Assembly: GCA_045612805.1 (NCBI GenBank)
Contig: JAZKZR010000010.1
Location: forward strand, 263,965 to 327,964
Length of the DNA: 64,000 nucleotides
Source: Candidatus Enterousia sp.
Lineage (GTDB): Bacteria; Pseudomonadota; Alphaproteobacteria; Rs-D84
Direction: 5' to 3'
This document shows positions 1 to 64,000 of the stretch, piece by piece. How positions within the stretch are numbered: the stretch's first letter is position 1; each line of letters starts with the position of its first letter. The notes beneath the pieces are model-generated. The model was not told the DNA's origin. It did not search any database and saw only the letters and a list, made by a program, of their open reading frames with translations. The translations under genes were made by a program, and so were the position numbers.

Positions 1-733
1 CACCATTTTCTACATTATCACAATGTTGCATTAAATATTGAAAACCATTATAAAACTGCTCAATAGACATAACATATTTCATTTGATAGGAATTTAATGG
101 CTTCATAGTATTTATGCGAACAAAAGCATCATATTTTTTGCATAACTTTATCAATGCAGATAAATGTTTTTCGGTAAAATTCCAGTTCATACCTGCCATA
201 ATAATACTATGCGGTTTGCCTGTTTGTTTGCATATATCCAAACAATGTATCGCGTCATCATATAAATCATCACCACGATTCAAATTATGTTCTTCTTTAA
301 ACGGAGAATCTAAACTGATATCAAAATCATTTATTTTTTCAAAAATATCGGGCCTGTATTCATACAAATATAACAGTGTATCACCACTGGTCGTTATACC
401 TGCTGAAAGTCCATACGAATCAAGCCGTTCAATAATATAAGGTAACAAAGATTTAGATATATCTGGACCGTTAGTAAAAATTGGTTCATTTCCGCCCAGG
501 TTTATTGTTTCAACATTGTTTTTAGCCAGTTGATCTATGATTCTGTCGACAATTTCCGGTGTCATATTTGCCCCTGGTTTGCGTGCCGACATAGAATAAC
601 AGTGTTTACATTTGTGCGGGCAATAATTTCCAAGTGTCCAACCAACGTTTTTTATAACGGATGGCGTTTCTGGCGCATCGCCAAATTCTGTTATTGGTCC
701 CCGAATTTTATAATGTTCCATTGAATCATACAT
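1..733 (-). CDS. Radical SAM protein (partial, runs off window start)
   Basis: Read by hand from ATG at 733: MYDSMEHYKIRGPITEFG...WTLGNYCPHKCKHCYS...INLGGNEP. Contains the CxxxCxxC motif and a GGE-like motif. Not in the ORF track because it is truncated. Confidence 0.9.
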   Translation of the reverse strand, partial: MYDSMEHYKIRGPITEFGDAPETPSVIKNVGWTLGNYCPHKCKHCYSMSARKPGANMTPEIVDRIIDQLAKNNVETINLGGNEPIFTNGPDISKSLLPYIIERLDSYGLSAGITTSGDTLLYLYEYRPDIFEKINDFDISLDSPFKEEHNLNRGDDLYDDAIHCLDICKQTGKPHSIIMAGMNWNFTEKHLSALIKLCKKYDAFVRINTMKPLNSYQMKYVMSIEQFYNGFQYLMQHCDNVENG

Positions 734-735
734 GA

Positions 736-2319
736 TTATCTCACTTTTATAAATGGGTTAATGTTTGCGTTATATGTCAATTTTGATTTTTGATATAATT
801 TGTCTATTTTTCGTTCTTGTTCTTGGAAAAATGGTTTATGGGTTATAATGGCTTTTTCAACAAAATCTATAACATCATTCGGGTTGGAGAGAATAAGATT
901 CAATACATCACCCATAACTTCTAAATCTGTGTGTCTTATTTTCAAATATTCATGATAAAAATCTGCCATTTCAGATTTATTCAAGGCTTTTGGCGATGTC
1001 AGTGGGTCTATGGCTTTATCATAAAATGCCATATGTGCAGTATGCCAACGTTTCAGTGCGTTATATGCTATTCTGGCTTTTTCATCCAAAACATTGTAAT
1101 TATAATTACCTAACAAAGGGTTTTTGCTGGTGTTAATACTACTGTTCACGATTTTCTTTTGAAATGGTGTTCCGGTTGCTGCAAACATTTCTGTAAATAT
1201 GCCCTTGCTGATAATCCAATCGTATTTCTGCATATATTCGTAATTTTCTTGTAATTCATATATGGTGGTGTATGGATCAAATAAAATTTGTCCAGCTTGG
1301 ACATAAAATCCATGTTTTTTGAATAAATCTAATGCCATACAGTTTTGTTCTACGGTTGCACCTTTGGCCATGCGTTTTAATGCACTGGTTGAAAAATTTT
1401 CAATCCCGCAAGAAAAAGAAAAAAATCCAGCTTGTTTTAAAGAACTCAGAATTTCGTCGTTAACTTTATCAGCCCTGATTGAACCACGTAAATAAAAAGA
1501 TAAATTATTTTGTTCCATCTGTTGTGCAAATTCTTGACACCATTGGGCGTCCCTGGGGCCATCAATGAAAGAATCATCTATAACTTTAATATGTTCAACA
1601 CCAAGCGTTTTTAGGTGCTTCATTTCAGATATAATGTTTTCTATGTTACGTCCACGCCATTTTGGTGTTTGTGATAATTTAAAAAACGAATTTATACTGC
1701 AAAACGCGCAATGCCCTGTACAACCACGTGCAGTTAATAGATGTACTGGTGTGCGTTTATCAATCGCCATTTGCATTGTGTCACGAACAGGGAAAGGCAA
1801 ATCATCTAAACAATAAGAAATTTGCGCTATATTATTATGAATATTTATATCGTTTTGTTTATAGCACAGTCCGTTAATATTTGTCTGATTTGTGTTTGTT
1901 TGCAATGCGTTTGCCAATTCGCATATTGCATCTTCGCCTTCGCCACGAATAACATAATCAAAACCAGAATCTAGAAATAAATCAGGACTAAAAGTAGGAC
2001 CAAATCCGCCGGCAACAAATTTAATGTTTCTCGCCTGCTTTACAGCAGTTAAAGTTTTTACTGCTTGATCTATATTCGATTGATATGCAGAAATCCCAAC
2101 AAAAATTGGATTTGGTTCACTTAATATATTTTTTGCTAATTCATCCGGAGACCAACCATTTAACCAAGCATCAAGAATTTTTACATTATAACCATTATGT
2201 TGCAAAACAGTGGACAAATACCCCACGCCCAAATTTTCTTCGGCCGTCCTGTGGCTGATTGGTGCTGGGGTTGCCAAAATAATAAAATTATTTTTGTTCT
2301 GCGTATTTTGCGATTTCAT
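736..2319 (-). CDS. Cobalamin-binding-domain radical SAM protein
   Basis: N-terminal B12-binding-like domain (LGVGYLS..L, VAGG, GEGE) followed by TARGCTGHCAFC (CxxxCxxC). Confidence 0.9.
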   Translation of the reverse strand: MKSQNTQNKNNFIILATPAPISHRTAEENLGVGYLSTVLQHNGYNVKILDAWLNGWSPDELAKNILSEPNPIFVGISAYQSNIDQAVKTLTAVKQARNIKFVAGGFGPTFSPDLFLDSGFDYVIRGEGEDAICELANALQTNTNQTNINGLCYKQNDINIHNNIAQISYCLDDLPFPVRDTMQMAIDKRTPVHLLTARGCTGHCAFCSINSFFKLSQTPKWRGRNIENIISEMKHLKTLGVEHIKVIDDSFIDGPRDAQWCQEFAQQMEQNNLSFYLRGSIRADKVNDEILSSLKQAGFFSFSCGIENFSTSALKRMAKGATVEQNCMALDLFKKHGFYVQAGQILFDPYTTIYELQENYEYMQKYDWIISKGIFTEMFAATGTPFQKKIVNSSINTSKNPLLGNYNYNVLDEKARIAYNALKRWHTAHMAFYDKAIDPLTSPKALNKSEMADFYHEYLKIRHTDLEVMGDVLNLILSNPNDVIDFVEKAIITHKPFFQEQERKIDKLYQKSKLTYNANINPFIKVR

Positions 2320-2695
2320 TTTTTAAACTGGGGTCTGCAGGTAAATCCGCGAATTCTGACGGATTTATCCATTTGTAATCGGTGTGTTCGTCCGACAACT
2401 TCACATCTCCCCCCAAATATTTGGCCAACAAAGTAATGCCAACGGTTTGTCTCTCTTTGGCTGGTGTCATGAAAGACCATAAAGACCAAGGTCTGAATTC
2501 TATTTCTACATCTAATCCGGTTTCTTCAAAAACCTCGCGTTTTATACCATCTGTGGTTTTTTCACCATATTCAATTTTACCCCCAGGAATATCCCACAGT
2601 TCTGCAAATACATCTTCTTCACAACTGCGTTTTAAAACCAAAATTTTACCGTCTTTGTGTATAATTGCTTTCAGAGCAACTTTAAATTCTGCCAT
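2288..2695 (-). CDS. NUDIX hydrolase (MutT-like)
   Basis: Nudix box GGKIEYGEKTTDGIKREVFEETGL; AGGAG RBS; overlaps the start of the radical SAM gene. Confidence 0.92.
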   Translation of the reverse strand: MAEFKVALKAIIHKDGKILVLKRSCEEDVFAELWDIPGGKIEYGEKTTDGIKREVFEETGLDVEIEFRPWSLWSFMTPAKERQTVGITLLAKYLGGDVKLSDEHTDYKWINPSEFADLPADPSLKNEIAKYAEQK

Positions 2696-3125
2696 TTTTA
2701 CTCTCCTGTTATGTTGACATATTGATACTACCGCATAAATTCATAAAATCAAGGTTTTTAGTAGATATTGTGTAGCGAATATGTAGATTTTTTGTTTTAT
2801 GGATGCAATTAGCCACAAAAACGCAAAAAATTTAGCAGACACACGGACGACGATGCCGGTTTTCTGCGGGTTTTATGGGGGCGTTTTGTCGTGACACACG
2901 GACTAGTCCGTATGTTTTGATATATTTGGCATAAAAAACACCAATTTTTGTGAGTTGAAACTGGTGCAGAAATAAGTGGTTTGCCGCAGATTCCTGCGGT
3001 TTTTTAACTGGTTAGATTCAAGTAAAAAAACGACACACATATTAACAGCAAGCCCGCAATTTGCCCAGATTTCCTTGGGTTGCAGCGTGTAAGGCGCATG
3101 AATCAGCCACTTTTTCGCGTATAGC

Positions 3126-3197
3126 TGTGTAGCCACTGTGTAGCCGTTTTTGAATGTGTAGCTCCTGTGTAGCAAAAAAATTGCACTATCGTGTAGC
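3126..3197 (+). repeat. Cluster of TGTGTAGC direct repeats (putative integrase arm-type sites, left end)
   Basis: TGTGTAGC at 3126, 3137, 3155 and 3166 (pairs 11 bp apart), and CGTGTAGC at 3190. Confidence 0.7.
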
Positions 3198-3325
3198 CAC
3201 ATGTGCTCAAAACATACAAAAGAGAGAACTGGCCTACGGAAAATATATTGAAAATAATGGGAATATTTGCTACGGTTTTCCTAAGAAAAACAATAAGAAA
3301 CAATATGGTGATACAGGATTTAAAT

Positions 3326-4321
3326 ATGGAAGATTTATTAACGTTTGAAGATGCATACAACGACGCAAAAGAACAAGGTGGTAAAATATCGGTGTTGCTG
3401 GGGAATGGGTTTAGCATGGCATATGATGCCAGAAGATTTTCTTTTACAAATTTATTAGAAACAGCAAAAAGCAAGGGAATAATAAAACCAGATGGAAAAT
3501 TGAGCAAGATGTTTGATATTCTTAAAACTGCAGATTTTGAAAAGGTTATAAGAATTCTGGAAAATGGTAAAATAGTTACTCAAATATATGTGGCTCCATA
3601 TGCAATAAGTAATATACAACTTGATATAAAAGATTTAAAAAAACATTTGGTCAATACTATCACAAATAATCATCCAGAGAAGGCTGTTAATATACCAGAA
3701 AAACGATCAAAAGCTTGTGCAAATTTTTTGATGAAATTTGATAAGTTGTATTCTTTAAATTATGACTTATTGGCGTATTGGGTTATTATGCAAAATGATT
3801 TGGACTTTACGGACGGTTTTGCCGGTAATGATGATACGGATTATGTGGTTTATACAGACTCAAAAGAGCATTCTTTGTTGTTCCTTCATGGTGCTTTACA
3901 TTTGTTCGATTATAAGACAGATACTGTGAAATTGTGTTATAATAGGACAGGTGAAACATTAAAAAAACAAATTTATACCAGATTATTACAGGATGTTTAC
4001 CCCGTCTTTATATCTGAAGGGACAAGCGATGAAAAATTAGATAAAATAAGACATAATTATTATCTCAGCCATTGTTATAAATCGTTAAAGAACCAAGGTG
4101 GAAACTTGTTTGTTTTTGGTACAATGCTAAAATCCAATGATGACCATATCAGAGAAGCAATAATAAAAGGGAAATTCAAAAGGTTGTATATTGGTGTATG
4201 GTCTGAACAAGAATTATCTCATGCACAATTGTTAAAAAACGAGTTTGAGGAAATGGGGACAGATAGAACCCCAAAAAAGGCGATTTTATATAATGCAAAA
4301 ACAGTAAAACCATGGGGCTAA
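3326..4321 (+). CDS. DUF4917 family SIR2-like protein
   Basis: Motifs VLLGNGFS, YSLNYDLLAYW, LFLHGALHLF, PVFISEG. Likely start is ATG 3326 with an AGGA RBS; the ORF is open from 3203. Confidence 0.75.
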   Translation: MEDLLTFEDAYNDAKEQGGKISVLLGNGFSMAYDARRFSFTNLLETAKSKGIIKPDGKLSKMFDILKTADFEKVIRILENGKIVTQIYVAPYAISNIQLDIKDLKKHLVNTITNNHPEKAVNIPEKRSKACANFLMKFDKLYSLNYDLLAYWVIMQNDLDFTDGFAGNDDTDYVVYTDSKEHSLLFLHGALHLFDYKTDTVKLCYNRTGETLKKQIYTRLLQDVYPVFISEGTSDEKLDKIRHNYYLSHCYKSLKNQGGNLFVFGTMLKSNDDHIREAIIKGKFKRLYIGVWSEQELSHAQLLKNEFEEMGTDRTPKKAILYNAKTVKPWG

Positions 4322-4342
4322 AAAGCAATAAAGGATTTACAG

Positions 4343-5326
4343 ATGAGACTCGGTGAAATAAAAAATATATTAGATAAATATTTAACTCCAGAGCACATAA
4401 TTGCGCTGGATGTTGAAAATAATAGAGCCTATGGCAATCAATACGTTGTTATCAAGAATTATAACAAACTGGTATTCATAGAAAATTTTGTTGCTGAACA
4501 AGGACTGATTGTGCAAGGTCGCGAAGTTTTTCTGAATGCGACGAAACCGAATAACCCAAATAGTTTGGAAGTGATAATGCAAACAGGGGTTGTAAACCAA
4601 ATTTCGCAATATATAAATGCGTTAAATCAGTTTGTTAGAATTTATTACCTGACCCTGAACACAATTGTAAAACCTCAAGATCCGCAATTATTGAATATTA
4701 AACTGCCTGACAAAGACGATTTTTCTATCAAAGATATGGAAAAATTGATGAAAAAGTTACATGTGATTCTAAATGGCATTTCTGATGCGATAGATATCGC
4801 GGCATCTTTTGATATTGTCGGGGTTGATTCAGGTAGCAAATGGCTCGAAGTAAAAATAGGTGTTGGTCCAGAAAATACAACTAAATTATTCACAGTCATA
4901 ATGGGCTTGCTTGGTATCGCCATTTTAACGCTTGAACTCAGAGAATCATACTACAAATCAGAAACAGCAAAATTGTCGTATGAAATACTAGAACAAGAAT
5001 ACAAAGAAAAGACCCCGTTTGATGAACACGTGATACGTATGGTTGATAAAAAGCGAGGTAGTGATATCGAAAATTTATTAAAACAAACGGGTGTTGATAA
5101 ACCAGATGCCAAAAATAAAATGGATACAATAGTCGTTCATATTGTGGAGACTTTGCGTGATGGTGTAGAGTTTCATCCTTCCCTGAATCCGCCAGAATAT
5201 ATTAGAGAAGAATCAGGCGAAATCCATATTGATTATGATAAACTTCATGAAATCGAAGCAAAAGCCAAAAAGCCTAAACAAATAACAGAAGATAAATCAG
5301 AAAACACCGATGCTGGTGAGAAATAA
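4343..5326 (+). CDS. Hypothetical protein with one hydrophobic segment
   Basis: 327 aa ORF with AAGGA RBS and hydrophobic stretch LFTVIMGLLGIAILTL; family not recognised. Confidence 0.8.
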   Translation: MRLGEIKNILDKYLTPEHIIALDVENNRAYGNQYVVIKNYNKLVFIENFVAEQGLIVQGREVFLNATKPNNPNSLEVIMQTGVVNQISQYINALNQFVRIYYLTLNTIVKPQDPQLLNIKLPDKDDFSIKDMEKLMKKLHVILNGISDAIDIAASFDIVGVDSGSKWLEVKIGVGPENTTKLFTVIMGLLGIAILTLELRESYYKSETAKLSYEILEQEYKEKTPFDEHVIRMVDKKRGSDIENLLKQTGVDKPDAKNKMDTIVVHIVETLRDGVEFHPSLNPPEYIREESGEIHIDYDKLHEIEAKAKKPKQITEDKSENTDAGEK

Positions 5327-5341
5327 ACAAACCGCAGCAGA

Positions 5342-6229
5342 TCAAATTTTGCTGGTTAATTCTTCAAAAGATTTGCATGCGTCTTCAAAGGATAATCTAT
5401 CTGTATTTTTTGCATATGACATATTTGCGACGTATTGTTCATAATCAGATTTGAATTGTTTGTTGTGTTGTAACAGGGTAATAACATCTTTTACGCACAC
5501 ATCAAAGGTATATTGAGTCCGCATGCGATGGCTCATGTCGGATTTAAAAACATCAAGCATATTAGATTTAAAGGTTCTATCAATATCAATCTTTGGTGCC
5601 AAGAAAAACAGATCGTGCAGATGTCGCATATCCGCAGGATTGTATTGAGATTTTTCTGTATCTGTTGATAAAATTCGCCATAAAAATGAACTGATTTTAT
5701 CTATAGTAGTATCTTCCAATGATACACATTTCAATTTGAATCCAGCATTTGTGCCAGCCAATTTGTCATAGAAAGAAGATATTTCTTTTTCCTCTGGTGC
5801 ATAAAATAAATTATCTGTAAAAAACACCTCTAATTTTATATAAGGTCGCAATGCAGAGTGTGTTTGAACAATGTTTTCTGTGTCTACAAATCTAAACTCT
5901 ATTTTACTGCTTTCGGGGACGGGTTCGGCAATAAGTTCAAAGCCATCCAAACTATGTGCAATATCAGTTAGCATTTTGCGAACATTGGCAGTTGATTTGG
6001 GGCGCGGAACAAATCTAAAATCAGCATCTTCACTGAAACGCTTGGTTAGCTCGTCATATGCACACACTAAACTGGTGCCGCCACCAAATATTAAATCACC
6101 ATCAGCAGAATGAAACCTTGATACCAACTGTTGAATAACTTGAATCAGAAAATGCTCTTTGATCGGAAAAGCAATATCACAACCCTTTTCAATAGCTATT
6201 TGTTCAAAAAGTTCCATATTTAAAGACAT
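5342..6229 (-). CDS. AbiEii/AbiGii family nucleotidyltransferase toxin
   Basis: Motifs FGGGTSL, RFSEDADF, DKISS, RHLHD. Confidence 0.9.
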   Translation of the reverse strand: MSLNMELFEQIAIEKGCDIAFPIKEHFLIQVIQQLVSRFHSADGDLIFGGGTSLVCAYDELTKRFSEDADFRFVPRPKSTANVRKMLTDIAHSLDGFELIAEPVPESSKIEFRFVDTENIVQTHSALRPYIKLEVFFTDNLFYAPEEKEISSFYDKLAGTNAGFKLKCVSLEDTTIDKISSFLWRILSTDTEKSQYNPADMRHLHDLFFLAPKIDIDRTFKSNMLDVFKSDMSHRMRTQYTFDVCVKDVITLLQHNKQFKSDYEQYVANMSYAKNTDRLSFEDACKSFEELTSKI

Positions 6230-6231
6230 AC

Positions 6232-6696
6232 TTAAACTCTTATTGCGCTGGTATTATACCATCTGTTTTTATATTTGCTATTGATTTGTTCAAAAGAAAC
6301 ATCAAAGCCATTATAGCTTATGTTTCGTCTAACACGTTTATTTACAGCAATAACTCTGCCTGTTGGAATCTGTGTTGATAAATCAGCATTGTATTCACGC
6401 CAATAAGTTGATTTATCAGTTTTAACACCAAGTTTTTGTAATGCTTCTTCTGCTAAATCTCCTATAGTGGCGTTTGGTGCGACAAATCCATTACTAAAAG
6501 TACGAGTTTTTGCGTATATACCACGTCCGATCTTAATTAACGTACCATTTTTTACCAATATGCGTAAAACACGCAAGACTTGATCATAGTCATATTCTTT
6601 AACAAGATCATTAAAGTCCTTTAAGATAAAAGAATTATCTTTGCTTTTCTTTATTCGTAATAAAATTCTCTCTAAAAGAGTTCTCTTAGCTTTCAT
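6232..6696 (-). CDS. AbiEi-like (DUF6088-type) type IV antitoxin
   Basis: wHTH-like N-terminus, LIKIGRGIY and YNADLSTQIP motifs; lies 2 bp upstream of the toxin gene. Confidence 0.85.
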   Translation of the reverse strand: MKAKRTLLERILLRIKKSKDNSFILKDFNDLVKEYDYDQVLRVLRILVKNGTLIKIGRGIYAKTRTFSNGFVAPNATIGDLAEEALQKLGVKTDKSTYWREYNADLSTQIPTGRVIAVNKRVRRNISYNGFDVSFEQINSKYKNRWYNTSAIRV

Positions 6697-6711
6697 TATA
6701 AATTCCTTTTA

Positions 6712-6754
6712 TGTCAATATACGACATTTAACATAGTGTCAATATACGACATTT
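6712..6754. promoter_or_regulatory. Tandem operator upstream of the AbiE operon
   Basis: 18-bp direct repeat TGTCAATATACGACATTT at 6712-6729 and 6737-6754; each copy contains the dyad TGTC-N7-GACA. Confidence 0.75.
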
Positions 6755-6846
6755 TCTTATAAAAATCAAGTCTTTTTTAGAGAAAGATCTTTTAGAGAAT
6801 ATATATAGCTATATCAAGAGTTATTTATGAGCTAACAATAACTATT

Positions 6847-6884
6847 ATTTTGATAGAAAAATATATACATTTTTCTATCAAAAT
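6847..6884. repeat. Perfect 16-bp inverted repeat between the AbiE operon and xis
   Basis: ATTTTGATAGAAAAAT-ATATAC-ATTTTTCTATCAAAAT. Confidence 0.8.
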
Positions 6885-7168
6885 CGATTCGTTTGAAAGT
6901 TATGATTTTTTGGTCGGGTGCCGTCGATGAGGGGGAGCAAAAAAATTTGACCAAAGTGCATTTTTATATGCTTTGATATGCTTTTGATACATTATGATAC
7001 AATTTCATTGCTAAAAAAAGTGTGTTTTTCTGCGGCTTTTACAAGACTTTTATTTTTTAGCATGCTATAATTTGCATGTAAGGATATCAAAAATTGCTGT
7101 GATTTTAGATGATACTTTACGGCGTTTTTTGAACCGAACAAAACCATCAAAACCCAAAGGAGAAAAAT

Positions 7169-7429
7169 ATGGAACATGAGTTCTTGAATTATGGGGGGAT
7201 GGAGAGAGAACCAAACTATAAACTTATAAATGTAAAGGAAGATGTTTTGAAAGATAGACTGCTTACACCAAGGGAGACAGCAGCATATCTTGGATCGTCT
7301 GTTTCGGCATTAAGCCAATATCGTGCGCTGGGTATTGGGCCTTTGTACTTCAAAATCGGCAAAATGGTGCGGTATCGCATATCAGATATAGATAAATGGC
7401 TGGAAGATAAGAAAAGCGGTGGAAAATAG
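7169..7429 (+). CDS. Excisionase / HTH_17 DNA-binding protein
   Basis: LLTPRETAAYLG...GPLYFKIGKMVRYRISDIDKWL; AAGGAG RBS; directly upstream of the integrase. Confidence 0.88.
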   Translation: MEHEFLNYGGMEREPNYKLINVKEDVLKDRLLTPRETAAYLGSSVSALSQYRALGIGPLYFKIGKMVRYRISDIDKWLEDKKSGGK

Positions 7430-7492
7430 TTGTTTCTACTGGATATTCCGTATTTATCGTGCATTGTGTAGCTGTAACAAAGGAGTACACAT

Positions 7493-8701
7493 ATGGCAGA
7501 ACAATGGAAATGTTATACTAAACCGTTTCGGGATACATGGATACATCTGTTGCATTCGGATGTGAATTTACAGGTAAGTGACGGGACAATCCCTGGGCTA
7601 TTCCTGCGATATTCGGCGGCAACACGCACTATCAGGTTTTTCTTGGGATGTAAAATAGATAAAAAGAAATGTAACCTTTATATCGGGCGATATAACGATT
7701 ATTCAATCAAAGATATTCGCGAAATGGCGTGGAATATGCGGCATCAAATTGCCCAGGGCCAAGACCCACGTCGCGAAAGAATAGAACAACAAATGAAAGA
7801 AAAAGAGGCACTTGGTGAAAAATTCCAAGATTTATTCCCTCAATACATGGATAAATACGCAAAAGTTTACAAGAAACCACGAACACAAGACTCTAATTGG
7901 GGCGAATATCGATTATATCTAGGGCCTATGTTTGATAAATTATACATGCGTCAGATAGAAGAAAAGCATGTAATGGATGCCTATGCTAAATGGGTAAAAA
8001 GGACATCGTTTTCAACCGCAAATAAAGCTTTATCATTATTCTCAAATTTCTGGGATTGGTGCGAAATGTATAAATACGTAGATCGTAATACTAACCCATG
8101 CAAATATGTTCGCAAAGGGGCAAACAAAGCCTATAAACCACAAATACTGGATCAAGACGGCTATCGCGCATTATCGCATGCGCTGGAAGTCGGGCCAAAA
8201 GTATCAAGAATGCATCCACGATTATTTAATGCACTGCGGGTTTTAATGCTGACCGGATGTCGCGCATCAGAAATAACAGGGCTGGAAGTAGACGAACTGG
8301 CACTGATGCACAAAGTGATACATTTGAAAGACAGCAAGACCGGTGCCAGGGATGTTAAGTTATGTGATGCGGTTATACCGTATTTACAGGCTGCGCTGGA
8401 TGAAGCAACTGCCTTGGGCAGTAAATATGTCTTCCCAGGTGTAGGCAATATCCGTCGCCCAATAAATAACATTCGCAAACCGTTTGAATGGGCACTGGAA
8501 TACGCAAAGTTACCACACATGCGAATACACGACCTACGACACTCGTTCATCAGCATGGGGGCGAATATAGGCGAAAATATGGCCGCCATGAAAGAAGCGG
8601 CAGGTCACAGTCGTATAACCACCACCGAAGGCTACACTCATATCATGGACAGCAGCACCTATCGCGCGATAAATAACGTTGCAAATGCAATATGTGGCTA
8701 G
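7493..8701 (+). CDS. Tyrosine integrase with N-terminal arm-binding domain
   Basis: Catalytic motifs LTGCRASE, KTG, HDLRH, GHS...TEGY. The N-terminus (D.TIPGLFLR...IGRY...GQDP) is typical of P4-like integrases. Confidence 0.95.
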   Translation: MAEQWKCYTKPFRDTWIHLLHSDVNLQVSDGTIPGLFLRYSAATRTIRFFLGCKIDKKKCNLYIGRYNDYSIKDIREMAWNMRHQIAQGQDPRRERIEQQMKEKEALGEKFQDLFPQYMDKYAKVYKKPRTQDSNWGEYRLYLGPMFDKLYMRQIEEKHVMDAYAKWVKRTSFSTANKALSLFSNFWDWCEMYKYVDRNTNPCKYVRKGANKAYKPQILDQDGYRALSHALEVGPKVSRMHPRLFNALRVLMLTGCRASEITGLEVDELALMHKVIHLKDSKTGARDVKLCDAVIPYLQAALDEATALGSKYVFPGVGNIRRPINNIRKPFEWALEYAKLPHMRIHDLRHSFISMGANIGENMAAMKEAAGHSRITTTEGYTHIMDSSTYRAINNVANAICG

Positions 8702-8733
8702 TTGTGCGCTGGTGTATCGTGATGAATCAAATT

Positions 8734-8756
8734 CGCCCCGTTACAGGGGCGTTTTT
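8734..8756 (+). terminator. Rho-independent terminator after the integrase
   Basis: CGCCCC-GTTACA-GGGGCG followed by TTTTT. Confidence 0.75.
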
Positions 8757-8894
8757 ATGGGGGTAACGGCGAGCGCAACACCTTGTTACACACACAACGT
8801 CAAAATGTGTTCGCAGTTCGCACTTTGTGGGTGTAAATCGCAGAAATCTGGCAAAGCAGGGGTGCGAACACATGCGAACACCTAGTGCGAACAC

Positions 8895-9176
8895 CTAATG
8901 TGATTTGAAGGTATACTTGCGACCTTTGTTCTGACCGGTGGCAACCAAAAAACCTTTATCTACTAAAACAGAAAACAATTGTCGGACACGTTGAGGGGAT
9001 TTGCCTGTGGCTTTTATTGCATCTGCAGCGGTGACTTCGCCCTTGGTAATAATGATCACTGCGATGGTTTTTAAGAACTTGTGTTCGGTATCGCTCAGCA
9101 TATCGATAGTTATATCGCTAACTTTTTTATCGCTACTAGTGATATATTGACGTTGGTTTGCAAAGTCGTCATACAT
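8895..9176 (-). CDS. Small winged-helix DNA-binding protein
   Basis: VTAADAIKATGKSPQRVRQLFSVLVDKGFLVATGQNKGRKY resembles the C-terminal wHTH of Fic/RecG-type regulators; AAAGGTG RBS. Confidence 0.75.
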   Translation of the reverse strand: MYDDFANQRQYITSSDKKVSDITIDMLSDTEHKFLKTIAVIIITKGEVTAADAIKATGKSPQRVRQLFSVLVDKGFLVATGQNKGRKYTFKSH

Positions 9177-10317
9177 AAAAATTCACCTTTCATAGGGTTC
9201 GTTTTTGATTCTAACCCATTTTTCCGAAAAATCTAGTCTTTTAGAAAGCCGTCTAACTGTCCTGTATTGTGGCGTATCATAAAAAATCAAAAAGGTACTG
9301 TCTGGACATTTTTCTACTGAGGGTAACGGCGAGCGAGGCACTTCGCTAGCGTCAGAACAAAAAATAGGTGCGCAGGTGCGCACTTTGGGTATTTATTGTG
9401 TAAAAACAAAGCGTTAAGTGCGCACCTGGGGTGCGCACCAGGTTCGCACCCATGATTTCAGTTCTGAAATCACATCTGAAATCAGATACGATATCGTGTA
9501 CGATTTCATATACGATATCGTGGGTAAAGAAAAAGAAAGAAGTAAGTAGTAAAGAAAAAGATAAATATAAAGAAAAAGATAATTGTAAAGAAAGAGAAAG
9601 AAGTAATGCAGGTTAAAATTGTTGAAAACCTGTTGAAAACTCACGCACATCTGTTGGTATAGTTTGTAATGCTTTGCAATGTGTTGATAACTATTTTGTG
9701 CGCACCAGATGTATCACAAAGTATCAATGTGTTTTGCTATGCAAGGATGATAGTTAGCAATATGGCTTGTTACATACAGAGCAAAAAAGGTGTCCGCAGT
9801 CCGCACTTTGGGTGTTTGTTTCGTAAAAACAATAAGTGCGTATCATTGGTGCGTGCCTAGTATGCATCAAAACAAAAAAGGTACTGTAACGGGAGTTTCA
9901 ATCAAGGGTAACGGCGAGCGAGGCACTTCGCTACACACAGGATATTTTTTTAAGCCGCATGCCGCACCCACACCTTAAATTAGCCTGAAATTAGACCTGA
10001 TATTAGCGGTAAAGATAAAGAAAAGTAGTATAGAAAAAGATAATGATAAAGATAAAAAATTGATAATTGTAAAGAAAAAGAAAGTAGTGTATACCGGTTC
10101 ACAGTTGAAAATTTGTTAAAAAATTATGTGCATCTGTTGGTATAAATTGTAATGTGCTAATCTGTTCACAGATAAATCTATATCCAAAAATTTCTTATTT
10201 TTTTATCCAAATGTATTGTGGTGTATCATAATGTATCAACTGCAAAATCTGCAGAAAATAAGGCCTTTACAAATGAAATTTTTTCATGCATGGTGGTAAT
10301 GAAGCAAAGGATTTTTT

Positions 10318-10689
10318 ATGAACGATTTTGAGTTTGTTGTTGATTTGTTAAGTAAAACAGGTGCTGTTGGCAACTGCATTATAGACCTGGAAATAACGAA
10401 ACGGAATTTTAATGCGTTAAAGGGCAACAATGATGTGCGGATACAAAAACAGCTCAACATCAGTTTGCAAAGATATCACAATGAAATTGACGAACTGCAT
10501 AGAATAGTTGGCGTCAATCTGCCATCGCCAAACGAACCAATACCACATAACCCCAGAAACGAATTGCAATATATTACCGACAGAATCCCCGCATATGTAG
10601 CCTTACGAGAACTAAAAGGCGACCTCAGAGCATATGCAATAGATTGTCTGTTGCCTAAATCACCAATATATAAATCCGGAGCTGTATAA
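10318..10689 (+). CDS. Hypothetical protein
   Basis: 123 aa ORF with AAGGA RBS; family not recognised. Confidence 0.65.
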   Translation: MNDFEFVVDLLSKTGAVGNCIIDLEITKRNFNALKGNNDVRIQKQLNISLQRYHNEIDELHRIVGVNLPSPNEPIPHNPRNELQYITDRIPAYVALRELKGDLRAYAIDCLLPKSPIYKSGAV

Positions 10690-10749
10690 TGCTGGGAACG
10701 AAAGGATATTTTTAAATGTAGTTGCGTAAGAAAATAAACTTAGTTTATA

Positions 10750-10778
10750 TTGATTTTTTTGTGTAGCAGATGTACAAT
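10750..10778 (+). promoter_or_regulatory. Sigma70-type promoter of the hsdR operon
   Basis: TTGATT-N17-TACAAT, 40 bp upstream of hsdR; the spacer contains TGTGTAGC. Confidence 0.6.
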
Positions 10779-10818
10779 AAAACGGAGTATAAACAATTTA
10801 CAACCTTATGGATGAAAC

Positions 10819-13800
10819 ATGGCTTTTAATGAAGATACCAGAGTAAAAATTCCCGCAATCTTAACGTTGACAAGATTGGGGTATAAATATTTGTCCTTGA
10901 AAGATAGACAAGATATTGATCCAAAAACAAACATATTTACTGATATCTTTTTTGAATGCCTGCAACAATTGAACCCAAACACAGAGGAAGAGGATCTAAA
11001 AAAGTATTTTAATAAATTGCAAACAATGTTGGATAATGATGATCTGGGGAAAGAATTTTACAATGCTTTGATAAACTCTTCAGGCATAAAACTAATAGAC
11101 TGGGACAATATAGGTAGAAATCAACTGCATGTTTGTACAGAGTTAACATGTGGAAATAAAGACGATGATAATTTTAGGCCAGATATCACGTTGCTCATGA
11201 ACGGCATGCCTTTAGCTTTTATAGAGGTCAAAAAGCCAAACAATCGCGAGGGTATATTGGCAGAACGAAACAGGATCAATGTTCGATTTAAAAATAGAAA
11301 GTTCCGTCGTTTTATCAACATCTCTCAGATTTTATTATTTTCTAACAACATGGAATATGACGAAGAAGATGTTGTGCCAATTCAGGGGGCTTTTTATGCT
11401 ACAGCTAGCAAAAGTAAAGCATTTTTTAATCAGTTCAAAGAAGAACCAAATAACAAAGCTTATTTGTATGGGTTGTTGCGTGATGAAAATGATAAAATAG
11501 AAAACGAAGTTCTGCGTGACACGAATTATGCAGTCATGAAATCCAGTAAAGAGTTTGAGGTTAATAAACAACCGGATACTCCAACAAATAGAGCGATAAT
11601 TTCTTTGTTTGCTCCAGAACGTATATTTGATTTTCTAAAATATGGCTTAGCGTACGTTGAATACGACGATGAAGATGGAAAGCATGTTTTGCAGAAACAC
11701 ATTATGCGTTATCCACAATTTTTTGCTAGCAAGGCAATACAAAACAAACTGGATAAAGGAGTAAAGAAAGGCATAATTTGGCATACCCAAGGGTCTGGGA
11801 AAACAGCATTGGCATACTTTAATGTGCGCTGGTTAACGGATTACTTTGCAAAAAAGAAGATATTACCAAAATTTTATTTCATTGTTGATAGAATCGATTT
11901 GCGAAATCAGGCGGCTAGTGAATTTTCAATTAGGGGGCTGAAAGTTAACAGTATAGAAAGCAAGGAAGATTTTATAAGTGATCTTAAGAAAAAATCTACG
12001 ATCAGCAGTACAACTGGCGAACGTGAAATAACAGTGTTAAATATTCACAAGTTTTCAGAAGATGCCAGAGCAACAACAGAAAAAGATTATGATATAAAAA
12101 CACAACGCGTTTATTTCATAGACGAAGCACATCGTAGTTACAATCCTAAAGGTAGTTTCTTGGCCAACTTGGCTCAGTCTGATCCAAATGCGATTATAAT
12201 TTCTCTTACTGGCACTCCATTGTTGGGTAAAGGTGAAAAACGTATCGCCAGTACAGGTATATTTGGGGACTATATACACAAGTATTATTACAACCAGTCT
12301 ATTGCTGATGGTTATACTTTACGTTTGATTCGTGAGGAAATAGAAACAGAATACAAAATACAATTAAAGGAAATTTTTGAAAAGTTAGAAGTCAAACAAG
12401 GTGATGCCCAAAAGAAACAGATTCTTGCTCATAAGAAATTCTGTACGCCATTATTGGAATACGTTGTAACAGATTTACGCAAAGCTCGCATACAGCACAA
12501 TGATGATTCTATCGGTGGTATGGTGGTTTGTGATAGTTCTGAACAAGCGGAAATGTTATCAAAGTTGTTCAAAGAAAATTATGAAGACAAAGCGAAAGAC
12601 AAACATACTCCGAATACAGCAGCTCTGATTTTACATAACGAAGGTGATAAACAGAGCAGAAAAGATGACATCAAAAGTTTTAAGAACGGAAAGATAGATA
12701 TTCTGTTTGTTTATAACATGTTGTTGACAGGGTTTGATGCACCACGATTGAAAAAACTGTATTTAGGACGTGTCATAAAGGAACACAATCTATTGCAAAC
12801 ATTGACTCGAGTCAATCGTCCATATAACGATTTTCGTTACGGTTACGTGGTGGATTTCGCTGATATTAAAGCCGAATTTGATAAGACAAATCAAGCGTAT
12901 TGGAAAGAATTACAGTCCGATTGGGGCGATGATATGAAGGGGTATGAAAACCTTTTCAAGTCAGCAGACGAGATAAAAGAAGACATAGAAAACATAAAGC
13001 ATGTTCTGTGGGAATATGATACAAAGAATGCGGAGATATTCCAACAACAAATAAGCGAAATAAAAGACAAGTCGTTGCTTTTAGACTTGGTAAAAGCACT
13101 TAAAAAAGCGGCAGAGTTGTTCAATCTTATCAGATTGAATGGTTATACCGATCTGTTGGATAAATTAGATTTTCATCAATTTAAAATACTCCAATCAGAG
13201 GCAGAACATAGAATAGCTCTTATCAACCAGAAAGAGGCATTGTCTTCGGGTGAAGATATAACAGGTTTGTTGAACGAAGCTTTGGAAGACTCGATATTTA
13301 TGTTTCGTAAAACTGGTGAAACACAATTAGATTTGGCAGCAAATACGTTTAAGGACACATTGCACAGAACTCGTGAGATGATGGGGCAAACTCCAGATAA
13401 AAAAGATCCAGAGTGGATTTCTTTGAAAGACGAAATAGAACGTTTGTTGAGAGATAAAAACTGGGAAGAGGCATCTGCAGAGGATATAAACGAAGGCACT
13501 AAGATACTAGAAGGTATTTATAGCAGAATTGCCGAATTAAACCGCAAAGACTCATTGCTTGCTCAGAAATACAATAATGATGTGAAGTATGTTCGGTTAC
13601 ACAAAGAATTTATGCGACAAGGCTTATCTAAAAACGAACAACAGGTATTTGATATCCTTATCGGAATAAAGAACGATACGGACGAAAAATTACTAAATTC
13701 AGACATTTTGAATAGCAATGAAAGTTACTTTGATGGCTATATACAACAGCAGGTTGTATTAAAATTCCGAGATGGTGGCGTTCATCTTAATCCGGAAGTT

Positions 13801-13866
13801 GCAAAACTTGTAAAAAATGCTATTGTCAAAGAGTACACAAATGAAAGAGAAGGTATTGTAGAATGA
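10819..13866 (+). CDS. hsdR: Type I restriction endonuclease subunit R
   Basis: RPD...IEVKK nuclease motif, HTQGSGKT Walker A, DEAHRS, LTGTP, MLLTGFDAP, QTLTRVNR. Confidence 0.97.
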   Translation: MAFNEDTRVKIPAILTLTRLGYKYLSLKDRQDIDPKTNIFTDIFFECLQQLNPNTEEEDLKKYFNKLQTMLDNDDLGKEFYNALINSSGIKLIDWDNIGRNQLHVCTELTCGNKDDDNFRPDITLLMNGMPLAFIEVKKPNNREGILAERNRINVRFKNRKFRRFINISQILLFSNNMEYDEEDVVPIQGAFYATASKSKAFFNQFKEEPNNKAYLYGLLRDENDKIENEVLRDTNYAVMKSSKEFEVNKQPDTPTNRAIISLFAPERIFDFLKYGLAYVEYDDEDGKHVLQKHIMRYPQFFASKAIQNKLDKGVKKGIIWHTQGSGKTALAYFNVRWLTDYFAKKKILPKFYFIVDRIDLRNQAASEFSIRGLKVNSIESKEDFISDLKKKSTISSTTGEREITVLNIHKFSEDARATTEKDYDIKTQRVYFIDEAHRSYNPKGSFLANLAQSDPNAIIISLTGTPLLGKGEKRIASTGIFGDYIHKYYYNQSIADGYTLRLIREEIETEYKIQLKEIFEKLEVKQGDAQKKQILAHKKFCTPLLEYVVTDLRKARIQHNDDSIGGMVVCDSSEQAEMLSKLFKENYEDKAKDKHTPNTAALILHNEGDKQSRKDDIKSFKNGKIDILFVYNMLLTGFDAPRLKKLYLGRVIKEHNLLQTLTRVNRPYNDFRYGYVVDFADIKAEFDKTNQAYWKELQSDWGDDMKGYENLFKSADEIKEDIENIKHVLWEYDTKNAEIFQQQISEIKDKSLLLDLVKALKKAAELFNLIRLNGYTDLLDKLDFHQFKILQSEAEHRIALINQKEALSSGEDITGLLNEALEDSIFMFRKTGETQLDLAANTFKDTLHRTREMMGQTPDKKDPEWISLKDEIERLLRDKNWEEASAEDINEGTKILEGIYSRIAELNRKDSLLAQKYNNDVKYVRLHKEFMRQGLSKNEQQVFDILIGIKNDTDEKLLNSDILNSNESYFDGYIQQQVVLKFRDGGVHLNPEVAKLVKNAIVKEYTNEREGIVE

Positions 13867-15485
13867 ACGATTACACGATCCAGACAAAACAGTTAATCGA
13901 TGAACTGAAAGCTATTTGCACCAGTAATGGTCTTGGTAATGATGGAAATGAATTTAAGATCATAACACAGGTCTTTTTGTACAAGTATTTAAACGACAAG
14001 TTTATGCACGAGATTAAACTGGCGGATCCAAAATTACATAATGCAGGAAACGTAGAAGCAATATTACAGAACTATTCGGACGATGATTATGAAATGTTGT
14101 TAATGTCTCTGCATCCTTCGGCGGCTCGACTGAAAAGAGAGCATTTCCTGTCTTTCTTGGCTGGTCATGCAAATGATGACGATTTTCATAAACGGTTTGA
14201 TGATACATTGGCGGATATAGGTAGATTTAATGAGGCCATATTCTCTATCAAAACAGATAGCGGAGCAAAGGTAGTCTTGTTTGATGAATTATCACAATTC
14301 ATTACTGATCCAAGCAAGCGAGACGGTTTCTGTCGTGCTATTATAGCAAGATTGACCGAGTTTAGTTTCGAACACGTATTCGATGCAGGATACGATTTCT
14401 TTGCAACAATATTTGAATACTTGATTAAAGATTACAATAAAGACGGCGGCGGCAAATATGCTGAGTATTATACACCTCATGCCGTTGCTCGTATAATGTC
14501 AGCTATTTTGGTTGACGGTAACCCGACAAATGTAAAGGTATATGACCCATCGGCAGGCTCGGGAACTTTGTTGATGAGTATCGCACACGCTATCGGTGAC
14601 GATAAATGCACAATATATTCACAAGATATATCGCAGAAATCGTCTGGGATGTTGCGTCTGAATCTTGTGTTGAATAATTTGGTTAGTTCAATTCCTAACG
14701 TTATTCAGGGTAATACCATATTATCCCCAAGACATTTTGATAAAGAGGGCAATTTACAAAAGTTTGACTATATAGTATCTAATCCGCCATTTAAATTAGA
14801 TTTTAGCGATTTCAGGGCAGATTTGGATAAGCCAGGTAATAACGAAAGATTCTTTGCTGGCATACCCGCTATACCGAATAAATCAAAGGATAAAATGGCA
14901 ATATATTTGCTTTTTATTCAGCATATAATGTTTTCTTTAGCGGACGAGGGCAAAGCGGCTATCGTTGTGCCAACCGGATTTATTACCGCACAAAGTGGTA
15001 TTGAACGCAAGATACGTGAAAGGATGATAGAGAAACAGTGGTTGAAAGGTGTTATTTCTATGCCATCCAATATTTTTGCAAATACTGGAACAAACGTGTC
15101 TGTTATATTCTTGGATAAATCAAATAAAGACAAAGTTGTATTGGTTGATGCCAGCAAACTTGGTACTAAGGTAAAAGATGGTAAAAATCAAAAGACAATT
15201 TTATCACCAGAAGAAGAACAAAAAATCATAGATGCATTCAGAAATAAGCAAGCTGTTGATGATTTTAGTGTGGTTCTGTCTTACGATGAAATAAAAGACA
15301 AAAACTATTCGTTCTCGGCCGGTCAGTATTTTGATGTAAAAATTGAATATGTCGACATTACGGCAGAAGAATTTGAAGCGAAAATGACCGCCCACAAACA
15401 AGCATTAAAAGATATGTTTTCTCAATCACACGATTTGGAAAACAATATCATAGAACAGTTAGGTAAATTGAAGTTTGGAGAATAG
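13863..15485 (+). CDS. hsdM: Type I R-M N6-adenine methyltransferase subunit M
   Basis: EYYTP, YDPSAGSGTLL and NPPF motifs; 4-bp overlap with hsdR. Confidence 0.97.
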   Translation: MNDYTIQTKQLIDELKAICTSNGLGNDGNEFKIITQVFLYKYLNDKFMHEIKLADPKLHNAGNVEAILQNYSDDDYEMLLMSLHPSAARLKREHFLSFLAGHANDDDFHKRFDDTLADIGRFNEAIFSIKTDSGAKVVLFDELSQFITDPSKRDGFCRAIIARLTEFSFEHVFDAGYDFFATIFEYLIKDYNKDGGGKYAEYYTPHAVARIMSAILVDGNPTNVKVYDPSAGSGTLLMSIAHAIGDDKCTIYSQDISQKSSGMLRLNLVLNNLVSSIPNVIQGNTILSPRHFDKEGNLQKFDYIVSNPPFKLDFSDFRADLDKPGNNERFFAGIPAIPNKSKDKMAIYLLFIQHIMFSLADEGKAAIVVPTGFITAQSGIERKIRERMIEKQWLKGVISMPSNIFANTGTNVSVIFLDKSNKDKVVLVDASKLGTKVKDGKNQKTILSPEEEQKIIDAFRNKQAVDDFSVVLSYDEIKDKNYSFSAGQYFDVKIEYVDITAEEFEAKMTAHKQALKDMFSQSHDLENNIIEQLGKLKFGE

Positions 15486-15489
15486 CAAA

Positions 15490-17079
15490 ATGAAAATGAG
15501 AAGGTTGCATATTCATAATTATAGATCAGTAAAAGATTCTGATATTGATATGCAAGATTATTCTTTGCTTGTAGGAAGTAATAACGTTGGGAAAAGCAAT
15601 GTAATTGATGCAATACGTTGTTTTTATGAGGATATTAAATTTGAACCAAGTGATTTGTGTAACAAGCACGATCCAGAAGATAGATTGTGTTGGATAGATG
15701 TAATTTTTGATTTGACGGATGATGAATATGATAGTTTAAAAGAAGAATATAAAATTGAAAAGAATAAATTAAAAGTAAGAAAGTTGTTGGTTCAAGATGG
15801 AGAAAGGAAGCCAGCGATATATGGGTATACTGCCAAAGGTATGGAAGATAGTCCTTTTTATGGCGCAAAAAATGTGCAACAAGGAAAATTAGGGCACATT
15901 GTTTATGTTCCAGCGATTTTAGATGTAAAAGAAAATACAAAGTTGACAGGATCGTCTTCTTTAAGAAACTTGTTAGAAATAGCTTTTAATAGCACCCTAG
16001 AAAAGGATGTAAATTATCAAGAAGTAGCAAAAAGTATAAATAAATTAACAAATTCTATGAAAGCAGAAGGTTCTGGGGCATTATCTAAACTAGAAACAGA
16101 TATAAATAATGAGCTTGATGATTGGGGTATTAACATAAATTTTAAATTGCGAACACCATCTGCGAATGACATACTTAAAAATATGCTTGATTATAATATG
16201 CAAGAAAGTGATCAGGAGATTTCGTTAGAACGTTTGGGGACAGGTTTTCAAAGACATTTTATATACAATCTTATAAAATTAAGCAGTAATTATACGGAAG
16301 TAAAAGAAAAGAAAGATAAAGATTTTACCCCAAACATGACGTTGTTGTTATTCGAAGAGCCAGAAGTGTTTCTTCATCCAACAGCTCAAGAAAATTTATC
16401 TTTGTATTTACGCAAGTTTGCATCACACAGCACAAACCAAGTTTTGATTTCTACACATTCTAGTCAGTTTGTATCTATGAATATTATGGATATTTATTCT
16501 ATAATAAGGTTAGAAAAACAAGATGATATTACTCATATTTATCAAATGAAATTATCTATAGATGAATTAGAAAAATGTAAAAATTTAGTGTTTTTCGATA
16601 GACCAAGGAGTGATTTGTTTTTTGCTACAAAGGTTATTTTAGTCGAGGGTGCTACAGAATATATGTTTTTTAATTATATAAAACAGAAAAATTTAATTGA
16701 TACAGAAAGCACAACGAAAGTTTGTTGTATTGATACGTTGGGTAAGCAAAGCATGCCATATTTCATTAAAATATTAAAAAATTTTCATATAAAGTATTCA
16801 GTGCTATGGGATCTTGATACAAAACCAAATGTTGACCCAATGACAAATCAGCATAATAAGGCAATAGTCGAATCTTTTGATGAGCTAAAAGAATATCACT
16901 ATTGTTTTGAGAAAAATATAGAAGTGTTTTTGACTGGTGAAGAATGGGATCATAATGGAAACAAGGTAGTATCTTTTATAAAGAAAGTAGAGAATGGGGA
17001 GGTGGCGGACGAGAAAAAAGATGAGCTGATACAGATTTTTCAGAATTTAATCACCAAGCAAGAAGGTTTAAATGAATAA
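15490..17079 (+). CDS. OLD-family ABC ATPase-TOPRIM nuclease
   Basis: Walker A GSNNVGKS, signature LGTGFQR, Walker B FEEPE..LHP, STHS; TOPRIM motifs ILVEGATE and DLD. ATG 15490 follows GGAG. Confidence 0.9.
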   Translation: MKMRRLHIHNYRSVKDSDIDMQDYSLLVGSNNVGKSNVIDAIRCFYEDIKFEPSDLCNKHDPEDRLCWIDVIFDLTDDEYDSLKEEYKIEKNKLKVRKLLVQDGERKPAIYGYTAKGMEDSPFYGAKNVQQGKLGHIVYVPAILDVKENTKLTGSSSLRNLLEIAFNSTLEKDVNYQEVAKSINKLTNSMKAEGSGALSKLETDINNELDDWGININFKLRTPSANDILKNMLDYNMQESDQEISLERLGTGFQRHFIYNLIKLSSNYTEVKEKKDKDFTPNMTLLLFEEPEVFLHPTAQENLSLYLRKFASHSTNQVLISTHSSQFVSMNIMDIYSIIRLEKQDDITHIYQMKLSIDELEKCKNLVFFDRPRSDLFFATKVILVEGATEYMFFNYIKQKNLIDTESTTKVCCIDTLGKQSMPYFIKILKNFHIKYSVLWDLDTKPNVDPMTNQHNKAIVESFDELKEYHYCFEKNIEVFLTGEEWDHNGNKVVSFIKKVENGEVADEKKDELIQIFQNLITKQEGLNE

Positions 17080-17557
17080 AAAAGATTTGCTTGTTAGTTT
17101 GTTAAAAGAATCTGTTGATAAGTTATATCAGGAACAGGTTTGTTTGTTAGTTCGTTCTGGTATGGAACAAGCAGCGGTTGCTAGAGTGTTTTTTTACATG
17201 CAGATGGCACTTTATACAGATCCTAGGTTTATTCAGTTCAGATCGTTGTATTTAGATTCTGAATATAATAAAAATGGTGTTGCACCGAAAATATTATATG
17301 GTGCTTCTACTAGACCGGATTTAATTCTTCATAATAGATGTTGTGGAGAAACATCAACAAATGTATTGGTTGTAGAATTTAAAGTTGAAAATGAAAATAT
17401 AGAAGATGACTATAGAAAATTACGTGGTTACACATCTCAATATGAACAATATAAATATTTTTTAGGTGTTTCTGTTAAATTAAATAGAGAAAATGCGTTG
17501 TACAAGTATTTCCAAAAAGGTCAGGAAAAAGATGAAGCAGGATTATGTGTAGAATAA
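17072..17557 (+). CDS. Putative PD-(D/E)XK nuclease
   Basis: DSEYNK, RPDLILH and VVEFK motifs; overlaps the end of the OLD gene. Confidence 0.65.
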   Translation: MNKKDLLVSLLKESVDKLYQEQVCLLVRSGMEQAAVARVFFYMQMALYTDPRFIQFRSLYLDSEYNKNGVAPKILYGASTRPDLILHNRCCGETSTNVLVVEFKVENENIEDDYRKLRGYTSQYEQYKYFLGVSVKLNRENALYKYFQKGQEKDEAGLCVE

Positions 17558-17574
17558 GAAGACAGGAGTAAGTA

Positions 17575-18162
17575 ATGCCCCAAAAAGATAGATTAAGAAG
17601 TTTGTATGATTTTCAGTATGGTTTAGGTAATGTTAATCCTGATAATGGTGGACAATATCCTGTTTACGGCAGTAATGGTATTATAGGGTACTATGATCAG
17701 TATAATTCTGAAGACGCGCCTGTTGTGGGGCATATTGGGGCAAATGCGGGCGTGGTTGTTTTTGGTAGAGGAAAACATTATGTTACATACAATGGGGTTA
17801 TTTGTAAAACCAAAGACGGAATAAATAGCAAATACGCATATTATGTGTTGTTAAATGCTAATCCTAAGAAGTTAACACGAGGCAGTACCCAACCTTTTAT
17901 ATCCTATGATATATTGAACGATATTCCTATTTTAAACCACGAACAACAAGATCAAATAAAAATAGGGAATGTTCTTTCTGCGCTGGATGAAAAAATAGAA
18001 TTGAATAACAAAATCAATCAAGAGCTAGAAAAAACGGCGAAAGATCTATATAACTATTGGTTCGTTCAGTTCGACTTTCCTGACGGAAATAAACGACCGC
18101 TTCTTTCCCGCATTTTCCACCTGTTAAAGCAAACCAGAAATTTGGAGGTGTGTCTTGCCTGA
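17575..18162 (+). CDS. hsdS: HsdS N-terminal half cassette (TRD-A), currently truncated at the inversion site
   Basis: One TRD plus the conserved helix LDEKIELNNKIN..LE..AKDLYNYWFVQFDFPD. Homology stops at KRP (18099) and an unrelated tail follows. Confidence 0.88.
   Translation: MPQKDRLRSLYDFQYGLGNVNPDNGGQYPVYGSNGIIGYYDQYNSEDAPVVGHIGANAGVVVFGRGKHYVTYNGVICKTKDGINSKYAYYVLLNANPKKLTRGSTQPFISYDILNDIPILNHEQQDQIKIGNVLSALDEKIELNNKINQELEKTAKDLYNYWFVQFDFPDGNKRPLLSRIFHLLKQTRNLEVCLA
18075..18099 (+). repeat. hsdS inversion site 1
   Basis: CTTTCCTGACGGAAATAAACGACCG is the exact reverse complement of 20044-20068. Confidence 0.92.
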
Positions 18163-19420
18163 CATAAAAGCATTTCGTCTTAAGGATATAGGTCTATCAC
18201 AAACAGGACCGTTTGGAAGCCAATTGCATGAAAATGACTATGTTTCTGTTGGAACCCCAATAGTCACTGTCGAACATTTACAAGAGGAGGCCTTTTCTAC
18301 TCAAAATCTTCCTTTTGTATCTGATAAAGATGTAAAACGCTTATCTAAATACGTGTTAAAAGAAGGCGATATTGTTTTCAGTAGAGTCGGCTCTGTTGAT
18401 AGAAGTACATATGTATCTAAGAAAGAAGAAGGATGGTTGTTTTCTGGGCGTTGTTTAAGAGTTAGAATAGATAAAAACAAAGCAAATCCAAAGTTCATAA
18501 GCTTCTATTTCAGACTTCAGAAGTTTAAAAACATGATGCAAAACATATCTGTAGGGGCGACGATGCCATCCTTAAACACACATTTGATGGATAATATAAA
18601 ACTTTATCTGCCAAGTTTACCCGAGCAAAATAATATCGCTGAAGTATTAGCCTCTATAGATGAAAAAATTTTATTAAACAAAAAATTAAATGATGAATTA
18701 GAAATTGCAGCAAAGGATCTATACAACTATTGGTTTGTCCAATTTGATTTTCCTGATAAAGATAAACGACCGTATAAATCCAGCGGCGGCAAGATGGTTT
18801 ATAACGAGATTCTTAAACGTGAAATTCCAGAAGGTTGGGAAGTTGAAAGTATTGCTGATAACAAACTCTCAAAAATCTTAAAACCAGGAATAAAACAATT
18901 TGATGGACAAAAGATATATTTACCGACTGCCGCTGTAGAAAACGATCGTATTATAGATAAATCAAATTTGATTACTTATGACAATCGCGAAGGTCGTGCC
19001 AATATGGAACCTGTTGATAATTCTGTATGGTTTGCCAAAATGAAAAACACAAAGAAAGTATTATATTTTGGAGATTATTCATCTCAACGAATAAGTCAAA
19101 CAATACTTTCTACTGGTATGCTAGGCTTAAAATGTGTTGAAAACGCTTTAGAATATATATGGAACTTTGTAAACGATGATTCTTTTGAAGCTGTAAAAAA
19201 CAAGTTGTCTCATGGGGCTACTCAAGAAGGCGTCAATAATGATGATTTGTTGTATTTTCCAATGCTAATTCCATCAATAGAAACCTTACGTAATTATTCT
19301 GTGTTAGTAAAAGATTTATACAAACAGAAATATTTCAATGAAATTGAAAACGAATGTTTGGCAGAACTCAGGGATTTCTTGCTTCCGATGTTAATGAACG
19401 GTCAGGTTTCAGTTTCTTAA
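18155..19420 (+). CDS. hsdS: Type I R-M specificity subunit S, full length (TRD-B + TRD-C)
   Basis: Two TRDs, central YWFVQFDFPD...YKSSGGKMVYN..LKREIPEGW and terminal LRDFLLPMLMNGQV; TTG start after GGAGG. Confidence 0.95.
   Translation: MPDIKAFRLKDIGLSQTGPFGSQLHENDYVSVGTPIVTVEHLQEEAFSTQNLPFVSDKDVKRLSKYVLKEGDIVFSRVGSVDRSTYVSKKEEGWLFSGRCLRVRIDKNKANPKFISFYFRLQKFKNMMQNISVGATMPSLNTHLMDNIKLYLPSLPEQNNIAEVLASIDEKILLNKKLNDELEIAAKDLYNYWFVQFDFPDKDKRPYKSSGGKMVYNEILKREIPEGWEVESIADNKLSKILKPGIKQFDGQKIYLPTAAVENDRIIDKSNLITYDNREGRANMEPVDNSVWFAKMKNTKKVLYFGDYSSQRISQTILSTGMLGLKCVENALEYIWNFVNDDSFEAVKNKLSHGATQEGVNNDDLLYFPMLIPSIETLRNYSVLVKDLYKQKYFNEIENECLAELRDFLLPMLMNGQVSVS
18762..18804 (+). repeat. hsdS inversion site 2
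   Basis: 43 bp ATAAACGACCGTATAAATCCAGCGGCGGCAAGATGGTTTATAA is the exact reverse complement of 20012-20054. Confidence 0.92.
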
Positions 19421-20022
19421 TCTGATACTGACACTTGGCCATTCATAAGCATAGGCAATAAAAAGTCACGCAAATTAGACAATATTTCATTTTCTTGTTT
19501 GTTTTGTAATATTTGATTGATGATTTGCTTGTTTCGCATTTCAAAGTTTTTTAATAGCGTATCATTTGGAATTGCTATATTGAGGTTTCCCAATATTTCA
19601 CCATTTAAAGATGCCCTTGTTGATGCCATACAAGCATTATATAAATAGTTATAAACAGAATCCGATTCTAAAAATTTACGTATATATTCTTGTCCATATA
19701 GTACATTAACTTTTATCTTTGATAGTGCTACATTGTATGCTCCCGCTAACCCATATCTAACACGTCCAGCATCGCCATATTTATCCATCATTATATCAAA
19801 AACATCGCACACTTTATTATTCTTAGACTCCTTGATATATGTTACATTTGTATCGCCTGCATAATCTCTATTTTGAATAAATCTAACATATCCATTTTGC
19901 GGTTGATAAATAAAAGTTGCTTTTGGTGGTTGTGCACCACTTATCCATTCAACGATATCAAGTAGATTTTTAACTTCCCAGCCCTCAGGAATTTCGCGTT
20001 TTAGTACGTCATTATAAACCAT
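19417..20022 (-). CDS. hsdS: Inverted HsdS C-terminal half cassette (TRD-D)
   Basis: MVYNDVLKREIPEGW...LRDFLLPMLMNGQVSVSD; the frame extends upstream through FPDGNKRPYKSSGGK to 20067. Confidence 0.9.
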   Translation of the reverse strand: MVYNDVLKREIPEGWEVKNLLDIVEWISGAQPPKATFIYQPQNGYVRFIQNRDYAGDTNVTYIKESKNNKVCDVFDIMMDKYGDAGRVRYGLAGAYNVALSKIKVNVLYGQEYIRKFLESDSVYNYLYNACMASTRASLNGEILGNLNIAIPNDTLLKNFEMRNKQIINQILQNKQENEILSNLRDFLLPMLMNGQVSVSD

Positions 20023-20068
20023 CTTGCCGCCGCTGGATTTATACGGTCGTTTATTTCCGTCAGGAAAG
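20012..20068 (-). repeat. hsdS inversion site 3 (partner of sites 1 and 2)
   Basis: Composite of the 25-bp and 43-bp inverted repeats, which overlap at the shared core ATAAACGACCG (20044-20054). Confidence 0.92.
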
Positions 20069-20108
20069 AGGTGTGCTAGCCTATGAGTTACATAAAAAGA
20101 GGTATGGT

Positions 20109-20705
20109 ATGATTTATGGATATATAAGGGTTAGTACGAATACACAAACGACCGATAATCAGAAATTTGAAATAGAACAATTCGCAAAAAAACAGGGAAT
20201 AAGAATAGATAAATGGATAGAGGAAACTATTAGCTCCAGGCAAGAGCTATCTAAACGTAAGTTAGGTCTTTTAATAAAACAAATACAAAAAGGCGATGTT
20301 TTAATATCAAGCGAATTATCTCGTCTTGGACGAGATTTGTTGCAGATAATGGGAATTTTAAACCATTGTATGAATATAGGGGCTGATATATGGACAATAA
20401 AGGACAATTATCGGTTAGATGCTGGAATACAAGGTAAAATATTAGCTTTTGCGTTTGGGTTAACTGCAGAGCTAGAAAGAAATCTCATTTCACAACGCAC
20501 AAAAGAGGCATTAGCGGCTCGTAGAGCAGCGGGTATGGTGTTAGGCCGGCCTTACGGTAGTAAAAGTAGTTATTTAAAACTGTCCGGACGGGAAAACTTT
20601 ATATGCAATATGCTGAATAGAGGATGTTCAAAGACGCAGATAGCCAAAAAATTATGTGTTAACAGAGAGACATTAACAAATTTCATAAATAGTCAGGGGT
20701 TGTAA
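20109..20705 (+). CDS. Serine recombinase / DNA invertase, Mpi-like family
   Basis: MIYGYIRVST (catalytic Ser), SELSRLGR, WTIKDNYRL...KILAFAFGL.AELERNLISQRTKEAL, LGRP and a C-terminal HTH. ATG 20109 follows AAGAGG. Confidence 0.93.
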   Translation: MIYGYIRVSTNTQTTDNQKFEIEQFAKKQGIRIDKWIEETISSRQELSKRKLGLLIKQIQKGDVLISSELSRLGRDLLQIMGILNHCMNIGADIWTIKDNYRLDAGIQGKILAFAFGLTAELERNLISQRTKEALAARRAAGMVLGRPYGSKSSYLKLSGRENFICNMLNRGCSKTQIAKKLCVNRETLTNFINSQGL

Positions 20706-21680
20706 TTATATAGTGAATTTTTTAGGTAGTATTAAAGGCACGTTTTCAAAATTGTTAACAAGTCTAGTTTGTATAACTGGACCGTTTTGGGTTTGGGTGA
20801 CAATTGGTTGAAATTTGGTTGTGCTATTGCGTCTGTTTTTAACAAACTGCTTTAATCCATCATCTAAGTATGATGATATAACAAAGCGATTAGCATTAAA
20901 AATAGCAGGTTCGTTAATTCTGGAAACAGTTCTTTGTGCATATTTCCAAAATTTTGATATTTTACCGTATGACATTTGTCCGGGGCTCACTTTGGTAAAA
21001 TCAGAAAATCCTGGTTGATAAACTTCTGGTTGCACAACCAATTTAGGTGATATTCTCAAAAATGTATGCGGATCCAACACAAAGCCTAATGGTTGATATA
21101 GCGGTGGAACGGTATCGTTAAGACATAGATAATGAGCTGGAAAATCACATGTTATAAAAGGCATATCAGTAAAATTATAAGTTAAATGCCAATCATATGC
21201 ATATAGCAACATACCTATCTGACGGGCTTGTTGTAAATTACGTTTTTTTAATGCGAAGTTTAAATCCTGAGATTTTGGATCTACATTTTGTCCAAGTAAT
21301 TGTAGAGATAAATAGTCGTACTCTTTTCTTGCTGGTGACATTGCAAACAAAATAGCAAGCCATGTTGCAAAATAGTACCTATCATGGTCTGAAATTTTCT
21401 CCCTTTTTAACCCTTGTAAAAATGGCCCAATATGTGGTTCTAAAGCTTTCAAATGATCCGATAAATATGTATCTGTGCCTTCTGTATCTAATTTATCCCA
21501 ACCTAATTCATAACATATACGTTTTGTTGGGGCTTCAAACCATCTGTCTTCTTGTCTATCATAAACATGTAATTTATTTGTGTTTTTATCAATAAAACGA
21601 CGTAAGTAAACCTGTGGCACAAAGTGGTCTTTGTTGTCTTGTTTGGGTAAAGATTTTGTTCCGTTGCTCATGTGTACCAT
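20706..21680 (-). CDS. DUF4238 domain protein
   Basis: N-terminal HFVPQVYLRRF and later FITCDFP, both characteristic of DUF4238. Confidence 0.8.
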   Translation of the reverse strand: MVHMSNGTKSLPKQDNKDHFVPQVYLRRFIDKNTNKLHVYDRQEDRWFEAPTKRICYELGWDKLDTEGTDTYLSDHLKALEPHIGPFLQGLKREKISDHDRYYFATWLAILFAMSPARKEYDYLSLQLLGQNVDPKSQDLNFALKKRNLQQARQIGMLLYAYDWHLTYNFTDMPFITCDFPAHYLCLNDTVPPLYQPLGFVLDPHTFLRISPKLVVQPEVYQPGFSDFTKVSPGQMSYGKISKFWKYAQRTVSRINEPAIFNANRFVISSYLDDGLKQFVKNRRNSTTKFQPIVTQTQNGPVIQTRLVNNFENVPLILPKKFTI

Positions 21681-21727
21681 ATAGGTACAAAATCAGAAAA
21701 AACAATATGAGTTTTGGTATTTTAGTT

Positions 21728-22174
21728 TTATTCTCCAACGAACACGATCCCGAACCATTTGCGTAAAAGGGCTAGGTGGGCTTGGTATGTGGTTGCACTG
21801 GCTTGTTCTCGTTTGAATTCGGCGATTTCTTCGCTCGACAAGCCAAGTTCCCTGATAAGTCGATTAGCTAGCCCAATAAGGTAGAAAACGTTTCCTTGGG
21901 GGCTTTTCAGATCAATAACGATGCCTGTCGGATACTTTGCGTTGGGTATAGTGGGTATATCGTTGCGCTGGGTGGCTTTAAGGCGGGCGACCATCTGCAC
22001 AAACTTGTTTTGGATACGGCGGAGCAGCCACGCCTGGCGACAAGTCAATTTGCCACCGTTTGTTCGGCGAATTGCGGCTTGTAACTCGCGCAAAGACCGA
22101 CATGCGGCAAAGTACAGCATCATAAAATCTGTGCGATGGTTGGGCAAAATATCGTCAAAATGCGTATATTTCAT
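21728..22174 (-). CDS. Hypothetical protein with a phage-like C-terminal domain
   Basis: Motif IDLKSPQGNVFYLIGLA..L.RELG resembles small uncharacterised phage proteins. Likely start is 22174 with an AAGGA RBS; the ORF is open to 22207. Confidence 0.6.
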   Translation of the reverse strand: MKYTHFDDILPNHRTDFMMLYFAACRSLRELQAAIRRTNGGKLTCRQAWLLRRIQNKFVQMVARLKATQRNDIPTIPNAKYPTGIVIDLKSPQGNVFYLIGLANRLIRELGLSSEEIAEFKREQASATTYQAHLALLRKWFGIVFVGE

Positions 22175-22260
22175 AGACAATCCTTTTAAGGTTGTCGTAT
22201 TTGGCATAATGTTTCGGCAAAAGTCCAGTTATTTGTTAAAAATATAGCAAGACATTAACT

Positions 22261-22284
22261 AAAAAGCCCCGTTTGGGGCTTTTT
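22261..22284. terminator. Terminator hairpin at the end of the GmrSD gene
   Basis: AAAAAGCCCC-GTTT-GGGGCTTTTT. Confidence 0.85.
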
Positions 22285-24007
22285 AATCAAGTTCTTTCAA
22301 ATAATTGTTCAGCATATCTGTTAGAAGTTGACGACGTCTCGCAATAAATTCTGGGTATTTATCGATATTCCACAGAGTTTTATCTATAGGAATACAATGT
22401 TTTCTGAAGTTTTCTTCGCCTTTCTTTTCAAGAACTTCAGGAAGATATACAGCAGGATCATCATTCTTTATTAAAACATTGGTACGTTTTACAATGAATG
22501 TCTGGTTTGCTATGTCGTTAATTTCATCTCTATCATATCTATCTTTCAAAAAATCCTGAGGAAATATGTGGTGAAATTCGATCTGGTTTCGATTTGCTAC
22601 ATTGTTCATACTGATAACTTGTGGTGTGTTCCAATCCATTGCACCGTTGTGTCTCATCACAGTAAACATGGTCTTAAAAATACCACTGGCAGTATTTTTA
22701 TTCTCAAAATCGATTGGTTGAAAATCCAGTCTACCAAATTGTATTTTAAGATTGTCTAACAATCCTTGTAAATTGTTGTTTTTTATCGCCAGCAAATCTT
22801 GGTCCAAGTAAGTTTCTGATGAACCACGAGAATAACGCCCCTTTGCGTTGGCCACAAGGAACCATTTTTTAATCAGTTTTGCTTCATTCTCGGTTAAAAT
22901 ATTATTCTTTGTATGGTATAAGAATGACAAAGAAACTATAAAGTAGGGGGACGAAAGCGTGGCATCTGTTTCAAGACCAAATGTATTTTTCAATTCATCC
23001 AATGCGTGTTCCAATGCTTTCTTCGCTTTTGGCCAAGCACTTTCCAGTTCTTCTTTTGTTAAAGACGGAACCACTCTAAATTTTGATTGTGATGTCATTA
23101 TGGATATGAGAGTTCTTACAATAATACCTATACTTAAATCCCAGCCATACTTTTCACAATAATCAGTTTCTTTGTTAAATTTAACTAGAGCTCCCTCAGT
23201 TTCTTCTGTGGTTGGCCATTTTGCGGTTATGTGAGCCAGGGCTAGATCAGATCCTTTTAATTTTGTGCCGGCTTGATTAACTCTAACGAATATTTCAGTT
23301 ACTTCCTCATAGGATTTTGATGCCGGTAAAGTCTGAACTTGCAAATCTCGATGCTCAATATTTTGCAATGCCTGGAATCGTTTTAGATATTTGTCTAGCC
23401 GTTTTTTGCCTTCTGGTGTTGTGGTATCTCCAGCTCTCTTTATGATGTCTTGGATATCAACTTTGCCAGAAAAAACTCCTACAACAGAAATCCAATTGTT
23501 CTGACTTTTCACCAATGGGTTTTCTACGACAAAAGCTCGTCGATTCATGTCATCAATGCGGTTTTTGTTTTCTTCCGCATCAGATGTAACCTTAATATCT
23601 TCATCTTCTTCAAACTCTGTTTCGTTATCATCGTCAGTAGCAACTTTGGTATTTTCTAATTTATCAGGATGGTCTAAATTAAAATAGATGTCAATTGCAC
23701 GTTTTCTGCCGCGTACAATGACAGGTTCGCCACAGAGAATAGCCTTTAGAGATGTTAAACGTTGCTGACCATCTAATAGAAGATAGTAAGATTCATATTT
23801 TGTATCTTCTTGAGAAACAGCAAAGTCTCGTGTAGGTATTTTTTGAGTTGTTTCCCATCTTAAAATTGTGCCAACTGGATAGTTTCTATATAAAGAATCA
23901 AGCAAATCTCTCACCTGTGTAGATTTCCAAATATATGCTCGTTGCATTTCTGGTAAACGCATTCTGTTTGATTTTATTTCGTCAATGAGGCTTCTTAATT
24001 CTGTCAT
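22283..24007 (-). CDS. GmrSD-family (DUF262 + DUF1524/HNH) type IV restriction-like nuclease
   Basis: LPEMQRAYIW, LLDGQQRLTS, IFVRVNQAGT.L and C-terminal EFHHIFP...N...N. Likely start is 24007 after GGAG. Confidence 0.88.
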   Translation of the reverse strand: MTELRSLIDEIKSNRMRLPEMQRAYIWKSTQVRDLLDSLYRNYPVGTILRWETTQKIPTRDFAVSQEDTKYESYYLLLDGQQRLTSLKAILCGEPVIVRGRKRAIDIYFNLDHPDKLENTKVATDDDNETEFEEDEDIKVTSDAEENKNRIDDMNRRAFVVENPLVKSQNNWISVVGVFSGKVDIQDIIKRAGDTTTPEGKKRLDKYLKRFQALQNIEHRDLQVQTLPASKSYEEVTEIFVRVNQAGTKLKGSDLALAHITAKWPTTEETEGALVKFNKETDYCEKYGWDLSIGIIVRTLISIMTSQSKFRVVPSLTKEELESAWPKAKKALEHALDELKNTFGLETDATLSSPYFIVSLSFLYHTKNNILTENEAKLIKKWFLVANAKGRYSRGSSETYLDQDLLAIKNNNLQGLLDNLKIQFGRLDFQPIDFENKNTASGIFKTMFTVMRHNGAMDWNTPQVISMNNVANRNQIEFHHIFPQDFLKDRYDRDEINDIANQTFIVKRTNVLIKNDDPAVYLPEVLEKKGEENFRKHCIPIDKTLWNIDKYPEFIARRRQLLTDMLNNYLKELD

Positions 24008-24192
24008 TTGATGGCTCCAAAAATTTAAAATAGGTTTACTAACCCATAAATTATACATCATAAATAATAAAAAAGCTAGGCAATGGATAAGATTATCGTA
24101 AGCATATTTGCAAAATGTTCAAAATATGTAGACAATTTTACGAGTTGAAAAAGCATAAGTTATTCATAAGACGACGGATAGGTTACGGATCC

Positions 24193-24211
24193 TGTGTAGC
24201 TATTGTGTAGC
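24193..24211 (+). repeat. TGTGTAGC pair (putative arm-type sites, right end of island)
   Basis: TGTGTAGC at 24193 and 24204, 11 bp apart like the pairs at the left end. Confidence 0.7.
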
Positions 24212-24277
24212 CAGAGGGGTGTTTTATGGCGTATTTTGGTGTATCGTAGTATGCGTAAATACAGAAGTGTTAAGTAA

Positions 24278-24310
24278 AGAAAAATGCCGCAAACCTGCGG
24301 GGTTTGCGGC
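24278..24310 (-). terminator. Terminator downstream of tRNA-Asn
   Basis: GCCGCAAACC-TGCGG-GGTTTGCGGC stem followed by a T-rich run on the minus strand. Confidence 0.75.
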
Positions 24311-24319
24311 GGAATTCCT

Positions 24320-24395
24320 TGGCTCGGGCAACTGGACTCGAACCAGTGACATACGGATTAACAGTCCGTTGTTCTACCGACTGAACTATGCCCGA
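24320..24395 (-). tRNA. tRNA-Asn(GTT)
   Basis: Acceptor stem TCGGGCA/TGCCCGA, anticodon arm ACGGA-CTGTTAA-TCCGT, T-loop GGTTCGAGTCC, encoded CCA; 76 nt. Confidence 0.97.
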
Positions 24396-24742
24396 ATAAC
24401 GCGACTTATAATAACCATAAAATCCGCACAAGTCAAGGACTTTCTAAACATTTTGCAAAGAATTTTCATCTGTCCCAGTAATCTGCCATTTTGGGCAAAA
24501 AATGTCCGGGTGTAGACAATGTGTAAAACGTTGTTAAAAATATCTGAAAGTCAAAATGTCTCTATAAATATATTCACATACAGTTTTGCTACAAACTAAT
24601 ATATTTTATAATTTGTTTTTGTTAGTTCACGGAGCGGCTATTCAGTTGTTCCCGAAAAAATATAAAAACGAGAATATTATTGTAACAATGTGCAGTTTTG
24701 TTGCTGTGTGTTCAATTTATGGTAGAAAATTAACATAGAAAG

Positions 24743-25507
24743 TTATTGTTTTATGATTGGCAGGCAGGATAAATCCAATTTTGCATAACCATCGCCAGCC
24801 AAAAGATTTTCCATTTCCTGCTTATTCAAGAATAAATCTGGGGTTTGATTTTTATACACTTTGTTAAAACCGTTCACCACATTATAGCCATTTATTACCT
24901 GCAGGCCACCGTTACCTTCAACCAACAACATCGGGGTCGAATAAGGCACTAATCTGTGGTTGCCCAGGTTCATAACTGTGCGGCCATCGGATCCCAGGTA
25001 TGCCAAACCCATAGAATTAGACACAAAATCGGTAGCGATTGTTTTATATTGGTTTTTGCTGACCCTGCCAATTTTACGCATGTGCGGAAGACTGATTGCA
25101 AAATTGGTAGATTTGCCATTATATGAATCTTTAATCTGTTGCATTTTTTCAATAAAATCAATCGCCATACCATCGTCATTATCTATCCGGAACGTCAGCA
25201 TAGTTGGTTCTTTCAAATCGTCCGGAATAAACATTGCGCCATCAGTATAAACATTACGCAGAAAATTGTATCTTTTTTCAAGATTATCAAACAAAGCACG
25301 TTTGTCGTCGGGAATTAAATTTGTATGATATATGCATAAAACAAAATCTTGATTAGTTTGTTGTGCAAATGATTCCAACGTCACATTACAGAAAATATTA
25401 AATCGATCAGAAAAATACGGCTCTTCATATAACTGTACCAGAGAACGCGAATTATTCGAATTCATAAAACTGTTTGGAATCGCATACCGCACCATACCAA
25501 TTATCAT
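24743..25507 (-). CDS. Putative rhamnosyltransferase-family (GT-A fold) protein
   Basis: RFNIF..VTLESF..QTNQDF and TFRIDNDDG motifs. Confidence 0.7.
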   Translation of the reverse strand: MIIGMVRYAIPNSFMNSNNSRSLVQLYEEPYFSDRFNIFCNVTLESFAQQTNQDFVLCIYHTNLIPDDKRALFDNLEKRYNFLRNVYTDGAMFIPDDLKEPTMLTFRIDNDDGMAIDFIEKMQQIKDSYNGKSTNFAISLPHMRKIGRVSKNQYKTIATDFVSNSMGLAYLGSDGRTVMNLGNHRLVPYSTPMLLVEGNGGLQVINGYNVVNGFNKVYKNQTPDLFLNKQEMENLLAGDGYAKLDLSCLPIIKQ

Positions 25508-25579
25508 AATAAAACCTTTTCATTGTTGGTTTCTATGATATAATGCCCCAAATGAATGTAAAGAAAAAAAGAGATTAGA

Positions 25580-26350
25580 ATGATAGATTTTCATACGCAC
25601 AGTAATGCTTCGGATGGGGCGTTGTCCCCAAGTGAATTGGTTGATTTGGCCGCCAAAAAGGGACTAAAATATATTGCTTTAACAGATCATAACAATGTCG
25701 ATGGATTGCATGCGGCGGCAAAAGCGGCAGAGCAATGCGGTATCAACTTTATAAATGGGATAGAGGTTTCTTGTGAAAGAAATACACACATTATCGGATT
25801 ATTTCTAAAACGGTTTGACGAGATAAATAACAAAGCCATTATTCGCAGGGAATACATAGAACAATCACTAAAAAACTATGGTTATACCAGGGAAAAATAC
25901 GAAACAGTTATCGGGGCCAGGGATGCTTTTATCAAAATGATGATAGATACCGGCAAAGCACCGAATAAAACCTTTGTTATTGAGCATTTTCTGCAACCGC
26001 CGTTTGGATATGGCGAGGCAATAGATATGATTCATCGTGCCGGCGGTTTGGCAATATTGGCACATCCAAACAGGACAAAGGGTGTTGATAGCAATAATTT
26101 GCAAGAATTTATCCACGAGTTGAAACAATACGGAATTGATGGCATAGAGGTATATCAGTCCGGCCAAACAGATGAATATACAGATTTTGTTGCGGATTTG
26201 GCGCAAAGGAATGATTTACTGGCCAGTGGCGGCAGCGATTATCACAGCCCGAGCAAAATAAACAGGGAACTTGGGATGTATGGCGATATTGATAATCGAA
26301 AACCAATACCAATAGATATACTGGATAAACTTTTTACGTTTGTTATATAG
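25580..26350 (+). CDS. PHP-domain phosphoesterase (TrpH-like)
   Basis: DFHTHSNASDG, LTDHN, GIEVS, LAHP and GGSDYH motifs. Confidence 0.93.
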   Translation: MIDFHTHSNASDGALSPSELVDLAAKKGLKYIALTDHNNVDGLHAAAKAAEQCGINFINGIEVSCERNTHIIGLFLKRFDEINNKAIIRREYIEQSLKNYGYTREKYETVIGARDAFIKMMIDTGKAPNKTFVIEHFLQPPFGYGEAIDMIHRAGGLAILAHPNRTKGVDSNNLQEFIHELKQYGIDGIEVYQSGQTDEYTDFVADLAQRNDLLASGGSDYHSPSKINRELGMYGDIDNRKPIPIDILDKLFTFVI

Positions 26351-26431
26351 AATCTATCGTCCTATAAACCAATTGTAATAACATGTTATTTATGGTATCA
26401 TTTCTAATGGTGTGTGGAGGGCGTGTTAAAC

Positions 26432-27379
26432 ATGAAGATATCAGCGGACAAACTGTTACAAAATATCGTAATTGATTCACGACAACAATACGCCTTGTAT
26501 CTTAAAACTAAGCAAGGTATTATTGAACAATACGGTGGCAAGGGTACTAATTCTTACACGAATTTTCGTATGGCGTCTGTGACGAAACAATTTGTTGCGT
26601 TTTCTGTTTTGACGCTTATTGAATCTGGTGCAGTCAATATAAATACAAACCTGTCACAAATTTTTGATGATTTACCGAAATATATGAAAAATATCACCAT
26701 TCGCCATTTATTAACTCATACATCTGGACTTGTTGACTATGAAGACAGACCTAAAATTGGTCGCAAACAAATAACCGACACTAAAGTATTCGCCTATTTA
26801 AAAACATTAAAACGCGCATATTTTAAACCTGGAACAAAATATAGGTATAGTAATGGCGGATACATTATCCTGGGACAAATCATTGAGAAAATATCTGGGA
26901 AAAAATTACCATTTTTTGTCCGTAATGCAATATTATCACCCGCTGGTATGCACAATTCTGTTATATACACCAAAGGCGTTTCCGTGATAAAGAATCGGGC
27001 ATATGGGCATAAAATAACGGGGAACAATCGAATAATCGTTTGCGACCAGGGTCCAAATACCGCCACCCAGGGTGATGGGGGGCTTTATTCATCTATACAT
27101 GACCTAAAAAAATATCTTTGCTTTATTCAACATAATCCTTTGGCACAAAAAATGTTTGTTCCGAATATATTGCCAAACGGCACAAATACCAAATATGGAT
27201 TCGGTTTACAGATATTAAAACACAAGAATTACAAAATTATATACCATTGTGGCGAAACAATAGGCACAAGCACAATTATTGGTTTTATACCACGTCTTGG
27301 TATTGAATTCGCATTTATGACAGCACTTAATGGCATAGATACCGAAATATTTTTAAAAAATCTTTTACGCTGTTTATAG
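26432..27379 (+). CDS. Serine hydrolase, beta-lactamase class C / AmpC-like family
   Basis: SVTK (SxxK), LLTHTSGL, YSN and HCG motifs. Confidence 0.88.
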   Translation: MKISADKLLQNIVIDSRQQYALYLKTKQGIIEQYGGKGTNSYTNFRMASVTKQFVAFSVLTLIESGAVNINTNLSQIFDDLPKYMKNITIRHLLTHTSGLVDYEDRPKIGRKQITDTKVFAYLKTLKRAYFKPGTKYRYSNGGYIILGQIIEKISGKKLPFFVRNAILSPAGMHNSVIYTKGVSVIKNRAYGHKITGNNRIIVCDQGPNTATQGDGGLYSSIHDLKKYLCFIQHNPLAQKMFVPNILPNGTNTKYGFGLQILKHKNYKIIYHCGETIGTSTIIGFIPRLGIEFAFMTALNGIDTEIFLKNLLRCL

Positions 27380-27679
27380 TACAGCATACAATTTATATGC
27401 AACAATTATAATGCAACGTATTTTTGCTAAAACGGTTCGTGTTTTTACCTAATTTTTTCTCGTCTACACCACAGAATAAAGATAGATATTTGTGATATAA
27501 AAGTTCCCTGGAAAATTGTTCGTTTCACAAAAGCGGTAAAAATTTTATAAAGTTTATTTATTTTCTTGAAATTTGTTATATAAACTGCAAAAATCCACCA
27601 GGTGGACGGGGCGCAAAACCAAAAAATCGGGTACGCAGGTTGTGGTGCCTGGTTAATCTAACCAGTATGGAAGGATAAA

Positions 27680-28534
27680 ATGTCTTTAACAATACCAAAG
27701 GTATCTGTTTTAACGCCGATTTATAATACAAATCCCAAACACTTGCGGGAAATGATTGAAAGTATTTTGAATCAGACCTTTACGGATTTTGAATTTCTGA
27801 TTTTAAACGATTCGCCGGAAAATACAGAATTAGATAAAATTGTAAAATCATACAAAGATGAAAGAATCAAATATTTCAAAAACGGAAAAAATCTTGGAAT
27901 TACACCGTCGCGGAACAAATTGCTAAAAATGGCGCGCGGGGAATATATCGCGATTTTTGACCATGATGATATATCAGTGCCGGATCGTTTGGCGCAAGAA
28001 GTTGAATATCTGGATATGAACCCACACGTTGGTGTTGTGTCTGGGTGGTTGCAATATTTTGGTGATCGCAATGATATATTAAAGAACCCGGAACACGATT
28101 TGAAAATACGAACTTTTTTAACACAGATGTGCTGTGTTGCGCATACTGCGGCAATGATACGAAAATCTATATTGATTGATAATAACATTGAATATGAAGA
28201 ATATTATACCCCGGCCGAGGATTATCGCCTTTGGGCGCGTTTGATGAATATAACACATTTTTATAACATTCAAGGGGTTTTAGTCAAATACCGTTGGAAT
28301 AATGCCAACACTTCGATAAAATACGCGAATTCAATGGGGTTGCATGGTGAAGAAATTGCGTTGGATATCAGAAACCGGTTCCCGGCGCATTGGAAATTAT
28401 TTAATAAGCAACCTGATGCAAACAGAACTTTGTTTCGGTTACGTCTATTTGGTATAATTCCAATAATAAAACTAAAAAACAATTGGGTTTTATTGTTTGA
28501 GTTTATACCAGTAATTAAATTAAAATGGAAATGA
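27680..28534 (+). CDS. Glycosyltransferase family 2
   Basis: VSVLTPIYN, SILNQT, NDS, DHDD and EDY motifs. Confidence 0.93.
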   Translation: MSLTIPKVSVLTPIYNTNPKHLREMIESILNQTFTDFEFLILNDSPENTELDKIVKSYKDERIKYFKNGKNLGITPSRNKLLKMARGEYIAIFDHDDISVPDRLAQEVEYLDMNPHVGVVSGWLQYFGDRNDILKNPEHDLKIRTFLTQMCCVAHTAAMIRKSILIDNNIEYEEYYTPAEDYRLWARLMNITHFYNIQGVLVKYRWNNANTSIKYANSMGLHGEEIALDIRNRFPAHWKLFNKQPDANRTLFRLRLFGIIPIIKLKNNWVLLFEFIPVIKLKWK

Positions 28535-28535
28535 A

Positions 28536-29738
28536 ATGTCACCAAACGTTCAACCGGTTACGCGTAGACATAAATTATACAAAATCATTTATACAGGTTG
28601 TTACACCCGCTTCGTATTTTTGCACTTGTTGAAATTTAACATTTATAAATATCAACGTGTTTCATTCAAGCCGTTTTATCAAAGATTAGTAAAGTATAAA
28701 AATTCTGTTTTGTATTTTGATCACGTACTTGGTGGCGGAACGGCGGTATATTCAGATAGAAGAATTAAAGAATTATCTAAAAATTATAATGTAGTAGTAT
28801 GTCAATATGATGGAAACATTAAACGATACATATTTTCGTGTAAGAATGAAAAAAAATGCATGATAACAAGGGATGCTAATTGCAAAATTTTAGGGTTGTT
28901 TTCGCATATAATAGTGAATAATTTAGCAGGGTACAAGAAACCGCTTGAAATTCTGGATTTGGTTGCACACACAAAAAATACAAATCCGATAATACGTATC
29001 GAATTTATGGTTCATGACTTTTTTTGCATATGCCCAGGAATTCATTTGTTTAGACCGAATTTAACATCATGTGTAAAAAACAACATCGTAAATTGTACCT
29101 GTTGCCAAAAATATCCAGGTTTTCCAAGTGTTGATACGTGGCGCGGAACATGGGAACGTTTTTTAACTGATACTGTGAACGATATAACAGTTTTTTCTGA
29201 AAGCAGTAAAAAAATATTACTTTCTGTTTATCCTTATATTGACCCTAAAGTTCGGGTTGTTCCACATAATGTGCCACCTATGCGCAAGGTGAATATAGAA
29301 GCACACGATAATATAAACATCGGCGTGATTGGTAATTTACACCCCATAAAAGGTCGCGCAATTGTTTGTGACATGGTCCAGATATTGCCAAAAGATGTAA
29401 ATATTGTGTGTGTGGGATCACTAAGTGGTGATAGACCCGAACATTCGCAGTTTATATGTACCGGTACATATGATTTGGATGATTTGCCAGATATTATAGA
29501 AAAACATCGGATAGATATCGCGTTGATTCCATCGGTTGTGCCAGAAACATTTTCTTTCACCACATCGGAATGTATTCTGATGGGGGTACCTGTTGCATGC
29601 TTTAATATTGGTGCCCCAGCAGAAAGAGTTTCCAAATACAGGTACGGGTTGGTTATTAGTAAAATGGATGCCAAAACCGCGTTAAAAGAAATCTTGGATT
29701 TTGTTAATAAAATAAGGAATGGGGCTTTAAATGGATAA
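28536..29738 (+). CDS. Glycosyltransferase (GT-B / GT4-like)
   Basis: HVLGGGT, HDFF.ICP, KG and PSVVPETFSFTTSE motifs. Confidence 0.85.
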   Translation: MSPNVQPVTRRHKLYKIIYTGCYTRFVFLHLLKFNIYKYQRVSFKPFYQRLVKYKNSVLYFDHVLGGGTAVYSDRRIKELSKNYNVVVCQYDGNIKRYIFSCKNEKKCMITRDANCKILGLFSHIIVNNLAGYKKPLEILDLVAHTKNTNPIIRIEFMVHDFFCICPGIHLFRPNLTSCVKNNIVNCTCCQKYPGFPSVDTWRGTWERFLTDTVNDITVFSESSKKILLSVYPYIDPKVRVVPHNVPPMRKVNIEAHDNINIGVIGNLHPIKGRAIVCDMVQILPKDVNIVCVGSLSGDRPEHSQFICTGTYDLDDLPDIIEKHRIDIALIPSVVPETFSFTTSECILMGVPVACFNIGAPAERVSKYRYGLVISKMDAKTALKEILDFVNKIRNGALNG

Positions 29739-31743
29739 AATTACAGAATTAAATTTTGTTCGCAACAAATCAGTCTTGATTGTTGAACCGCATCCGTATC
29801 ATGCGGAAACTTTGCCGGGAAATGCAAAGTATTTTGCCGATTTGGGGTACAATATTGATGTTTTTATGACGGATGAAAATGAACGCGAACAGCCGATGTG
29901 TCGTTGCCCCGATGTTGCGCGCGTTTTTACCGGGACATTGCATGATTTGGAAAGTTTTTTAATGCTGGATTATATAACAAAGTATGATTTCGTGTTTTTT
30001 AACAGTATTACCTATCGTTGTTCACAATATGTGCCATCAATGTTAAATATGCATAAAATGCCGAAATATGGTATTTTGGGTGTGGAACATGATGTTCTTT
30101 GGCGTGCGTGCGATAATTTTACCGAATTAAACAAGATGATTAATGCCAAACGTCTATTTGTTTTAAGTGATGTTGATAATATCCCACGCATGAATCCACA
30201 TTGGTTTGGTGATGTAAAAATAACGCCCAAAAAAGACAAGGTTACATTTATCGCAGTCGGCGTTATTGATACATCGGTTAAAAATCATCAAATCATAGTG
30301 GAGGCGGTAAACCAACTTTTGGCAAATAATATTACTAATTTTGAAATAATTGTTATTGGACGCGGCAAAATGGATTTGCCCGAAAATGTGAAAAATTATG
30401 TTCGTATTTGTGGGCGTTTGAATTTTCCAGATATGTTCGCGGAAATAGAAAATGCTGATTTCTTGCTTGGGCTTTTGGATTTTAATAATCTGCAACATCA
30501 TCGCTATTTGCAAGGCCAGGCATCCGGATCCGTCCAATTATCATACGGATTTCAAAAGCCATTGATAATGAACGAAGTTTTCGCCCGGCATTACGGATTC
30601 TGTGATGATGATTCTATCATGTATTCTGAAAATGATTTGGGGGGCGCCATGATTCGTGCGTATAAAATGTCGGCGAATGAATACCAAAATATGCAAACTG
30701 CATTATGTTCGACCGCAAACACGATTTACGAACAATCAAAAGAATCCCTAAGAAACACGATACAAATGTGTGAAAAAACGACACAACATATTCCGATTGT
30801 TTTTGCATTTGATGATAATTATGCTTTGCCGGCATCTGTGGCAATCAAGAGTTTAATAGATACGGCATCACCCAATACGATATATGACGTAATTGTTTTC
30901 TATGATAAATTAAAAAAACGCACGAAAAGAATTATTGAACAAATTTATCCGGTGCGGTGGGTAAGGGTGGATGGAACTTTATTAAAAGGCGCACCAACCG
31001 GATGGAGTGGTATCGCAACGTACTATCGTTTAATGCTTGCGGATTTATTGCCGGAATATGATCGTGTTATATGGTCTGATGTTGATGTTTTGTTCCGCGA
31101 TGATTTATCTGAAATCTATAATATGGATATGGATGGGGCGGATTGGGCCGGTATTATCGCAGAAAGACAAGATGAAAAATATGGGGTCCACCAACATTTT
31201 TCGGAAAATAAAAAACCTTATGTGTTTATGCCGGGCTTTATGATTGCGAACACAAAACAATGGCGTGCAAAGGAAATGTTAAGTCGATTCCTGCAAACAA
31301 TTCGTGATTTTGGCCCAAAACTTAAAATGTTTGATTTGGATGTTTTGAATTTGGGCGCTGATAAAATTGCGGCTGTGCCGTTTGATTATTGTGTGCTGGA
31401 AGAAATATGGAATCATCATGATATAAGAAATGCGCCGGAATACCCTTGGTTGGCCCGGGCCCAGGGGCATGATGCATTGATTTGTGCCAAAGAAAACCCG
31501 AAAATTATACATTATGCGGGGGCGCCAGTAAAAATATGGTTGCGGCCCTTAAAGGATATTTCGGATGAATATTTACCATATTTACTATCATCCCCAATGT
31601 TTAATAGCAAATATTGGTACCCATCGTTTCCGCGCAAATTACACTCGTTTTTGATATGGTTGGTAATAAAACTTATGCCAATAAAATCTGTACGACGTAA
31701 CTTAAAAATAAAACGTAAAAAAATAATTTGTGAGGAGAAATAA
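29731..31743 (+). CDS. Bifunctional glycosyltransferase (GT-B-like N-terminus + GT8 C-terminus)
   Basis: C-terminal IPIVFAFDDNY, YYRL, DVDV and IIHYAG (GT8); N-terminal ~340 aa look GT-B-like. Confidence 0.82.
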   Translation: MDKITELNFVRNKSVLIVEPHPYHAETLPGNAKYFADLGYNIDVFMTDENEREQPMCRCPDVARVFTGTLHDLESFLMLDYITKYDFVFFNSITYRCSQYVPSMLNMHKMPKYGILGVEHDVLWRACDNFTELNKMINAKRLFVLSDVDNIPRMNPHWFGDVKITPKKDKVTFIAVGVIDTSVKNHQIIVEAVNQLLANNITNFEIIVIGRGKMDLPENVKNYVRICGRLNFPDMFAEIENADFLLGLLDFNNLQHHRYLQGQASGSVQLSYGFQKPLIMNEVFARHYGFCDDDSIMYSENDLGGAMIRAYKMSANEYQNMQTALCSTANTIYEQSKESLRNTIQMCEKTTQHIPIVFAFDDNYALPASVAIKSLIDTASPNTIYDVIVFYDKLKKRTKRIIEQIYPVRWVRVDGTLLKGAPTGWSGIATYYRLMLADLLPEYDRVIWSDVDVLFRDDLSEIYNMDMDGADWAGIIAERQDEKYGVHQHFSENKKPYVFMPGFMIANTKQWRAKEMLSRFLQTIRDFGPKLKMFDLDVLNLGADKIAAVPFDYCVLEEIWNHHDIRNAPEYPWLARAQGHDALICAKENPKIIHYAGAPVKIWLRPLKDISDEYLPYLLSSPMFNSKYWYPSFPRKLHSFLIWLVIKLMPIKSVRRNLKIKRKKIICEEK

Positions 31744-32501
31744 TGATGTTGCGATTTTTAATAAATCTTGTACCGATTGCCAAATACCGTAAACGTTTGT
31801 TATACCGGTATTTCCCATCGGCACGTCCGGGCTTTAATGTAAAGGAAAATACACGTATGCTTATGGTGTGTCCGCATCCAGACGATGAAATGTTGGGTGC
31901 CGGTGGCATGCTATTAAAGCACGCCAAACATTTTGATTGTATTTGTATGGCATCTGCGGGTGTAAAAACACCAGAAATTGATGCCGAACCGCGCGCGGAT
32001 TTGCGTATTCGTGAATTTAATGCGGTTATGGATGCGGTCGGTATAAAAAACAGATGGATTTTTAAGACATTCGGTGTTCCACCTATGTACGACCAGATTG
32101 AAAAGTATTTTGATGATTATTGCAAAGTATTGGACCTGAAAAAGTACGATTATATTTTTTTACCGAATCCCAAGGATTCGCACCCAGAACATTTATTCAT
32201 AACAAATAAGTTATTCAAAAAAATAATGCGTCATAACGGTTATAACCCAGATGTACAAATTTTGTTTTATGAAGTTTGGCGAACGATTTCTATTCCAGAT
32301 TTCTTTTATGATATCTCAGATGTGGCCAAGAAAAAATTTGAAATTATTGGATTGTATAAATCACAAAATGGGTGGATAAATTATCCGTATCGTATCGAAG
32401 GTTTAAACCGATATCGCGGTATGCAAAACAACAACACCGATTATGCCGAGGCATTTAAAATTGTTTCTGTGAAAAAATATCTAAAAGGAACAAACAAATG
32501 A
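31743..32501 (+). CDS. PIG-L family deacetylase
   Basis: PHPDDE, R..E, HPEH, YKSQ and YAEAF motifs. Confidence 0.9.
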   Translation: MMLRFLINLVPIAKYRKRLLYRYFPSARPGFNVKENTRMLMVCPHPDDEMLGAGGMLLKHAKHFDCICMASAGVKTPEIDAEPRADLRIREFNAVMDAVGIKNRWIFKTFGVPPMYDQIEKYFDDYCKVLDLKKYDYIFLPNPKDSHPEHLFITNKLFKKIMRHNGYNPDVQILFYEVWRTISIPDFFYDISDVAKKKFEIIGLYKSQNGWINYPYRIEGLNRYRGMQNNNTDYAEAFKIVSVKKYLKGTNK

Positions 32502-33115
32502 TAAAAAGAAAACTTATTAAATTAATTCCAATAAAGAAAATTCGTCATAAATTGCATGAACAATACGATAAACAAGAGCTATATAAAAGACATCCGATTT
32601 ATCGTGACAATTTCATAGGTTACGGCGTCGTTTTATCGCACGAAGAAAATATGGATTTTGGCGGAAAAGTATTTGTGGGTGACGATTCAAGATTTTATGC
32701 CGAAGCCGGACTTAAAATAGGTGCCTATACGAAATTCGGGCAACAATGTATTATTATGACCACAGAACACAATTATAAAAGTGATACACGAATCCCATAT
32801 GACCATAGTGATATTGCAAGACCTGTTGAAATAGGAAAAAATTGTTGGATAGGGCTGCGTTCGATTATACTTGGGGGTATAAGGATAGAAGATGGTGCCA
32901 TCGTTGGCGCGGGCAGTGTTGTGACAAAAAGTGTGCCAAAGTGTGCGATTGTTGCGGGAAATCCCGCGCGTATAGTTGGGTGGCGCGATATCCAAGAATA
33001 CGAACGTTTGGAAAAAGCGGGTCTTAATTATCCACAAGACCAAGAACCTAAATATTCGCTTATTTGGGATAATTCTGGATTTAGACCGTTTATGCAAGAA
33101 GAGACAAGTAAATGA
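32498..33115 (+). CDS. Hexapeptide-repeat O-acetyltransferase
   Basis: VEIGKNCWIG...IEDGAIVGAGSVVTK...VAGNPAR. Confidence 0.92.
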   Translation: MIKRKLIKLIPIKKIRHKLHEQYDKQELYKRHPIYRDNFIGYGVVLSHEENMDFGGKVFVGDDSRFYAEAGLKIGAYTKFGQQCIIMTTEHNYKSDTRIPYDHSDIARPVEIGKNCWIGLRSIILGGIRIEDGAIVGAGSVVTKSVPKCAIVAGNPARIVGWRDIQEYERLEKAGLNYPQDQEPKYSLIWDNSGFRPFMQEETSK

Positions 33116-34281
33116 ACCTTTTGGTAAAAATTTTAACATTTTGGATACCTGTGCGTGTATGGCGGCACAAATTACGTCATTGTGTTGAAAGATGGTTATC
33201 TGATTTAATACCACTGCAGGACAATTGGATTGTGTTTTATGATACTTTTTCAAAGTCTGGTAACGGCGATAGCATATATCCGCTTGCATCAGAGTTGCGT
33301 AAACATCATCCAACTATGCGTTTCTTTTTCGTATCAAACGTGCCACGCGATATAGAAATGGCCGATGAAGTTTTAGTCCTTGGGTCTAAACGTTATGATT
33401 ACATCATGAAACGGGCAAAATATTTAATTTCTCCAATGGATGTCCCAAATGGCAAACGCCATGGTCAAATTTGGGTAATGACCTGGCATGGCGCACCACT
33501 AAAAACAATTGGTTTATTACGTCGAAACGATACAACCATGCGAGAGTATGTAAAATCTTTTCGTAATTGTAATTATTTTTGTAACACATCAAGTGTTTTT
33601 GCAGATTTATTCAAAAAATCTTTTGATTTAACTGATAGTATGTTTGTAAATACTGGTTTGCCAAGAAATGATATTTTGTTACATACAAATAGAGATGTTA
33701 TTGCGGAATCTGTGCGTAAAAAACTTCATATTCCTAAGAACAAAAAAGTTTTATTTTATTGCCCAACGTGGCGACGAACAGATTGGCATCAACCCATGCC
33801 ATTTGATATGGAAAAAATGAAACAAGAATTAGGAAAAGACTATATTCTATTGATACGTTCGCATGTTGGCAAGCATACGTGGGTTGATAAAAATGGGCAC
33901 GATATAAATGATAGTGATATTAATAATGAATTTTTTGTAAATGTTGCAGACTATAATAATTTATCTGAATTGTATTTAATTACGGATGTTTTTATCACCG
34001 ATTATTCGTCGGCTGTTTTTGATTTTTCTTTACTGGAACGCCCACAAATTTTATTTGCATATGACTTGGAACAGTATATCACAGAAATCGGGTTGACAAT
34101 GGATTACTATAAATTTTCACCATTTCCGATTGTAAAGACGCAACAGGAATTGATAGATGCAATTAAAAATTCGTCGAAACAAAAACCAAATGATTTACAC
34201 GAATTTAGACAACGTTATGCAGAATATGACAAAGGTTCTGCATCCCGGCAAATTTTATCGATAATTGGGTTGGAGGAATAA
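33112..34281 (+). CDS. CDP-glycerol glycerophosphotransferase (TagF-like)
   Basis: TWHGAPLK, GLPRND, CPTWR and ITDYSS motifs. Confidence 0.92.
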   Translation: MNLLVKILTFWIPVRVWRHKLRHCVERWLSDLIPLQDNWIVFYDTFSKSGNGDSIYPLASELRKHHPTMRFFFVSNVPRDIEMADEVLVLGSKRYDYIMKRAKYLISPMDVPNGKRHGQIWVMTWHGAPLKTIGLLRRNDTTMREYVKSFRNCNYFCNTSSVFADLFKKSFDLTDSMFVNTGLPRNDILLHTNRDVIAESVRKKLHIPKNKKVLFYCPTWRRTDWHQPMPFDMEKMKQELGKDYILLIRSHVGKHTWVDKNGHDINDSDINNEFFVNVADYNNLSELYLITDVFITDYSSAVFDFSLLERPQILFAYDLEQYITEIGLTMDYYKFSPFPIVKTQQELIDAIKNSSKQKPNDLHEFRQRYAEYDKGSASRQILSIIGLEE

Positions 34282-35643
34282 ATGACAACTGTAATAACAT
34301 ACGGAACTTTTGATCTTTTACATACAGGACACATAAATATATTAAAACGTGCCAAAGAAATGGGTGATTTTTTAATAGTCGGGGTAACATCTGATAAATA
34401 TGATCGTGAACGTGGCAAATTAAATATACGACAATCATTATTTGAAAGAATCGAGAATGTAAAACAAACAGGCCTGGCCGATAAAATCATAATTGAAGAA
34501 TACATTGGTCAAAAGGCGGATGATATTCAAAAATATAACGTTGATAAATTTGTTATTGGTTCAGATTGGATTGGTAAATTTGATTGGTTGAAACAATATT
34601 GTGAAGTTATATATCTGCCACGAACCCAAGGTGTTTCTTCCACATTATTGAGAAACCAGCAGGATGGAATATTGAAAATAGGAATTATCGGTAACGGCAG
34701 AATTGCTTCTAGGTTTATGTTTGAATCTAAATATGTAAGTGGAATAGATGTCTGTGCGGTTTTTGGTAAAAATGCAAATCACGTTCGAACTTTTGCCGAT
34801 AAATTTCAAATTGATAAAAATTTTACAGATTTAGACGCATTTTTTGATGTTGTTAATGCGGTATATATTGCGACTCCGCATGTCACACATTATGATTATA
34901 TTAAACAAGCAATTTTGCATAATAAACACGTTTTGTGTGAGAAACCAATGGTGTTATTAAAATCCGAAGCGCAAGAGTTATATGATTTGGCTAAACAGAA
35001 CAATGTCGTGTTGTTCGAGGCTGTAAAAACTGCCTATACCCCATGTTTTTCTCAATTGGTTGGTATCGCTAAAAATGGCACCATCGGAATAATCAAAAAT
35101 GTCATCGCAACTTTCACAAAAATTATTCCTGACAAAAATTTACGCGAATGGAACAAAGATTTGGGCGGCGGCGCTTTTAATGAATTGGCATCATATCCCT
35201 TATTGGTCATTGCAAAATTATTGGGCACCCAGCCTCTGAAGGTTCATTTTACGTCATTTTTAGATAAAGATACGAATGTAGATTATATGACACGCGCAGA
35301 TTTTATTTTCAATGACTCAATCGCAACCGCTATCACAGCCATAGGTGCCAAACAAGAGGGCAGTTTGGTTATCGCTGGGACCAATGGATACATATATGTA
35401 CCGGCCCCGTGGTGGAAAACAGAATATTTTGAAGTAAGATTCGAAGATACATCAAAAAACATGAAATATTTTTCACGATTTGATGGGGATGGATTACGTT
35501 ACGAATTGGCTGATTTTCTCGCTGCATTACATAGAACATCTGTGAATTATAAACTGGCGGCCCAAGAAAGTATTTTTATGGCAAATGTCATAGAGCAATT
35601 TAATAACGCACTTCGCACAAGTGAAAATATTGACATATTATAA
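34282..35643 (+). CDS. Glycerol-3-phosphate cytidylyltransferase (TagD-like) fused to a Gfo/Idh/MocA oxidoreductase
   Basis: ITYGTFDLLHTGH and RTQGVSST, followed by GIIGNGRIA and CEKP. Confidence 0.9.
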   Translation: MTTVITYGTFDLLHTGHINILKRAKEMGDFLIVGVTSDKYDRERGKLNIRQSLFERIENVKQTGLADKIIIEEYIGQKADDIQKYNVDKFVIGSDWIGKFDWLKQYCEVIYLPRTQGVSSTLLRNQQDGILKIGIIGNGRIASRFMFESKYVSGIDVCAVFGKNANHVRTFADKFQIDKNFTDLDAFFDVVNAVYIATPHVTHYDYIKQAILHNKHVLCEKPMVLLKSEAQELYDLAKQNNVVLFEAVKTAYTPCFSQLVGIAKNGTIGIIKNVIATFTKIIPDKNLREWNKDLGGGAFNELASYPLLVIAKLLGTQPLKVHFTSFLDKDTNVDYMTRADFIFNDSIATAITAIGAKQEGSLVIAGTNGYIYVPAPWWKTEYFEVRFEDTSKNMKYFSRFDGDGLRYELADFLAALHRTSVNYKLAAQESIFMANVIEQFNNALRTSENIDIL

Positions 35644-35647
35644 AAGA

Positions 35648-35674
35648 GAAGGAATTACATGGTGTAATTCCTTC
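35648..35674. terminator. Hairpin between convergent genes
   Basis: GAAGGAATTACA-TGG-TGTAATTCCTTC. Confidence 0.8.
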
Positions 35675-35682
35675 GTCTTTGT

Positions 35683-36543
35683 TTAGAGAGCAATTCCCGA
35701 CACTTGCCATCCGCCATTTGCATTGCTTGAAGCATTTATCGAAAAACTTGTCGTCGTTTTTGCTGTTATTCCCGGAACGTTTTGTCCATCGGTATTTTTT
35801 TCTTGAAACAGCAGTAAAGTATAATTTGTATCAGACATCGTTACGGGCAAATTTATAGTTATAACCGCATCAGTCATAGATGTATAACCACCTTGTTCAA
35901 CCCATCCACTTTTATATTTGCGGTACCATGTGTAATTATTTTCAGCCGTAGGCATTTGCGATTGAATAACATAATCGGAAATATTGCTCGTTCGCGAATC
36001 CAATGTGCCAATGCTTGTCGTATGTCCGCCAACCGTGGTTGATAAATCGGTTACGGTTTGCCGCAAAGTGCCGATGTCGCCAAGCGCGGTTATTTGTGCG
36101 CTGACGGTTGCGATGTCTTCGCTTATCGCCGCAATACGCGCCAACAATGTTGTCGCCGAATCTTTATCTGCGATTTCTGTGTATTGTGTGTGCAGTGTGT
36201 CGAATTCATCTTTCAAATCTTTCAACACTTCCATAAGATAATTCATATCTTGGTTAACCGTTGTCGGGTCGATTTTCGCCGTGGGTTGGTAATCGATTGT
36301 GCGACCCAGGGGCAGGGCGCGCGCGATTGTTATACTGTCCAACGCGGTCGGCGCGGTTTCAAAAACAACCTTGCCACCCGTATACGGAATGTCGGCGTCC
36401 ACACCGCCCGGTGTGCCGATAACCTGGTACCCGGTCGCGGGTTCGCCGTTTTTTGTCACAATAACATTTGAATTTTCAAAATATGGAAAATTAAAGGTAA
36501 ATTCCGTTGTTTCCCCGTTTCCCATGTATGATACTTTTTGCAT
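35683..36543 (-). CDS. Phage tail-fibre-like protein
   Basis: T7 gp17-like N-terminus (SYMGNGETTEFTFNFPYF..NVIV...ITIAR), a coiled coil, and C-terminal WYRKYKSGWVEQGG. ATG 36543 follows AAGGAG. Confidence 0.8.
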   Translation of the reverse strand: MQKVSYMGNGETTEFTFNFPYFENSNVIVTKNGEPATGYQVIGTPGGVDADIPYTGGKVVFETAPTALDSITIARALPLGRTIDYQPTAKIDPTTVNQDMNYLMEVLKDLKDEFDTLHTQYTEIADKDSATTLLARIAAISEDIATVSAQITALGDIGTLRQTVTDLSTTVGGHTTSIGTLDSRTSNISDYVIQSQMPTAENNYTWYRKYKSGWVEQGGYTSMTDAVITINLPVTMSDTNYTLLLFQEKNTDGQNVPGITAKTTTSFSINASSNANGGWQVSGIAL

Positions 36544-36670
36544 TTTTTCTCCTTTTGTTATAACAAAAGGCCGCGCAATTACGCGCGACCAAATAAAAAA
36601 CGGACAACATCCGCCCGCTTTCACATCGAGTATTATACCATAAAATTCGATAAAAAGCAACGATTTTTTC

Positions 36671-36699
36671 TTGATTTTTCATTATTTTTTCTATATAAT
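36671..36699 (+). promoter_or_regulatory. Sigma70 promoter of rpsA
   Basis: TTGATT-N17-TATAAT. Confidence 0.7.
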
Positions 36700-36807
36700 G
36701 CGTGCTGATTTCGTGGGCGGGCGCGGAATCGGTCCGATTAACCCCGCAAGACCTCGCGGTTTTTCCAATAAAAATGGCTGCGACGGCAAACTTTGTATGA
36801 ATTTATA

Positions 36808-38496
36808 ATGAAAGATTTATCCAAAGATTTATTTAACCCAATTGCCGGGGAAGATTTCGTCAAAATGTTTGATGAAAACTATGGCAAACAAGAAACACTT
36901 CAGGGATACGCAACCAAGGGCACGGTCAAGGATATTCGTGGCGATTTCGTGTTGGTTGATGTTGGCCTTAAATCCGAAGGTCGCGTACCACTCAAAGAAT
37001 TTGGCGCATCGGTTCCGGCCGTTGGCGACATTATCGACGTGTTCGTTGAACGCTATGAATCACGTGAAGGCACGGCGGTCTTGTCCTATGCCAAGGCGCG
37101 CGCCGAAAAGGCATGGAAAGAACTTGAAAAAATGGTTGCCGAAGGCATTGACCCCGAAGGGACAATTATCGATGTCGTTCGTGGTGGATATACCGTCGAT
37201 ATCAACGGCGTGTTCGCATTTATGCCATCGTCCCAGGTTGATCATAAACCAATCCGCGATGCGAAATCTATGATTGGATTAAAAGACAAATTCCGCGTGT
37301 TAAAAATGGATGCGTTGCGCACAAACGCAATCGTTTCCCGTCGCGCGATACAATCTGATACAATTGCCGCCGCCCAGAAAGAGGCATTAAAGAACATCGA
37401 ACTTGGTGCGGTTTTGGAAGGGACGGTCAAGAACATTACCGATTACGGCGTGTTTATCGATTTGGGCGGTATCGATGGTTTGCTGCACGTGACAGATTTG
37501 TCTTGGAAACGTGTGAATCATCCGCGCGAATTGGTGCATGTTGGCGAAAAAATAAAGGTCAAGGTTATTCAATTTGACCCGGAAACGCATCGTATTTCAC
37601 TGGGCGCGAAACAATTGGAAGAAGACCCGTGGGAAACCGCATCGCGCGCATTCAATGTTGGCGATACCGTCACCGGCAAGGTTTCATCGGTCACCGATTA
37701 CGGTGCATTTATCGACCTGGGGAACAATATCGAAGGTTTGGTCCATATGTCCGAACTTTCATGGACAAACAAAAATATCCACCCGTCCAAGGTCCTTCAA
37801 AATGGCCAGGAAGTCAACGTTATGGTCCTTGATATTGACCAAGAAAAACGCCGTATTTCATTGGGTTATAAACAATTGCAACCAAACCCGTGGAAGCAAT
37901 TTGCCGAAACCCACAATGTCGGCGATGTTATCACTGGGCCTATTAAGAATACAACCGAATTTGGGTTGTTTGTGGCGCTGACACCGGAATTGGACGGTAT
38001 GGTTCACATTTCCGACCTGTCTTGGAATCGCCTTGATGAAGAAGAATTGAAAAAATTCGTTCGTGGCCAAGAAGTGACGGCGAAAATCTTGGACATCAAT
38101 CCAGAAAAAGAACGCGTCACATTGGGTATTAAACAATTGACGGCGGGCGCGGACAACAACGCGGCATCTATCAAGAAAGGTGCGGTTTTGTCTGGGACGG
38201 TTTCCGCAATCACACCCGACGAATTGATTTTGGATTTACCGAATGATATTAAGGGTACAATCCGCCGTACCGATTTGTCGCGTGAAAAATCCGAACAGGA
38301 TACATCCAAGTTCAAGGTTGGTGACACGGTAGAGGCATCTGTGGTATCTGTGGAAGGCAACAATGTTAAATTGTCCATCCGCGCGCTTCAGGTGACACTT
38401 GAAAAACAAGCGGTCAAAGAATACGCGAACGAGGCCGACAGTGGTTCCGTCCTTGGCGATATTCTTGGCGCCGCCATTGAAAACAGCAAGAAATAA
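36808..38496 (+). CDS. rpsA: 30S ribosomal protein S1
   Basis: Six S1 repeats (DVGLKSEG, NITDYGVFIDLGGIDGLLHVTD and others). Confidence 0.97.
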   Translation: MKDLSKDLFNPIAGEDFVKMFDENYGKQETLQGYATKGTVKDIRGDFVLVDVGLKSEGRVPLKEFGASVPAVGDIIDVFVERYESREGTAVLSYAKARAEKAWKELEKMVAEGIDPEGTIIDVVRGGYTVDINGVFAFMPSSQVDHKPIRDAKSMIGLKDKFRVLKMDALRTNAIVSRRAIQSDTIAAAQKEALKNIELGAVLEGTVKNITDYGVFIDLGGIDGLLHVTDLSWKRVNHPRELVHVGEKIKVKVIQFDPETHRISLGAKQLEEDPWETASRAFNVGDTVTGKVSSVTDYGAFIDLGNNIEGLVHMSELSWTNKNIHPSKVLQNGQEVNVMVLDIDQEKRRISLGYKQLQPNPWKQFAETHNVGDVITGPIKNTTEFGLFVALTPELDGMVHISDLSWNRLDEEELKKFVRGQEVTAKILDINPEKERVTLGIKQLTAGADNNAASIKKGAVLSGTVSAITPDELILDLPNDIKGTIRRTDLSREKSEQDTSKFKVGDTVEASVVSVEGNNVKLSIRALQVTLEKQAVKEYANEADSGSVLGDILGAAIENSKK

Positions 38497-38523
38497 TCTT
38501 GCGACGGTTTTCAAAAAAATTAC

Positions 38524-38551
38524 AAATCCCCATGGCTATGGGGATTTTTTT
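38524..38551 (+). terminator. Terminator after rpsA
   Basis: AAATCCCCAT-GGCT-ATGGGGATTT followed by a T run. Confidence 0.8.
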
Positions 38552-38586
38552 GTGGTATAATGACCGTGATAAAAAAAGGAAATATA

Positions 38587-39141
38587 ATGAAACCAAAAAT
38601 GATTCTTTTGATGGGGGGCCAAGGTGTGGGCAAGGGCACATTTGCGCGAATGCTTATGGAACGCGGAAAATACAAATATATTGAAACGGGTGCAATGTTG
38701 CGCGCGTTGCCACCGGAATCAAAACTTGCGGGGATTATCGCACGCGGCGAATTGGTGGCGGACGGTGATTTATTTGAATTACTTGCCACGCATTTTAATA
38801 CGGATTCCGACATGATTCTTGATGGTTTCCCACGGACAGTGGGGCAATCAAAATGGATTGTCGAAAATTATTCGGATAAATTCGATATTCGTGTGATATA
38901 TCTTAATGTGCCGGAATCGGTCATGATTTCGCGCATTGAAAAGCGCGTGCGTGAAGGTGGCAACCGCGCGGACGATGCGGACATCGCCATTGTTCGTCGT
39001 CGGTTGGATAATTTTTGGGGTATAACCATGCCGGCAATCGAATGGCTGCGAACCGCGCCCGGGATAAAGTTTTCCGATATCGATGTGACCGACCCGGACG
39101 CCGATAAAAACTTTGTAAAAATTCTTGCCGCATTAAATTAA
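38587..39141 (+). CDS. adk: Adenylate kinase family protein (short LID)
   Basis: GGQGVGKGT, GELV.D, LDGFPRT and RADD motifs. Confidence 0.85.
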   Translation: MKPKMILLMGGQGVGKGTFARMLMERGKYKYIETGAMLRALPPESKLAGIIARGELVADGDLFELLATHFNTDSDMILDGFPRTVGQSKWIVENYSDKFDIRVIYLNVPESVMISRIEKRVREGGNRADDADIAIVRRRLDNFWGITMPAIEWLRTAPGIKFSDIDVTDPDADKNFVKILAALN

Positions 39142-40022
39142 ACAATCCGGCGGCGAATGAATATAAACAGTGCGTATCCCAAAAGCAACGCCATAATAAG
39201 TGCAAAAATAACAACCCCGGTATCGCCATGTTCCGCAAAGGGCAGGGCAACATTCATCCCATAATATCCCACAACCAGTGTCGGCAACATTAAAATAATG
39301 TTCCACATAGTAAGGCGGTTAATATATGTGTTTGAATCCATATTGATGACGCTTTCAAATGTTTCTTTGATGGATTTTAGCATTTTCGTATAACTGGTCA
39401 CGACCTCTATGCCCTGGGATAATTCAATCCGCGAATCTTCGACCAATTCCACACATTCATCGGTTTTTGCAAACCCGCGCACCTTTTCCAATTTATCCAA
39501 CACCGAAAGGTTGCCTTTTAGTCCGGTCATATAAAGTGTATAACTGTTTTCCACATCGAGTAATGCCAGCAATTCGCGCTTTATTATTTGCTGTTGCAGG
39601 TTTTTCTTGGATTCCACCACGCGGCGATTCAGTTCTTTCAAACAACGCAGGTATGATTCCGCGATATAATACATAATGTTCAAAATAAACTCTTCGCGCG
39701 ATGTTTTTTCAGATTTCTTTATCTTATCCAAAATATCGCACCGCTTGCGACAAACGGTAATGACGCGATTTGTCGAATAAATAATGGACAACGGTTCCGT
39801 GTGCCATTGTGTATCGGTTTCGCGGTTAACAATGGGAAAGCGGACAATTATAACCTTGTAATCATCTTCAACCTCTATGCGTGGTTGTTCGTCGGGGTCC
39901 AAAATGTCGGAAATGGTATCTTCATCAATCTTGTATTCGTCTTGCAGTTTTTCAAAATCATCATGATCGGGGTTTCCAACATTTATCCAGGAAAAAGATT
40001 TTAATTTTTCCGTATCAAACAT
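39138..40022 (-). CDS. corA: CorA family magnesium transporter
   Basis: C-terminal TM segments with PT...YYGMNV. Confidence 0.92.
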   Translation of the reverse strand: MFDTEKLKSFSWINVGNPDHDDFEKLQDEYKIDEDTISDILDPDEQPRIEVEDDYKVIIVRFPIVNRETDTQWHTEPLSIIYSTNRVITVCRKRCDILDKIKKSEKTSREEFILNIMYYIAESYLRCLKELNRRVVESKKNLQQQIIKRELLALLDVENSYTLYMTGLKGNLSVLDKLEKVRGFAKTDECVELVEDSRIELSQGIEVVTSYTKMLKSIKETFESVINMDSNTYINRLTMWNIILMLPTLVVGYYGMNVALPFAEHGDTGVVIFALIMALLLGYALFIFIRRRIV

Positions 40023-40156
40023 ATCCGCCCCCTTTTTTGCCGTTGCATTCTATTCCCATAAAATATAAAAAGCAAATTAAAAAAATTTGATTTTGCAAAG
40101 AAATCATGTATAATGCCCACGCGCGGGGGGCGGAGAGCAAATAAAAAGGATGCAAA

Positions 40157-40750
40157 ATGCAATTACATTATGGTGATTGGTTTTATATAGATATAACTAC
40201 GTATAGCCCCAGATTTGAAAAGGTTAATAGACGTGCGGAAGGATATGATATAACACCCAAGAGTGTGATGTATATGGTATCTGCGGCGCACGATTGCGCA
40301 AAACAAATTGGTGGAGATTTGCACTCAGCGTTGGCACAGTTGTCGATAGCACATCGGTTTATGGTGTTTAAAAAACCGGGACAACAAAACTTTACTGATA
40401 TAGTACCGAAGTATTGTATCGTATTTGGTAAGGAAAGAGTGACATTTGATAATTTGTTTAATCGTGTAAAAACAATACCGATGTATGCAGATTACGAGAT
40501 AAAACGTAATATTTTTTCTCGTTCTGATAAAAATTATAGTATTGAATGTGCATGGGAAAACAAAATAGTATTGACGAATGCCGGGGGTAATACCATCGTC
40601 GTTGACCCGGACAACTTCAAAATTGCGCATTCTGATTTGCCAGAATTTAGCGGGGATTTATTGCCTGTACTTGAAAAAATTATGACACCGGTTCAATTTA
40701 GTCCGATTCCGCCGGCACAAAAGGAAGAATTTTTTGGACCGAAGCGTTAA
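40157..40750 (+). CDS. Hypothetical protein
   Basis: 197 aa ORF with AAGGA RBS, upstream TATAAT and its own terminator. Confidence 0.7.
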   Translation: MQLHYGDWFYIDITTYSPRFEKVNRRAEGYDITPKSVMYMVSAAHDCAKQIGGDLHSALAQLSIAHRFMVFKKPGQQNFTDIVPKYCIVFGKERVTFDNLFNRVKTIPMYADYEIKRNIFSRSDKNYSIECAWENKIVLTNAGGNTIVVDPDNFKIAHSDLPEFSGDLLPVLEKIMTPVQFSPIPPAQKEEFFGPKR

Positions 40751-40768
40751 CCACAACTTATAACCTAA

Positions 40769-40800
40769 ACGCCCACGATTTATGTGGGCGTGTTCTTTTT
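40769..40800 (+). terminator. Terminator
   Basis: ACGCCCAC-N7-GTGGGCGT followed by a T-rich tail. Confidence 0.7.
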
Positions 40801-40849
40801 ATAAAAAATCATTTGAAAAGCGAAAGGATATTGTTATTATACACACATC

Positions 40850-42025
40850 ATGAAACAAAAAATCTTCGCATTTTTATTGATTCTTTGCGCCGCACCGGCA
40901 TTTGCGGAATATAAAACCAAGGCAAAATCCGTATTTTTGATGGACTATGATTCCGGGGCGGAAATTGTGTCTAAATCTGCGGATGAACTTATGCCACCGT
41001 CGTCAATGTTGAAACTGATGACATTGGCTGTTTTGTTTGATGGGGTAAAATCCGGTCAAATATCTTTGGATGACCGTTTCCCGGTTGGCAAAAACGCGGA
41101 TTACCAGGATCCAGTTTGGTACCCGGCAAGCAAAATTTGCCTTTCCGCCGGCCAGGATATTTCCGTTCGCGACCTAATTTTGGGGCTGATTGTTTTGTCT
41201 GGCGGTGACGCGTCCGTTGTTGTCGCGGAAAAATTGGCGGAAACAGAGGAAAAATTTACCGATATGATGACGGCCAAGGCGCGTGCAATTGGTATGCCGG
41301 CATCAACCTTTGGCAACGCAAGTGGTTTGCCTAACGACAAAAATTTGATGACCAGTCGCGAACTTGCCACACTTGCATATCATATAATTGCGGATTATCC
41401 GGATTTGTATCCGATGTTTGCAACGCGGCGGTTTGAATTCGGCGAATATAAAACAGATTGGTGCCGCGATTGGGGCAAAACGCACACGGTGAATTATAAT
41501 AAACTGCTGTTCATTATGCCGGGCGCGGACGGATTGAAGACCGGACATACGGACAAGGGCGGGTACGGCATGGTGGCAAGTGCGACCGCCGGTGGCCGCC
41601 GTTTAATCGGTGTTGTAAATGGCTTTCATGGCAAGGGTCACGATGCATTGGCGGCGGAAATGAAATCGCTGCTGAATCATGGGTTTAATACCACAATGAC
41701 CCGGGTTTTCTATCGTCCGGGTGACGATGTGACGGCGGTGCCGGTCTGGTACGGGCGCGACGATACGGTTGTCGCAACGGTTGATCGGACATTCGCAATT
41801 ACCATGCCAAAGGAAAACGGTTTGAACGGTGTTCGCGTGCTTGCGCGGTACACCGACCCGATGCCCGCACCAATTCATGCTGGCGACGTGTTGGGCCAGG
41901 TTATTGCCGAACATGATGGCAATGTTGTCGCGCGAACGAATTTAATTGCGAAAAATGATGTCGGCCGCGTTCGTTTCTTTGCGCGCGTATGGCGTAATAT
42001 TGTTGTAATGCTGATGGGGCGTTAA
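40850..42025 (+). CDS. dacA: D-alanyl-D-alanine carboxypeptidase (PBP5 family)
   Basis: Signal peptide, SMLK (SxxK), SGG at the SxN position, KTG and a PBP5 C-terminal domain. Confidence 0.9.
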   Translation: MKQKIFAFLLILCAAPAFAEYKTKAKSVFLMDYDSGAEIVSKSADELMPPSSMLKLMTLAVLFDGVKSGQISLDDRFPVGKNADYQDPVWYPASKICLSAGQDISVRDLILGLIVLSGGDASVVVAEKLAETEEKFTDMMTAKARAIGMPASTFGNASGLPNDKNLMTSRELATLAYHIIADYPDLYPMFATRRFEFGEYKTDWCRDWGKTHTVNYNKLLFIMPGADGLKTGHTDKGGYGMVASATAGGRRLIGVVNGFHGKGHDALAAEMKSLLNHGFNTTMTRVFYRPGDDVTAVPVWYGRDDTVVATVDRTFAITMPKENGLNGVRVLARYTDPMPAPIHAGDVLGQVIAEHDGNVVARTNLIAKNDVGRVRFFARVWRNIVVMLMGR

Positions 42026-42928
42026 ATGGCACGCAAATCAAATATACCCATTTACGAATTTCCGCATCCGATGGACAATAATAACACAATCGGACATGAT
42101 GCAACACTGCGTGCATTTATGGATGCATGGCAAAATCGCGACGCACATCCACTGCACCCGGTATGGATGCTGTGCGGTCCGCGCGGCATTGGCAAGGCGA
42201 CACTTGCGTACCAAATTGCGCGGATGGTTTACGGCAATGTTGGCGATTTTTTCATAATCGACATGGAACGCAACATTGATAAAGACGGTCGGGTAAAATC
42301 GGACGGCAAATCGATTTCGGTCTATACGGTGCGTGGTGCGATTGAAAAAATGCAACTTTCATCCATGTCGGGTGGGTGGCGTGTGGTGCTGATTGATTCT
42401 GTGGATGCACTAACCACCGCGGCGGCGAACGCGATATTGAAATTGTTGGAAGAACCACCGGCAAAGACATTATTTTTACTTGTCACGCACCAGTTATCCA
42501 GTGTTCTGCCCACCGTGCGTTCACGTTCGCGCGTTGAAAAAATGCGGCCACTTTCTATTTCGGATTTGCGCCGTCTTTGTGCGCGATTTATGCCGGACGA
42601 TGTTATCGATGACGAAACATTGCGTCTTGCCAATGGGTCGTTTGGGCGCATTGCGAATATAAAGCAATCGGGTGGTGATGTAATTTATGAACGCGTGATT
42701 GAATTTGTAACGAATCCGCGTGCATTACCATCGGACGCAATGAATATCGCACGGCAAATTGCACCGAATCCGGAACTTTATGGAATTTTGTTGGATGTAA
42801 TCGCACACTTTAATTTGGCGGAATTGTATCCGACCGCAACACGGGCAATCGCGGATATTGCACGTGTGAATTTGGAACCGGAAATTTCATTATTCAAAAT
42901 TATATTGGAAATACAAAAATGCTTATAG
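42026..42928 (+). CDS. holB: DNA polymerase III subunit delta'
   Basis: GPRGIGKATLA, AANAILKLLEEPP and LPTVRSR motifs. Confidence 0.9.
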   Translation: MARKSNIPIYEFPHPMDNNNTIGHDATLRAFMDAWQNRDAHPLHPVWMLCGPRGIGKATLAYQIARMVYGNVGDFFIIDMERNIDKDGRVKSDGKSISVYTVRGAIEKMQLSSMSGGWRVVLIDSVDALTTAAANAILKLLEEPPAKTLFLLVTHQLSSVLPTVRSRSRVEKMRPLSISDLRRLCARFMPDDVIDDETLRLANGSFGRIANIKQSGGDVIYERVIEFVTNPRALPSDAMNIARQIAPNPELYGILLDVIAHFNLAELYPTATRAIADIARVNLEPEISLFKIILEIQKCL

Positions 42929-43686
42929 ATACACATTGTCATTTAACATACGATTTTTCACGCCTTGGTGGCGCGAACGCGGTTATGGAACGCGCGGTTG
43001 CGGCGGGGGTAAAATATATGATATGCCCGACGGCGGACCCGGTGGATATTTTGCCGGCAATAAAGTTGGCGCATGCGCACGATAATGTTTTTGCGACAAT
43101 TGGAATTCACCCCGAACATGCGGGAACAAATCCGGCGGACTATATCACGGACGAAATTTTAGGGGATTCACGCGTTTTGGCGGTTGGTGAAATCGGACTT
43201 GATTATCATGAACTGTCGGCCGACACGCGCGATGCACAAATTGAATTGTTTGAAAGGCAACTGGACATGGCGCGGCGTGCCGGACTTCCGGTTGCAATTC
43301 ATACGCGCGATGCGGAAAGTGATACATTTGATATTTTGTCACGATATCCCGATATTTATGGCGTTATGCATTGTTTTACATCGGGTTATGATTTGGCGAA
43401 AAAAATGCTGGACCGCGGATATTATTTTTCGGCAAGCGGCATTTTAACCTTTAAGAACGCGGCCGACATTCGTGATGCATTTTCGCGGATTCCAATCGAC
43501 AGATTGGTCGTCGAAACCGACAGCCCATATTGCGCGCCCGTTCCATACCGCGGCAAGATTTGCGAACCGGCCTATGTGGTTGAGACAACGCGTGTTTTAT
43601 CGGAAATAAAAAATGTTTCATTTGAAAAAATGTGTGATATAGTAATGGAAAACGTAAAAAAACTCTATCCAAAGATAGAGTTATAG
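42919..43686 (+). CDS. tatD: TatD family DNase
   Basis: DTHCH, GIHP, GEIGLDY, HTRDA, HCF and ETDSPY motifs. Confidence 0.95.
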   Translation: MLIDTHCHLTYDFSRLGGANAVMERAVAAGVKYMICPTADPVDILPAIKLAHAHDNVFATIGIHPEHAGTNPADYITDEILGDSRVLAVGEIGLDYHELSADTRDAQIELFERQLDMARRAGLPVAIHTRDAESDTFDILSRYPDIYGVMHCFTSGYDLAKKMLDRGYYFSASGILTFKNAADIRDAFSRIPIDRLVVETDSPYCAPVPYRGKICEPAYVVETTRVLSEIKNVSFEKMCDIVMENVKKLYPKIEL

Positions 43687-43708
43687 TATTTTTATATCCG
43701 AAACCATA

Positions 43709-44131
43709 TTATCTATTTAAAATCTCCGACGCGCGCTTTAACGCCAACGAATTGAAATCAATTTTGCCGCCCCGCTTCAAATCGTCGGTATCAATTGTTC
43801 CTGAAAAATAGACAGCCATAAAATCATCATACGCCCCCGCGGGCAGTTTGCCTGATTTTTTCTGTTTCAAAACTTTGCTTATGTAATCTATACGCCGTCT
43901 TTCTTCGCGTACGGTTTCCGGAACCAATTCTTCATACAAAGAAGAAATAATAGCCGTCGTAACACGTGGATTAAACCCATCATAATAATCTTCTATGACG
44001 GGGTTGTCGCGTACGAATTTGACAACGCATTTCGCAGCCTTTTCGACGTCAAAAACCGCAAGTCCTAATGTTTGTTTGATTTGTTTTTCGTACCGCATAA
44101 CAAAATCTACCGCAATCTCTTCTTGGGTCAT
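43709..44131 (-). CDS. Hypothetical protein
   Basis: 140 aa ORF with AAGGA RBS. Confidence 0.7.
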   Translation of the reverse strand: MTQEEIAVDFVMRYEKQIKQTLGLAVFDVEKAAKCVVKFVRDNPVIEDYYDGFNPRVTTAIISSLYEELVPETVREERRRIDYISKVLKQKKSGKLPAGAYDDFMAVYFSGTIDTDDLKRGGKIDFNSLALKRASEILNR

Positions 44132-44235
44132 GTTTTATCCTTTTTGTTCATGGGTTCATACTATTATACACCAAATACATACTAAATGCAAAATTTATTT
44201 GGATTTTACCATTTTTTAATATAGAATTACATATT

Positions 44236-44706
44236 ATGCCACGCAGTATGATAAAATTTGGCCCTGTTTCTGAAAACCGCAAAGCGCGGTTCAGTTATGT
44301 TACCGAAGACACGATAGAGGCGGGCATCGAACTGACGGGGGCCGAGGTTAAGTCACTTCGTTACGGCCTGGTCACTATTGTTGATGGGTTTGTGCAGCGG
44401 CGCGGAACGGATTTATATCTTGCGGGCATCGAAATCCAAAAATTACCCACCGCGGCGCGCATTACAAACTTTGACGAACGTCGCCCACGGCGGCTTTTGT
44501 TGCACCGGGCGCAAATAAACCGCATGATTAGCCGGTTGAATGACCGTGGCGCAACCATATTTCCATTAAAACTCTATTTCAACAATCGTGGCCGGTTAAA
44601 GGTTTTGCTTGGCATCGGTCACGGTAAAAACCGTGCGGATAAACGTGAAACAATAAAGCGCCGCGAATGGGAAAAATCCCGCGCAAGGTTGCTGCGCAAG
44701 GGTTAG
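44236..44706 (+). CDS. smpB: SsrA-binding protein
   Basis: ENRKARF.Y, EAGIELTGAEVKSLR and GK...DKRETIK motifs. Confidence 0.96.
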   Translation: MPRSMIKFGPVSENRKARFSYVTEDTIEAGIELTGAEVKSLRYGLVTIVDGFVQRRGTDLYLAGIEIQKLPTAARITNFDERRPRRLLLHRAQINRMISRLNDRGATIFPLKLYFNNRGRLKVLLGIGHGKNRADKRETIKRREWEKSRARLLRKG

Positions 44707-44769
44707 TTATTAGCGGTCAGTGTAATTAGCTGATAGATTCTGGGATAATCACACAATTGCGAACAAATT

Positions 44770-46020
44770 TCAAAATCTACTAACACTAGCCACTAACACT
44801 GTGTTATCAATCCCAGTAATCTTCACATCGTAAATTGTGCGGGGCGGGATGGGCGCGCCGCCAATTTTAACCGGAATATCATCCGGCGTGCGCGCGATAT
44901 TATTGGATTCAACCAAAACCCGGCACATATTGCCGACCTGGCGCTCCATAAATTCACGCAAGTTTTCATCCGCAACGGCGGTTATTTTATGAACGCGCGC
45001 CCGTGCGATATTGCGCGGAACCGGGTTCGGCATATTCGCCGCCACCGTCCCGGGGCGGGGCGAAAAAGGAAATGCGTGAATCCTTATTGGTTTTAATTCG
45101 CGCGCCAATTCCAGGGTTTCGTTGAACAATTCTTCCGTTTCGCCCGGAAAACCACAGATTATATCCCAACTAAAACTAACACTTCCATTCGCAAGGCGCG
45201 CCAAATCGCGCACCGTGTTCGCCGTGTGTCGCCGCCGCATCGCGTGCAAAATCGTATCCGATCCCGACTGCATGGAAAGGTGCAAATGTGGCATAAAACG
45301 GGGTTCGCTTTTCATCATTTCAATAATGTCGCGTATCGCCGGCACCGCCGGGTCCACCGACGAAAGGCGCAGCCGTTCAATTTCCGGCACATCTTTTAAC
45401 AACCGCCGGCACAAATCCGAAATCAAAAACGGCCGCCCGTCATAAACCCGAATATAAGATGCCGCATCCACACCGGTTAGCACGATTTCCCCAAACCCAT
45501 CCGCGGTCGCCGCACGCACATTTGCCAAAATTTCATCATATTCGAACGACACCGCCGGCCCACGGAGCAGCCGCGTCACGCAATATGTACAATCATGATT
45601 GCATCCATTTTGAATTTGAATAAACTTTTTGGAAAGTTTGTTTTCTGTATCAAAATTACCAACAATTTCCGGACACGAATTGCCGCGATTTTTTTGCGAA
45701 AATTTGCTCAAATACGCATCTAAATCCATCTTTTTTTTGTTCGGAATAACCGCCGCCCCCGGAATTTTTTCAAACAGTCCCGGATTCCTTGTTGCGGCGC
45801 ACCCGGTCACAAAAATTACCGCACCCGGGTTTTCGCGTGCGATTTTTCGCACCGCCTGGCCACATTGGCGTTCGGCCTCTGCGGTCACGGCACAGGTATT
45901 CACAATCACCGCGCAAACGCCGGCACGTGACAACATCCCGCCAATCCGTTCGCATTCCATCGCGTTAAGACGGCACCCGAAAGATAAAGTTTTTATATTT
46001 TTTTCTTGCATTTTGACCAT
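44770..46020 (-). CDS. mtaB: tRNA methylthiotransferase MtaB (MiaB family)
   Basis: FGCRLN..E, NTCAVT, TGCAA, QNGCNHDCTYC and FPFSPRPGT motifs. Confidence 0.9.
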   Translation of the reverse strand: MVKMQEKNIKTLSFGCRLNAMECERIGGMLSRAGVCAVIVNTCAVTAEAERQCGQAVRKIARENPGAVIFVTGCAATRNPGLFEKIPGAAVIPNKKKMDLDAYLSKFSQKNRGNSCPEIVGNFDTENKLSKKFIQIQNGCNHDCTYCVTRLLRGPAVSFEYDEILANVRAATADGFGEIVLTGVDAASYIRVYDGRPFLISDLCRRLLKDVPEIERLRLSSVDPAVPAIRDIIEMMKSEPRFMPHLHLSMQSGSDTILHAMRRRHTANTVRDLARLANGSVSFSWDIICGFPGETEELFNETLELARELKPIRIHAFPFSPRPGTVAANMPNPVPRNIARARVHKITAVADENLREFMERQVGNMCRVLVESNNIARTPDDIPVKIGGAPIPPRTIYDVKITGIDNTVLVASVSRF

Positions 46021-46072
46021 TTTTGAATCATTATAGCGTGGCTAATGATACATTTCAACAAAGGAATTGAAT

Positions 46073-46465
46073 ATGGCACGCACGACTAATTCTGATACAT
46101 TACCATTTGTGGAAAGCCGCTATGAACTGGGGATGCTTGCGTCACAGCGGGTTCGCGACCTGAACGGTGGGGCCGCGCCGGTGGTTGAACGCGACGGTGA
46201 CAAACCGACGGTTGTGGCATTGCGCGAAATCGCAAGTGGAAAACTTGATATCGCGGGAATCCGTCACGAATTCGTGCAATCATATAAGGAAACACCGGCC
46301 ATCGAAAACGCCGAAGAAACATTAGAGGTTAGCAGTGTTAATCCCGAACTGCGCGATATTGATGCGGAACTGGAAGATACATTGGTTGGTGATGCACCGG
46401 TTGATGCGGCGGAATTGGTTGCCGAAGATGTTATGGATGACGGCGCGGAATCCGACGAAGAATAA
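46073..46465 (+). CDS. rpoZ: RNA polymerase omega subunit
   Basis: MAR...SRYEL..LASQR.R...DKPTVVALREI plus an acidic tail. Confidence 0.93.
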   Translation: MARTTNSDTLPFVESRYELGMLASQRVRDLNGGAAPVVERDGDKPTVVALREIASGKLDIAGIRHEFVQSYKETPAIENAEETLEVSSVNPELRDIDAELEDTLVGDAPVDAAELVAEDVMDDGAESDEE

Positions 46466-46483
46466 ATAAAATCTAAAAAATTC

Positions 46484-46574
46484 GGAGATGTCGCATAGTT
46501 GGTCTAGTGCGCCACATTGGAAATGTGGTATACGGGCAACCGTATCATGGGTTCGAATCCCATCATCTCCGCCA
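46484..46574 (+). tRNA. tRNA-Ser(GGA)
   Basis: Acceptor GGAGATG/CATCTCC, anticodon arm CCACA-TTGGAAA-TGTGG, long variable arm, GGTTCGAATCC, CCA. Confidence 0.97.
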
Positions 46575-46799
46575 TGTTAAAATCAAAAAATCCACCGGAT
46601 GGTGGATTTTTTGATTTTACCGGCGGAGATGATGGGATGTGTGCGAACGATAGTGCAGCACACAATCCGCGAATAAACAATTAGCAACCGTGTAAAAACG
46701 GATATGTGTAATAGAGTTTTTGCGTTTACGGTTGATTATTGTTTATCAAGACAGCAAATTAAATCTTAAAAATCCACCGGATGGTGGATTTTTTGATTT
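46557..46799. repeat. tRNA-linked long hairpin and duplicated palindrome
   Basis: 46557-46573 is the reverse complement of 46622-46638 and encloses a 19-bp stem; 32-bp direct repeat at 46586-46617 and 46768-46799. Confidence 0.85.
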
Positions 46800-46850
46800 A
46801 CAAAATCTGGCCTATTTTATTACCATGTCTCGAGAGAAAAGGGGTGATAC

Positions 46851-47453
46851 ATGGAAAATCTTGGTGTTTATGATGAATATATGAATAAAATTGGTACAGA
46901 ATCGCGCGGAATTGTGCATGAACGTGGACTTTGGCACAAAACGGTTCATTGTTGGATGTATGACGACGACGGTAATATATATTTTCAAGAACGTGCGGAT
47001 TCTGGGAAACTGTACACGACTGCATCGGGACATGTTTTGGGGGATGAAACGGTACGTGATGCTTTCCGGCGTGAAATTATGGAAGAAATTGGCGTCGACA
47101 CGGATACATCGAATGCGATTCCGTTGCAAATCATGTTTTGGCGCCAAGATAAAGATGAAAAAAATTGGCATGACCGTGCATTTGCCCATGTCTATATAAA
47201 TAAATTACCAATCGGATTTACAGATTTTTGTTTTCAACCCGATGAGGTCGGCGCCGTTGTTCGCGTGCGCGCCAAAGATTGTATGGATTTATTTATGGGG
47301 AAAATCCCTGAAATAACCGCAACACGAATAACATCAAATGGTATAAATTCGGTTAGTATCAATAAATCGGATTTTTTAACCGCACCCGACGAAACGCCGA
47401 TCGTCAAATATGGGCATATATTGCAATCAATTATGCAAATTACGGGTAAATAA
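46851..47453 (+). CDS. NUDIX hydrolase (IPP-isomerase-like)
   Basis: VHERGLWHKTVHCW and ASGHVLGDE...RREIMEEIGV motifs. Confidence 0.85.
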   Translation: MENLGVYDEYMNKIGTESRGIVHERGLWHKTVHCWMYDDDGNIYFQERADSGKLYTTASGHVLGDETVRDAFRREIMEEIGVDTDTSNAIPLQIMFWRQDKDEKNWHDRAFAHVYINKLPIGFTDFCFQPDEVGAVVRVRAKDCMDLFMGKIPEITATRITSNGINSVSINKSDFLTAPDETPIVKYGHILQSIMQITGK

Positions 47454-47521
47454 TCAAAAAATTCCCCTTGCCCCGGGGGGCAAAAATGCGATAAAATGCG
47501 GACACAGGATCAGGGGGGATT

Positions 47522-50122
47522 TTGACACTAAATGGGTTATCTTTGGCGGCCGTCGCGCAAAATCGCAAGAAATATGGATCGAACACCATGCCTGATCCGC
47601 GTGTCAAAAGTGCGTGGAATTTCTTGGTCGATGTCTTTCGTACGAAAATAAACCTAATTTTGCTTATAATGGCGGGTTTGTTCATCGGTCTTGCACTGCT
47701 TGGTTATGGCGATATTATAGAGGCGATTGGTATCGGCATCGTTATCATTATCGTTGCGATTGTAAATGTTATTACTCATCTGCGCAGCCAACACAGCACT
47801 CTTGAATTGCGGCGGCGCGCATCGGTGCTTTTGTGCAATGTTATCCGCGGCGGACGAATCCGAAATATCGACAGCACCGAAATAGTTGTCGGCGATATAG
47901 TTTTGCTTCAGGCCGGCGAAAGAATCCCGGCGGACGGGTACTTGGTCCACGGGCATATTTCGGTAAATAATTCCGTTCTAAATGGCGAAAGTGAAGAGGT
48001 TCACAAATCTCCACTCCCAAATTTCAAATATAATCGTGCGGCCCCAATAACCGCGAACGATTACACCAATGCGAACTATGTCTTTGCCGGAACGACGGTT
48101 CATGGTGGTGGCGGCGCAATGATTGTCACACGCGTTGGAATGGATACCGAAAACGCCAAGATATTAAAAACCTTGTCCGATATCGGTGAAGAAAAAACGG
48201 CGTTGCAACGTGGACTTGACCGAATGGCGGGCATTGTTGGGCAAATTGGCGGAATTTGCGCGATTTGTATCGCGGTTATCATGGTTGTCATGCATTGGTA
48301 TTTGGACGGATTTAACGGACTTGGCGATTTCGTGCTTACGGTGGCGCATGCGATAACATTGGGACTTACTATATTCGTGGCGGCGGTTCCCGAAGGTTTG
48401 CCGTTTATCATTGAAATCATAACCGCCCAAAACGCACACAAAATGACACGCGAAAACTTGCTTGCGAAAAATCCGAATAAAATTCCAGAGGCGGGCAATA
48501 TACAATTACTTTGCACCGATAAAACCGGCACAATTACGTATGGGAAAATGCAACCTGTGGCAAATTATACCGGCGATGGCACAAACATTGGGTTTAACCA
48601 AAATACGGGCGGTATGGCCGTGCGATTGTTGATGAATAACATCGTCTTAAATGGGCGTGCCATGCTTGATGCGGGTGGGCAAATCGTTGGTGGCAACAGT
48701 ACGGAACGCGCGCTGTTTGGTGCATTGGGATTAAATCATAAAACGGTGTCCACCATAAAGCGCGAAAACCCGGTTTTAACCAAAACCCTATTCGATAGTG
48801 CGACCAAGTTTTCCGCAACAACGGTTAAAACCAAGTCGGGGCCGCGCACCTATGTCATGGCGGCACCGGAAATTATCCTTGCACATTCGCGGTTTTATGT
48901 TGATGCGACCGGCGCAACGCATCCATTAAACCGGGCAACGGTGCGACGAATTATTGTGTCTAATGCCCGGCGTGCCATGCGTGTTATCGCAACGGCATAT
49001 TATGATGGAACACATAAATCGGGCGAAATGCCAAACGATTTAGTATTCACCGGTGTTTCCGCGTTGCGTGACGATGTGCGCCCCGGTGTTGCGGATATGG
49101 TGACGGAATTGCAGGGTTCAGGTGTATCTGTTATGATGATAACGGGCGATATATTGGAAACGGCGCGTGTTATCGCCCGTGAAAGTAAAATTTTGCAAAG
49201 TGACGATGATATCGCCATAACCGCAACCGAATTTGATAAAATGTCCGACGCGGCGGTCAAACGCATTTTGCCGAAAATTCGTGTTATTGCGCGCGCAACC
49301 CCGCATACAAAATTACGCCTTGTTCAAATTGCCCAAGAAATGGGGCTTTGTATCGGCATGTGTGGCGATGGTACAAACGATGCGCCGGCGTTAAAGGGTG
49401 CGGATGTCGGATACGCCATGGGCGACAGCACCGATGTATGCAAGGAAGCAAGTGATATCATAATCACGGACAATAACTTTGTTTCCATTGGCAACAGTAT
49501 CCTTATGGGCCGAACATTTATGCACAATGTGACGGGATTCTTGCGATTCCAATTGCCGATAAACTTTACACTGGCGGCGATAAGCATTTTGTTCCCACTG
49601 GTTATCGGTATAGAGGCATTGATGGCCGTACAGATATTGATAATAAACATTGTAATCGACAGTTTGAATTCACTTGCGTTCGGTGGCGAACCACCGCGCG
49701 CGGAATATATGACCGAACCGCCCGCGGGCAAGAACGCAAAACTTATTACCGGCGATACAATCGCGGGGGTTATATGGACGACAATCGCGGGTGTGTTTAT
49801 ATTCACACTGACCCTTGCTGAACCATTTGTTGCGATTTTTGGCGATGCGGCAATGTCCGCCCGGTTTGCGTTGATAATAATTATGGCAATGCTAAATGGA
49901 TTCTGTGTTCGGGTGCGTGGTTTTGATATATTTTCAGGCCTATCCAAAAATCCAATGTTTTTGATTGTGACATTTGTTGTTTTTGCCGGCCTTTATGCAT
50001 GTGTGACGTTCGGCGGTAATGTTTTGGCACTTGAACCACTAACCCCGGTACAGTGGCTGGCCACCGCCGGCCTTGGATTGCTTATCGTGCCAATAAACTT
50101 TATTTACAAGACGTTGCGATAG
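47522..50122 (+). CDS. P-type cation ATPase (Ca2+-like, type II)
   Basis: LNGES, VPEGLP, DKTGT, MITGD and GDGTNDAPAL motifs. Confidence 0.93.
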   Translation: MTLNGLSLAAVAQNRKKYGSNTMPDPRVKSAWNFLVDVFRTKINLILLIMAGLFIGLALLGYGDIIEAIGIGIVIIIVAIVNVITHLRSQHSTLELRRRASVLLCNVIRGGRIRNIDSTEIVVGDIVLLQAGERIPADGYLVHGHISVNNSVLNGESEEVHKSPLPNFKYNRAAPITANDYTNANYVFAGTTVHGGGGAMIVTRVGMDTENAKILKTLSDIGEEKTALQRGLDRMAGIVGQIGGICAICIAVIMVVMHWYLDGFNGLGDFVLTVAHAITLGLTIFVAAVPEGLPFIIEIITAQNAHKMTRENLLAKNPNKIPEAGNIQLLCTDKTGTITYGKMQPVANYTGDGTNIGFNQNTGGMAVRLLMNNIVLNGRAMLDAGGQIVGGNSTERALFGALGLNHKTVSTIKRENPVLTKTLFDSATKFSATTVKTKSGPRTYVMAAPEIILAHSRFYVDATGATHPLNRATVRRIIVSNARRAMRVIATAYYDGTHKSGEMPNDLVFTGVSALRDDVRPGVADMVTELQGSGVSVMMITGDILETARVIARESKILQSDDDIAITATEFDKMSDAAVKRILPKIRVIARATPHTKLRLVQIAQEMGLCIGMCGDGTNDAPALKGADVGYAMGDSTDVCKEASDIIITDNNFVSIGNSILMGRTFMHNVTGFLRFQLPINFTLAAISILFPLVIGIEALMAVQILIINIVIDSLNSLAFGGEPPRAEYMTEPPAGKNAKLITGDTIAGVIWTTIAGVFIFTLTLAEPFVAIFGDAAMSARFALIIIMAMLNGFCVRVRGFDIFSGLSKNPMFLIVTFVVFAGLYACVTFGGNVLALEPLTPVQWLATAGLGLLIVPINFIYKTLR

Positions 50123-50184
50123 AAAAACCTTGAAATCCGATTTTTTAATGATAATCTATGCATACAGCATAAAAGGATAACAAT

Positions 50185-50586
50185 ATGATTTACGAAGAAG
50201 AACTTGTAAAAATGTATTCTGCACTGGAAACAAATCCGGTTAAAATATCGTATCCCAAAGGTCAGCCGTCGAATTATCCCATGACCCCAGAAGTCAAACA
50301 AAAATTAAAGAATTTTATGTGGGATAACCGTTTTGAAACGATTTACAATTTTGGACCTTGTAAAGTTATACATTATGAATCCCGAAAAAAGTATGGGGAT
50401 CTTGGGGTTCAAGAATTACGGTTTTACACGGACGGTGATAATCTTGATTTTGCATCACTGCGGTATTATCAACAAACTGACGAGATGTTAGATCCTGATA
50501 AAAAACAGTTAATGCAGTTATATCAAAATGTTAAAAATAAACTTTTTAACAGAAACTTTACAAATCCATTTCAACGGCAAAAATAG
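50185..50586 (+). CDS. Hypothetical protein
   Basis: 133 aa ORF with AAGGA RBS, followed by a GC hairpin at 50598-50617. Confidence 0.7.
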   Translation: MIYEEELVKMYSALETNPVKISYPKGQPSNYPMTPEVKQKLKNFMWDNRFETIYNFGPCKVIHYESRKKYGDLGVQELRFYTDGDNLDFASLRYYQQTDEMLDPDKKQLMQLYQNVKNKLFNRNFTNPFQRQK

Positions 50587-50647
50587 AAAAATATAAAAGC
50601 GGGGCGATTGCCCCGCTCACTAACCACTAACACTACCCACTATTTTC

Positions 50648-50676
50648 TTGCTTTTTCAAAAAAAATGGTTTATTAT
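50648..50676 (+). promoter_or_regulatory. Sigma70 promoter of rpsD
   Basis: TTGCTT-N17-TATTAT, about 110 bp upstream of the start. Confidence 0.55.
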
Positions 50677-50789
50677 GTGCCCGCTGAATAGAATCAGAAC
50701 TGATTAAGCATCGGTGCGTTTTGGTCCCGGTGTGATAAGGTTTCTGTCAAATGTTTGGCACAGTTAAAAAAAACCAAAAGGATTAAATT

Positions 50790-51422
50790 ATGGCAAGAAG
50801 TGGGGCAAAACGTAGTACCCGTAAACTTAAAATCGGACGCAGCCTTGGCGTTAATTTGTGGGGCCAGGCAAAATCCCCGTTTAACAAACGCAAATACAAA
50901 CCGGGTCAGCATGGGCCAACATCACGTGGCGGTAATATGACCGACTATGCGAAACAGATGCGCGCAAAACAGACATTGAAAAATTACTATGGTAATGTCG
51001 GTGAAAAGAAATTCCGCGCGTATTACCTAGAGGCCGACAATATGCGGGGCGACACACCGGACAATCTTATTGGGTTATTGGAACGCCGTTTGGATGCGGT
51101 TGTTTATCGCGCAAAGTTTGCACCGACCGTCTTTTCTGCACGTCAATTGGTTAGCCACGGGCACATCTATGTCAATGGCAAACGCGTAAAAATCGCGTCA
51201 TATCAGGTTAAACCGGGCGATGTCATCACGGTCAGTGACAAGGCAAAACAGATGCCGTTGGTCGTGTTGGCGTTGGAATCTGGCGAACGTAATACACCGG
51301 ATTATATCAATGTGGACAGTGCGAATTTTGTTGCGACATTCACACGTGTTCCGGCATTTGCGGATGTTCCGTATCCGGTTCAAATGTTTCCTGAATTGGT
51401 CGTCGAATTTTATTCGCGGTAA
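50790..51422 (+). CDS. rpsD: 30S ribosomal protein S4
   Basis: [25 protein letters not shown] and VVEFYSR motifs. Confidence 0.97.
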
Positions 51423-51450
51423 TATTGGAATCATTTGGAAAAAAATCAAA

Positions 51451-51475
51451 AGTCCGCCAATTCGGCGGATTTTTT
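51451..51475 (+). terminator. Terminator after rpsD
   Basis: TCCGCC-AATTC-GGCGGA followed by TTTTTT. Confidence 0.8.
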
Positions 51476-51476
51476 A

Positions 51477-51570
51477 TTCCCCTTCACTGTGTGAAGGGGG
51501 GGACCGGCGAAGCCGGTGGGGTAGTTTCCTTCACACCAACCCCCGCGGCACCGCTTTGCGGTGACGGGTT
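51477..51570. repeat. GC-rich REP-like palindromic element
   Basis: Consecutive hairpins CCCCTTCAC-TGT-GTGAAGGGG, ACCGGC-GAA-GCCGGT and CACCGC-TTT-GCGGTG. Confidence 0.6.
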
Positions 51571-51597
51571 GATTTTTATATAAAAAAAGGTTATAAT
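51569..51597 (+). promoter_or_regulatory. Sigma70 promoter of trpS
   Basis: TTGATT-N17-TATAAT. Confidence 0.7.
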
Positions 51598-51624
51598 AAC
51601 GCAAACAAATAGAATGGGTTTAAA

Positions 51625-52626
51625 ATGTCTGAATCGAAAGTATTTTTAACAGGAATAAAGCCGACCGGAACGGTGCATTTGGGCAACTATATTGGTGCGT
51701 TGCGTCAAATTCGCGATATTTCGGCGACGCACAAGACAATCGTTTTTGTCGCGGATTTGCATGCGCTAAACATTATGCACGATGCCGATTTGATACGCAA
51801 ACATACCTATGAAATCGCCGCAATTATTATGTCGATTGGGGTAAATATGGATAATGTCTTGCTGTTTCGGCAATCGGATGTGCCGGCGGTTTGCGAATTG
51901 TCGACAATTCTTACCAATGTCACGCCCAAGGGACTTATGGACCGCGCGCATTCATACAAGGCGGCGGTTGACCGTAATACGGCGGCGGGTGCGGATGCGG
52001 ACGCCGGTGTAAATATGGGACTTTATACTTACCCGATTTTGATGGCGGCGGATATCTTGCTTTATGGGGCGGATGTTGTTCCCGTCGGCGCGGATCAAAA
52101 GCAACATGTTGAATTTGCGCGCGATATTGCCGGACACTTTAATACGATTTATGGCAATGTTTTAAAATTGCCCGATGCACAAATTTCCCCCGATGCGGGA
52201 ATTATCCCGGGGCTTGATGGCCGGAAAATGAGTAAATCTTATGATAATGTAATTCCACTTATGGCGAATTCGGCGGAATTAAAGAAAAAAATCATGCGCA
52301 TCATTACCGACAGCAAAACACCGGCGGAACCAAAAGATCCCGAAACTTCAACGATTTTTGGACTTTATCGGCACTTTGCGGATGCGGCGGAAACCGAAAA
52401 ATTTGCCGAAATGTTTCGCGCGGGCGGTATGGGATATGGCACGGCGAAAACAATGCTGTTCGAAAAAATGGATTCGGTGTTGGCGCCAATGCGCGAAAAA
52501 TACGAATACCTGATGTCGCACCGCGATGAATTGGATGTGGCGCTGGCAAATGGTGCGGAAATCGCGCGGAAAATTGCCGACAAAACTTTATCGCGCGTTC
52601 GGCGTGTGACACTTGGGAAAAAATAA
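51625..52626 (+). CDS. trpS: Tryptophan--tRNA ligase
   Basis: TGIKPTG.VHLGNYIGA, YPILMAADI, VPVGADQ and KMSKS motifs. Confidence 0.97.
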   Translation: MSESKVFLTGIKPTGTVHLGNYIGALRQIRDISATHKTIVFVADLHALNIMHDADLIRKHTYEIAAIIMSIGVNMDNVLLFRQSDVPAVCELSTILTNVTPKGLMDRAHSYKAAVDRNTAAGADADAGVNMGLYTYPILMAADILLYGADVVPVGADQKQHVEFARDIAGHFNTIYGNVLKLPDAQISPDAGIIPGLDGRKMSKSYDNVIPLMANSAELKKKIMRIITDSKTPAEPKDPETSTIFGLYRHFADAAETEKFAEMFRAGGMGYGTAKTMLFEKMDSVLAPMREKYEYLMSHRDELDVALANGAEIARKIADKTLSRVRRVTLGKK

Positions 52627-52651
52627 AATGAAAAAGAAAGGAGAAAAGAAA

Positions 52652-53383
52652 ATGAATAATAAATTACTTGGGTGCGCGGTTGCGGCCGTGTGCGTGTTGG
52701 TGTTGGGATGGGTTGCAATTGACCGTTTTGCGGAACCCCGAACAATTAGTGTTGACGGCGAATGCCTTACATCCGTGCCAAAGGATAGGACGGCAATAAC
52801 ACTGCGCGTAAGTGTGACGGATAAATCCGCGGCAAAATCTATGAAAATCGCATCGGCCAAGGTTGCGGAAATGAATGCTTTCTTAAAAACACTGGATGTA
52901 AAGGTGCAAACCAGTGAATTTAATTCATACGAAAAATCCGAATGGAACCACACGAAACAAAAATCTGAATTTGTTGGAATTGAAACAACAATCGCACTGG
53001 ATGTGTCGGCGAATGATATTGACACGATTGAAACCGTCCTGAACAAATTTGCCGGTGCCCAAGATGTTTTTGTGACGAACCTGCGTATGTTTACATCGGC
53101 CGAAACGATGAAGCCGGTTTTGGAATCATGCCTTGGGACCGCGGTGGAAAACGCGCGCGACCGCGCAAACGGCCTTGCCGCGGGGGTCGGCAAACGGGCC
53201 GGTAAATTACTTGCTGTGTCATATTCAAACGGCGGGTCATATACCGTGCAACCTGCGAATTTCAGATTGGCCAAGGCGGAAATGATGACGATGGATGCCG
53301 GTGCGGGCTATGCCGGTGGTGCAATAACGGGCAAGGACACCGATGTTTCCGTCCGCGTTTCCGCAATCTTTGAAATAAAATAA
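52652..53383 (+). CDS. SIMPL (DUF541) domain periplasmic protein
   Basis: N-terminal TM segment, RTISVDGE...DRTAI, AVENARDRA..LA...G, terminal V.V...FEIK. Confidence 0.8.
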   Translation: MNNKLLGCAVAAVCVLVLGWVAIDRFAEPRTISVDGECLTSVPKDRTAITLRVSVTDKSAAKSMKIASAKVAEMNAFLKTLDVKVQTSEFNSYEKSEWNHTKQKSEFVGIETTIALDVSANDIDTIETVLNKFAGAQDVFVTNLRMFTSAETMKPVLESCLGTAVENARDRANGLAAGVGKRAGKLLAVSYSNGGSYTVQPANFRLAKAEMMTMDAGAGYAGGAITGKDTDVSVRVSAIFEIK

Positions 53384-53384
53384 T

Positions 53385-54305
53385 ATGCAGGACATAATCG
53401 ACGAATTTATCGAATACCTGACTGTGACAAAGAATTATTCGGCGCACACGGCGATTGCGTATCGAACGGATATTGCGGATTTTATGGAATTTATGACACG
53501 GTTTTCTGGTGCGGCGCCCGCACTGGGGGATATCTCAACAATCGACACAATCGCGTTTCGTTCGTGGCTTGCCGATCGACAACGGCGCGAACTTTCGTTC
53601 AAATCTACGGCGCGGGCGTTGTCATCGGTGCGCGGATTATTTAAGTATATCGCCAAATATCACGTCATAAAAAACGAAGCGATTGATTTAATATCTTCAC
53701 CAAAAATCCCCAAAAAATTATCCAAGGCAATTGAACCGTCGGACGTTGACGATATGCATGGCGCGATAAACGCAATTGATGAAAACGAACCATGGATTGC
53801 CGCGCGCGATTGGGCATTGGTGACGTTACTGTTCGGATGCGGCCTTCGTATATCAGAGGCATTATCGCTAAAAAATAGCGACATCGCCGGTGCACCAAGC
53901 GCGTTGCGCATTATGGGCAAGGGTTCCAAGGAACGAATTGTCCCCGTGTTGCCAGCCGTCAATCGCGCGATTGAAAAATATATTGCGTTGCGCCCGTCTG
54001 GAAATGCGGCGGACGATGAATTATTCCGCAGTGTGCGCGGTCTGGCCATGTCGGCGCGTATGGCGGAAAAGGTTATTGAAAAAGTGCGTGCGTTTTTACA
54101 ATTGCCGGATTATGTCACGCCACACGCGTTGCGCCATACATTTGCAACGGCACTATTGTCGGACGGGGCGGATTTGCGCAGTTTACAGGAATTATTGGGG
54201 CATTCATCACTTTCCACAACGCAACTTTATACCAAGGTAAACATGTCCGAAATTATGAATATTTATGAAAAGTGCCATCCGCTTTCGGATGATGCGGAAA
54301 ATTAG
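53385..54305 (+). CDS. xerC: Tyrosine recombinase XerC
   Basis: S.HT..AY..D, GLRISEAL, GKGSKER.VP, TPHALRHTFAT and QELLGHSSLSTTQLYT motifs; housekeeping context. Confidence 0.88.
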   Translation: MQDIIDEFIEYLTVTKNYSAHTAIAYRTDIADFMEFMTRFSGAAPALGDISTIDTIAFRSWLADRQRRELSFKSTARALSSVRGLFKYIAKYHVIKNEAIDLISSPKIPKKLSKAIEPSDVDDMHGAINAIDENEPWIAARDWALVTLLFGCGLRISEALSLKNSDIAGAPSALRIMGKGSKERIVPVLPAVNRAIEKYIALRPSGNAADDELFRSVRGLAMSARMAEKVIEKVRAFLQLPDYVTPHALRHTFATALLSDGADLRSLQELLGHSSLSTTQLYTKVNMSEIMNIYEKCHPLSDDAEN

Positions 54306-54372
54306 GTCTTTATACTGTTGCAAAAAATTATTTATTGTTATATGATATACGGACAACGAAAGGTTTTATATT

Positions 54373-55806
54373 ATGTCACTTCGAATTTATAATGTTATGT
54401 CACGGCAAAAGGAAGAATTTGCCCCACTAACCCCGGGCAAGGTTAAAATGTATGCCTGCGGAATTACTGTTTCCGGCGATGCACATGTTGGGCACGCCTA
54501 CCAATCGGTGGTTTTTGATGTAATAACCCGCTATTTGGCATATCGGGGTTATGATGTGACATATGTTCGGAATTATACCGATGTTGATGATAATATAATT
54601 AAAAATGCAAATGCCATTGGCATGGATCCTATGCAATTTGCCGAAGAACATATTGTCACAACCGATGCACAAATGGATGCATTGGGTAATAACCGGCCAA
54701 CCGTTATGGCGCGCGCCACACGTTGCATTGACGACATCATAGAATTTATCAAAAAATTGATAGATGGCGGTCATGCATATGTTGCCGATACCGGTGATGT
54801 ATATTTTAAATTGGACACTTTCCCGGGATACGGTAAATTGTCACACATAAATTTGGATAAAAACGAAATTGCGGTGCGTAAAGATACGGAACCGGGCAAA
54901 CAAAACGAACTTGATTTTGCATTGTGGAAATCGGCAAAGCCCGGGGAAATTTATTGGGAATCGCCATGGGGACGCGGCCGCCCGGGATGGCATATTGAAT
55001 GCAGTGCAATGAACATGCGATTCCTTGGTGAACAAATTGATATTCATGGCGGTGGACGCGATTTGGTTTTCCCGCATCATGAAAACGAAATTGCACAAAC
55101 GGAATCTGTGACCGGCAAACAGTTTGCAAAATACTGGGTGCATTGCGGATTGGTGAAAATAAATGGTCAAAAAATGAGTAAATCTTTGGGAAACGGCATA
55201 TTGTTGCGCGATATGCTTGCACAATATGATGCCGACACGATAAGGTTCGCATTACTTCGAAATACATATTCAAATGATATTGATATAACGGATGACTTTT
55301 TCCCGGTGGCACATAGGCACGTTTACCGTATGTATTCAACGCTTGCTGCCGCAAAAGACGCGGATAAATCAAAGGTTGATGCCACCAAAACCGCACAAAA
55401 AATTGTCGAAATCACAGCGGAATTTGAAAGCGCGATGGACGACAATTTTAATACATCGCACCTTATCGCGAATGCGTTCGGGTGGTTTGATTTTATTGAT
55501 GCCGAATTGCGCAAACCACAACCAACATACGATGTGAATGCAATCGGTGAACATGTTGTGAAATTGTTTGGGGTGCTGAATATCTTGCAACAAGATGTGA
55601 CAAAATATGTGTCGGATACCAAGAATGCATTTTTGCGCGATAAAAATATAAGTGAAGATTTCATAAACGAACGCATTGCCGAACGTGTACACGCGAAACA
55701 GGAACGCGACTTTGCGCGTTCGGACGCGGTTCGCGATGAATTACTGGCAATGGGGTTAAGTATTCGCGATACCCCCACCGGAACGGTTTGGGATGTAAAA
55801 ATCTAA
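54373..55806 (+). CDS. cysS: Cysteine--tRNA ligase
   Basis: [30 protein letters not shown] and KMSKS motifs. Confidence 0.97.
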
Positions 55807-55883
55807 AAATTTTTTACAAAAAACCGCTTGAATATGGTGCCGGTTGTGCTATATTTAGTCACAGAATACAAAGAGGATACCCT

Positions 55884-56438
55884 ATGAATTACCCGTATAT
55901 GCCGAAATCTACTGCATTGTGGTTGATTGAAAACACTGCGCTGACCTTTGAACAGATTGCCGATTTTTGCGGTCTGCATGAATTAGAGGTTAAAAATATC
56001 GCCGATGCCGAAACCCAAAAGATTCAAGGTCTGAATCCCATTTTAAATGGCCAGGTCACACGCGAAGATATTGCACTTTGCGAATCCGACCCGACGGCGC
56101 GTCTTACACTCCAAGAAAGCATCGTTCGCGCGCAAAATGCCCAAAACAAAAAGGGAATTGGTTATACGCCAAAGATTTTGCGCCAAAATCGCCTTGGGGG
56201 AATTTTGTGGATTTTGAAAAATTGCCCTGAATTGACCGATGGACAAATTGCCCGCCTTATGCGCAGTACAAACAACACGGTTGCATCTGTCCGTAATAAA
56301 ACGCATAAAAGTTATACGGAAATTCAAATTCAAAGCCCGATTGTGTTGGGGCTTGTTTCTGAATCCGCGTTGCACGATGCGATTGCCAAGGCGGCCAAGG
56401 AAAGTGCAAAGGCCACAAAAACCAAGAAAAAGAAATAA
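55884..56438 (+). CDS. trcR: DUF1013 / TrcR cell-cycle transcriptional regulator
   Basis: PYMPKSTALWLIENTALTFEQIADFCGLHELEV, characteristic of alphaproteobacterial DUF1013. Confidence 0.88.
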   Translation: MNYPYMPKSTALWLIENTALTFEQIADFCGLHELEVKNIADAETQKIQGLNPILNGQVTREDIALCESDPTARLTLQESIVRAQNAQNKKGIGYTPKILRQNRLGGILWILKNCPELTDGQIARLMRSTNNTVASVRNKTHKSYTEIQIQSPIVLGLVSESALHDAIAKAAKESAKATKTKKKK

Positions 56439-56462
56439 ATTAAAAAATCATAAGGGTTTTTT

Positions 56463-58544
56463 ATGTCCAAAAAACTTGATGATGCAACAAGGTTATTGGT
56501 TGATTCATTGCCGGAAAATCTGCAAAAACTTGCGGTTTCTTCGATGGAAAACGGGTATTTGTCGCAAATGGATTTTAATGCCGCCTGCGGTTCTGATGAA
56601 ATTCCCGAAGAAGAACACCAAGAAGTCCTTGATTTCTTTAAACAGGACTTGGGACTAGAGGTTTTAGAGACCGGCAATTATCAAAAGGATATAGAACGGT
56701 ATTATGATGACGATTCCGACGAAAATGCGGAAAAATATCGCAATTTGCTAAATAATGATGCGGAACAGGTGGATAACGACGAAGATTACGAACATTATGC
56801 CAAGCAATTGGAACGTAGTCAAACCGGCACACTTGTTTTGGGTGTCCAAGATTCCGTCCAATCATATTTAAAACAAATCGGCACGGTGCAATTACTAACC
56901 GCCGCGGGCGAGGTTGCAATCGCCCAACGTATAGAGGCCGCATCCCGTTTAATGATTTATGGCCTTTGCGAAAGCCCAATGACAATTCAGGCGATGCTTG
57001 ATTGGTATCAACAATTATTGAACGAAGAAGTTCGTTTGCGCTATATAATAAATCTCGAAGCGATGTATTCCAGTGAATCCGAACAAAAATCGGTAGCGGC
57101 GCTTTCCGAAACATTAAAGTCCAAGGGTGTAGAGCAGGTTGATGACCTTTCCGATGAAGATTTCGAAGATTTAACCGAACCGACCGTTGATGATGATATG
57201 GATGACGACGAAGACGAAGATGAAGATGATGAAGAAATAAAGAAGGATGATGGCCCGCGTAGCACATCTGGCGTTCCAATCCCGGTTATGGAAGAAGCAC
57301 TGATGCCGACCATTACCGAATTGTTTACCAAGATAAAACGCACATTTAATAGTATGCAAAAATTGCAGGCGATGCGTATGGAAAAACTGCTAACTTCGTC
57401 GAAACCGGACGAAGAATTAGAAGCAAAATACAACAAAATGCGCCTTACACTCTTTGAAAGCGTTAGCAAGATTCGCATGAACGATGACCGTATTGCAGAA
57501 ATTATGGACCGTCTTACCGAACGTGACCAATTGCTTATGGGGCTCGAAGGGAAACTGTTGCGTCTTGCGCTTGCGAACAAGATTAAACGCGAAGATTTCT
57601 TGGCCGAATATATTGGCAACGAATTGAATCGCAATTGGGTAAAGAAACTGTTAAAACATAAAAACCAAAATTGGGTAAATTTTGCGAAAAAGCATGGTGA
57701 CGATATATTAAAAATTCAATCTGAAATAACCGCAATCGCCGATGAAACCGGGCAACCGACCGCCGAATATAAAAAGGTTGTCGAACTTGTTCGCCGTGGC
57801 CAGACCGAAGCCGCACGTGCAAAACGCGAAATGATAGAGGCGAATTTGCGTCTTGTTATAAAATTTGCAAAAAAGAGCAGTAATAGGGGCCTGGGGCTTG
57901 ATTTTTCCGATTTGGTTCAAGACGGCAATATCGGACTTATGAAGGCGGTTGATAAATTCGATTATCGTTTGGGCAATAAATTTTCAACCTATGCCACCAA
58001 TTGGATTCAACAGGCGATACTGCGCAGCATCGCGGACCAGGCACGCACAATTCGTATCCCGGTGCATATGATTGATAATATACACAAAATTCAACGCGCA
58101 TCGCGCCAATTTATGCATAAATACGGCCGTCAACCCACCGCCGAAGAATTATCTAAAATAATATATTTGCCGGTTGATAAAATTCACAAGGCAATGAAGG
58201 TCAATGTTCGTCCAATTTCTTTGGAGGCACCCGTCGGTACCGAAGACGATAGTTCGCGTATGGAAATAATTGCGGACGAAACGGCGAAAAATCCGTTCAC
58301 TTCGGCGGCGCAAAAGAATCTGCGTAAAATTGTGACACAGATTTTGTCTGAATTGGACCCCAAGGAAGAAACCGTCCTGCGTCAACGTTTCGGGATGAGT
58401 ACTAATAAAACCAGCACATTGGAAGAGGTTGGCGAATATATTGGGGTCACGCGCGAACGTATAAGACAAATTGAACAAAAGGCACTGAACAAGTTAAAGC
58501 ACCCAACGCGGGCGCGCAAACTACGCAGCTTTTTGGAAGATTGA
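56463..58544 (+). CDS. rpoD: RNA polymerase primary sigma factor
   Basis: Region 1.2 DSVQSYL, region 2 EANLRLV...KFSTYAT.WI, region 4 TLEEVG...[10 protein letters not shown]; long non-essential region. Confidence 0.96.
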
Positions 58545-58549
58545 TAACC

Positions 58550-58578
58550 ACGGTCACCTTTTGGTGACCGTTATTTTA
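58550..58578 (+). terminator. Terminator after rpoD
   Basis: ACGGTCACC-TTTT-GGTGACCGT followed by TATTTT. Confidence 0.8.
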
Positions 58579-58594
58579 ACCAAAGGAGAAAAAC

Positions 58595-59245
58595 ATGAAA
58601 AGATCATTACTTTGCTGTATTGGCGAATCTGGTTCTGGTAAAACAACATGGATTAATAATTTACCCAATGGTTTGTTTTATAACCTGCGTTCATATACAA
58701 CGCGCACAAAACGCAAAGAAGAGAAAGAAGGTGAAAAATATTTTTTTGTGGATGAAACTAAATTTAATTCCGAAAAATTGGTAACAAAACTTTGGGTCAA
58801 TCAAGATTTATGGACAGCGGAATCTGGTAAACCTAAATGGTTATACGGTGTCCCGGAATTTGAAATTCTCAATCATATTGGCGAAAATTTGATTTATGAT
58901 GTTATTGAACCGCGTTATGCACAACAAATGATAGATTGGATTAATGCCCAAAAGTTCGCATCTGATTATAATATTAAAACCGCCTGGTTTGTCCCACCTG
59001 TTGATGACGATATCATTAAAAAACGTGCAAATATGCCGGATGATGAAAGGGTTCGCACACAAAATACATGCAATATTTTTGATATTTTCAAATCGTTGGG
59101 ACACAAACCTGATTTTATATTACAACCACGTTGCAACAATTATGACCCAGACCTGGTTCGATATATCGGGGCACTATATTCAGATTATGAGCTTATGAAA
59201 CTTATGCATCAAAAGGAACACGAAACGCAACAGCGTCACGGATAG
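58595..59245 (+). CDS. Guanylate-kinase-like P-loop protein (divergent)
   Basis: GESGSGKTT, SYTTR.KR..E.EG..YFFV and YG motifs. Confidence 0.75.
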   Translation: MKRSLLCCIGESGSGKTTWINNLPNGLFYNLRSYTTRTKRKEEKEGEKYFFVDETKFNSEKLVTKLWVNQDLWTAESGKPKWLYGVPEFEILNHIGENLIYDVIEPRYAQQMIDWINAQKFASDYNIKTAWFVPPVDDDIIKKRANMPDDERVRTQNTCNIFDIFKSLGHKPDFILQPRCNNYDPDLVRYIGALYSDYELMKLMHQKEHETQQRHG

Positions 59246-59247
59246 TG

Positions 59248-61176
59248 TTAAACCTGGGCCGAAAGGGCGGAATATATAATCCCTAAATCGGTTTTCATCA
59301 GTGCGGCGGTCAGTTTGTCCGCCGTATCTGTTTGTTTTGCCGCGGTGATAATGCGGTCGAATGCACGCACGAATTGTGTGGCCTGAGAACGGAATACGGA
59401 ATCCGCCTTTAACAAATCGCGAATTTGTTTTTTATTTGCGGCCTTTACAACCTTGGCCATCCATTTTGCAAAAATCGTCTTGTCGCCATCGTGATATTTT
59501 TTCCAAACTACATCTGGAATATCGTTGCCCATCGCGCGTGTAAGGTCGATCATTTGTTCATACATTTTGTCAAATTCACGCGTTGACTGTGCCAAAAAAT
59601 CATGGCTACTTGCGCGGGGCATGGGATTGCCCTTGGTCGCGGTACTAATCGCCTCCATCGGGGCGGCGGCGCGTGCAACCGCCATTTGTTTGTTGAGTGT
59701 CTGCATCGTATCAACGGCCTTGGCGTAATCAGACATTAAATCAATCATCTGTTGACGCGATTGACCCGCCAATGTATCAAGTTTTGTTGCAGATTCAGAA
59801 ACAGATTCCGTTGCACCCGCCACCGTATCGCGCATATCCGAAATCTTTTTATCTAATTCCGCAACAATCGCCCCAAGGCGCATTCCCGCATCGTCCGAAC
59901 TTTGCGCCAACGCGGGTAGGGTGGCATAATACTTTTCAATAAGTTCAGATAACGGCTTTAACTGTGCGGTCGTATCCACCGACATTTTGATAAGTCCTTC
60001 GGATTGACCAGACAATTGCGTATGCGCCGCATTCATTTCGATAAGTGTTTCGCGCACACCCGTCGCCATGGATTTAACCGATTCAGAAAACGCACCGGCC
60101 GCGGCCTTGGTATCTTTTAGTGTCGTATTTGCAACACCCGACACAGTTTGCAATTCGGAAACAACATCGGTCGCAAATTCTTTAATCTCTGTTTCAAAAT
60201 GATTGGTAAGACCGGAAAGTTCACTTGATATCCCACGCACAGAACTTTCTGTTTCGGTTGCACTTTTGATAACCGTTTCAACAATTTCGGTAAGTTTTCG
60301 CAATTGTTTTTCCACCGAAGATTCCGTCAACATAATTTGGGCCCCGACAATATTTGCGGTATTGGTAAGGGTGTTCATCTGACTGGTCAATTGTTTTTTG
60401 CTTTGCCTATCAAATGTTTCAAGTTTCGTAAGGTACGTGTTCAATACCTTATTATTATTATTCATGACGCCTTCATAATTTGTGGCGGACGTCTTGATAT
60501 TTCCGAAACCTTCGACCGCACTTTTTGCTAATTCAGAAATTTCATTTTTCATTCCATCGGATTCATTCGTCATTTGTTGAAATTTCTCCGTCGTCGTATC
60601 AATTGTGCCGTTTAATTCGTTCGCAAGATTTGTTGTGTTTTCGGTCCAATTTGCAATTTTTTCATCAATCGTCGCAATTTTGTCGGATGAATCCTTGGTT
60701 GTCGCGGTGATTTTTTCCAATGTTTCACCAACCGTTGCGGCAAACCGATCGGTTGCATTTGCAACATCACCCCACGCGTCAGAATCAACGACACCGCGCA
60801 AACCCGCAACTGTATTATCAACCCGGTCGGTCATTTGCGAAACACGCATAACCGCATCATTTGCGATATTAACCAATGCCTCGTTACGTGTGGCAAGTTC
60901 GCCGCGTAATTTTTCCGCCACGCCAATTTGTGATTTTAATGTGTCGCGAATTTCGGCAAAACACCCAGATATTTTTGCAATTTCGTCCGCCATTATCGTT
61001 TGCAAAACACGCGACGCATCAACAATCTTGGCACGATCAGGCGCGGTTATAATATCAAGCATGGATTGCATCACGCGTTGCGACCGGCGGGAAATAAAGA
61101 ACAGTGCAAACAATACACCAACAAGCAATGCCCCAATCACCGAACCAACCATAATCCATATATCAATCAAAGTCAT
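59248..61176 (-). CDS. Membrane-anchored coiled-coil protein, TipN/apolipoprotein-like
   Basis: N-terminal TM segment, long helical repeats, and C-terminal WKKY..GD..IF...FR.....F...F...G.IY typical of alphaproteobacterial polar scaffold proteins. Confidence 0.65.
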   Translation of the reverse strand: MTLIDIWIMVGSVIGALLVGVLFALFFISRRSQRVMQSMLDIITAPDRAKIVDASRVLQTIMADEIAKISGCFAEIRDTLKSQIGVAEKLRGELATRNEALVNIANDAVMRVSQMTDRVDNTVAGLRGVVDSDAWGDVANATDRFAATVGETLEKITATTKDSSDKIATIDEKIANWTENTTNLANELNGTIDTTTEKFQQMTNESDGMKNEISELAKSAVEGFGNIKTSATNYEGVMNNNNKVLNTYLTKLETFDRQSKKQLTSQMNTLTNTANIVGAQIMLTESSVEKQLRKLTEIVETVIKSATETESSVRGISSELSGLTNHFETEIKEFATDVVSELQTVSGVANTTLKDTKAAAGAFSESVKSMATGVRETLIEMNAAHTQLSGQSEGLIKMSVDTTAQLKPLSELIEKYYATLPALAQSSDDAGMRLGAIVAELDKKISDMRDTVAGATESVSESATKLDTLAGQSRQQMIDLMSDYAKAVDTMQTLNKQMAVARAAAPMEAISTATKGNPMPRASSHDFLAQSTREFDKMYEQMIDLTRAMGNDIPDVVWKKYHDGDKTIFAKWMAKVVKAANKKQIRDLLKADSVFRSQATQFVRAFDRIITAAKQTDTADKLTAALMKTDLGIIYSALSAQV

Positions 61177-61263
61177 TTTTCCCCCCAATAATGTGAAATT
61201 TTATTATTCCTTGCAGTTCGGTCTTATTTATAATAAAATTTAAACAATAAAGCAAGGATATAA

Positions 61264-63861
61264 ATGATAAAAAAAGACCCGCTTTCACCCGAACAAGAAT
61301 TCGCCGCAGAACCAACACGTAATGTTTGGGTCCAGGCGAACGCCGGCACCGGAAAAACAAGTGTTTTGATTGAACGATTGTTGCGTATTTTGTTTCGCGA
61401 TAATGCGCCAAATTCCGGTATTCTGTGTCTTACCTATACCAATGCGGCGGCGGGTGAAATGCGCGGGCGCATACTTGGTGCATTGCGAAATTGGGCAATG
61501 GCGAATGACGACGAATTGCGTGAATTATTGGTTGGGGTTTCAAAAAATAAAACACCAACTGATGACGATTTGGCGCATGCACGGGCGGTGTTTTTTAAGT
61601 ATATTGATACCCCGGATTTGCTTAAAATAAAAACAATTCATGGTTTCTGCGAAGAAATCCTGCACCGTTTCCCGACCGAGGCGGGGCTTGCCCCATCGTG
61701 GTCACTTATATCGGATGCGCCACAAAGGGTGTTGTTGCATGATGCACTCGATAAACTTATAAATTCTTCGTACAACGATGCAAATGTCAAAGATGCTTTT
61801 GATTACCTGGTTGGAACAATATCGGAACATAAAATTGACGATTTATTAAAGCATCTTGAACAACAATGTAAAAACTTTTTTATGATAACAGATTTTGTTA
61901 AATATAGGAATTATTTCATTGATACGATTAAAAAAAATCTAAATTTATTCAATGTAAAACTTGGCAATATCCCCGATGTCCCAGATGAAAAACTGCAAGA
62001 AATTTTGAACAGCGCCAGGACCGAAAAGAAAATAGGAACCAAACTTGGAAACTTAATAACTTTGACCGAACAATATATTAATCAGACAATAGATTTTGAG
62101 CAATATAAACATGCATACCTAACCAATGAAGGCACACCAATAAAAACCGGTCTAAATTATCCATTTTTGTCCGAAGAGGCTCGGCGGGTTTTTGAATTAA
62201 ATGTTCGACGTATCAACGAAAAAATATATTATGATTCGATTGCGCTGTTTGATTTGTCGGCGGTGTTTGCAAAAAAATATATGGAATTAAAACGCGCACA
62301 AAATGTCCTTGATTTTGAAGATTTGATTTTATACACACATCGTTTGTTTTCAAACCCTGAAACAATGGGGTGGATTTTGTCGGCGCTTGATTTGTCGTTG
62401 TCGCACATTTTGGTTGACGAAGCCCAAGATACTGGCCCCGCCCAGTGGGAAATTTTACAAATGTTGGTTGGGGACTTTTTCGCCGAAGGCGATACGTCCG
62501 ATATGCCGCATTCGTTGTTTGTGGTTGGTGACACAAAACAATCTATCTATGGTTTTCAAGGTGCCGATGCAAACGCGTTTATAAAAAGCAAACAAGAAAT
62601 ATCAAAATATATAAAAAATAGCGTTCGTGAAATTATGGATGTTCCGCTTACGCAAAGTTTTCGTTCCACGGAACCCATTTTGCAAACGGTTGATATGTTT
62701 TTTAGCGACGAAAATGTTGCGCGCGAAACAGGGTTTACAAACAATCAGCACAAATGCTTTCGTGTTGGTGCGCGTGGCATGGTTGAAATACACGAAATAA
62801 TTTCTGCGCGAAATTCCGAACTTTCGTCTGACCGTGTTCGTAAAAATTATGTTGCCGATATTGCCGACAAAATCGCCACACTTGTGGCAGGCGGAAAATA
62901 TAAACCAAACGACTTTATGATTTTGGTGCGTCAACGCGCACCATTGGCCGCGCCGATGACTTTTGCACTTAAACAACGCGGAATACCGGTCGCGGGCAGC
63001 GATAGGATTGTTTTGCCCGAATTCCCGGTTATCAAAGATTTAATGAATCTGTTGCGTTTTTGTATGGATACAAAAGACGATTATAGTTTGTGTTGTGTTC
63101 TAAAAAGTCCAATGTTTAGATTTTCTGAAGATGATATTTATAAATTGTGCGCAAACCGAAATAAAGGCATGCCTGTTTTTGATTCGCTGGACAATTCACA
63201 TCATGATACATTTGAAATTCTTTCGGATTTTATTCGGATTTATGCAGTGTCCGGCCCATATACGTTTTTTAGTTATGTTTTGAATCATTATAATATGCGC
63301 GAAGAAATGGTTGCGGCGTTGGGCGAACATATACTTGACCCATTGGAAGAATTTATGACAATTTGTTTGTCTTATGAAAGAACACGTCCGGGAACATTAC
63401 GGCACTTTATTAAATGGTTTATAACGGGGGCAAGTGAGATAAAACGCGATATGGATACAAACAACGGTGTTCGAATTGTGACTGTCCACGGCAGCAAGGG
63501 TTTGCAATCACGTGTTGTGTTTTTAATTGATACTGTATCAATGCCGCGCCAGGTCGCACTATATGATTTAAGGGCGGGCGCGGACGATTTGCCGGTTTGG
63601 GTTTGGACGGCGCATGCACCAAAAGAATACAGCCCCGAATTTGAAGAAATCAAATCGCGTACCACCCGCACGATGAACGAAGAAAACTTTCGATTACTCT
63701 ATGTTGCGATGACGCGTGCGCGTGATGAACTTTATATATACGGGTTTTCATCAAACACAAATGCGCCCGAACTTTCGTGGCATAATATGTTATGGAAAAC
63801 TTTGTCGGCCAAGGTTGGTGTAAATGATGGCATAATAAGGATTTCAAATGAAGCAAACTAA
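61264..63861 (+). CDS. addA: AddA double-strand-break repair helicase (helicase part only)
   Basis: ANAGTGKT, TIHGFC, LVDEAQDT, VGD.KQSIYGFQGAD, TVHGSKGL and RLLYVAMTRA motifs; ends before the nuclease domain. Confidence 0.9.
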   Translation: MIKKDPLSPEQEFAAEPTRNVWVQANAGTGKTSVLIERLLRILFRDNAPNSGILCLTYTNAAAGEMRGRILGALRNWAMANDDELRELLVGVSKNKTPTDDDLAHARAVFFKYIDTPDLLKIKTIHGFCEEILHRFPTEAGLAPSWSLISDAPQRVLLHDALDKLINSSYNDANVKDAFDYLVGTISEHKIDDLLKHLEQQCKNFFMITDFVKYRNYFIDTIKKNLNLFNVKLGNIPDVPDEKLQEILNSARTEKKIGTKLGNLITLTEQYINQTIDFEQYKHAYLTNEGTPIKTGLNYPFLSEEARRVFELNVRRINEKIYYDSIALFDLSAVFAKKYMELKRAQNVLDFEDLILYTHRLFSNPETMGWILSALDLSLSHILVDEAQDTGPAQWEILQMLVGDFFAEGDTSDMPHSLFVVGDTKQSIYGFQGADANAFIKSKQEISKYIKNSVREIMDVPLTQSFRSTEPILQTVDMFFSDENVARETGFTNNQHKCFRVGARGMVEIHEIISARNSELSSDRVRKNYVADIADKIATLVAGGKYKPNDFMILVRQRAPLAAPMTFALKQRGIPVAGSDRIVLPEFPVIKDLMNLLRFCMDTKDDYSLCCVLKSPMFRFSEDDIYKLCANRNKGMPVFDSLDNSHHDTFEILSDFIRIYAVSGPYTFFSYVLNHYNMREEMVAALGEHILDPLEEFMTICLSYERTRPGTLRHFIKWFITGASEIKRDMDTNNGVRIVTVHGSKGLQSRVVFLIDTVSMPRQVALYDLRAGADDLPVWVWTAHAPKEYSPEFEEIKSRTTRTMNEENFRLLYVAMTRARDELYIYGFSSNTNAPELSWHNMLWKTLSAKVGVNDGIIRISNEAN

Positions 63862-64000
63862 ATTACACAAAATTATACAAGACCTAGAATCAAAAGAATT
63901 CGCAACGCATGCGGGGACGGACATGCATGCACAAATGGCAAAGATTAAATTTTGTGATGGTGATTTTGTTGGCCCAGCGGATATAATTTCAAAAATAAAA
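63848..64000 (+). CDS. Probable stand-alone AddA-type nuclease domain (partial)
   Basis: The ATG overlaps the end of addA; reads MKQTKLHKIIQDLESKEFATHAGTDMHAQMAKIK..., with the GT..H motif that opens RecB-family nuclease domains. Confidence 0.6.
   Translation, partial: MKQTKLHKIIQDLESKEFATHAGTDMHAQMAKIKFCDGDFVGPADIISKIK

Follow-up and report, generated by a model that had tools for sequence, protein, structure and literature searches.

A 1.5-kb region behind the integrase gene of an integrative island in Candidatus Enterousia is, on balance, probably a bank of cis-acting sites derived from lambda-like temperate phages of the genus. Under this reading, the array would be made up of three cos-type sites, one relic of such a site in which only the repeats are left, and two non-coding origin-like copies. 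The island itself is most likely a satellite that has cis sites only, a set of "keys" for several helper phages, as far as sequence comparison can tell. To our knowledge, all phage satellites known so far bring at least one protein that subverts the helper. An island spreading by DNA sites alone, with stacked specificities, would lower the bound on what a satellite needs.

Layout and ends of the island

In the window, i.e. the whole 64-kb stretch of DNA that was analysed, the island runs along the forward strand in the order alpA-like gene, int, site array and defence cargo. Its left end was given by homology (6836–7168): the alignment of all related islands with the window begins at 6836–6848, whatever lies upstream. 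The T box also occurs in inverted orientation at ~6975–7003, upstream of the alpA-like gene. This gene (7169–7429, plus strand) codes for an HTH_17 protein of the excisionase/regulator type (Pfam, E 3e-08) and precedes int in related islands too. The tyrosine integrase (7493–8701, plus strand) has an arm-binding domain (Pfam Phage_integrase 8e-19, Arm-DNA-bind_3 2e-09) and shows 91–99% identity to its counterparts in genomes G002, G016 and G019. Phage satellites of the PICI, P4 and PICMI kinds are likewise small islands with an integrase and a regulator of the AlpA type.

At the head of the array is the T' box TGTGCGCTGGTGTATCGTGATGAATCAA, and the terminator of int comes next (8703–8751, plus strand, repeat family D3; terminator-like hairpin at 8734–8751). 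A second copy of the T box is located at 9263–9290 (plus strand, family D3), and a third copy, joined to a conserved leader ahead of the cargo, occupies 10212–10300 (plus strand). This last stretch has a 77–86% match in islands and was matched only there (L068, L072, L073, L075, L076 and L078), not in phages. The first gene 3' of the array, orf123 (10318–10689, plus strand), is 72–74% identical to the gene at the corresponding position of L075 and L076; Pfam and PHROG searches with it gave no match. The cargo that follows (10819–19420, plus strand, assigned by Pfam) consists of a type I restriction-modification system (hsdR, hsdM and two hsdS), an OLD-family ATPase/TOPRIM nuclease and orf161, with the latter two located within the R-M operon.

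The array is not entirely non-coding. A 93-aa winged-helix protein is encoded on the minus strand at 8895–9176 (weak Pfam MarR_2 match, E 0.005), and its ORF is kept in island L078 as well as in every array whose contig extends that far. The Pfam and PHROG matches of the island ORFs were limited to HTH, int and defence families, with no replication gene (primase or rep) and no packaging-redirecting or capsid-size gene (terS, rpp, ppi, sid, cpm) recognised among them. A BLASTN search with 8703–10300 against plasmid and phage collections gave no match.

Neither att repeats nor a right boundary nor an empty site turned up in searches of the window and of other genomes. Direct repeats of 16 nt or longer do not flank the island, and a search for copies of the tRNA-Asn end was likewise negative. 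The left flank was detected in 4 of the 120 other genomes covered by the empty-site search. In G017, the one of these that was examined, an alpA-like gene and a cut-off int are joined to DNA that is located 43 kb away in the window; therefore, the right end of the island was not placed. An earlier note on this DNA had offered stacked att arms as an alternative account of the array. This account is not supported: the searches revealed neither direct repeats of att type nor a fragment of a tRNA, and in the phages described below the C module lies 5–6 kb away from int.

Probable packaging modules and the small terminase

The core GGGTAACGGCGAGCG occurs at 8761, 9321 and 9906 (spacings of 560 and 585), with no further copies in the 64-kb window. 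Around it, we located AAAAAGGTACTGT at 9289 and 9875, CGCACTTTG at 8819, 9379 and 9802, TGCGAACAC at 8863, 8873 and 8886 (with an inverted copy at 8807), and GTGCGCACC at 9418, 9431 and 9698 (with inverted copies at 9375 and 9430). All the motifs named in the earlier note are present where it had seen them or close by, and they are not due to chance: with at most one mismatch allowed, a scan of 328 genomes of the order detected the core 15-mer in 43, every one of them from the same genus. The control, a scan with the reversed pattern, gave 12 single matches. A loose pattern scan of genomes gave at least 119 stretches; among the matches listed, most belonged, by title, to unrelated taxa, and use was made of nothing but the titles of the Enterousia and Alphaproteobacteria records.

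The array had been described as three to four diverged units. It is actually built of two kinds of module, C and O, and a third box, all interleaved. Module C1 (8761–8898, plus strand, repeat class TTCGCA) has the core at 8761–8775, a direct pair of repeats at 8809–8823 and three inverted copies at 8863–8894; its left box AGGTWCTGT is missing in all arrays. Module C2 (9283–9452, plus strand, class TGCGCA) has the left box at 9289–9301, the core at 9321–9335, the direct pair at 9368–9383 and inverted copies at 9418–9450. The relic C2b (9766–9860, plus strand, class TCCGCA) has no core and keeps the repeat side only (pair at 9792–9806; repeat families D6 and D8). Module C3 (9869–9970, plus strand, class GCCGCA) has the left box at 9875–9887, the core at 9906–9920 and the direct pair at 9954–9967, and in this genome it is without inverted copies.

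We compared 37 distinct modules and observed little or no variation in the core or in the left box AGGTnCTGT, with the repeats varying by class. The repeats are arranged as a direct pair, then two to three inverted copies ~45 nt further on. Locus L101 (G195:C19) was left out of the module set: apart from its core, it shows no left box and no repeat pair. Matches in L060, L064 and L069 were set aside as chance, being one-mismatch matches inside coding sequence with no surrounding module; 3 of the 11 viral-contig matches were judged to be due to chance.

Eight phage elements with a C module, the prophages L061, L067, L077 and L079 and the viral contigs L081, L084, L085 and L086, share a common gene order: C module, ParB-methylase, terS, terL, a 73-aa gene and portal. 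In L079, for example, TerS is a member of phrog_57, TerL matches GpA_ATPase (7e-93) and GpA_nuclease (1e-85), the portal protein matches Phage_portal_2 (6.5e-102) and the protease is a Peptidase_S49. This is the order of the lambda head genes, and in the lambda sequence cos immediately precedes Nu1. As with lambda-type cos, the module stands at the head of a packaging operon with a large terminase of the gpA family, a gene that is absent from the island itself. In int-bearing satellites of 5–6 kb (e.g. L025, L026, L063, L065, L071 and L074), the C module lies in a ~100-nt gap directly upstream of terS; the TerS of L025 matches phrog_57 at 8e-30.

Each repeat class of the window array also had a matching phage. 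Class TTCGCA (C1) was found in six phages (L066, L067, L084, L086, L089 and L090), TGCGCA (C2) in one, the viral contig L085, TCCGCA (C2b) in two (L061 and L081), and GCCGCA (C3) in one, the viral contig L088, as well as in island L078. The earlier proposal of a cis-site bank matched to several helper phages fits these comparative data.

The repeat class corresponded to one variant of the N-terminal HTH of TerS in 20 of 20 elements. There are six classes, TTCGCA, TCCGCA, TGCGCA, GCCGCA, GTACGCA and GGTGAAC, and one variant in all. The agreement holds across mosaic joints, including those where the flanking genes are >90% identical. For example, L088 (GCCGCA) and L066/L086/L090 (TTCGCA) have ParB-methylases that are 90–92% identical and upstream genes k7 that are 95–97% identical; their TerS proteins are 65–82% identical in the C-part but just 35% in the N-part. 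Conversely, L084/L089 and L066/L086/L090, which belong to the same class, are 85% identical in the TerS N-part and 46–48% in the C-part. By this comparison, the repeats appear to be matched to the DNA-binding domain of TerS, as is expected of cosB-like elements. Shared descent could explain a part of the link, because a mere 0.1–1.5 kb separates the repeats from terS and the number of classes is small, with one to six elements in each.

Because they precede terS and a gpA-type terL in phages and covary with the DNA-binding end of TerS, we read GGGTAACGGCGAGCG, AAAAAGGTACTGT, CGCACTTTG, TGCGAACAC and GTGCGCACC as parts of cos-type packaging sites, in which the core would be cosN-like and the repeats cosB-like; cutting would then occur at the core. 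TGCGAACAC and GTGCGCACC, formerly taken for iterons, have to be reassigned on the same grounds. The choice of cos rather than pac was made for a single reason, the gpA type of the terminase family.

On the other hand, a module that starts the late/packaging operon in phages and precedes the cargo in islands, with inverted repeats flanking its core, could be a promoter, antiterminator or activator region of the late operon, placing the cargo under phage control, and not a packaging site. We consider this highly improbable. The repeats covary with the DNA-binding end of TerS across a conserved intervening gene, and a promoter scan gave fewer sigma-70-like sites than shuffled sequences did, with none at the core. 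Besides, no RNA family was matched (Rfam on 6500–11000 gave just two sub-threshold chance matches), nor is there covariation in the inverted repeats.

The packaging-site reading has its closest parallel in lambda cos (cosQ-cosN-cosB) and in the cosB-Nu1 pair of lambda and phage 21, where a conserved core resembling a cutting site, with variable repeats, likewise precedes the terS of a gpA-type terminase, and where, as here, the repeats pair with the DNA-binding N-terminus of TerS. In the lambda cos region, the elements CGTTTCC / GGAAACG / CGTTTCC show the same mix of orientations as the C-module repeats, and GGG..CGGCGA..TTCGCTA is held in common with the C core, a weak likeness only. There are differences as well. 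TerS in the present phages belongs to phrog_57, with no Pfam family, Nu1 included, found for it, and a ParB-methylase gene is inserted between the site and terS. Unlike lambda, the island has three sites with different repeats in a row and no terminase, and any cohesive ends are putative here.

A search of sequencing runs with a phage cos region returned 24, all of them in the form of assembled contigs; in the four that were aligned, contigs span the core, and assembled contigs carry no information on DNA ends. We also considered RNA structure at the core hairpin and inverted repeat. The paired fraction was 76.1% compared to 75.8% in shuffled sequences (37 modules), and covariation appeared in 257 of 500 shuffles; the claim was dropped, since the pair count matches the shuffled control.

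Origin-like modules and gene c4

The earlier note had interpreted the modules as origin-like throughout. This stands for O1 and O2, which do have an origin-like build, but not for the scaffold of GGGTAACGGCGAGCG, AAAAAGGTACTGT and CGCACTTTG, which is that of a packaging-type site. O1 (9453–9720, plus strand) starts with iterons of ~12 bp (9453–9522), a range that includes TCTGAAATCA at 9463 and 9475 and TACGATWTC at 9487, 9499 and 9511. These are followed by an A/G tract (9523–9606), two TGTTGAAAAC boxes (9620–9639), with TGTTGAAAA at 9620 and 9631, and then CATCTGTTGGTATA at 9648 and TGTTGATAA at 9682. O2 (9973–10165, plus strand) has the iteron CCTKAWATTAG three times (9973, 9984 and 9996), an A/G tract (10007–10090), two boxes 11 nt apart and CATCTGTTGGTATA at 10131.

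The DNA of O1 matches, at 66–79%, the interior of the phage gene c4 and the non-coding O modules of other islands. Phages L066 and L090 have iterons that match the ones in O2, and O2 was alignable in just ~3 of the 6 other arrays. In 11 of 11 phages, the iterons, the A/G tract and the TGTTGAAAAC boxes are located within c4. The islands keep the O-module DNA without the gene, and nothing in the window matches the c4 protein. An initiator gene could not be recognised in the island, as had been noted before: a tblastn search with c4 gave no match in 6500–11000, and single-protein searches of this genome gave no match for either c4 or a gpA-type TerL.

The origin of lambda lies within gene O, and other phage origins lie within replisome-organizer genes. 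In the predicted structure of c4, the iteron region encodes a disordered linker (residues 73–129) between two folded domains. Similarly, lambda ori has its iterons beside an A-rich strand-biased tract within an early gene, in a linker between two folded domains. In contrast to lambda, c4, a putative initiator, is not a homolog of O, and the island keeps the structure without the gene. We regard O1 and O2 as non-coding copies of a structure within an early DUF6291-like phage gene and as likely replication origins.

The assignment of c4 itself is more delicate. Its Pfam match to DUF6291 (E 0.0015) is below the curated cut-off. The nearest named Atlas clusters carry DUF6291, and in one of them DnaB_2 is present in 76% of the members. 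A profile search of the PDB found no fold, Foldseek gave no match at E ≤0.001, and the best hit of a wide VIA search had a Z of 5.3; none of the three was informative. There is no covariation between the conserved N-domain and the variants of the iterons. Only tentatively, then, might c4 be called the phage initiator.

Array decay, and proposed mobility and helper dependence

The same array was found in nine genomes with 26 cores in total, 23 of them exact and 3 with one mismatch. When six other arrays were aligned along with their flanks, the backbone was constant and the cargo differed, with KAP NTPase, AAA_21 ATPase and Sacsin/NOV_C proteins behind the other arrays. Conservation of the array may reflect recent common descent and not selection, because the arrays are 79–93% alike and perhaps not independent.

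Some of the copies show truncation or degeneration: the left box is missing from C1, the core from C2b and, in this genome, the inverted repeats from C3, the second module in G216 has lost its repeat pair, and O2 aligns in about half of the other arrays, as stated above. Moreover, a metagenome contig (run X8) tracks a phage as far as the core's last base and from there on carries a different hairpin variant, which makes the core a mosaic joint, and the locus in G017 is reduced to the alpA-like gene and the cut-off int. One could therefore think of the array as inert debris of repeated recombination between the island and phages or satellites at the shared core, carried passively and with no present function. 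We consider this unlikely, since nearly all the cores are exact across the nine genomes, and since ~1.4 kb of phage coding parts between origin and cos (c4 ends, c2 and c11) are cleanly gone with the site motifs retained. Both int and the alpA-like gene are intact, and a constant backbone with varied cargo is what one expects of an active platform.

Holding sites copied from several related phages, the satellite probably rides whichever of them infects the cell. A phage of a matching class would infect or become induced, int and the alpA-like protein would excise the island, and the phage initiator would fire the island's origin copies. The phage TerS would bind the matching repeats and the gpA-type TerL would cut the core; island concatemers would be packaged in phage heads, and the defence genes would spread. 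A row of several specificities would broaden the range of usable helpers.

The location of the array at the head of defence cargo (here type I R-M and the OLD nuclease, other families elsewhere) also brings up a defensive role, in which chromosomal sites soak up or misdirect the terminase and the initiator of a phage, for example by packaging that is unable to terminate, and lower the burst. The repeats match phage classes and not a private class, in which they differ from those of satellites with their own TerS, and this genome has no resident helper, both of which would suit such a decoy. Still, we find this role more doubtful than that of inert debris, and improbable overall: the intact int and alpA-like gene and the turnover of cargo on a constant backbone point to mobility, a few chromosomal copies are a weak sink compared to a replicating phage, and no precedent was found in the literature searched.

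Returning to the satellite with cis sites only, a comparable case is the cos-type PICI EcCICFT073 of E. coli, which is an int and alpA island with phage-like cosQ/cosN and two cos with different cosB; a private cosB is read by its own Rpp, and cos1 alone is needed (PMC6739421). Related satellites are reported to carry defence hotspots (PMC9122126). The present island is likewise an integrative int/alpA island with more than one putative cos site; unlike EcCICFT073, it has no recognisable Rpp or TerS-like gene and no replication gene, and its repeats are equal to phage repeats. The PICMI of Vibrio have a minimal gene set with an alpA and int core, no capsid remodelling and total dependence on helper particles; they are packaged as concatemers and keep a primase with which they replicate themselves, and no cos or pac site was identified in them (PMC10803314). 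The likeness is in the very small gene set with alpA and int, in the lack of recognised capsid-remodelling genes and in a presumed full reliance on helper particles, and packaging as concatemers is what an island of this size would need; in contrast to PICMI, the island seems to be limited to sites, with no primase recognised. The logic is also that of oriT-only mobilizable elements (pOriT and iOriT) and multi-oriT plasmids, which carry only the cis site of the helper and gain a wider helper range with more sites (PMC11389934). Those elements are conjugative, and the island would be a phage-packaging counterpart of them.

We put forward, with slightly less confidence than doubt, that the island represents a new grade of satellite, one that would do without any of the proteins commonly used for hijacking, be it an initiator, a primase, a TerS, an Rpp or a remodeller of the capsid. 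It would combine a multi-key bank of cos sites with orphan helper origins, and any of several co-circulating lambda-like phages could replicate and package it. The same tentative reading would make it the phage counterpart of oriT-only elements and part of the first phage-satellite network described in Candidatus Enterousia. If this is true, many "immobile" defence islands may move by borrowed packaging.

Candidatus Enterousia is an uncultured gut genus with genomes of <1 Mb. The words "phage" and "prophage" are absent from one Enterousia genome paper (PMC12306168); the present data point to prophages, satellites that carry terS, and islands with sites only in this genus. The six repeat classes, paired with six TerS variants, provide natural material for studying how DNA is recognised by small terminases.

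The array downstream of int

In the integrative island of the window, an AlpA-like gene (HTH_17, 7169-7429) and the gene of a tyrosine integrase with an arm-binding domain (int, 7493-8701; both from Pfam) precede a row of modules which an earlier note had described as a bank of origin-like units. All motifs listed in that note were found again at or beside their positions when we read 8400-10600, ran a repeat finder and counted motifs window-wide. The 15-mer GGGTAACGGCGAGCG had three copies in the window (8761, 9321 and 9906) and no others in the 0.97-Mb genome (completeness 96.8%). Candidatus Enterousia is described in PMC12306168 as a gut alphaproteobacterial lineage with genomes below 1 Mb.

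The array is made of cos-like C modules (a core with class-specific repeats, the words), origin-like O modules and short T boxes. It opens with a variant box, T' (8703), and C1 (8761-8898, class TTCGCA), which has complete repeats and no left box. A winged-helix gene (8895-9176, minus strand), a T box (9263), the complete C2 (9283-9452, class TGCGCA) and O1 (9453-9720) follow. Further on are C2b (9766-9860, class TCCGCA; repeats only, no core), C3 (9869-9970, class GCCGCA; no inverted repeats), O2 (9973-10165) and a T box with a leader (10212-10300). The first gene past the array is orf123 (10318-10689), and the cargo is a type I restriction-modification operon (10819-19420, Pfam). The region does contain a gene, the 93-aa ORF at 8895-9176, with a weak winged-helix match (MarR_2, E 0.005, Pfam), which is kept in relatives at 92% (G002) and 77% (G011) identity.

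BLASTN against the fetched loci placed T boxes in islands only, preceding cargo. In the TGTATYRTGGYGTATCAT-type box, short repeats stand three in a row at intervals of about 10 nt. Three direct copies stand after int (8703-8730, 9263-9290 and 10212-10239) and an inverted copy lies upstream of the alpA-like gene (about 6975-7003). The boxes may be operators for the alpA-like protein or for the 93-aa winged-helix protein.

Module C and the terminase small subunit

Of 328 genomes searched across the order, 43 contained the core with at most one mismatch. They all belong to the genus of the window: its own genome (G000) and 42 of 256 others. At this threshold, none of the 71 genomes over the other 29 genera had a match. 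The reversed pattern, a control on the same genome set, produced 12 single matches (manual count). A stricter pattern matched 11 IMG/VR contigs, with the whole module in 8 and chance matches in 3.

We fetched 20 single-copy loci and then 12 further regions (array and single-copy), called ORFs and clustered them by BLASTP. With three chance loci and L101 (no module context) left out, the remaining loci fell into three contexts.

Type A comprises prophages and viral contigs (L061, L066, L067, L077, L079, L100; L080, L081, L084-L086, L088-L090) with the order int, about a dozen small early genes, the module, ParB_N + N6_N4 methylase, terS, terL, a 73-aa gene, portal and protease; this is the order of the lambda head genes. 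In L079, TerS was assigned to phrog_57, TerL to GpA_ATPase (7e-93) and GpA_nuclease (1e-85), the portal to Phage_portal_2 (6.5e-102) and the protease to Peptidase_S49. A control region of the late operon, another reading of the module, seems very unlikely.

Type B comprises small elements beside tRNA-Arg(tct) (L025, L026, L063, L065, L071, L074, L098, L099, L102-L104) in which early genes, among them a c4 homologue, are followed by the module, terS, a small ORF and int. Besides int and the cos-like module, each has its own TerS (phrog_57, 8e-30, in L025 of G035) and a c4-like gene with iterons of its own; in L026 (G017), the next host-like gene lies about 5.4 kb from the tRNA. Their private repeat class, GGTGAAC, was absent from all 14 phages. 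These elements resemble classical satellites that encode a TerS themselves, and they look like an undescribed satellite family of this genus.

Type C comprises the window-like islands, with an alpA-like gene, int, non-coding modules and cargo, in single-module (L062, L068, L070, L072, L073, L075, L076), two-module (L078) and three-module forms, the last as in the window. Elements of different types also share genomes: prophage L100 (type A) and satellite L065 (type B) are both in G107, and in G218 as in G226 the three-module island is accompanied by a type B satellite.

It is the build of the scaffold, its place before terS and its covariation with TerS that mark it as a probable cos-type packaging site rather than the origin inferred earlier. 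In an alignment of 37 distinct modules the order was an AGGTnCTGT box, about 19 nt, GAGGGTAACGGCGAGC, a short inverted repeat, CAGAA, an A run and the word pair; the box and GAGGGTAACGGCGAGC were invariant. The word, of 7-8 nt, forms a tandem pair, varies between elements (GTTCGCA, GTCCGCA, GTGCGCA, GGCCGCA, GGTACGCA and GGTGAAC) and has two or three inverted copies about 45 nt downstream of the pair. The layout follows the logic of lambda cos (fetched), which has CGTTTCC, GGAAACG and CGTTTCC (R3, R2 and R1) between its cutting site and Nu1. These lambda repeats have a role in TerS binding (PMC6739421).

The strongest evidence for the packaging-site reading is that the word class went with one TerS N-terminal helix-turn-helix variant in all 20 elements having both data. 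The pairs were TTCGCA with HRGVSD[AT]AVRRAIDD (6 elements), TCCGCA with HRGVDDKAVRNAIAT (2), TGCGCA with HRGVYESAVRKAISA (1), GCCGCA with ALGVNESSVRKAERS (1), GTACGCA with HRKVTEGAVRKAIAT (3), GGTGAAC with [HR]RGVAVSAVQKAI[ED] (6 satellites) and the TTCGCT / TTCACA variant with HRGVTEAAVRRAIEY (1). Between phage L088 and phages L066/L086/L090, identity was 90-92% for the intervening ParB-methylase gene, 95-97% for the gene preceding the module on its upstream side and 65-82% for the TerS C-part, but just 35% for the TerS N-part, and the word class differed. L084/L089 have their class in common with L066/L086/L090, with a TerS N-part 85% and a C-part merely 46-48% identical. Shared descent alone does not account for the match between word class and TerS variant. 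Lambda and phage 21 have a cosB-TerS specificity of the same type.

We also observed a metagenome contig (run X8) that matches phage L067 (position 9915) until the core ends, at its final base, and then switches to the hairpin variant of another class, so the core acts as a mosaic joint between elements. This exact switch and the presence of truncated copies also suit the view that recombination at the shared core left the array behind as inert relics, which we consider unlikely. From the covariation of word and TerS we take the core to be the putative region where TerL cuts, and the words to be predicted TerS sites. A chromosomal decoy misdirecting terminase is an improbable use of such sites.

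Module O and gene c4

The units with the A/G tract are origin-like, as proposed, and form a second kind of module separate from C. With O1 and O2 as BLASTN queries, all phages among the fetched loci were matched inside the early gene c4, which places the structure about 1.4 kb upstream of module C. Its 3-5 iterons repeat every 12 bp and are built around a word resembling TGAWWTCA; the purine-rich tract is 90 nt long, and there are 2-4 TGTTGAAAAC boxes. In the AlphaFold model of c4 (mean pLDDT 71) the domains 1-72 and 130-200 are folded and the linker 73-129, encoded by the O DNA, is predicted to be disordered. Lambda ori lies inside gene O in the same arrangement.

A replication role for c4 is tentative. 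The protein had a sub-threshold DUF6291 match (E 0.0015), and DUF6291 was present in 28 of 30 clusters of its Atlas neighbours; in one of these 28, 76% of the members also have the replication-initiation domain DnaB_2. Fold searches with c4 returned no informative match. The c4 protein was matched nowhere in the window, so O1 and O2 are non-coding, and the remark that no initiator gene is recognisable holds.

The TGTTGAAAAC boxes were spaced by 12 nt in 11/11 phages and in both islands that keep c4, and by 11 nt, breaking the frame, in 13/13 non-coding island copies. These copies probably descend from one event, so the 11-nt spacing would point to one non-coding lineage that has been conserved, not to selection acting independently. 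O2 has the iterons of phages L066 and L090; those of O1 are mixed, of the TGAAATCA type (L079, L062) and the CGAWWTCG type (L067, L100). The c4 N-domain is nearly identical among phages with differing iteron variants.

The island across genomes and its neighbourhood

The three-module array occurred in nine genomes (G000, G002, G011, G155, G161, G216, G218, G226 and G092, the last on a contig that stops after two modules). Among their 26 cores, 23 were exact and 3 had one mismatch. Class order was the same in the six other arrays aligned with flanks, except in G155, whose C2 has a TTCGCA-like word as in the partial G092 array; G216 lacks the C2 repeat pair, and O2 aligned in only about three of the six. 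The arrays are 79-93% alike between genomes, so selection and recent descent are not separable.

Cargo varies behind a constant backbone. In the window it is a type I restriction-modification operon in which hsdM and hsdS enclose an OLD-family nuclease (AAA_15 + OLD-like TOPRIM). G002, G226, G216 and G011 have a KAP-NTPase gene in the company of other partners, and G155 and G218 have orf123 with a 1340-aa protein; other type C islands carry an AAA_21 ATPase set or a Sacsin/NOV_C protein.

The window genome had no match to gpA-type TerL or c4. On balance we favour, with some reserve, an island that is a satellite carrying only cis sites. For replication and packaging it would depend on helper phages, which may belong to any of several TerS classes; its excision would be the task of Int and the alpA-like protein. 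EcCICFT073-type PICIs are described with two cos sites of differing cosB regions, the private one read by their own Rpp (PMC6739421), and PICMIs as minimal, yet with primase kept (PMC10803314). The conjugative analogue of a site-only island is found in oriT-only elements and multi-oriT plasmids (PMC11389934). Literature searches on multiple cos sites and on satellite cos yielded no site-only, multi-specificity island.

The OLD-family nuclease shares its place in the operon, between hsdM and hsdS at 15475-17079, with a 161-aa ORF. At 17575-20705, two forward hsdS genes precede a fragment of hsdS in inverted orientation (minus strand, 19417-20022; Methylase_S 1e-06) and then a serine recombinase (20073-20705, Resolvase 3e-32), an arrangement which suggests that type I specificity is switched by phase variation. 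The stretch 20706-24395 has further defence-type genes, DUF4238 (20706-21680) and GmrSD (22283-24061), and between them a 159-aa gene (21728-22207; all minus strand) with 87-90% DNA identity to a type B satellite gene. This stretch ends at a tRNA-Asn that other phages and islands of the genus also flank (L062, L090), and probably represents what is left of a second mobile element.

Between species, the surroundings of the island have been rearranged. Compared with window 5344-7674 and 50680-54266, the G017 locus (L229, G017:C17) has the alpA-like gene and the first ~180 nt of int only, then about 5 kb of other genes, then DNA whose counterpart in the window is 43 kb away. A direct repeat of 18 nt, TGTCAATATACGACATTT, with two perfect copies 25 nt apart (6712-6754), occupies the gap between the host gene 6232-6696 and the left end of the island.

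What the first reader, a model, noticed from the sequence alone, without database searches (positions are those of the whole stretch)
17575..20705. Three-site hsdS shufflon driven by an Mpi-family serine invertase (four predicted specificities)
Seen: layout TRD-A> [site 1] TRD-B [site 2] TRD-C> <TRD-D [site 3] invertase>. Site 3 is an exact inverted repeat of site 1 (25 bp) and of site 2 (43 bp). All three share ATAAACG-AC-CG, an imperfect dyad around an asymmetric dinucleotide. Crossovers are in frame (FPDGNKRP|YKSSGGKM). Inversion 2/3 gives B-D; inversion 1/3 completes the truncated A as A-D and flips B-C antisense; a further inversion gives A-C. Established: well-studied hsdS inversion loci (pneumococcal ivr/PsrA, Mycoplasma pulmonis HvsR) use tyrosine recombinases, whereas Bacteroides Mpi inverts capsule promoters at an ARACGTWCGT core. 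AAACGACCGT here matches that core at 8/10. Inference: an Mpi-type enzyme used for combinatorial switching of R-M specificity and methylome on a mobile island in an alphaproteobacterium.
Basis: partly seen in the sequence, partly recalled or inferred. Interest (0 to 1): 0.88.

Follow-up and report, generated by a model that had tools for sequence, protein, structure and literature searches.

The report
Serine-invertase switch for restriction enzyme specificity
A gut bacterium's restriction-modification system carries four interchangeable DNA-recognition modules and a small serine DNA invertase that can flip them into new in-frame combinations; one predicted flip is seen in public metagenome assemblies, but this kind of switch was already anticipated by two surveys.

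Summary
Three copies of one recombination site (26 nt, imperfect dyad, central AC) lie at 18084-18109 (+), 18757-18782 (+) and 20034-20059 (-). They sit in frame in the central conserved region of hsdS genes, about 50 nt upstream of a 198-aa recombinase. That recombinase passes NCBI's Mpi-family model (285.9 bits, cut-off 272).

- **Inversion seen.** Both junctions predicted for inversion between sites 1 and 3 occur in Logan contigs of 3 of 4 runs laid. One run is at least 99% identical to the window.
- **Inversion not observable.** The site 2/3 inversion could not be seen, because its 43-nt exact repeat is probably too long for such contigs to bridge.
- **Products.** All four recombinant HsdS frames are open (383-421 aa).
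- **Relatives.** The same three-site module with the same ACG-AC-C core recurs beside the closest recombinase homologues. These come from assemblies labelled Alphaproteobacteria and Melainabacteria, and both orientation states are found among them.
- **Family context.** Other subclades of this recombinase family sit beside Type IIG specificity fragments or SusC/D genes.

Catalysis by the invertase is inferred, not shown. Novelty is moderate. Huang 2020 noted serine recombinases beside hsdS invertons. Milman 2023 found Mpi-family recombinases enriched beside gene-altering inversions. Neither main text describes this module. Verdict: a real shufflon and a new variant of a known kind.

The parts
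10819..13866 (+). hsdR (1015 aa)
   Evidence: TIGR00348 1.3e-83; PADLOC REase_I
13863..15485 (+). hsdM (540 aa)
   Evidence: TIGR00497 1e-49; PADLOC MTase_I 1e-264
15475..17079 (+). OLD-family ATPase/TOPRIM nuclease inserted between hsdM and hsdS
   Evidence: Pfam AAA_15 and OLD-like_TOPRIM; PADLOC Old 8.8e-71
17072..17557 (+). 161-aa ORF of unclear role
   Evidence: No Pfam or NCBIfam hit; PADLOC PD-Lambda-3_A 5.9e-9
17575..18097 (+). TRD-A plus central conserved region. It lies outside the invertible DNA. In this orientation it ends in a 20-aa unrelated tail (stop at 18162).
   Evidence: Methylase_S 2.4e-13; ORF of 195 aa
18084..18109 (+). Site 1: CGGAAATAAACGACCGCTTCTTTCCC, central AC at 18096-18097
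   Evidence: 25-nt perfect inverted repeat with site 3; dyad 9 of 12; its right arm is conserved in L002 and L007-L009 although it is not hsdS coding sequence
18155..18770 (+). TRD-B plus central conserved region, with its own GGAGG and TTG start, inside the invertible DNA
   Evidence: Methylase_S 1.3e-20; PADLOC Specificity_I 4.5e-79 for B-C
18757..18782 (+). Site 2: TAAAGATAAACGACCGTATAAATCCA, central AC at 18769-18770
   Evidence: Lies within the 112-nt, 83% inverted repeat with site 3; dyad 7 of 12
18771..19420 (+). TRD-C plus C-terminal conserved region
19417..20045 (-). TRD-D plus C-terminal conserved region: a silent 3' half-gene without an N-terminal TRD
   Evidence: Methylase_S 1.3e-6; 84 of 216 aligned positions identical to C
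20034..20059 (-). Site 3 (minus strand): CGGAAATAAACGACCGTATAAATCCA, central AC at 20047-20046. Its left arm equals that of site 1 and its right arm equals that of site 2.
   Evidence: dyad 8 of 12
20109..20705 (+). Mpi-family small serine recombinase (198 aa from the ATG; the ORF listing gives a GTG at 20073)
   Evidence: NF009949 285.9 bits over cut-off 272, match starts at residue 13 of the 210-aa ORF; Pfam Resolvase 2.7e-32; Gin invertase 4m6f 3.4e-15 with the catalytic Ser aligned
18098..20045 (.). DNA inverted by site 1 x site 3 recombination (B, site 2, C, D)
   Evidence: Opposite-strand joints 18100/20044 (X1), 18099/20043 (X4) and 18076/20068 (X5)
18771..20045 (.). DNA predicted to be inverted by site 2 x site 3 recombination (C, D)
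   Evidence: Inferred from the repeat; not observed

Best explanation
[quoted passage not shown] Each site is about 26 bp: two AT-rich 12-nt arms ending in ACG / CG(T) around an asymmetric central AC. The sites lie in frame in the linker after the central conserved helix of HsdS. Exchange at the central dinucleotide between oppositely oriented sites inverts the DNA between them. In the window's state, the operon encodes a truncated A half-subunit plus full-length B-C, and D is silent. Inversion 2/3 would give B-D. Inversion 1/3 gives the fused A-D and turns B-C antisense. A further inversion gives A-C. Each full-length HsdS should direct the methyltransferase and endonuclease to a different bipartite target. 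Shown: the anatomy, the family of the recombinase, both junctions of the 1/3 inversion in natural DNA, and conservation of the module and its site core in other genomes. Inferred: that this recombinase is the catalyst, that switching is ongoing within populations, that the 2/3 and A-C states occur, and that methylation specificity changes.
For: (1) The sites are exact and restricted. The 11-mer core occurs 3 times in the window and only here. There is no other close copy in the 975-kb genome, which also holds a single Mpi-family recombinase and a single hsd locus. (2) Dyad form is 9, 7 and 8 of 12 around AC, against 2.3% of positions reaching 7. Four different half-site sequences resemble each other, including site 1's right arm, which does not encode HsdS. 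(3), 4 runs laid from 4 studies. X1: a 522-nt contig joins 20338..20044 (minus strand) to 18100..18326, with 0 and 1 differences, side 227 and 25 shared letters. X5: a 1907-nt contig joins 19430..18076 (minus strand) to 20068..20620; a 606-nt contig ends at 20068 with a loose end that, by my reading, matches the reverse complement of A's conserved region. X4: joint 18099/20043, side 35. Together these are the two junctions expected from a 1/3 inversion. (4) The repeat is 25 nt, shorter than the 31-letter words I recall Logan using. Such contigs therefore need reads that truly span the junction. (5) Relatives. Of the 11 loci with at least 65% recombinase identity (L001-L011), 8 have hsdS next to the recombinase. 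The other 3 end at a contig edge on that side; L005 and L010 end within the site itself. All 19 sites in 8 loci share ACG-AC-C. L002 has the window's state. L006, L008 and L009 have the 1/3-inverted state. (6) The site next to the recombinase lies about 50 nt from its start codon in L001, L002, L004, L005, L006 and L010. (7) hsdS-linked recombinases lie on one side of a branch (97/88) in a tree of 80 rows. (8) All four products are open frames.
Against: No experiment or read-level data tie the recombinase to the inversion. Contigs cannot show switching within one population. The window and X1 differ in orientation at 99% identity or more, but I cannot tell whether X1 is the source sample. No 2/3 joint was seen. 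The X4 joint has a side of only 35 letters, and the runs were laid at min_likeness 90, where the tool warns of foreign joints. X5's recombinase part differs at 59 of 553 positions, so it is a different strain. Sites 1 and 2 are direct repeats, so an unconstrained serine recombinase could delete TRD-B. Hin/Gin-type control uses Fis and an enhancer, and no HTH_8 (Fis-type) domain was found in this 96.8%-complete genome. A tyrosine integrase lies 9 kb upstream at 7493-8701. Conservation of the site's coding arms could partly reflect the conserved HsdS linker.
Confidence: 0.78

Rival explanations
1. The inversions arise by general (RecA-type) homologous recombination between the conserved-region repeats of paralogous hsdS genes. 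The neighbouring recombinase would be irrelevant to them.
For: The repeats lie in homologous coding sequence (112 nt at 83% and 114 nt at 75%). By recall, hsdS domain shuffling by homologous recombination is described for Lactococcus plasmids; I saw it only as a reference title.
Against: The observed 1/3 exchange uses a 25-nt identity. Identity stops exactly at the shared core. The non-coding right arm of site 1 and the non-coding left arms next to the recombinase are conserved across phyla with the same ACG-AC-C centre. Recombinase and site are adjacent in every informative close relative.
Confidence: 0.06
2. Another recombinase catalyses the inversion in trans: the P4-type tyrosine integrase at 7493-8701 or a Xer-type enzyme.
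For: 5 Phage_integrase matches in the genome, one of them 9 kb upstream. The characterised hsdS invertases are tyrosine recombinases (Huang 2020, passages).
Against: That integrase has an arm-binding domain typical of island integrases. Its pairing with the hsdS array was not looked for in the relatives. The serine recombinase always pairs with the array. The site has a 12-2-12 dyad rather than the core with a 6-8 nt spacer typical of tyrosine recombinases (the latter is recalled).
Confidence: 0.05
3. The arrangement is a relic. Inversions happened rarely in the past and differ between strains, but the locus no longer switches, for instance because the recombinase is silent or inactive.
For: Only contigs were available, so there is one orientation per contig. 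L002 lacks a detectable hsdM and the N-terminal part of A, which suggests that such loci decay. The promoter scan found nothing above chance.
Against: The recombinase frame is intact and scores over the family cut-off. Sites 1 and 3 are 100% identical over 25 nt. A contig at least 99% identical to the window carries the opposite orientation. Several assemblies break at the site (X2).
Confidence: 0.1

Closest known systems
Pneumococcal SpnD39III / ivr hsdS inverton with PsrA (CreX/IvrR), and other tyrosine-invertase hsdS invertons (clades 1-4 and 6 of Huang 2020)
   Same: A Type I R-M operon with one expressed hsdS, silent partial hsdS genes in opposite orientation, in-frame inverted repeats in conserved regions, and a locus-encoded invertase. 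Combinatorial TRD exchange gives several specificities.
   Different: Here the enzyme is a small serine recombinase rather than a tyrosine recombinase. There is one short dyad site type at three places. The N-terminal TRD is also exchanged, by switching between a fused A-x gene and a split state (truncated A plus a self-starting B-x gene). No methylome or phenotype data exist.
Bacteroides fragilis Mpi (multiple promoter invertase)
   Same: Same NCBIfam family (NF009949, over cut-off): a small serine recombinase of about 200 aa. By recall its sites also carry an ACG..CGT inner dyad.
   Different: Mpi acts as a master invertase on 13 dispersed regions, 7 of them capsule promoters (passages in PMC4747536 and PMC5903667). 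Here there are three local sites, all inside coding sequence, and no further copy in the genome. In the tree of 80 homologues, the window's recombinase lies in an hsdS-linked branch. B. fragilis Mpi itself was not in that tree.
Hin/Gin/Cin/Pin DNA invertases
   Same: Best solved relative is Gin (4m6f, 3.4e-15) with the catalytic Ser motif aligned. The sites are about 26 bp, imperfect dyads with an asymmetric central dinucleotide. Inversion occurs between inverted sites, and the recombinase gene sits next to a site.
   Different: Those systems need Fis and an enhancer (recalled). No Fis-type HTH_8 domain was found in this genome. Three sites are present instead of two, two of them in direct orientation. 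The target is an R-M specificity gene.
Mpi-family recombinase beside Type IIG (Eco57I/MmeI-like) genes with inverted TaqI_C specificity fragments, such as Lactococcus cremoris plasmid pJM1F, and the Type II R-M inversions of Milman 2023
   Same: The same recombinase family switches the specificity part of an R-M enzyme by in-frame inversion. This applies to 27 of the 80 homologue loci, and the layout is annotated on pJM1F. The repeat next to the recombinase also carries AAACG.
   Different: The target there is the C-terminal specificity domain of a single-chain enzyme. The recombinase subclade is different. The repeat ends in ...AAAACGCT rather than ...AAACGACCG.
Mycoplasma pulmonis hsd loci with HvsR, and the serine-recombinase-linked S+ loci of Huang 2020 (clade 5)
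   Same: Multi-site hsdS rearrangement. Huang 2020 lists 7 loci with serine-family recombinases beside multi-hsdS Type I systems.
   Different: HvsR is a tyrosine recombinase. Per Huang 2020 the clade-5 NCBI hits were limited to Mycoplasma, and the authors state that serine recombinases had not been reported to catalyse hsdS inversion. Their locus list is in a supplement I could not open.

Membership tests
Mpi-family serine-type recombinase (NCBIfam NF009949) | Whole-protein score over the curated cut-off of the equivalog model | tested here: met
   285.9 bits and 286.3 bits against a cut-off of 272; model positions 1-196 of 203 matched
Mpi-family serine-type recombinase (NCBIfam NF009949) | Serine-recombinase catalytic domain with the nucleophilic Ser | tested here: met
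   Pfam Resolvase 2.7e-32. The YIRVSTNTQ motif aligns with the Gin motif YVRVSTNDQ; the S-to-A Gin mutant chain 3uj3 differs at that residue.
Mpi-family serine-type recombinase (NCBIfam NF009949) | Master action on many dispersed invertible promoters, as for B. fragilis Mpi | tested here: not met
   Only three sites, all local and in coding sequence. This is a property of the founding member rather than of the sequence family.
Mpi-family serine-type recombinase (NCBIfam NF009949) | Site core matching the published Mpi inverted-repeat consensus | tested here: inconclusive
Coyne 2003 is not held, and text searches for the string found 0 papers.
Invertible hsdS locus (epigenetic inverton / hsdS shufflon) | Complete Type I R-M genes with at least 2 hsdS genes or fragments in opposite orientation | tested here: met
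   hsdR, hsdM, A, B-C (+) and D (-)
Invertible hsdS locus (epigenetic inverton / hsdS shufflon) | In-frame inverted repeats that let TRDs be exchanged | tested here: met
   four open recombinant frames
Invertible hsdS locus (epigenetic inverton / hsdS shufflon) | Locus-encoded site-specific recombinase | tested here: met
   Recombinase starts about 50 nt from site 3
Invertible hsdS locus (epigenetic inverton / hsdS shufflon) | Alternative arrangements present in sequence data | tested here: met
   1/3 junctions in contigs of 3 of 4 runs, and both states among relatives. The 2/3 and A-C junctions were not seen.
Invertible hsdS locus (epigenetic inverton / hsdS shufflon) | Each variant methylates a different motif | not testable with these tools
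   Needs SMRT or nanopore methylomes of locked variants
Hin/Gin-type DNA invertase system | Crossover sites of about 26 bp, dyad with an asymmetric central 2 bp | tested here: met
Hin/Gin-type DNA invertase system | Host Fis protein plus a recombinational enhancer | tested here: not met
   No HTH_8 match in the 96.8%-complete genome, while 7 of 14 control genomes matched. An enhancer sequence cannot be recognised with these tools.

The most novel reading that the evidence does not exclude
The hsdS-linked recombinases form a dedicated, Fis-independent subclade of the Mpi family. It travels between phyla (assemblies labelled Alphaproteobacteria and Melainabacteria) as a cassette with its hsdS array. 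Its 26-bp site is written into the reading frame of the HsdS linker. The three-site design switches not only the C-terminal TRD but the gene's architecture. It alternates between a fused A-x subunit and a split state, in which a half-subunit A (which might dimerise to read a palindromic target, as engineered N-terminal half-subunits of EcoR124I do) is made together with B-x. That would give more than four methylomes. It would also require a built-in topological filter that prevents deletion between the two directly repeated sites. Sister subclades would do the same for Type IIG specificity domains and for SusC/D. The Mpi family would then be a general engine for in-frame specificity switching rather than a promoter flipper.
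Probability: 0.3. Interest if true: 0.7.

Novelty: new variant of a known kind. Interest (0 to 1): 0.55.

Why it matters
Phase-variable Type I systems re-programme both phage defence and the methylome. All experimentally characterised hsdS invertases named in the passages I read are tyrosine recombinases. This locus gives a concrete case for a serine-invertase version. It has a defined site and crossover dinucleotide, a natural inverted allele, and cross-phylum relatives showing both states. It therefore offers a compact module (recombinase plus three 26-bp sites) on which to test how a small serine invertase without Fis chooses inversion over deletion. It also suggests that the 'master invertase Mpi family' annotation hides subclades specialised for different specificity genes. 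The organism is an uncultured gut bacterium with a genome of about 1 Mb, where such a switch may be a major source of within-population diversity.

Tried and rejected
- **2/3 inversion.** No joint at 18772/20044 appeared in the 4 runs. I do not count this against the model. The exact repeat there is 43 nt, longer than the 31-letter words that I recall Logan assemblies use. In X2 a 79-nt contig (19972-20050) has depth 35, close to the sum of its neighbours (16.5 and 18.3), as a collapsed repeat would. X2's recombinase contig starts exactly at 20044.
- **Switching within one sample.** This could not be assessed: contigs only, one read-laying run allowed, and 16 pieces not listed.
- **Mpi consensus.** Coyne 2003 (PMC193581), Jiang 2019 (PMC6543533) and Nakayama-Imaohji 2009 (PMC2747901) are not held. 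Searches for the consensus string found 0 papers. Passages in PMC4747536 and PMC3090145 do not give it.
- **Promoters and terminators in 17000-20900.** There were 11 promoter-like sites against 17.1 expected, and one terminator-like site after the recombinase (20762-20782) against 1.6 expected. Nothing usable.
- **Island borders.** No repeat of at least 13 nt of tRNA-Asn (24320-24395) occurs elsewhere in the window.
- **Other sites in the genome.** The 15-mer with up to 2 mismatches gave 8 matches. Only sites 1 and 3 are exact. The 6 others have 2 mismatches, and their flanks look unrelated in the printed rows. The C8:4721-4753 match (88% over 33 nt) was not followed up.
- **Plasmid collection.** 96 records hold a homologue, all below 60% identity. 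Of the three I opened, one has the Type IIG layout, with an unlinked hsdS elsewhere on the plasmid, and two have no R-M specificity gene beside the recombinase. No hsdS-linked example was found among those three.
- **Literature on an Mpi-family or serine invertase acting on hsdS.** Searches found only Huang 2020 and Milman 2023 as relevant.

Full report
**What is there.** The finding lies at the end of a Type I R-M operon on the + strand:
- hsdR, 10819-13866.
- hsdM, 13863-15485.
- An OLD-family nuclease, 15475-17079.
- A 161-aa ORF, 17072-17557.
- The hsdS array.

TRD-A starts at 17575 with its own ribosome-binding site. It runs through the central conserved region and then, after 18097, into 20 unrelated residues and a stop, giving 195 aa. 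At 18155 a second gene starts with its own GGAGG and TTG. It encodes a full HsdS, B-C, of 421 aa. On the minus strand, tail to tail with C, lies TRD-D (19417-20045) without an N-terminal half.

A 198-aa recombinase (20109-20705) follows. [quoted passage not shown] It matches Pfam Resolvase. Its best solved relative is the Gin invertase, with the catalytic serine motif aligned.

**The sites.** The repeat finder gives a 25-nt perfect inverted repeat, 18075-18099 against 20044-20068. It also gives a 112-nt, 83% inverted repeat, 18749-18860 against 19956-20067. A direct repeat between the conserved regions of A and B ends exactly at 18099 / 18772.
- The 11 nt common to all three places occur three times in the window and nowhere else; 0.05 are expected.
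- No further close copy exists in the 975-kb genome, which holds one Mpi-family recombinase and one hsd locus.
- Written as 12-2-12 around a central AC, the three sites show 9, 7 and 8 of 12 dyad matches. Only 2.3%, 0.45% and 0.05% of positions in 17000-21000 reach 7, 8 and 9.
- Site 3 is a hybrid. Its left arm equals that of site 1 and its right arm equals that of site 2, as expected if it exchanges with both.
- Site 1's right arm does not encode HsdS, yet it is still a good half-site.

By established knowledge of Hin/Gin-type enzymes (recalled), this is the anatomy of a small serine invertase crossover site.

**Direct evidence for inversion.** I laid Logan contigs of four runs from four studies on 17000-21200.
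- **X1.** 8 of its 10 laid pieces are at least 99% alike. One 522-nt contig reads from inside the recombinase gene (20338 down to 20044) straight into 18100-18326, with 25 shared letters at the joint.
- **X5.** This is a diverged strain. A 1907-nt contig joins 19430..18076 (minus strand) to 20068..20620. A second contig covering D ends at 20068 with a loose end that I read as the reverse complement of A's conserved region.
- **X4.** It has the A-D joint 18099/20043, but the shorter side is only 35 letters.
- **X2.** It keeps the window's orientation through site 1. It carries a different TRD-B (583 nt in place of 598), and its contigs break at 20044.

Both junctions predicted for a 1/3 inversion therefore exist in nature. 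The repeat (25 nt) is shorter than the 31-letter words that I recall Logan using, so these junctions should not be assembly-graph artefacts. The 43-nt exact repeat of sites 2 and 3 cannot be bridged by such contigs, so the missing 2/3 joint says nothing.

**Relatives.** A scan of genome contigs with the recombinase gave 204 relatives, of which 80 were kept.
- Of the 11 loci with at least 65% identity (L001-L011), 8 have hsdS beside the recombinase. Seven were found by tblastn and L003 by Pfam.
- The other three stop at a contig end on that side. L005 and L010 end inside the site.
- All 19 sites collected from the window and 7 loci share ACG-AC-C, with AT-rich arms.
- Three-site layouts recur in L002, L006, L008 and L009.
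- L002 is in the window's state. L006, L008 and L009 are in the fused, 1/3-inverted state.
- The non-coding arm of site 1 is conserved in L002 and in the loci L007-L009 (two of them labelled Melainabacteria or Gastranaerophilales). Protein constraint cannot explain this.

The neighbours of the remaining homologues are different. 27 loci carry Type IIG (Eco57I/MmeI plus TaqI_C) genes with inverted TaqI_C fragments, and 5 carry SusC/D. In a maximum-likelihood tree of 80 rows, the hsdS-linked recombinases sit on one side of a branch with support 97/88. The Type IIG layout is also annotated on Lactococcus plasmid pJM1F.

**Mechanism proposed.**
- Shown: the anatomy, the recombinase family, the 1/3 products, and the conservation.
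- Inferred: the recombinase binds the dyads as dimers, cuts at the central AC, and exchanges strands between oppositely oriented sites.

Four states follow, and all four full-length frames are open at 383-421 aa:
1. Truncated A plus B-C (the window's state).
2. Truncated A plus B-D.
3. A-D, with B-C antisense.
4. A-C, with B-D antisense.

The TRDs are dissimilar. A and B share 66 of 205 aligned positions, and C and D share 84 of 216. Different target sequences are therefore expected.

Two open points remain. Sites 1 and 2 are direct repeats, so some filter against deletion is needed. No Fis-type domain is found in the genome, so a Hin-like Fis/enhancer control is unlikely.

**Setting.** The locus lies in a stretch of about 40 kb with GC near 0.35, against a genome value of 0.437. 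That stretch also holds a P4-type integrase, AbiEii, a GmrSD-like gene, DUF4238 and a tRNA-Asn. This looks like a defence island that was probably acquired horizontally, though I found no att repeat. The nearest loci are labelled Alphaproteobacteria, and the runs that hold the sequence are animal gut metagenomes.

**Comparison with what is in print.**
- **Huang 2020** (PMC7672463; passages). They sorted 827 hsdS-linked invertases. Clades 1-4 and HvsR are tyrosine recombinases. [quoted passage not shown]
- **Milman 2023** (PMC9881135; abstract, section 27 part 1 and passages). [quoted passage not shown] They name recombinase-site analysis as future work.
- **Ben-Assa 2020** (PMC7641763; passages). 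They attribute the B. fragilis hsdS shufflon to nearby tyrosine recombinases.
- **B. fragilis Mpi.** It inverts 13 dispersed regions (PMC4747536 and PMC5903667; passages).

My searches found no main text describing an Mpi-family enzyme with an hsdS array or defining its site. Supplementary tables were closed and may list such loci.

**Verdict.** The thing is a real shufflon that has inverted in nature. The novelty is that of a new variant of a known kind: a serine, Mpi-family invertase, a defined 26-bp in-frame site, and a three-site split/fused architecture. It is not a new principle.

Noticed in passing
window 15475-17557: An OLD-family ATPase/TOPRIM nuclease (PADLOC Old 8.8e-71) and a 161-aa ORF (weak PD-Lambda-3_A match) are inserted between hsdM and hsdS with overlapping ends. 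A second defence module appears to be embedded in the R-M operon.
   Followed up: partly
window 19370-19470: The C-terminal conserved regions of TRD-C and TRD-D meet tail to tail with overlapping stops (19417-19420). They encode the same 17 residues, yet repeat finder reports no DNA inverted repeat of at least 14 nt there. The synonymous divergence may avoid a hairpin or an unwanted recombination site.
   Followed up: no
window about 1-36000 (C10 about 260-300 kb): A low-GC stretch (about 0.35 against a genome value of 0.437) holds a P4-type integrase (7493-8701), AbiEii (5342-6229), DUF4917, DUF4238 (20706-21680), a GmrSD-like HEC-05 gene (22283-24061), tRNA-Asn (24320-24395, minus strand) and glycosyltransferases. 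No repeat of the tRNA was found.
   Followed up: partly
L012-L080 (for example L030, L053, L055, L058, L060, L068, L075, L076) and L094: 27 of 80 recombinase homologues sit beside Type IIG (Eco57I/MmeI) genes with inverted TaqI_C specificity fragments. The repeat next to the recombinase ends in ...AAAACGCT in several of them. The same layout is annotated on Lactococcus cremoris plasmid pJM1F.
   Followed up: partly
L015 (whole contig) and L016: L015 is a perfect palindrome over its full 10546 nt, with two recombinase copies. This is most likely an assembly artefact at an invertible SusC/D region.
   Followed up: no
window 18117-18716, run X2: A related strain carries 583 other letters in place of the 598 nt of TRD-B, while C and D are nearly identical (4 differences in 1187). 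TRD cassettes are therefore exchanged between strains.
   Followed up: no
L002:665-6594: The closest full-context relative has hsdR followed directly by a partial A-like fragment. No hsdM, OLD or 161-aa ORF was detected by tblastn, which suggests a decayed copy of the same module.
   Followed up: no
G000 C7:43329-43889 and C10:166351-166818: Two further weak serine-recombinase-like matches (54.6 and 52.2 bits, far below the Mpi cut-off). One has an internal stop.
   Followed up: no
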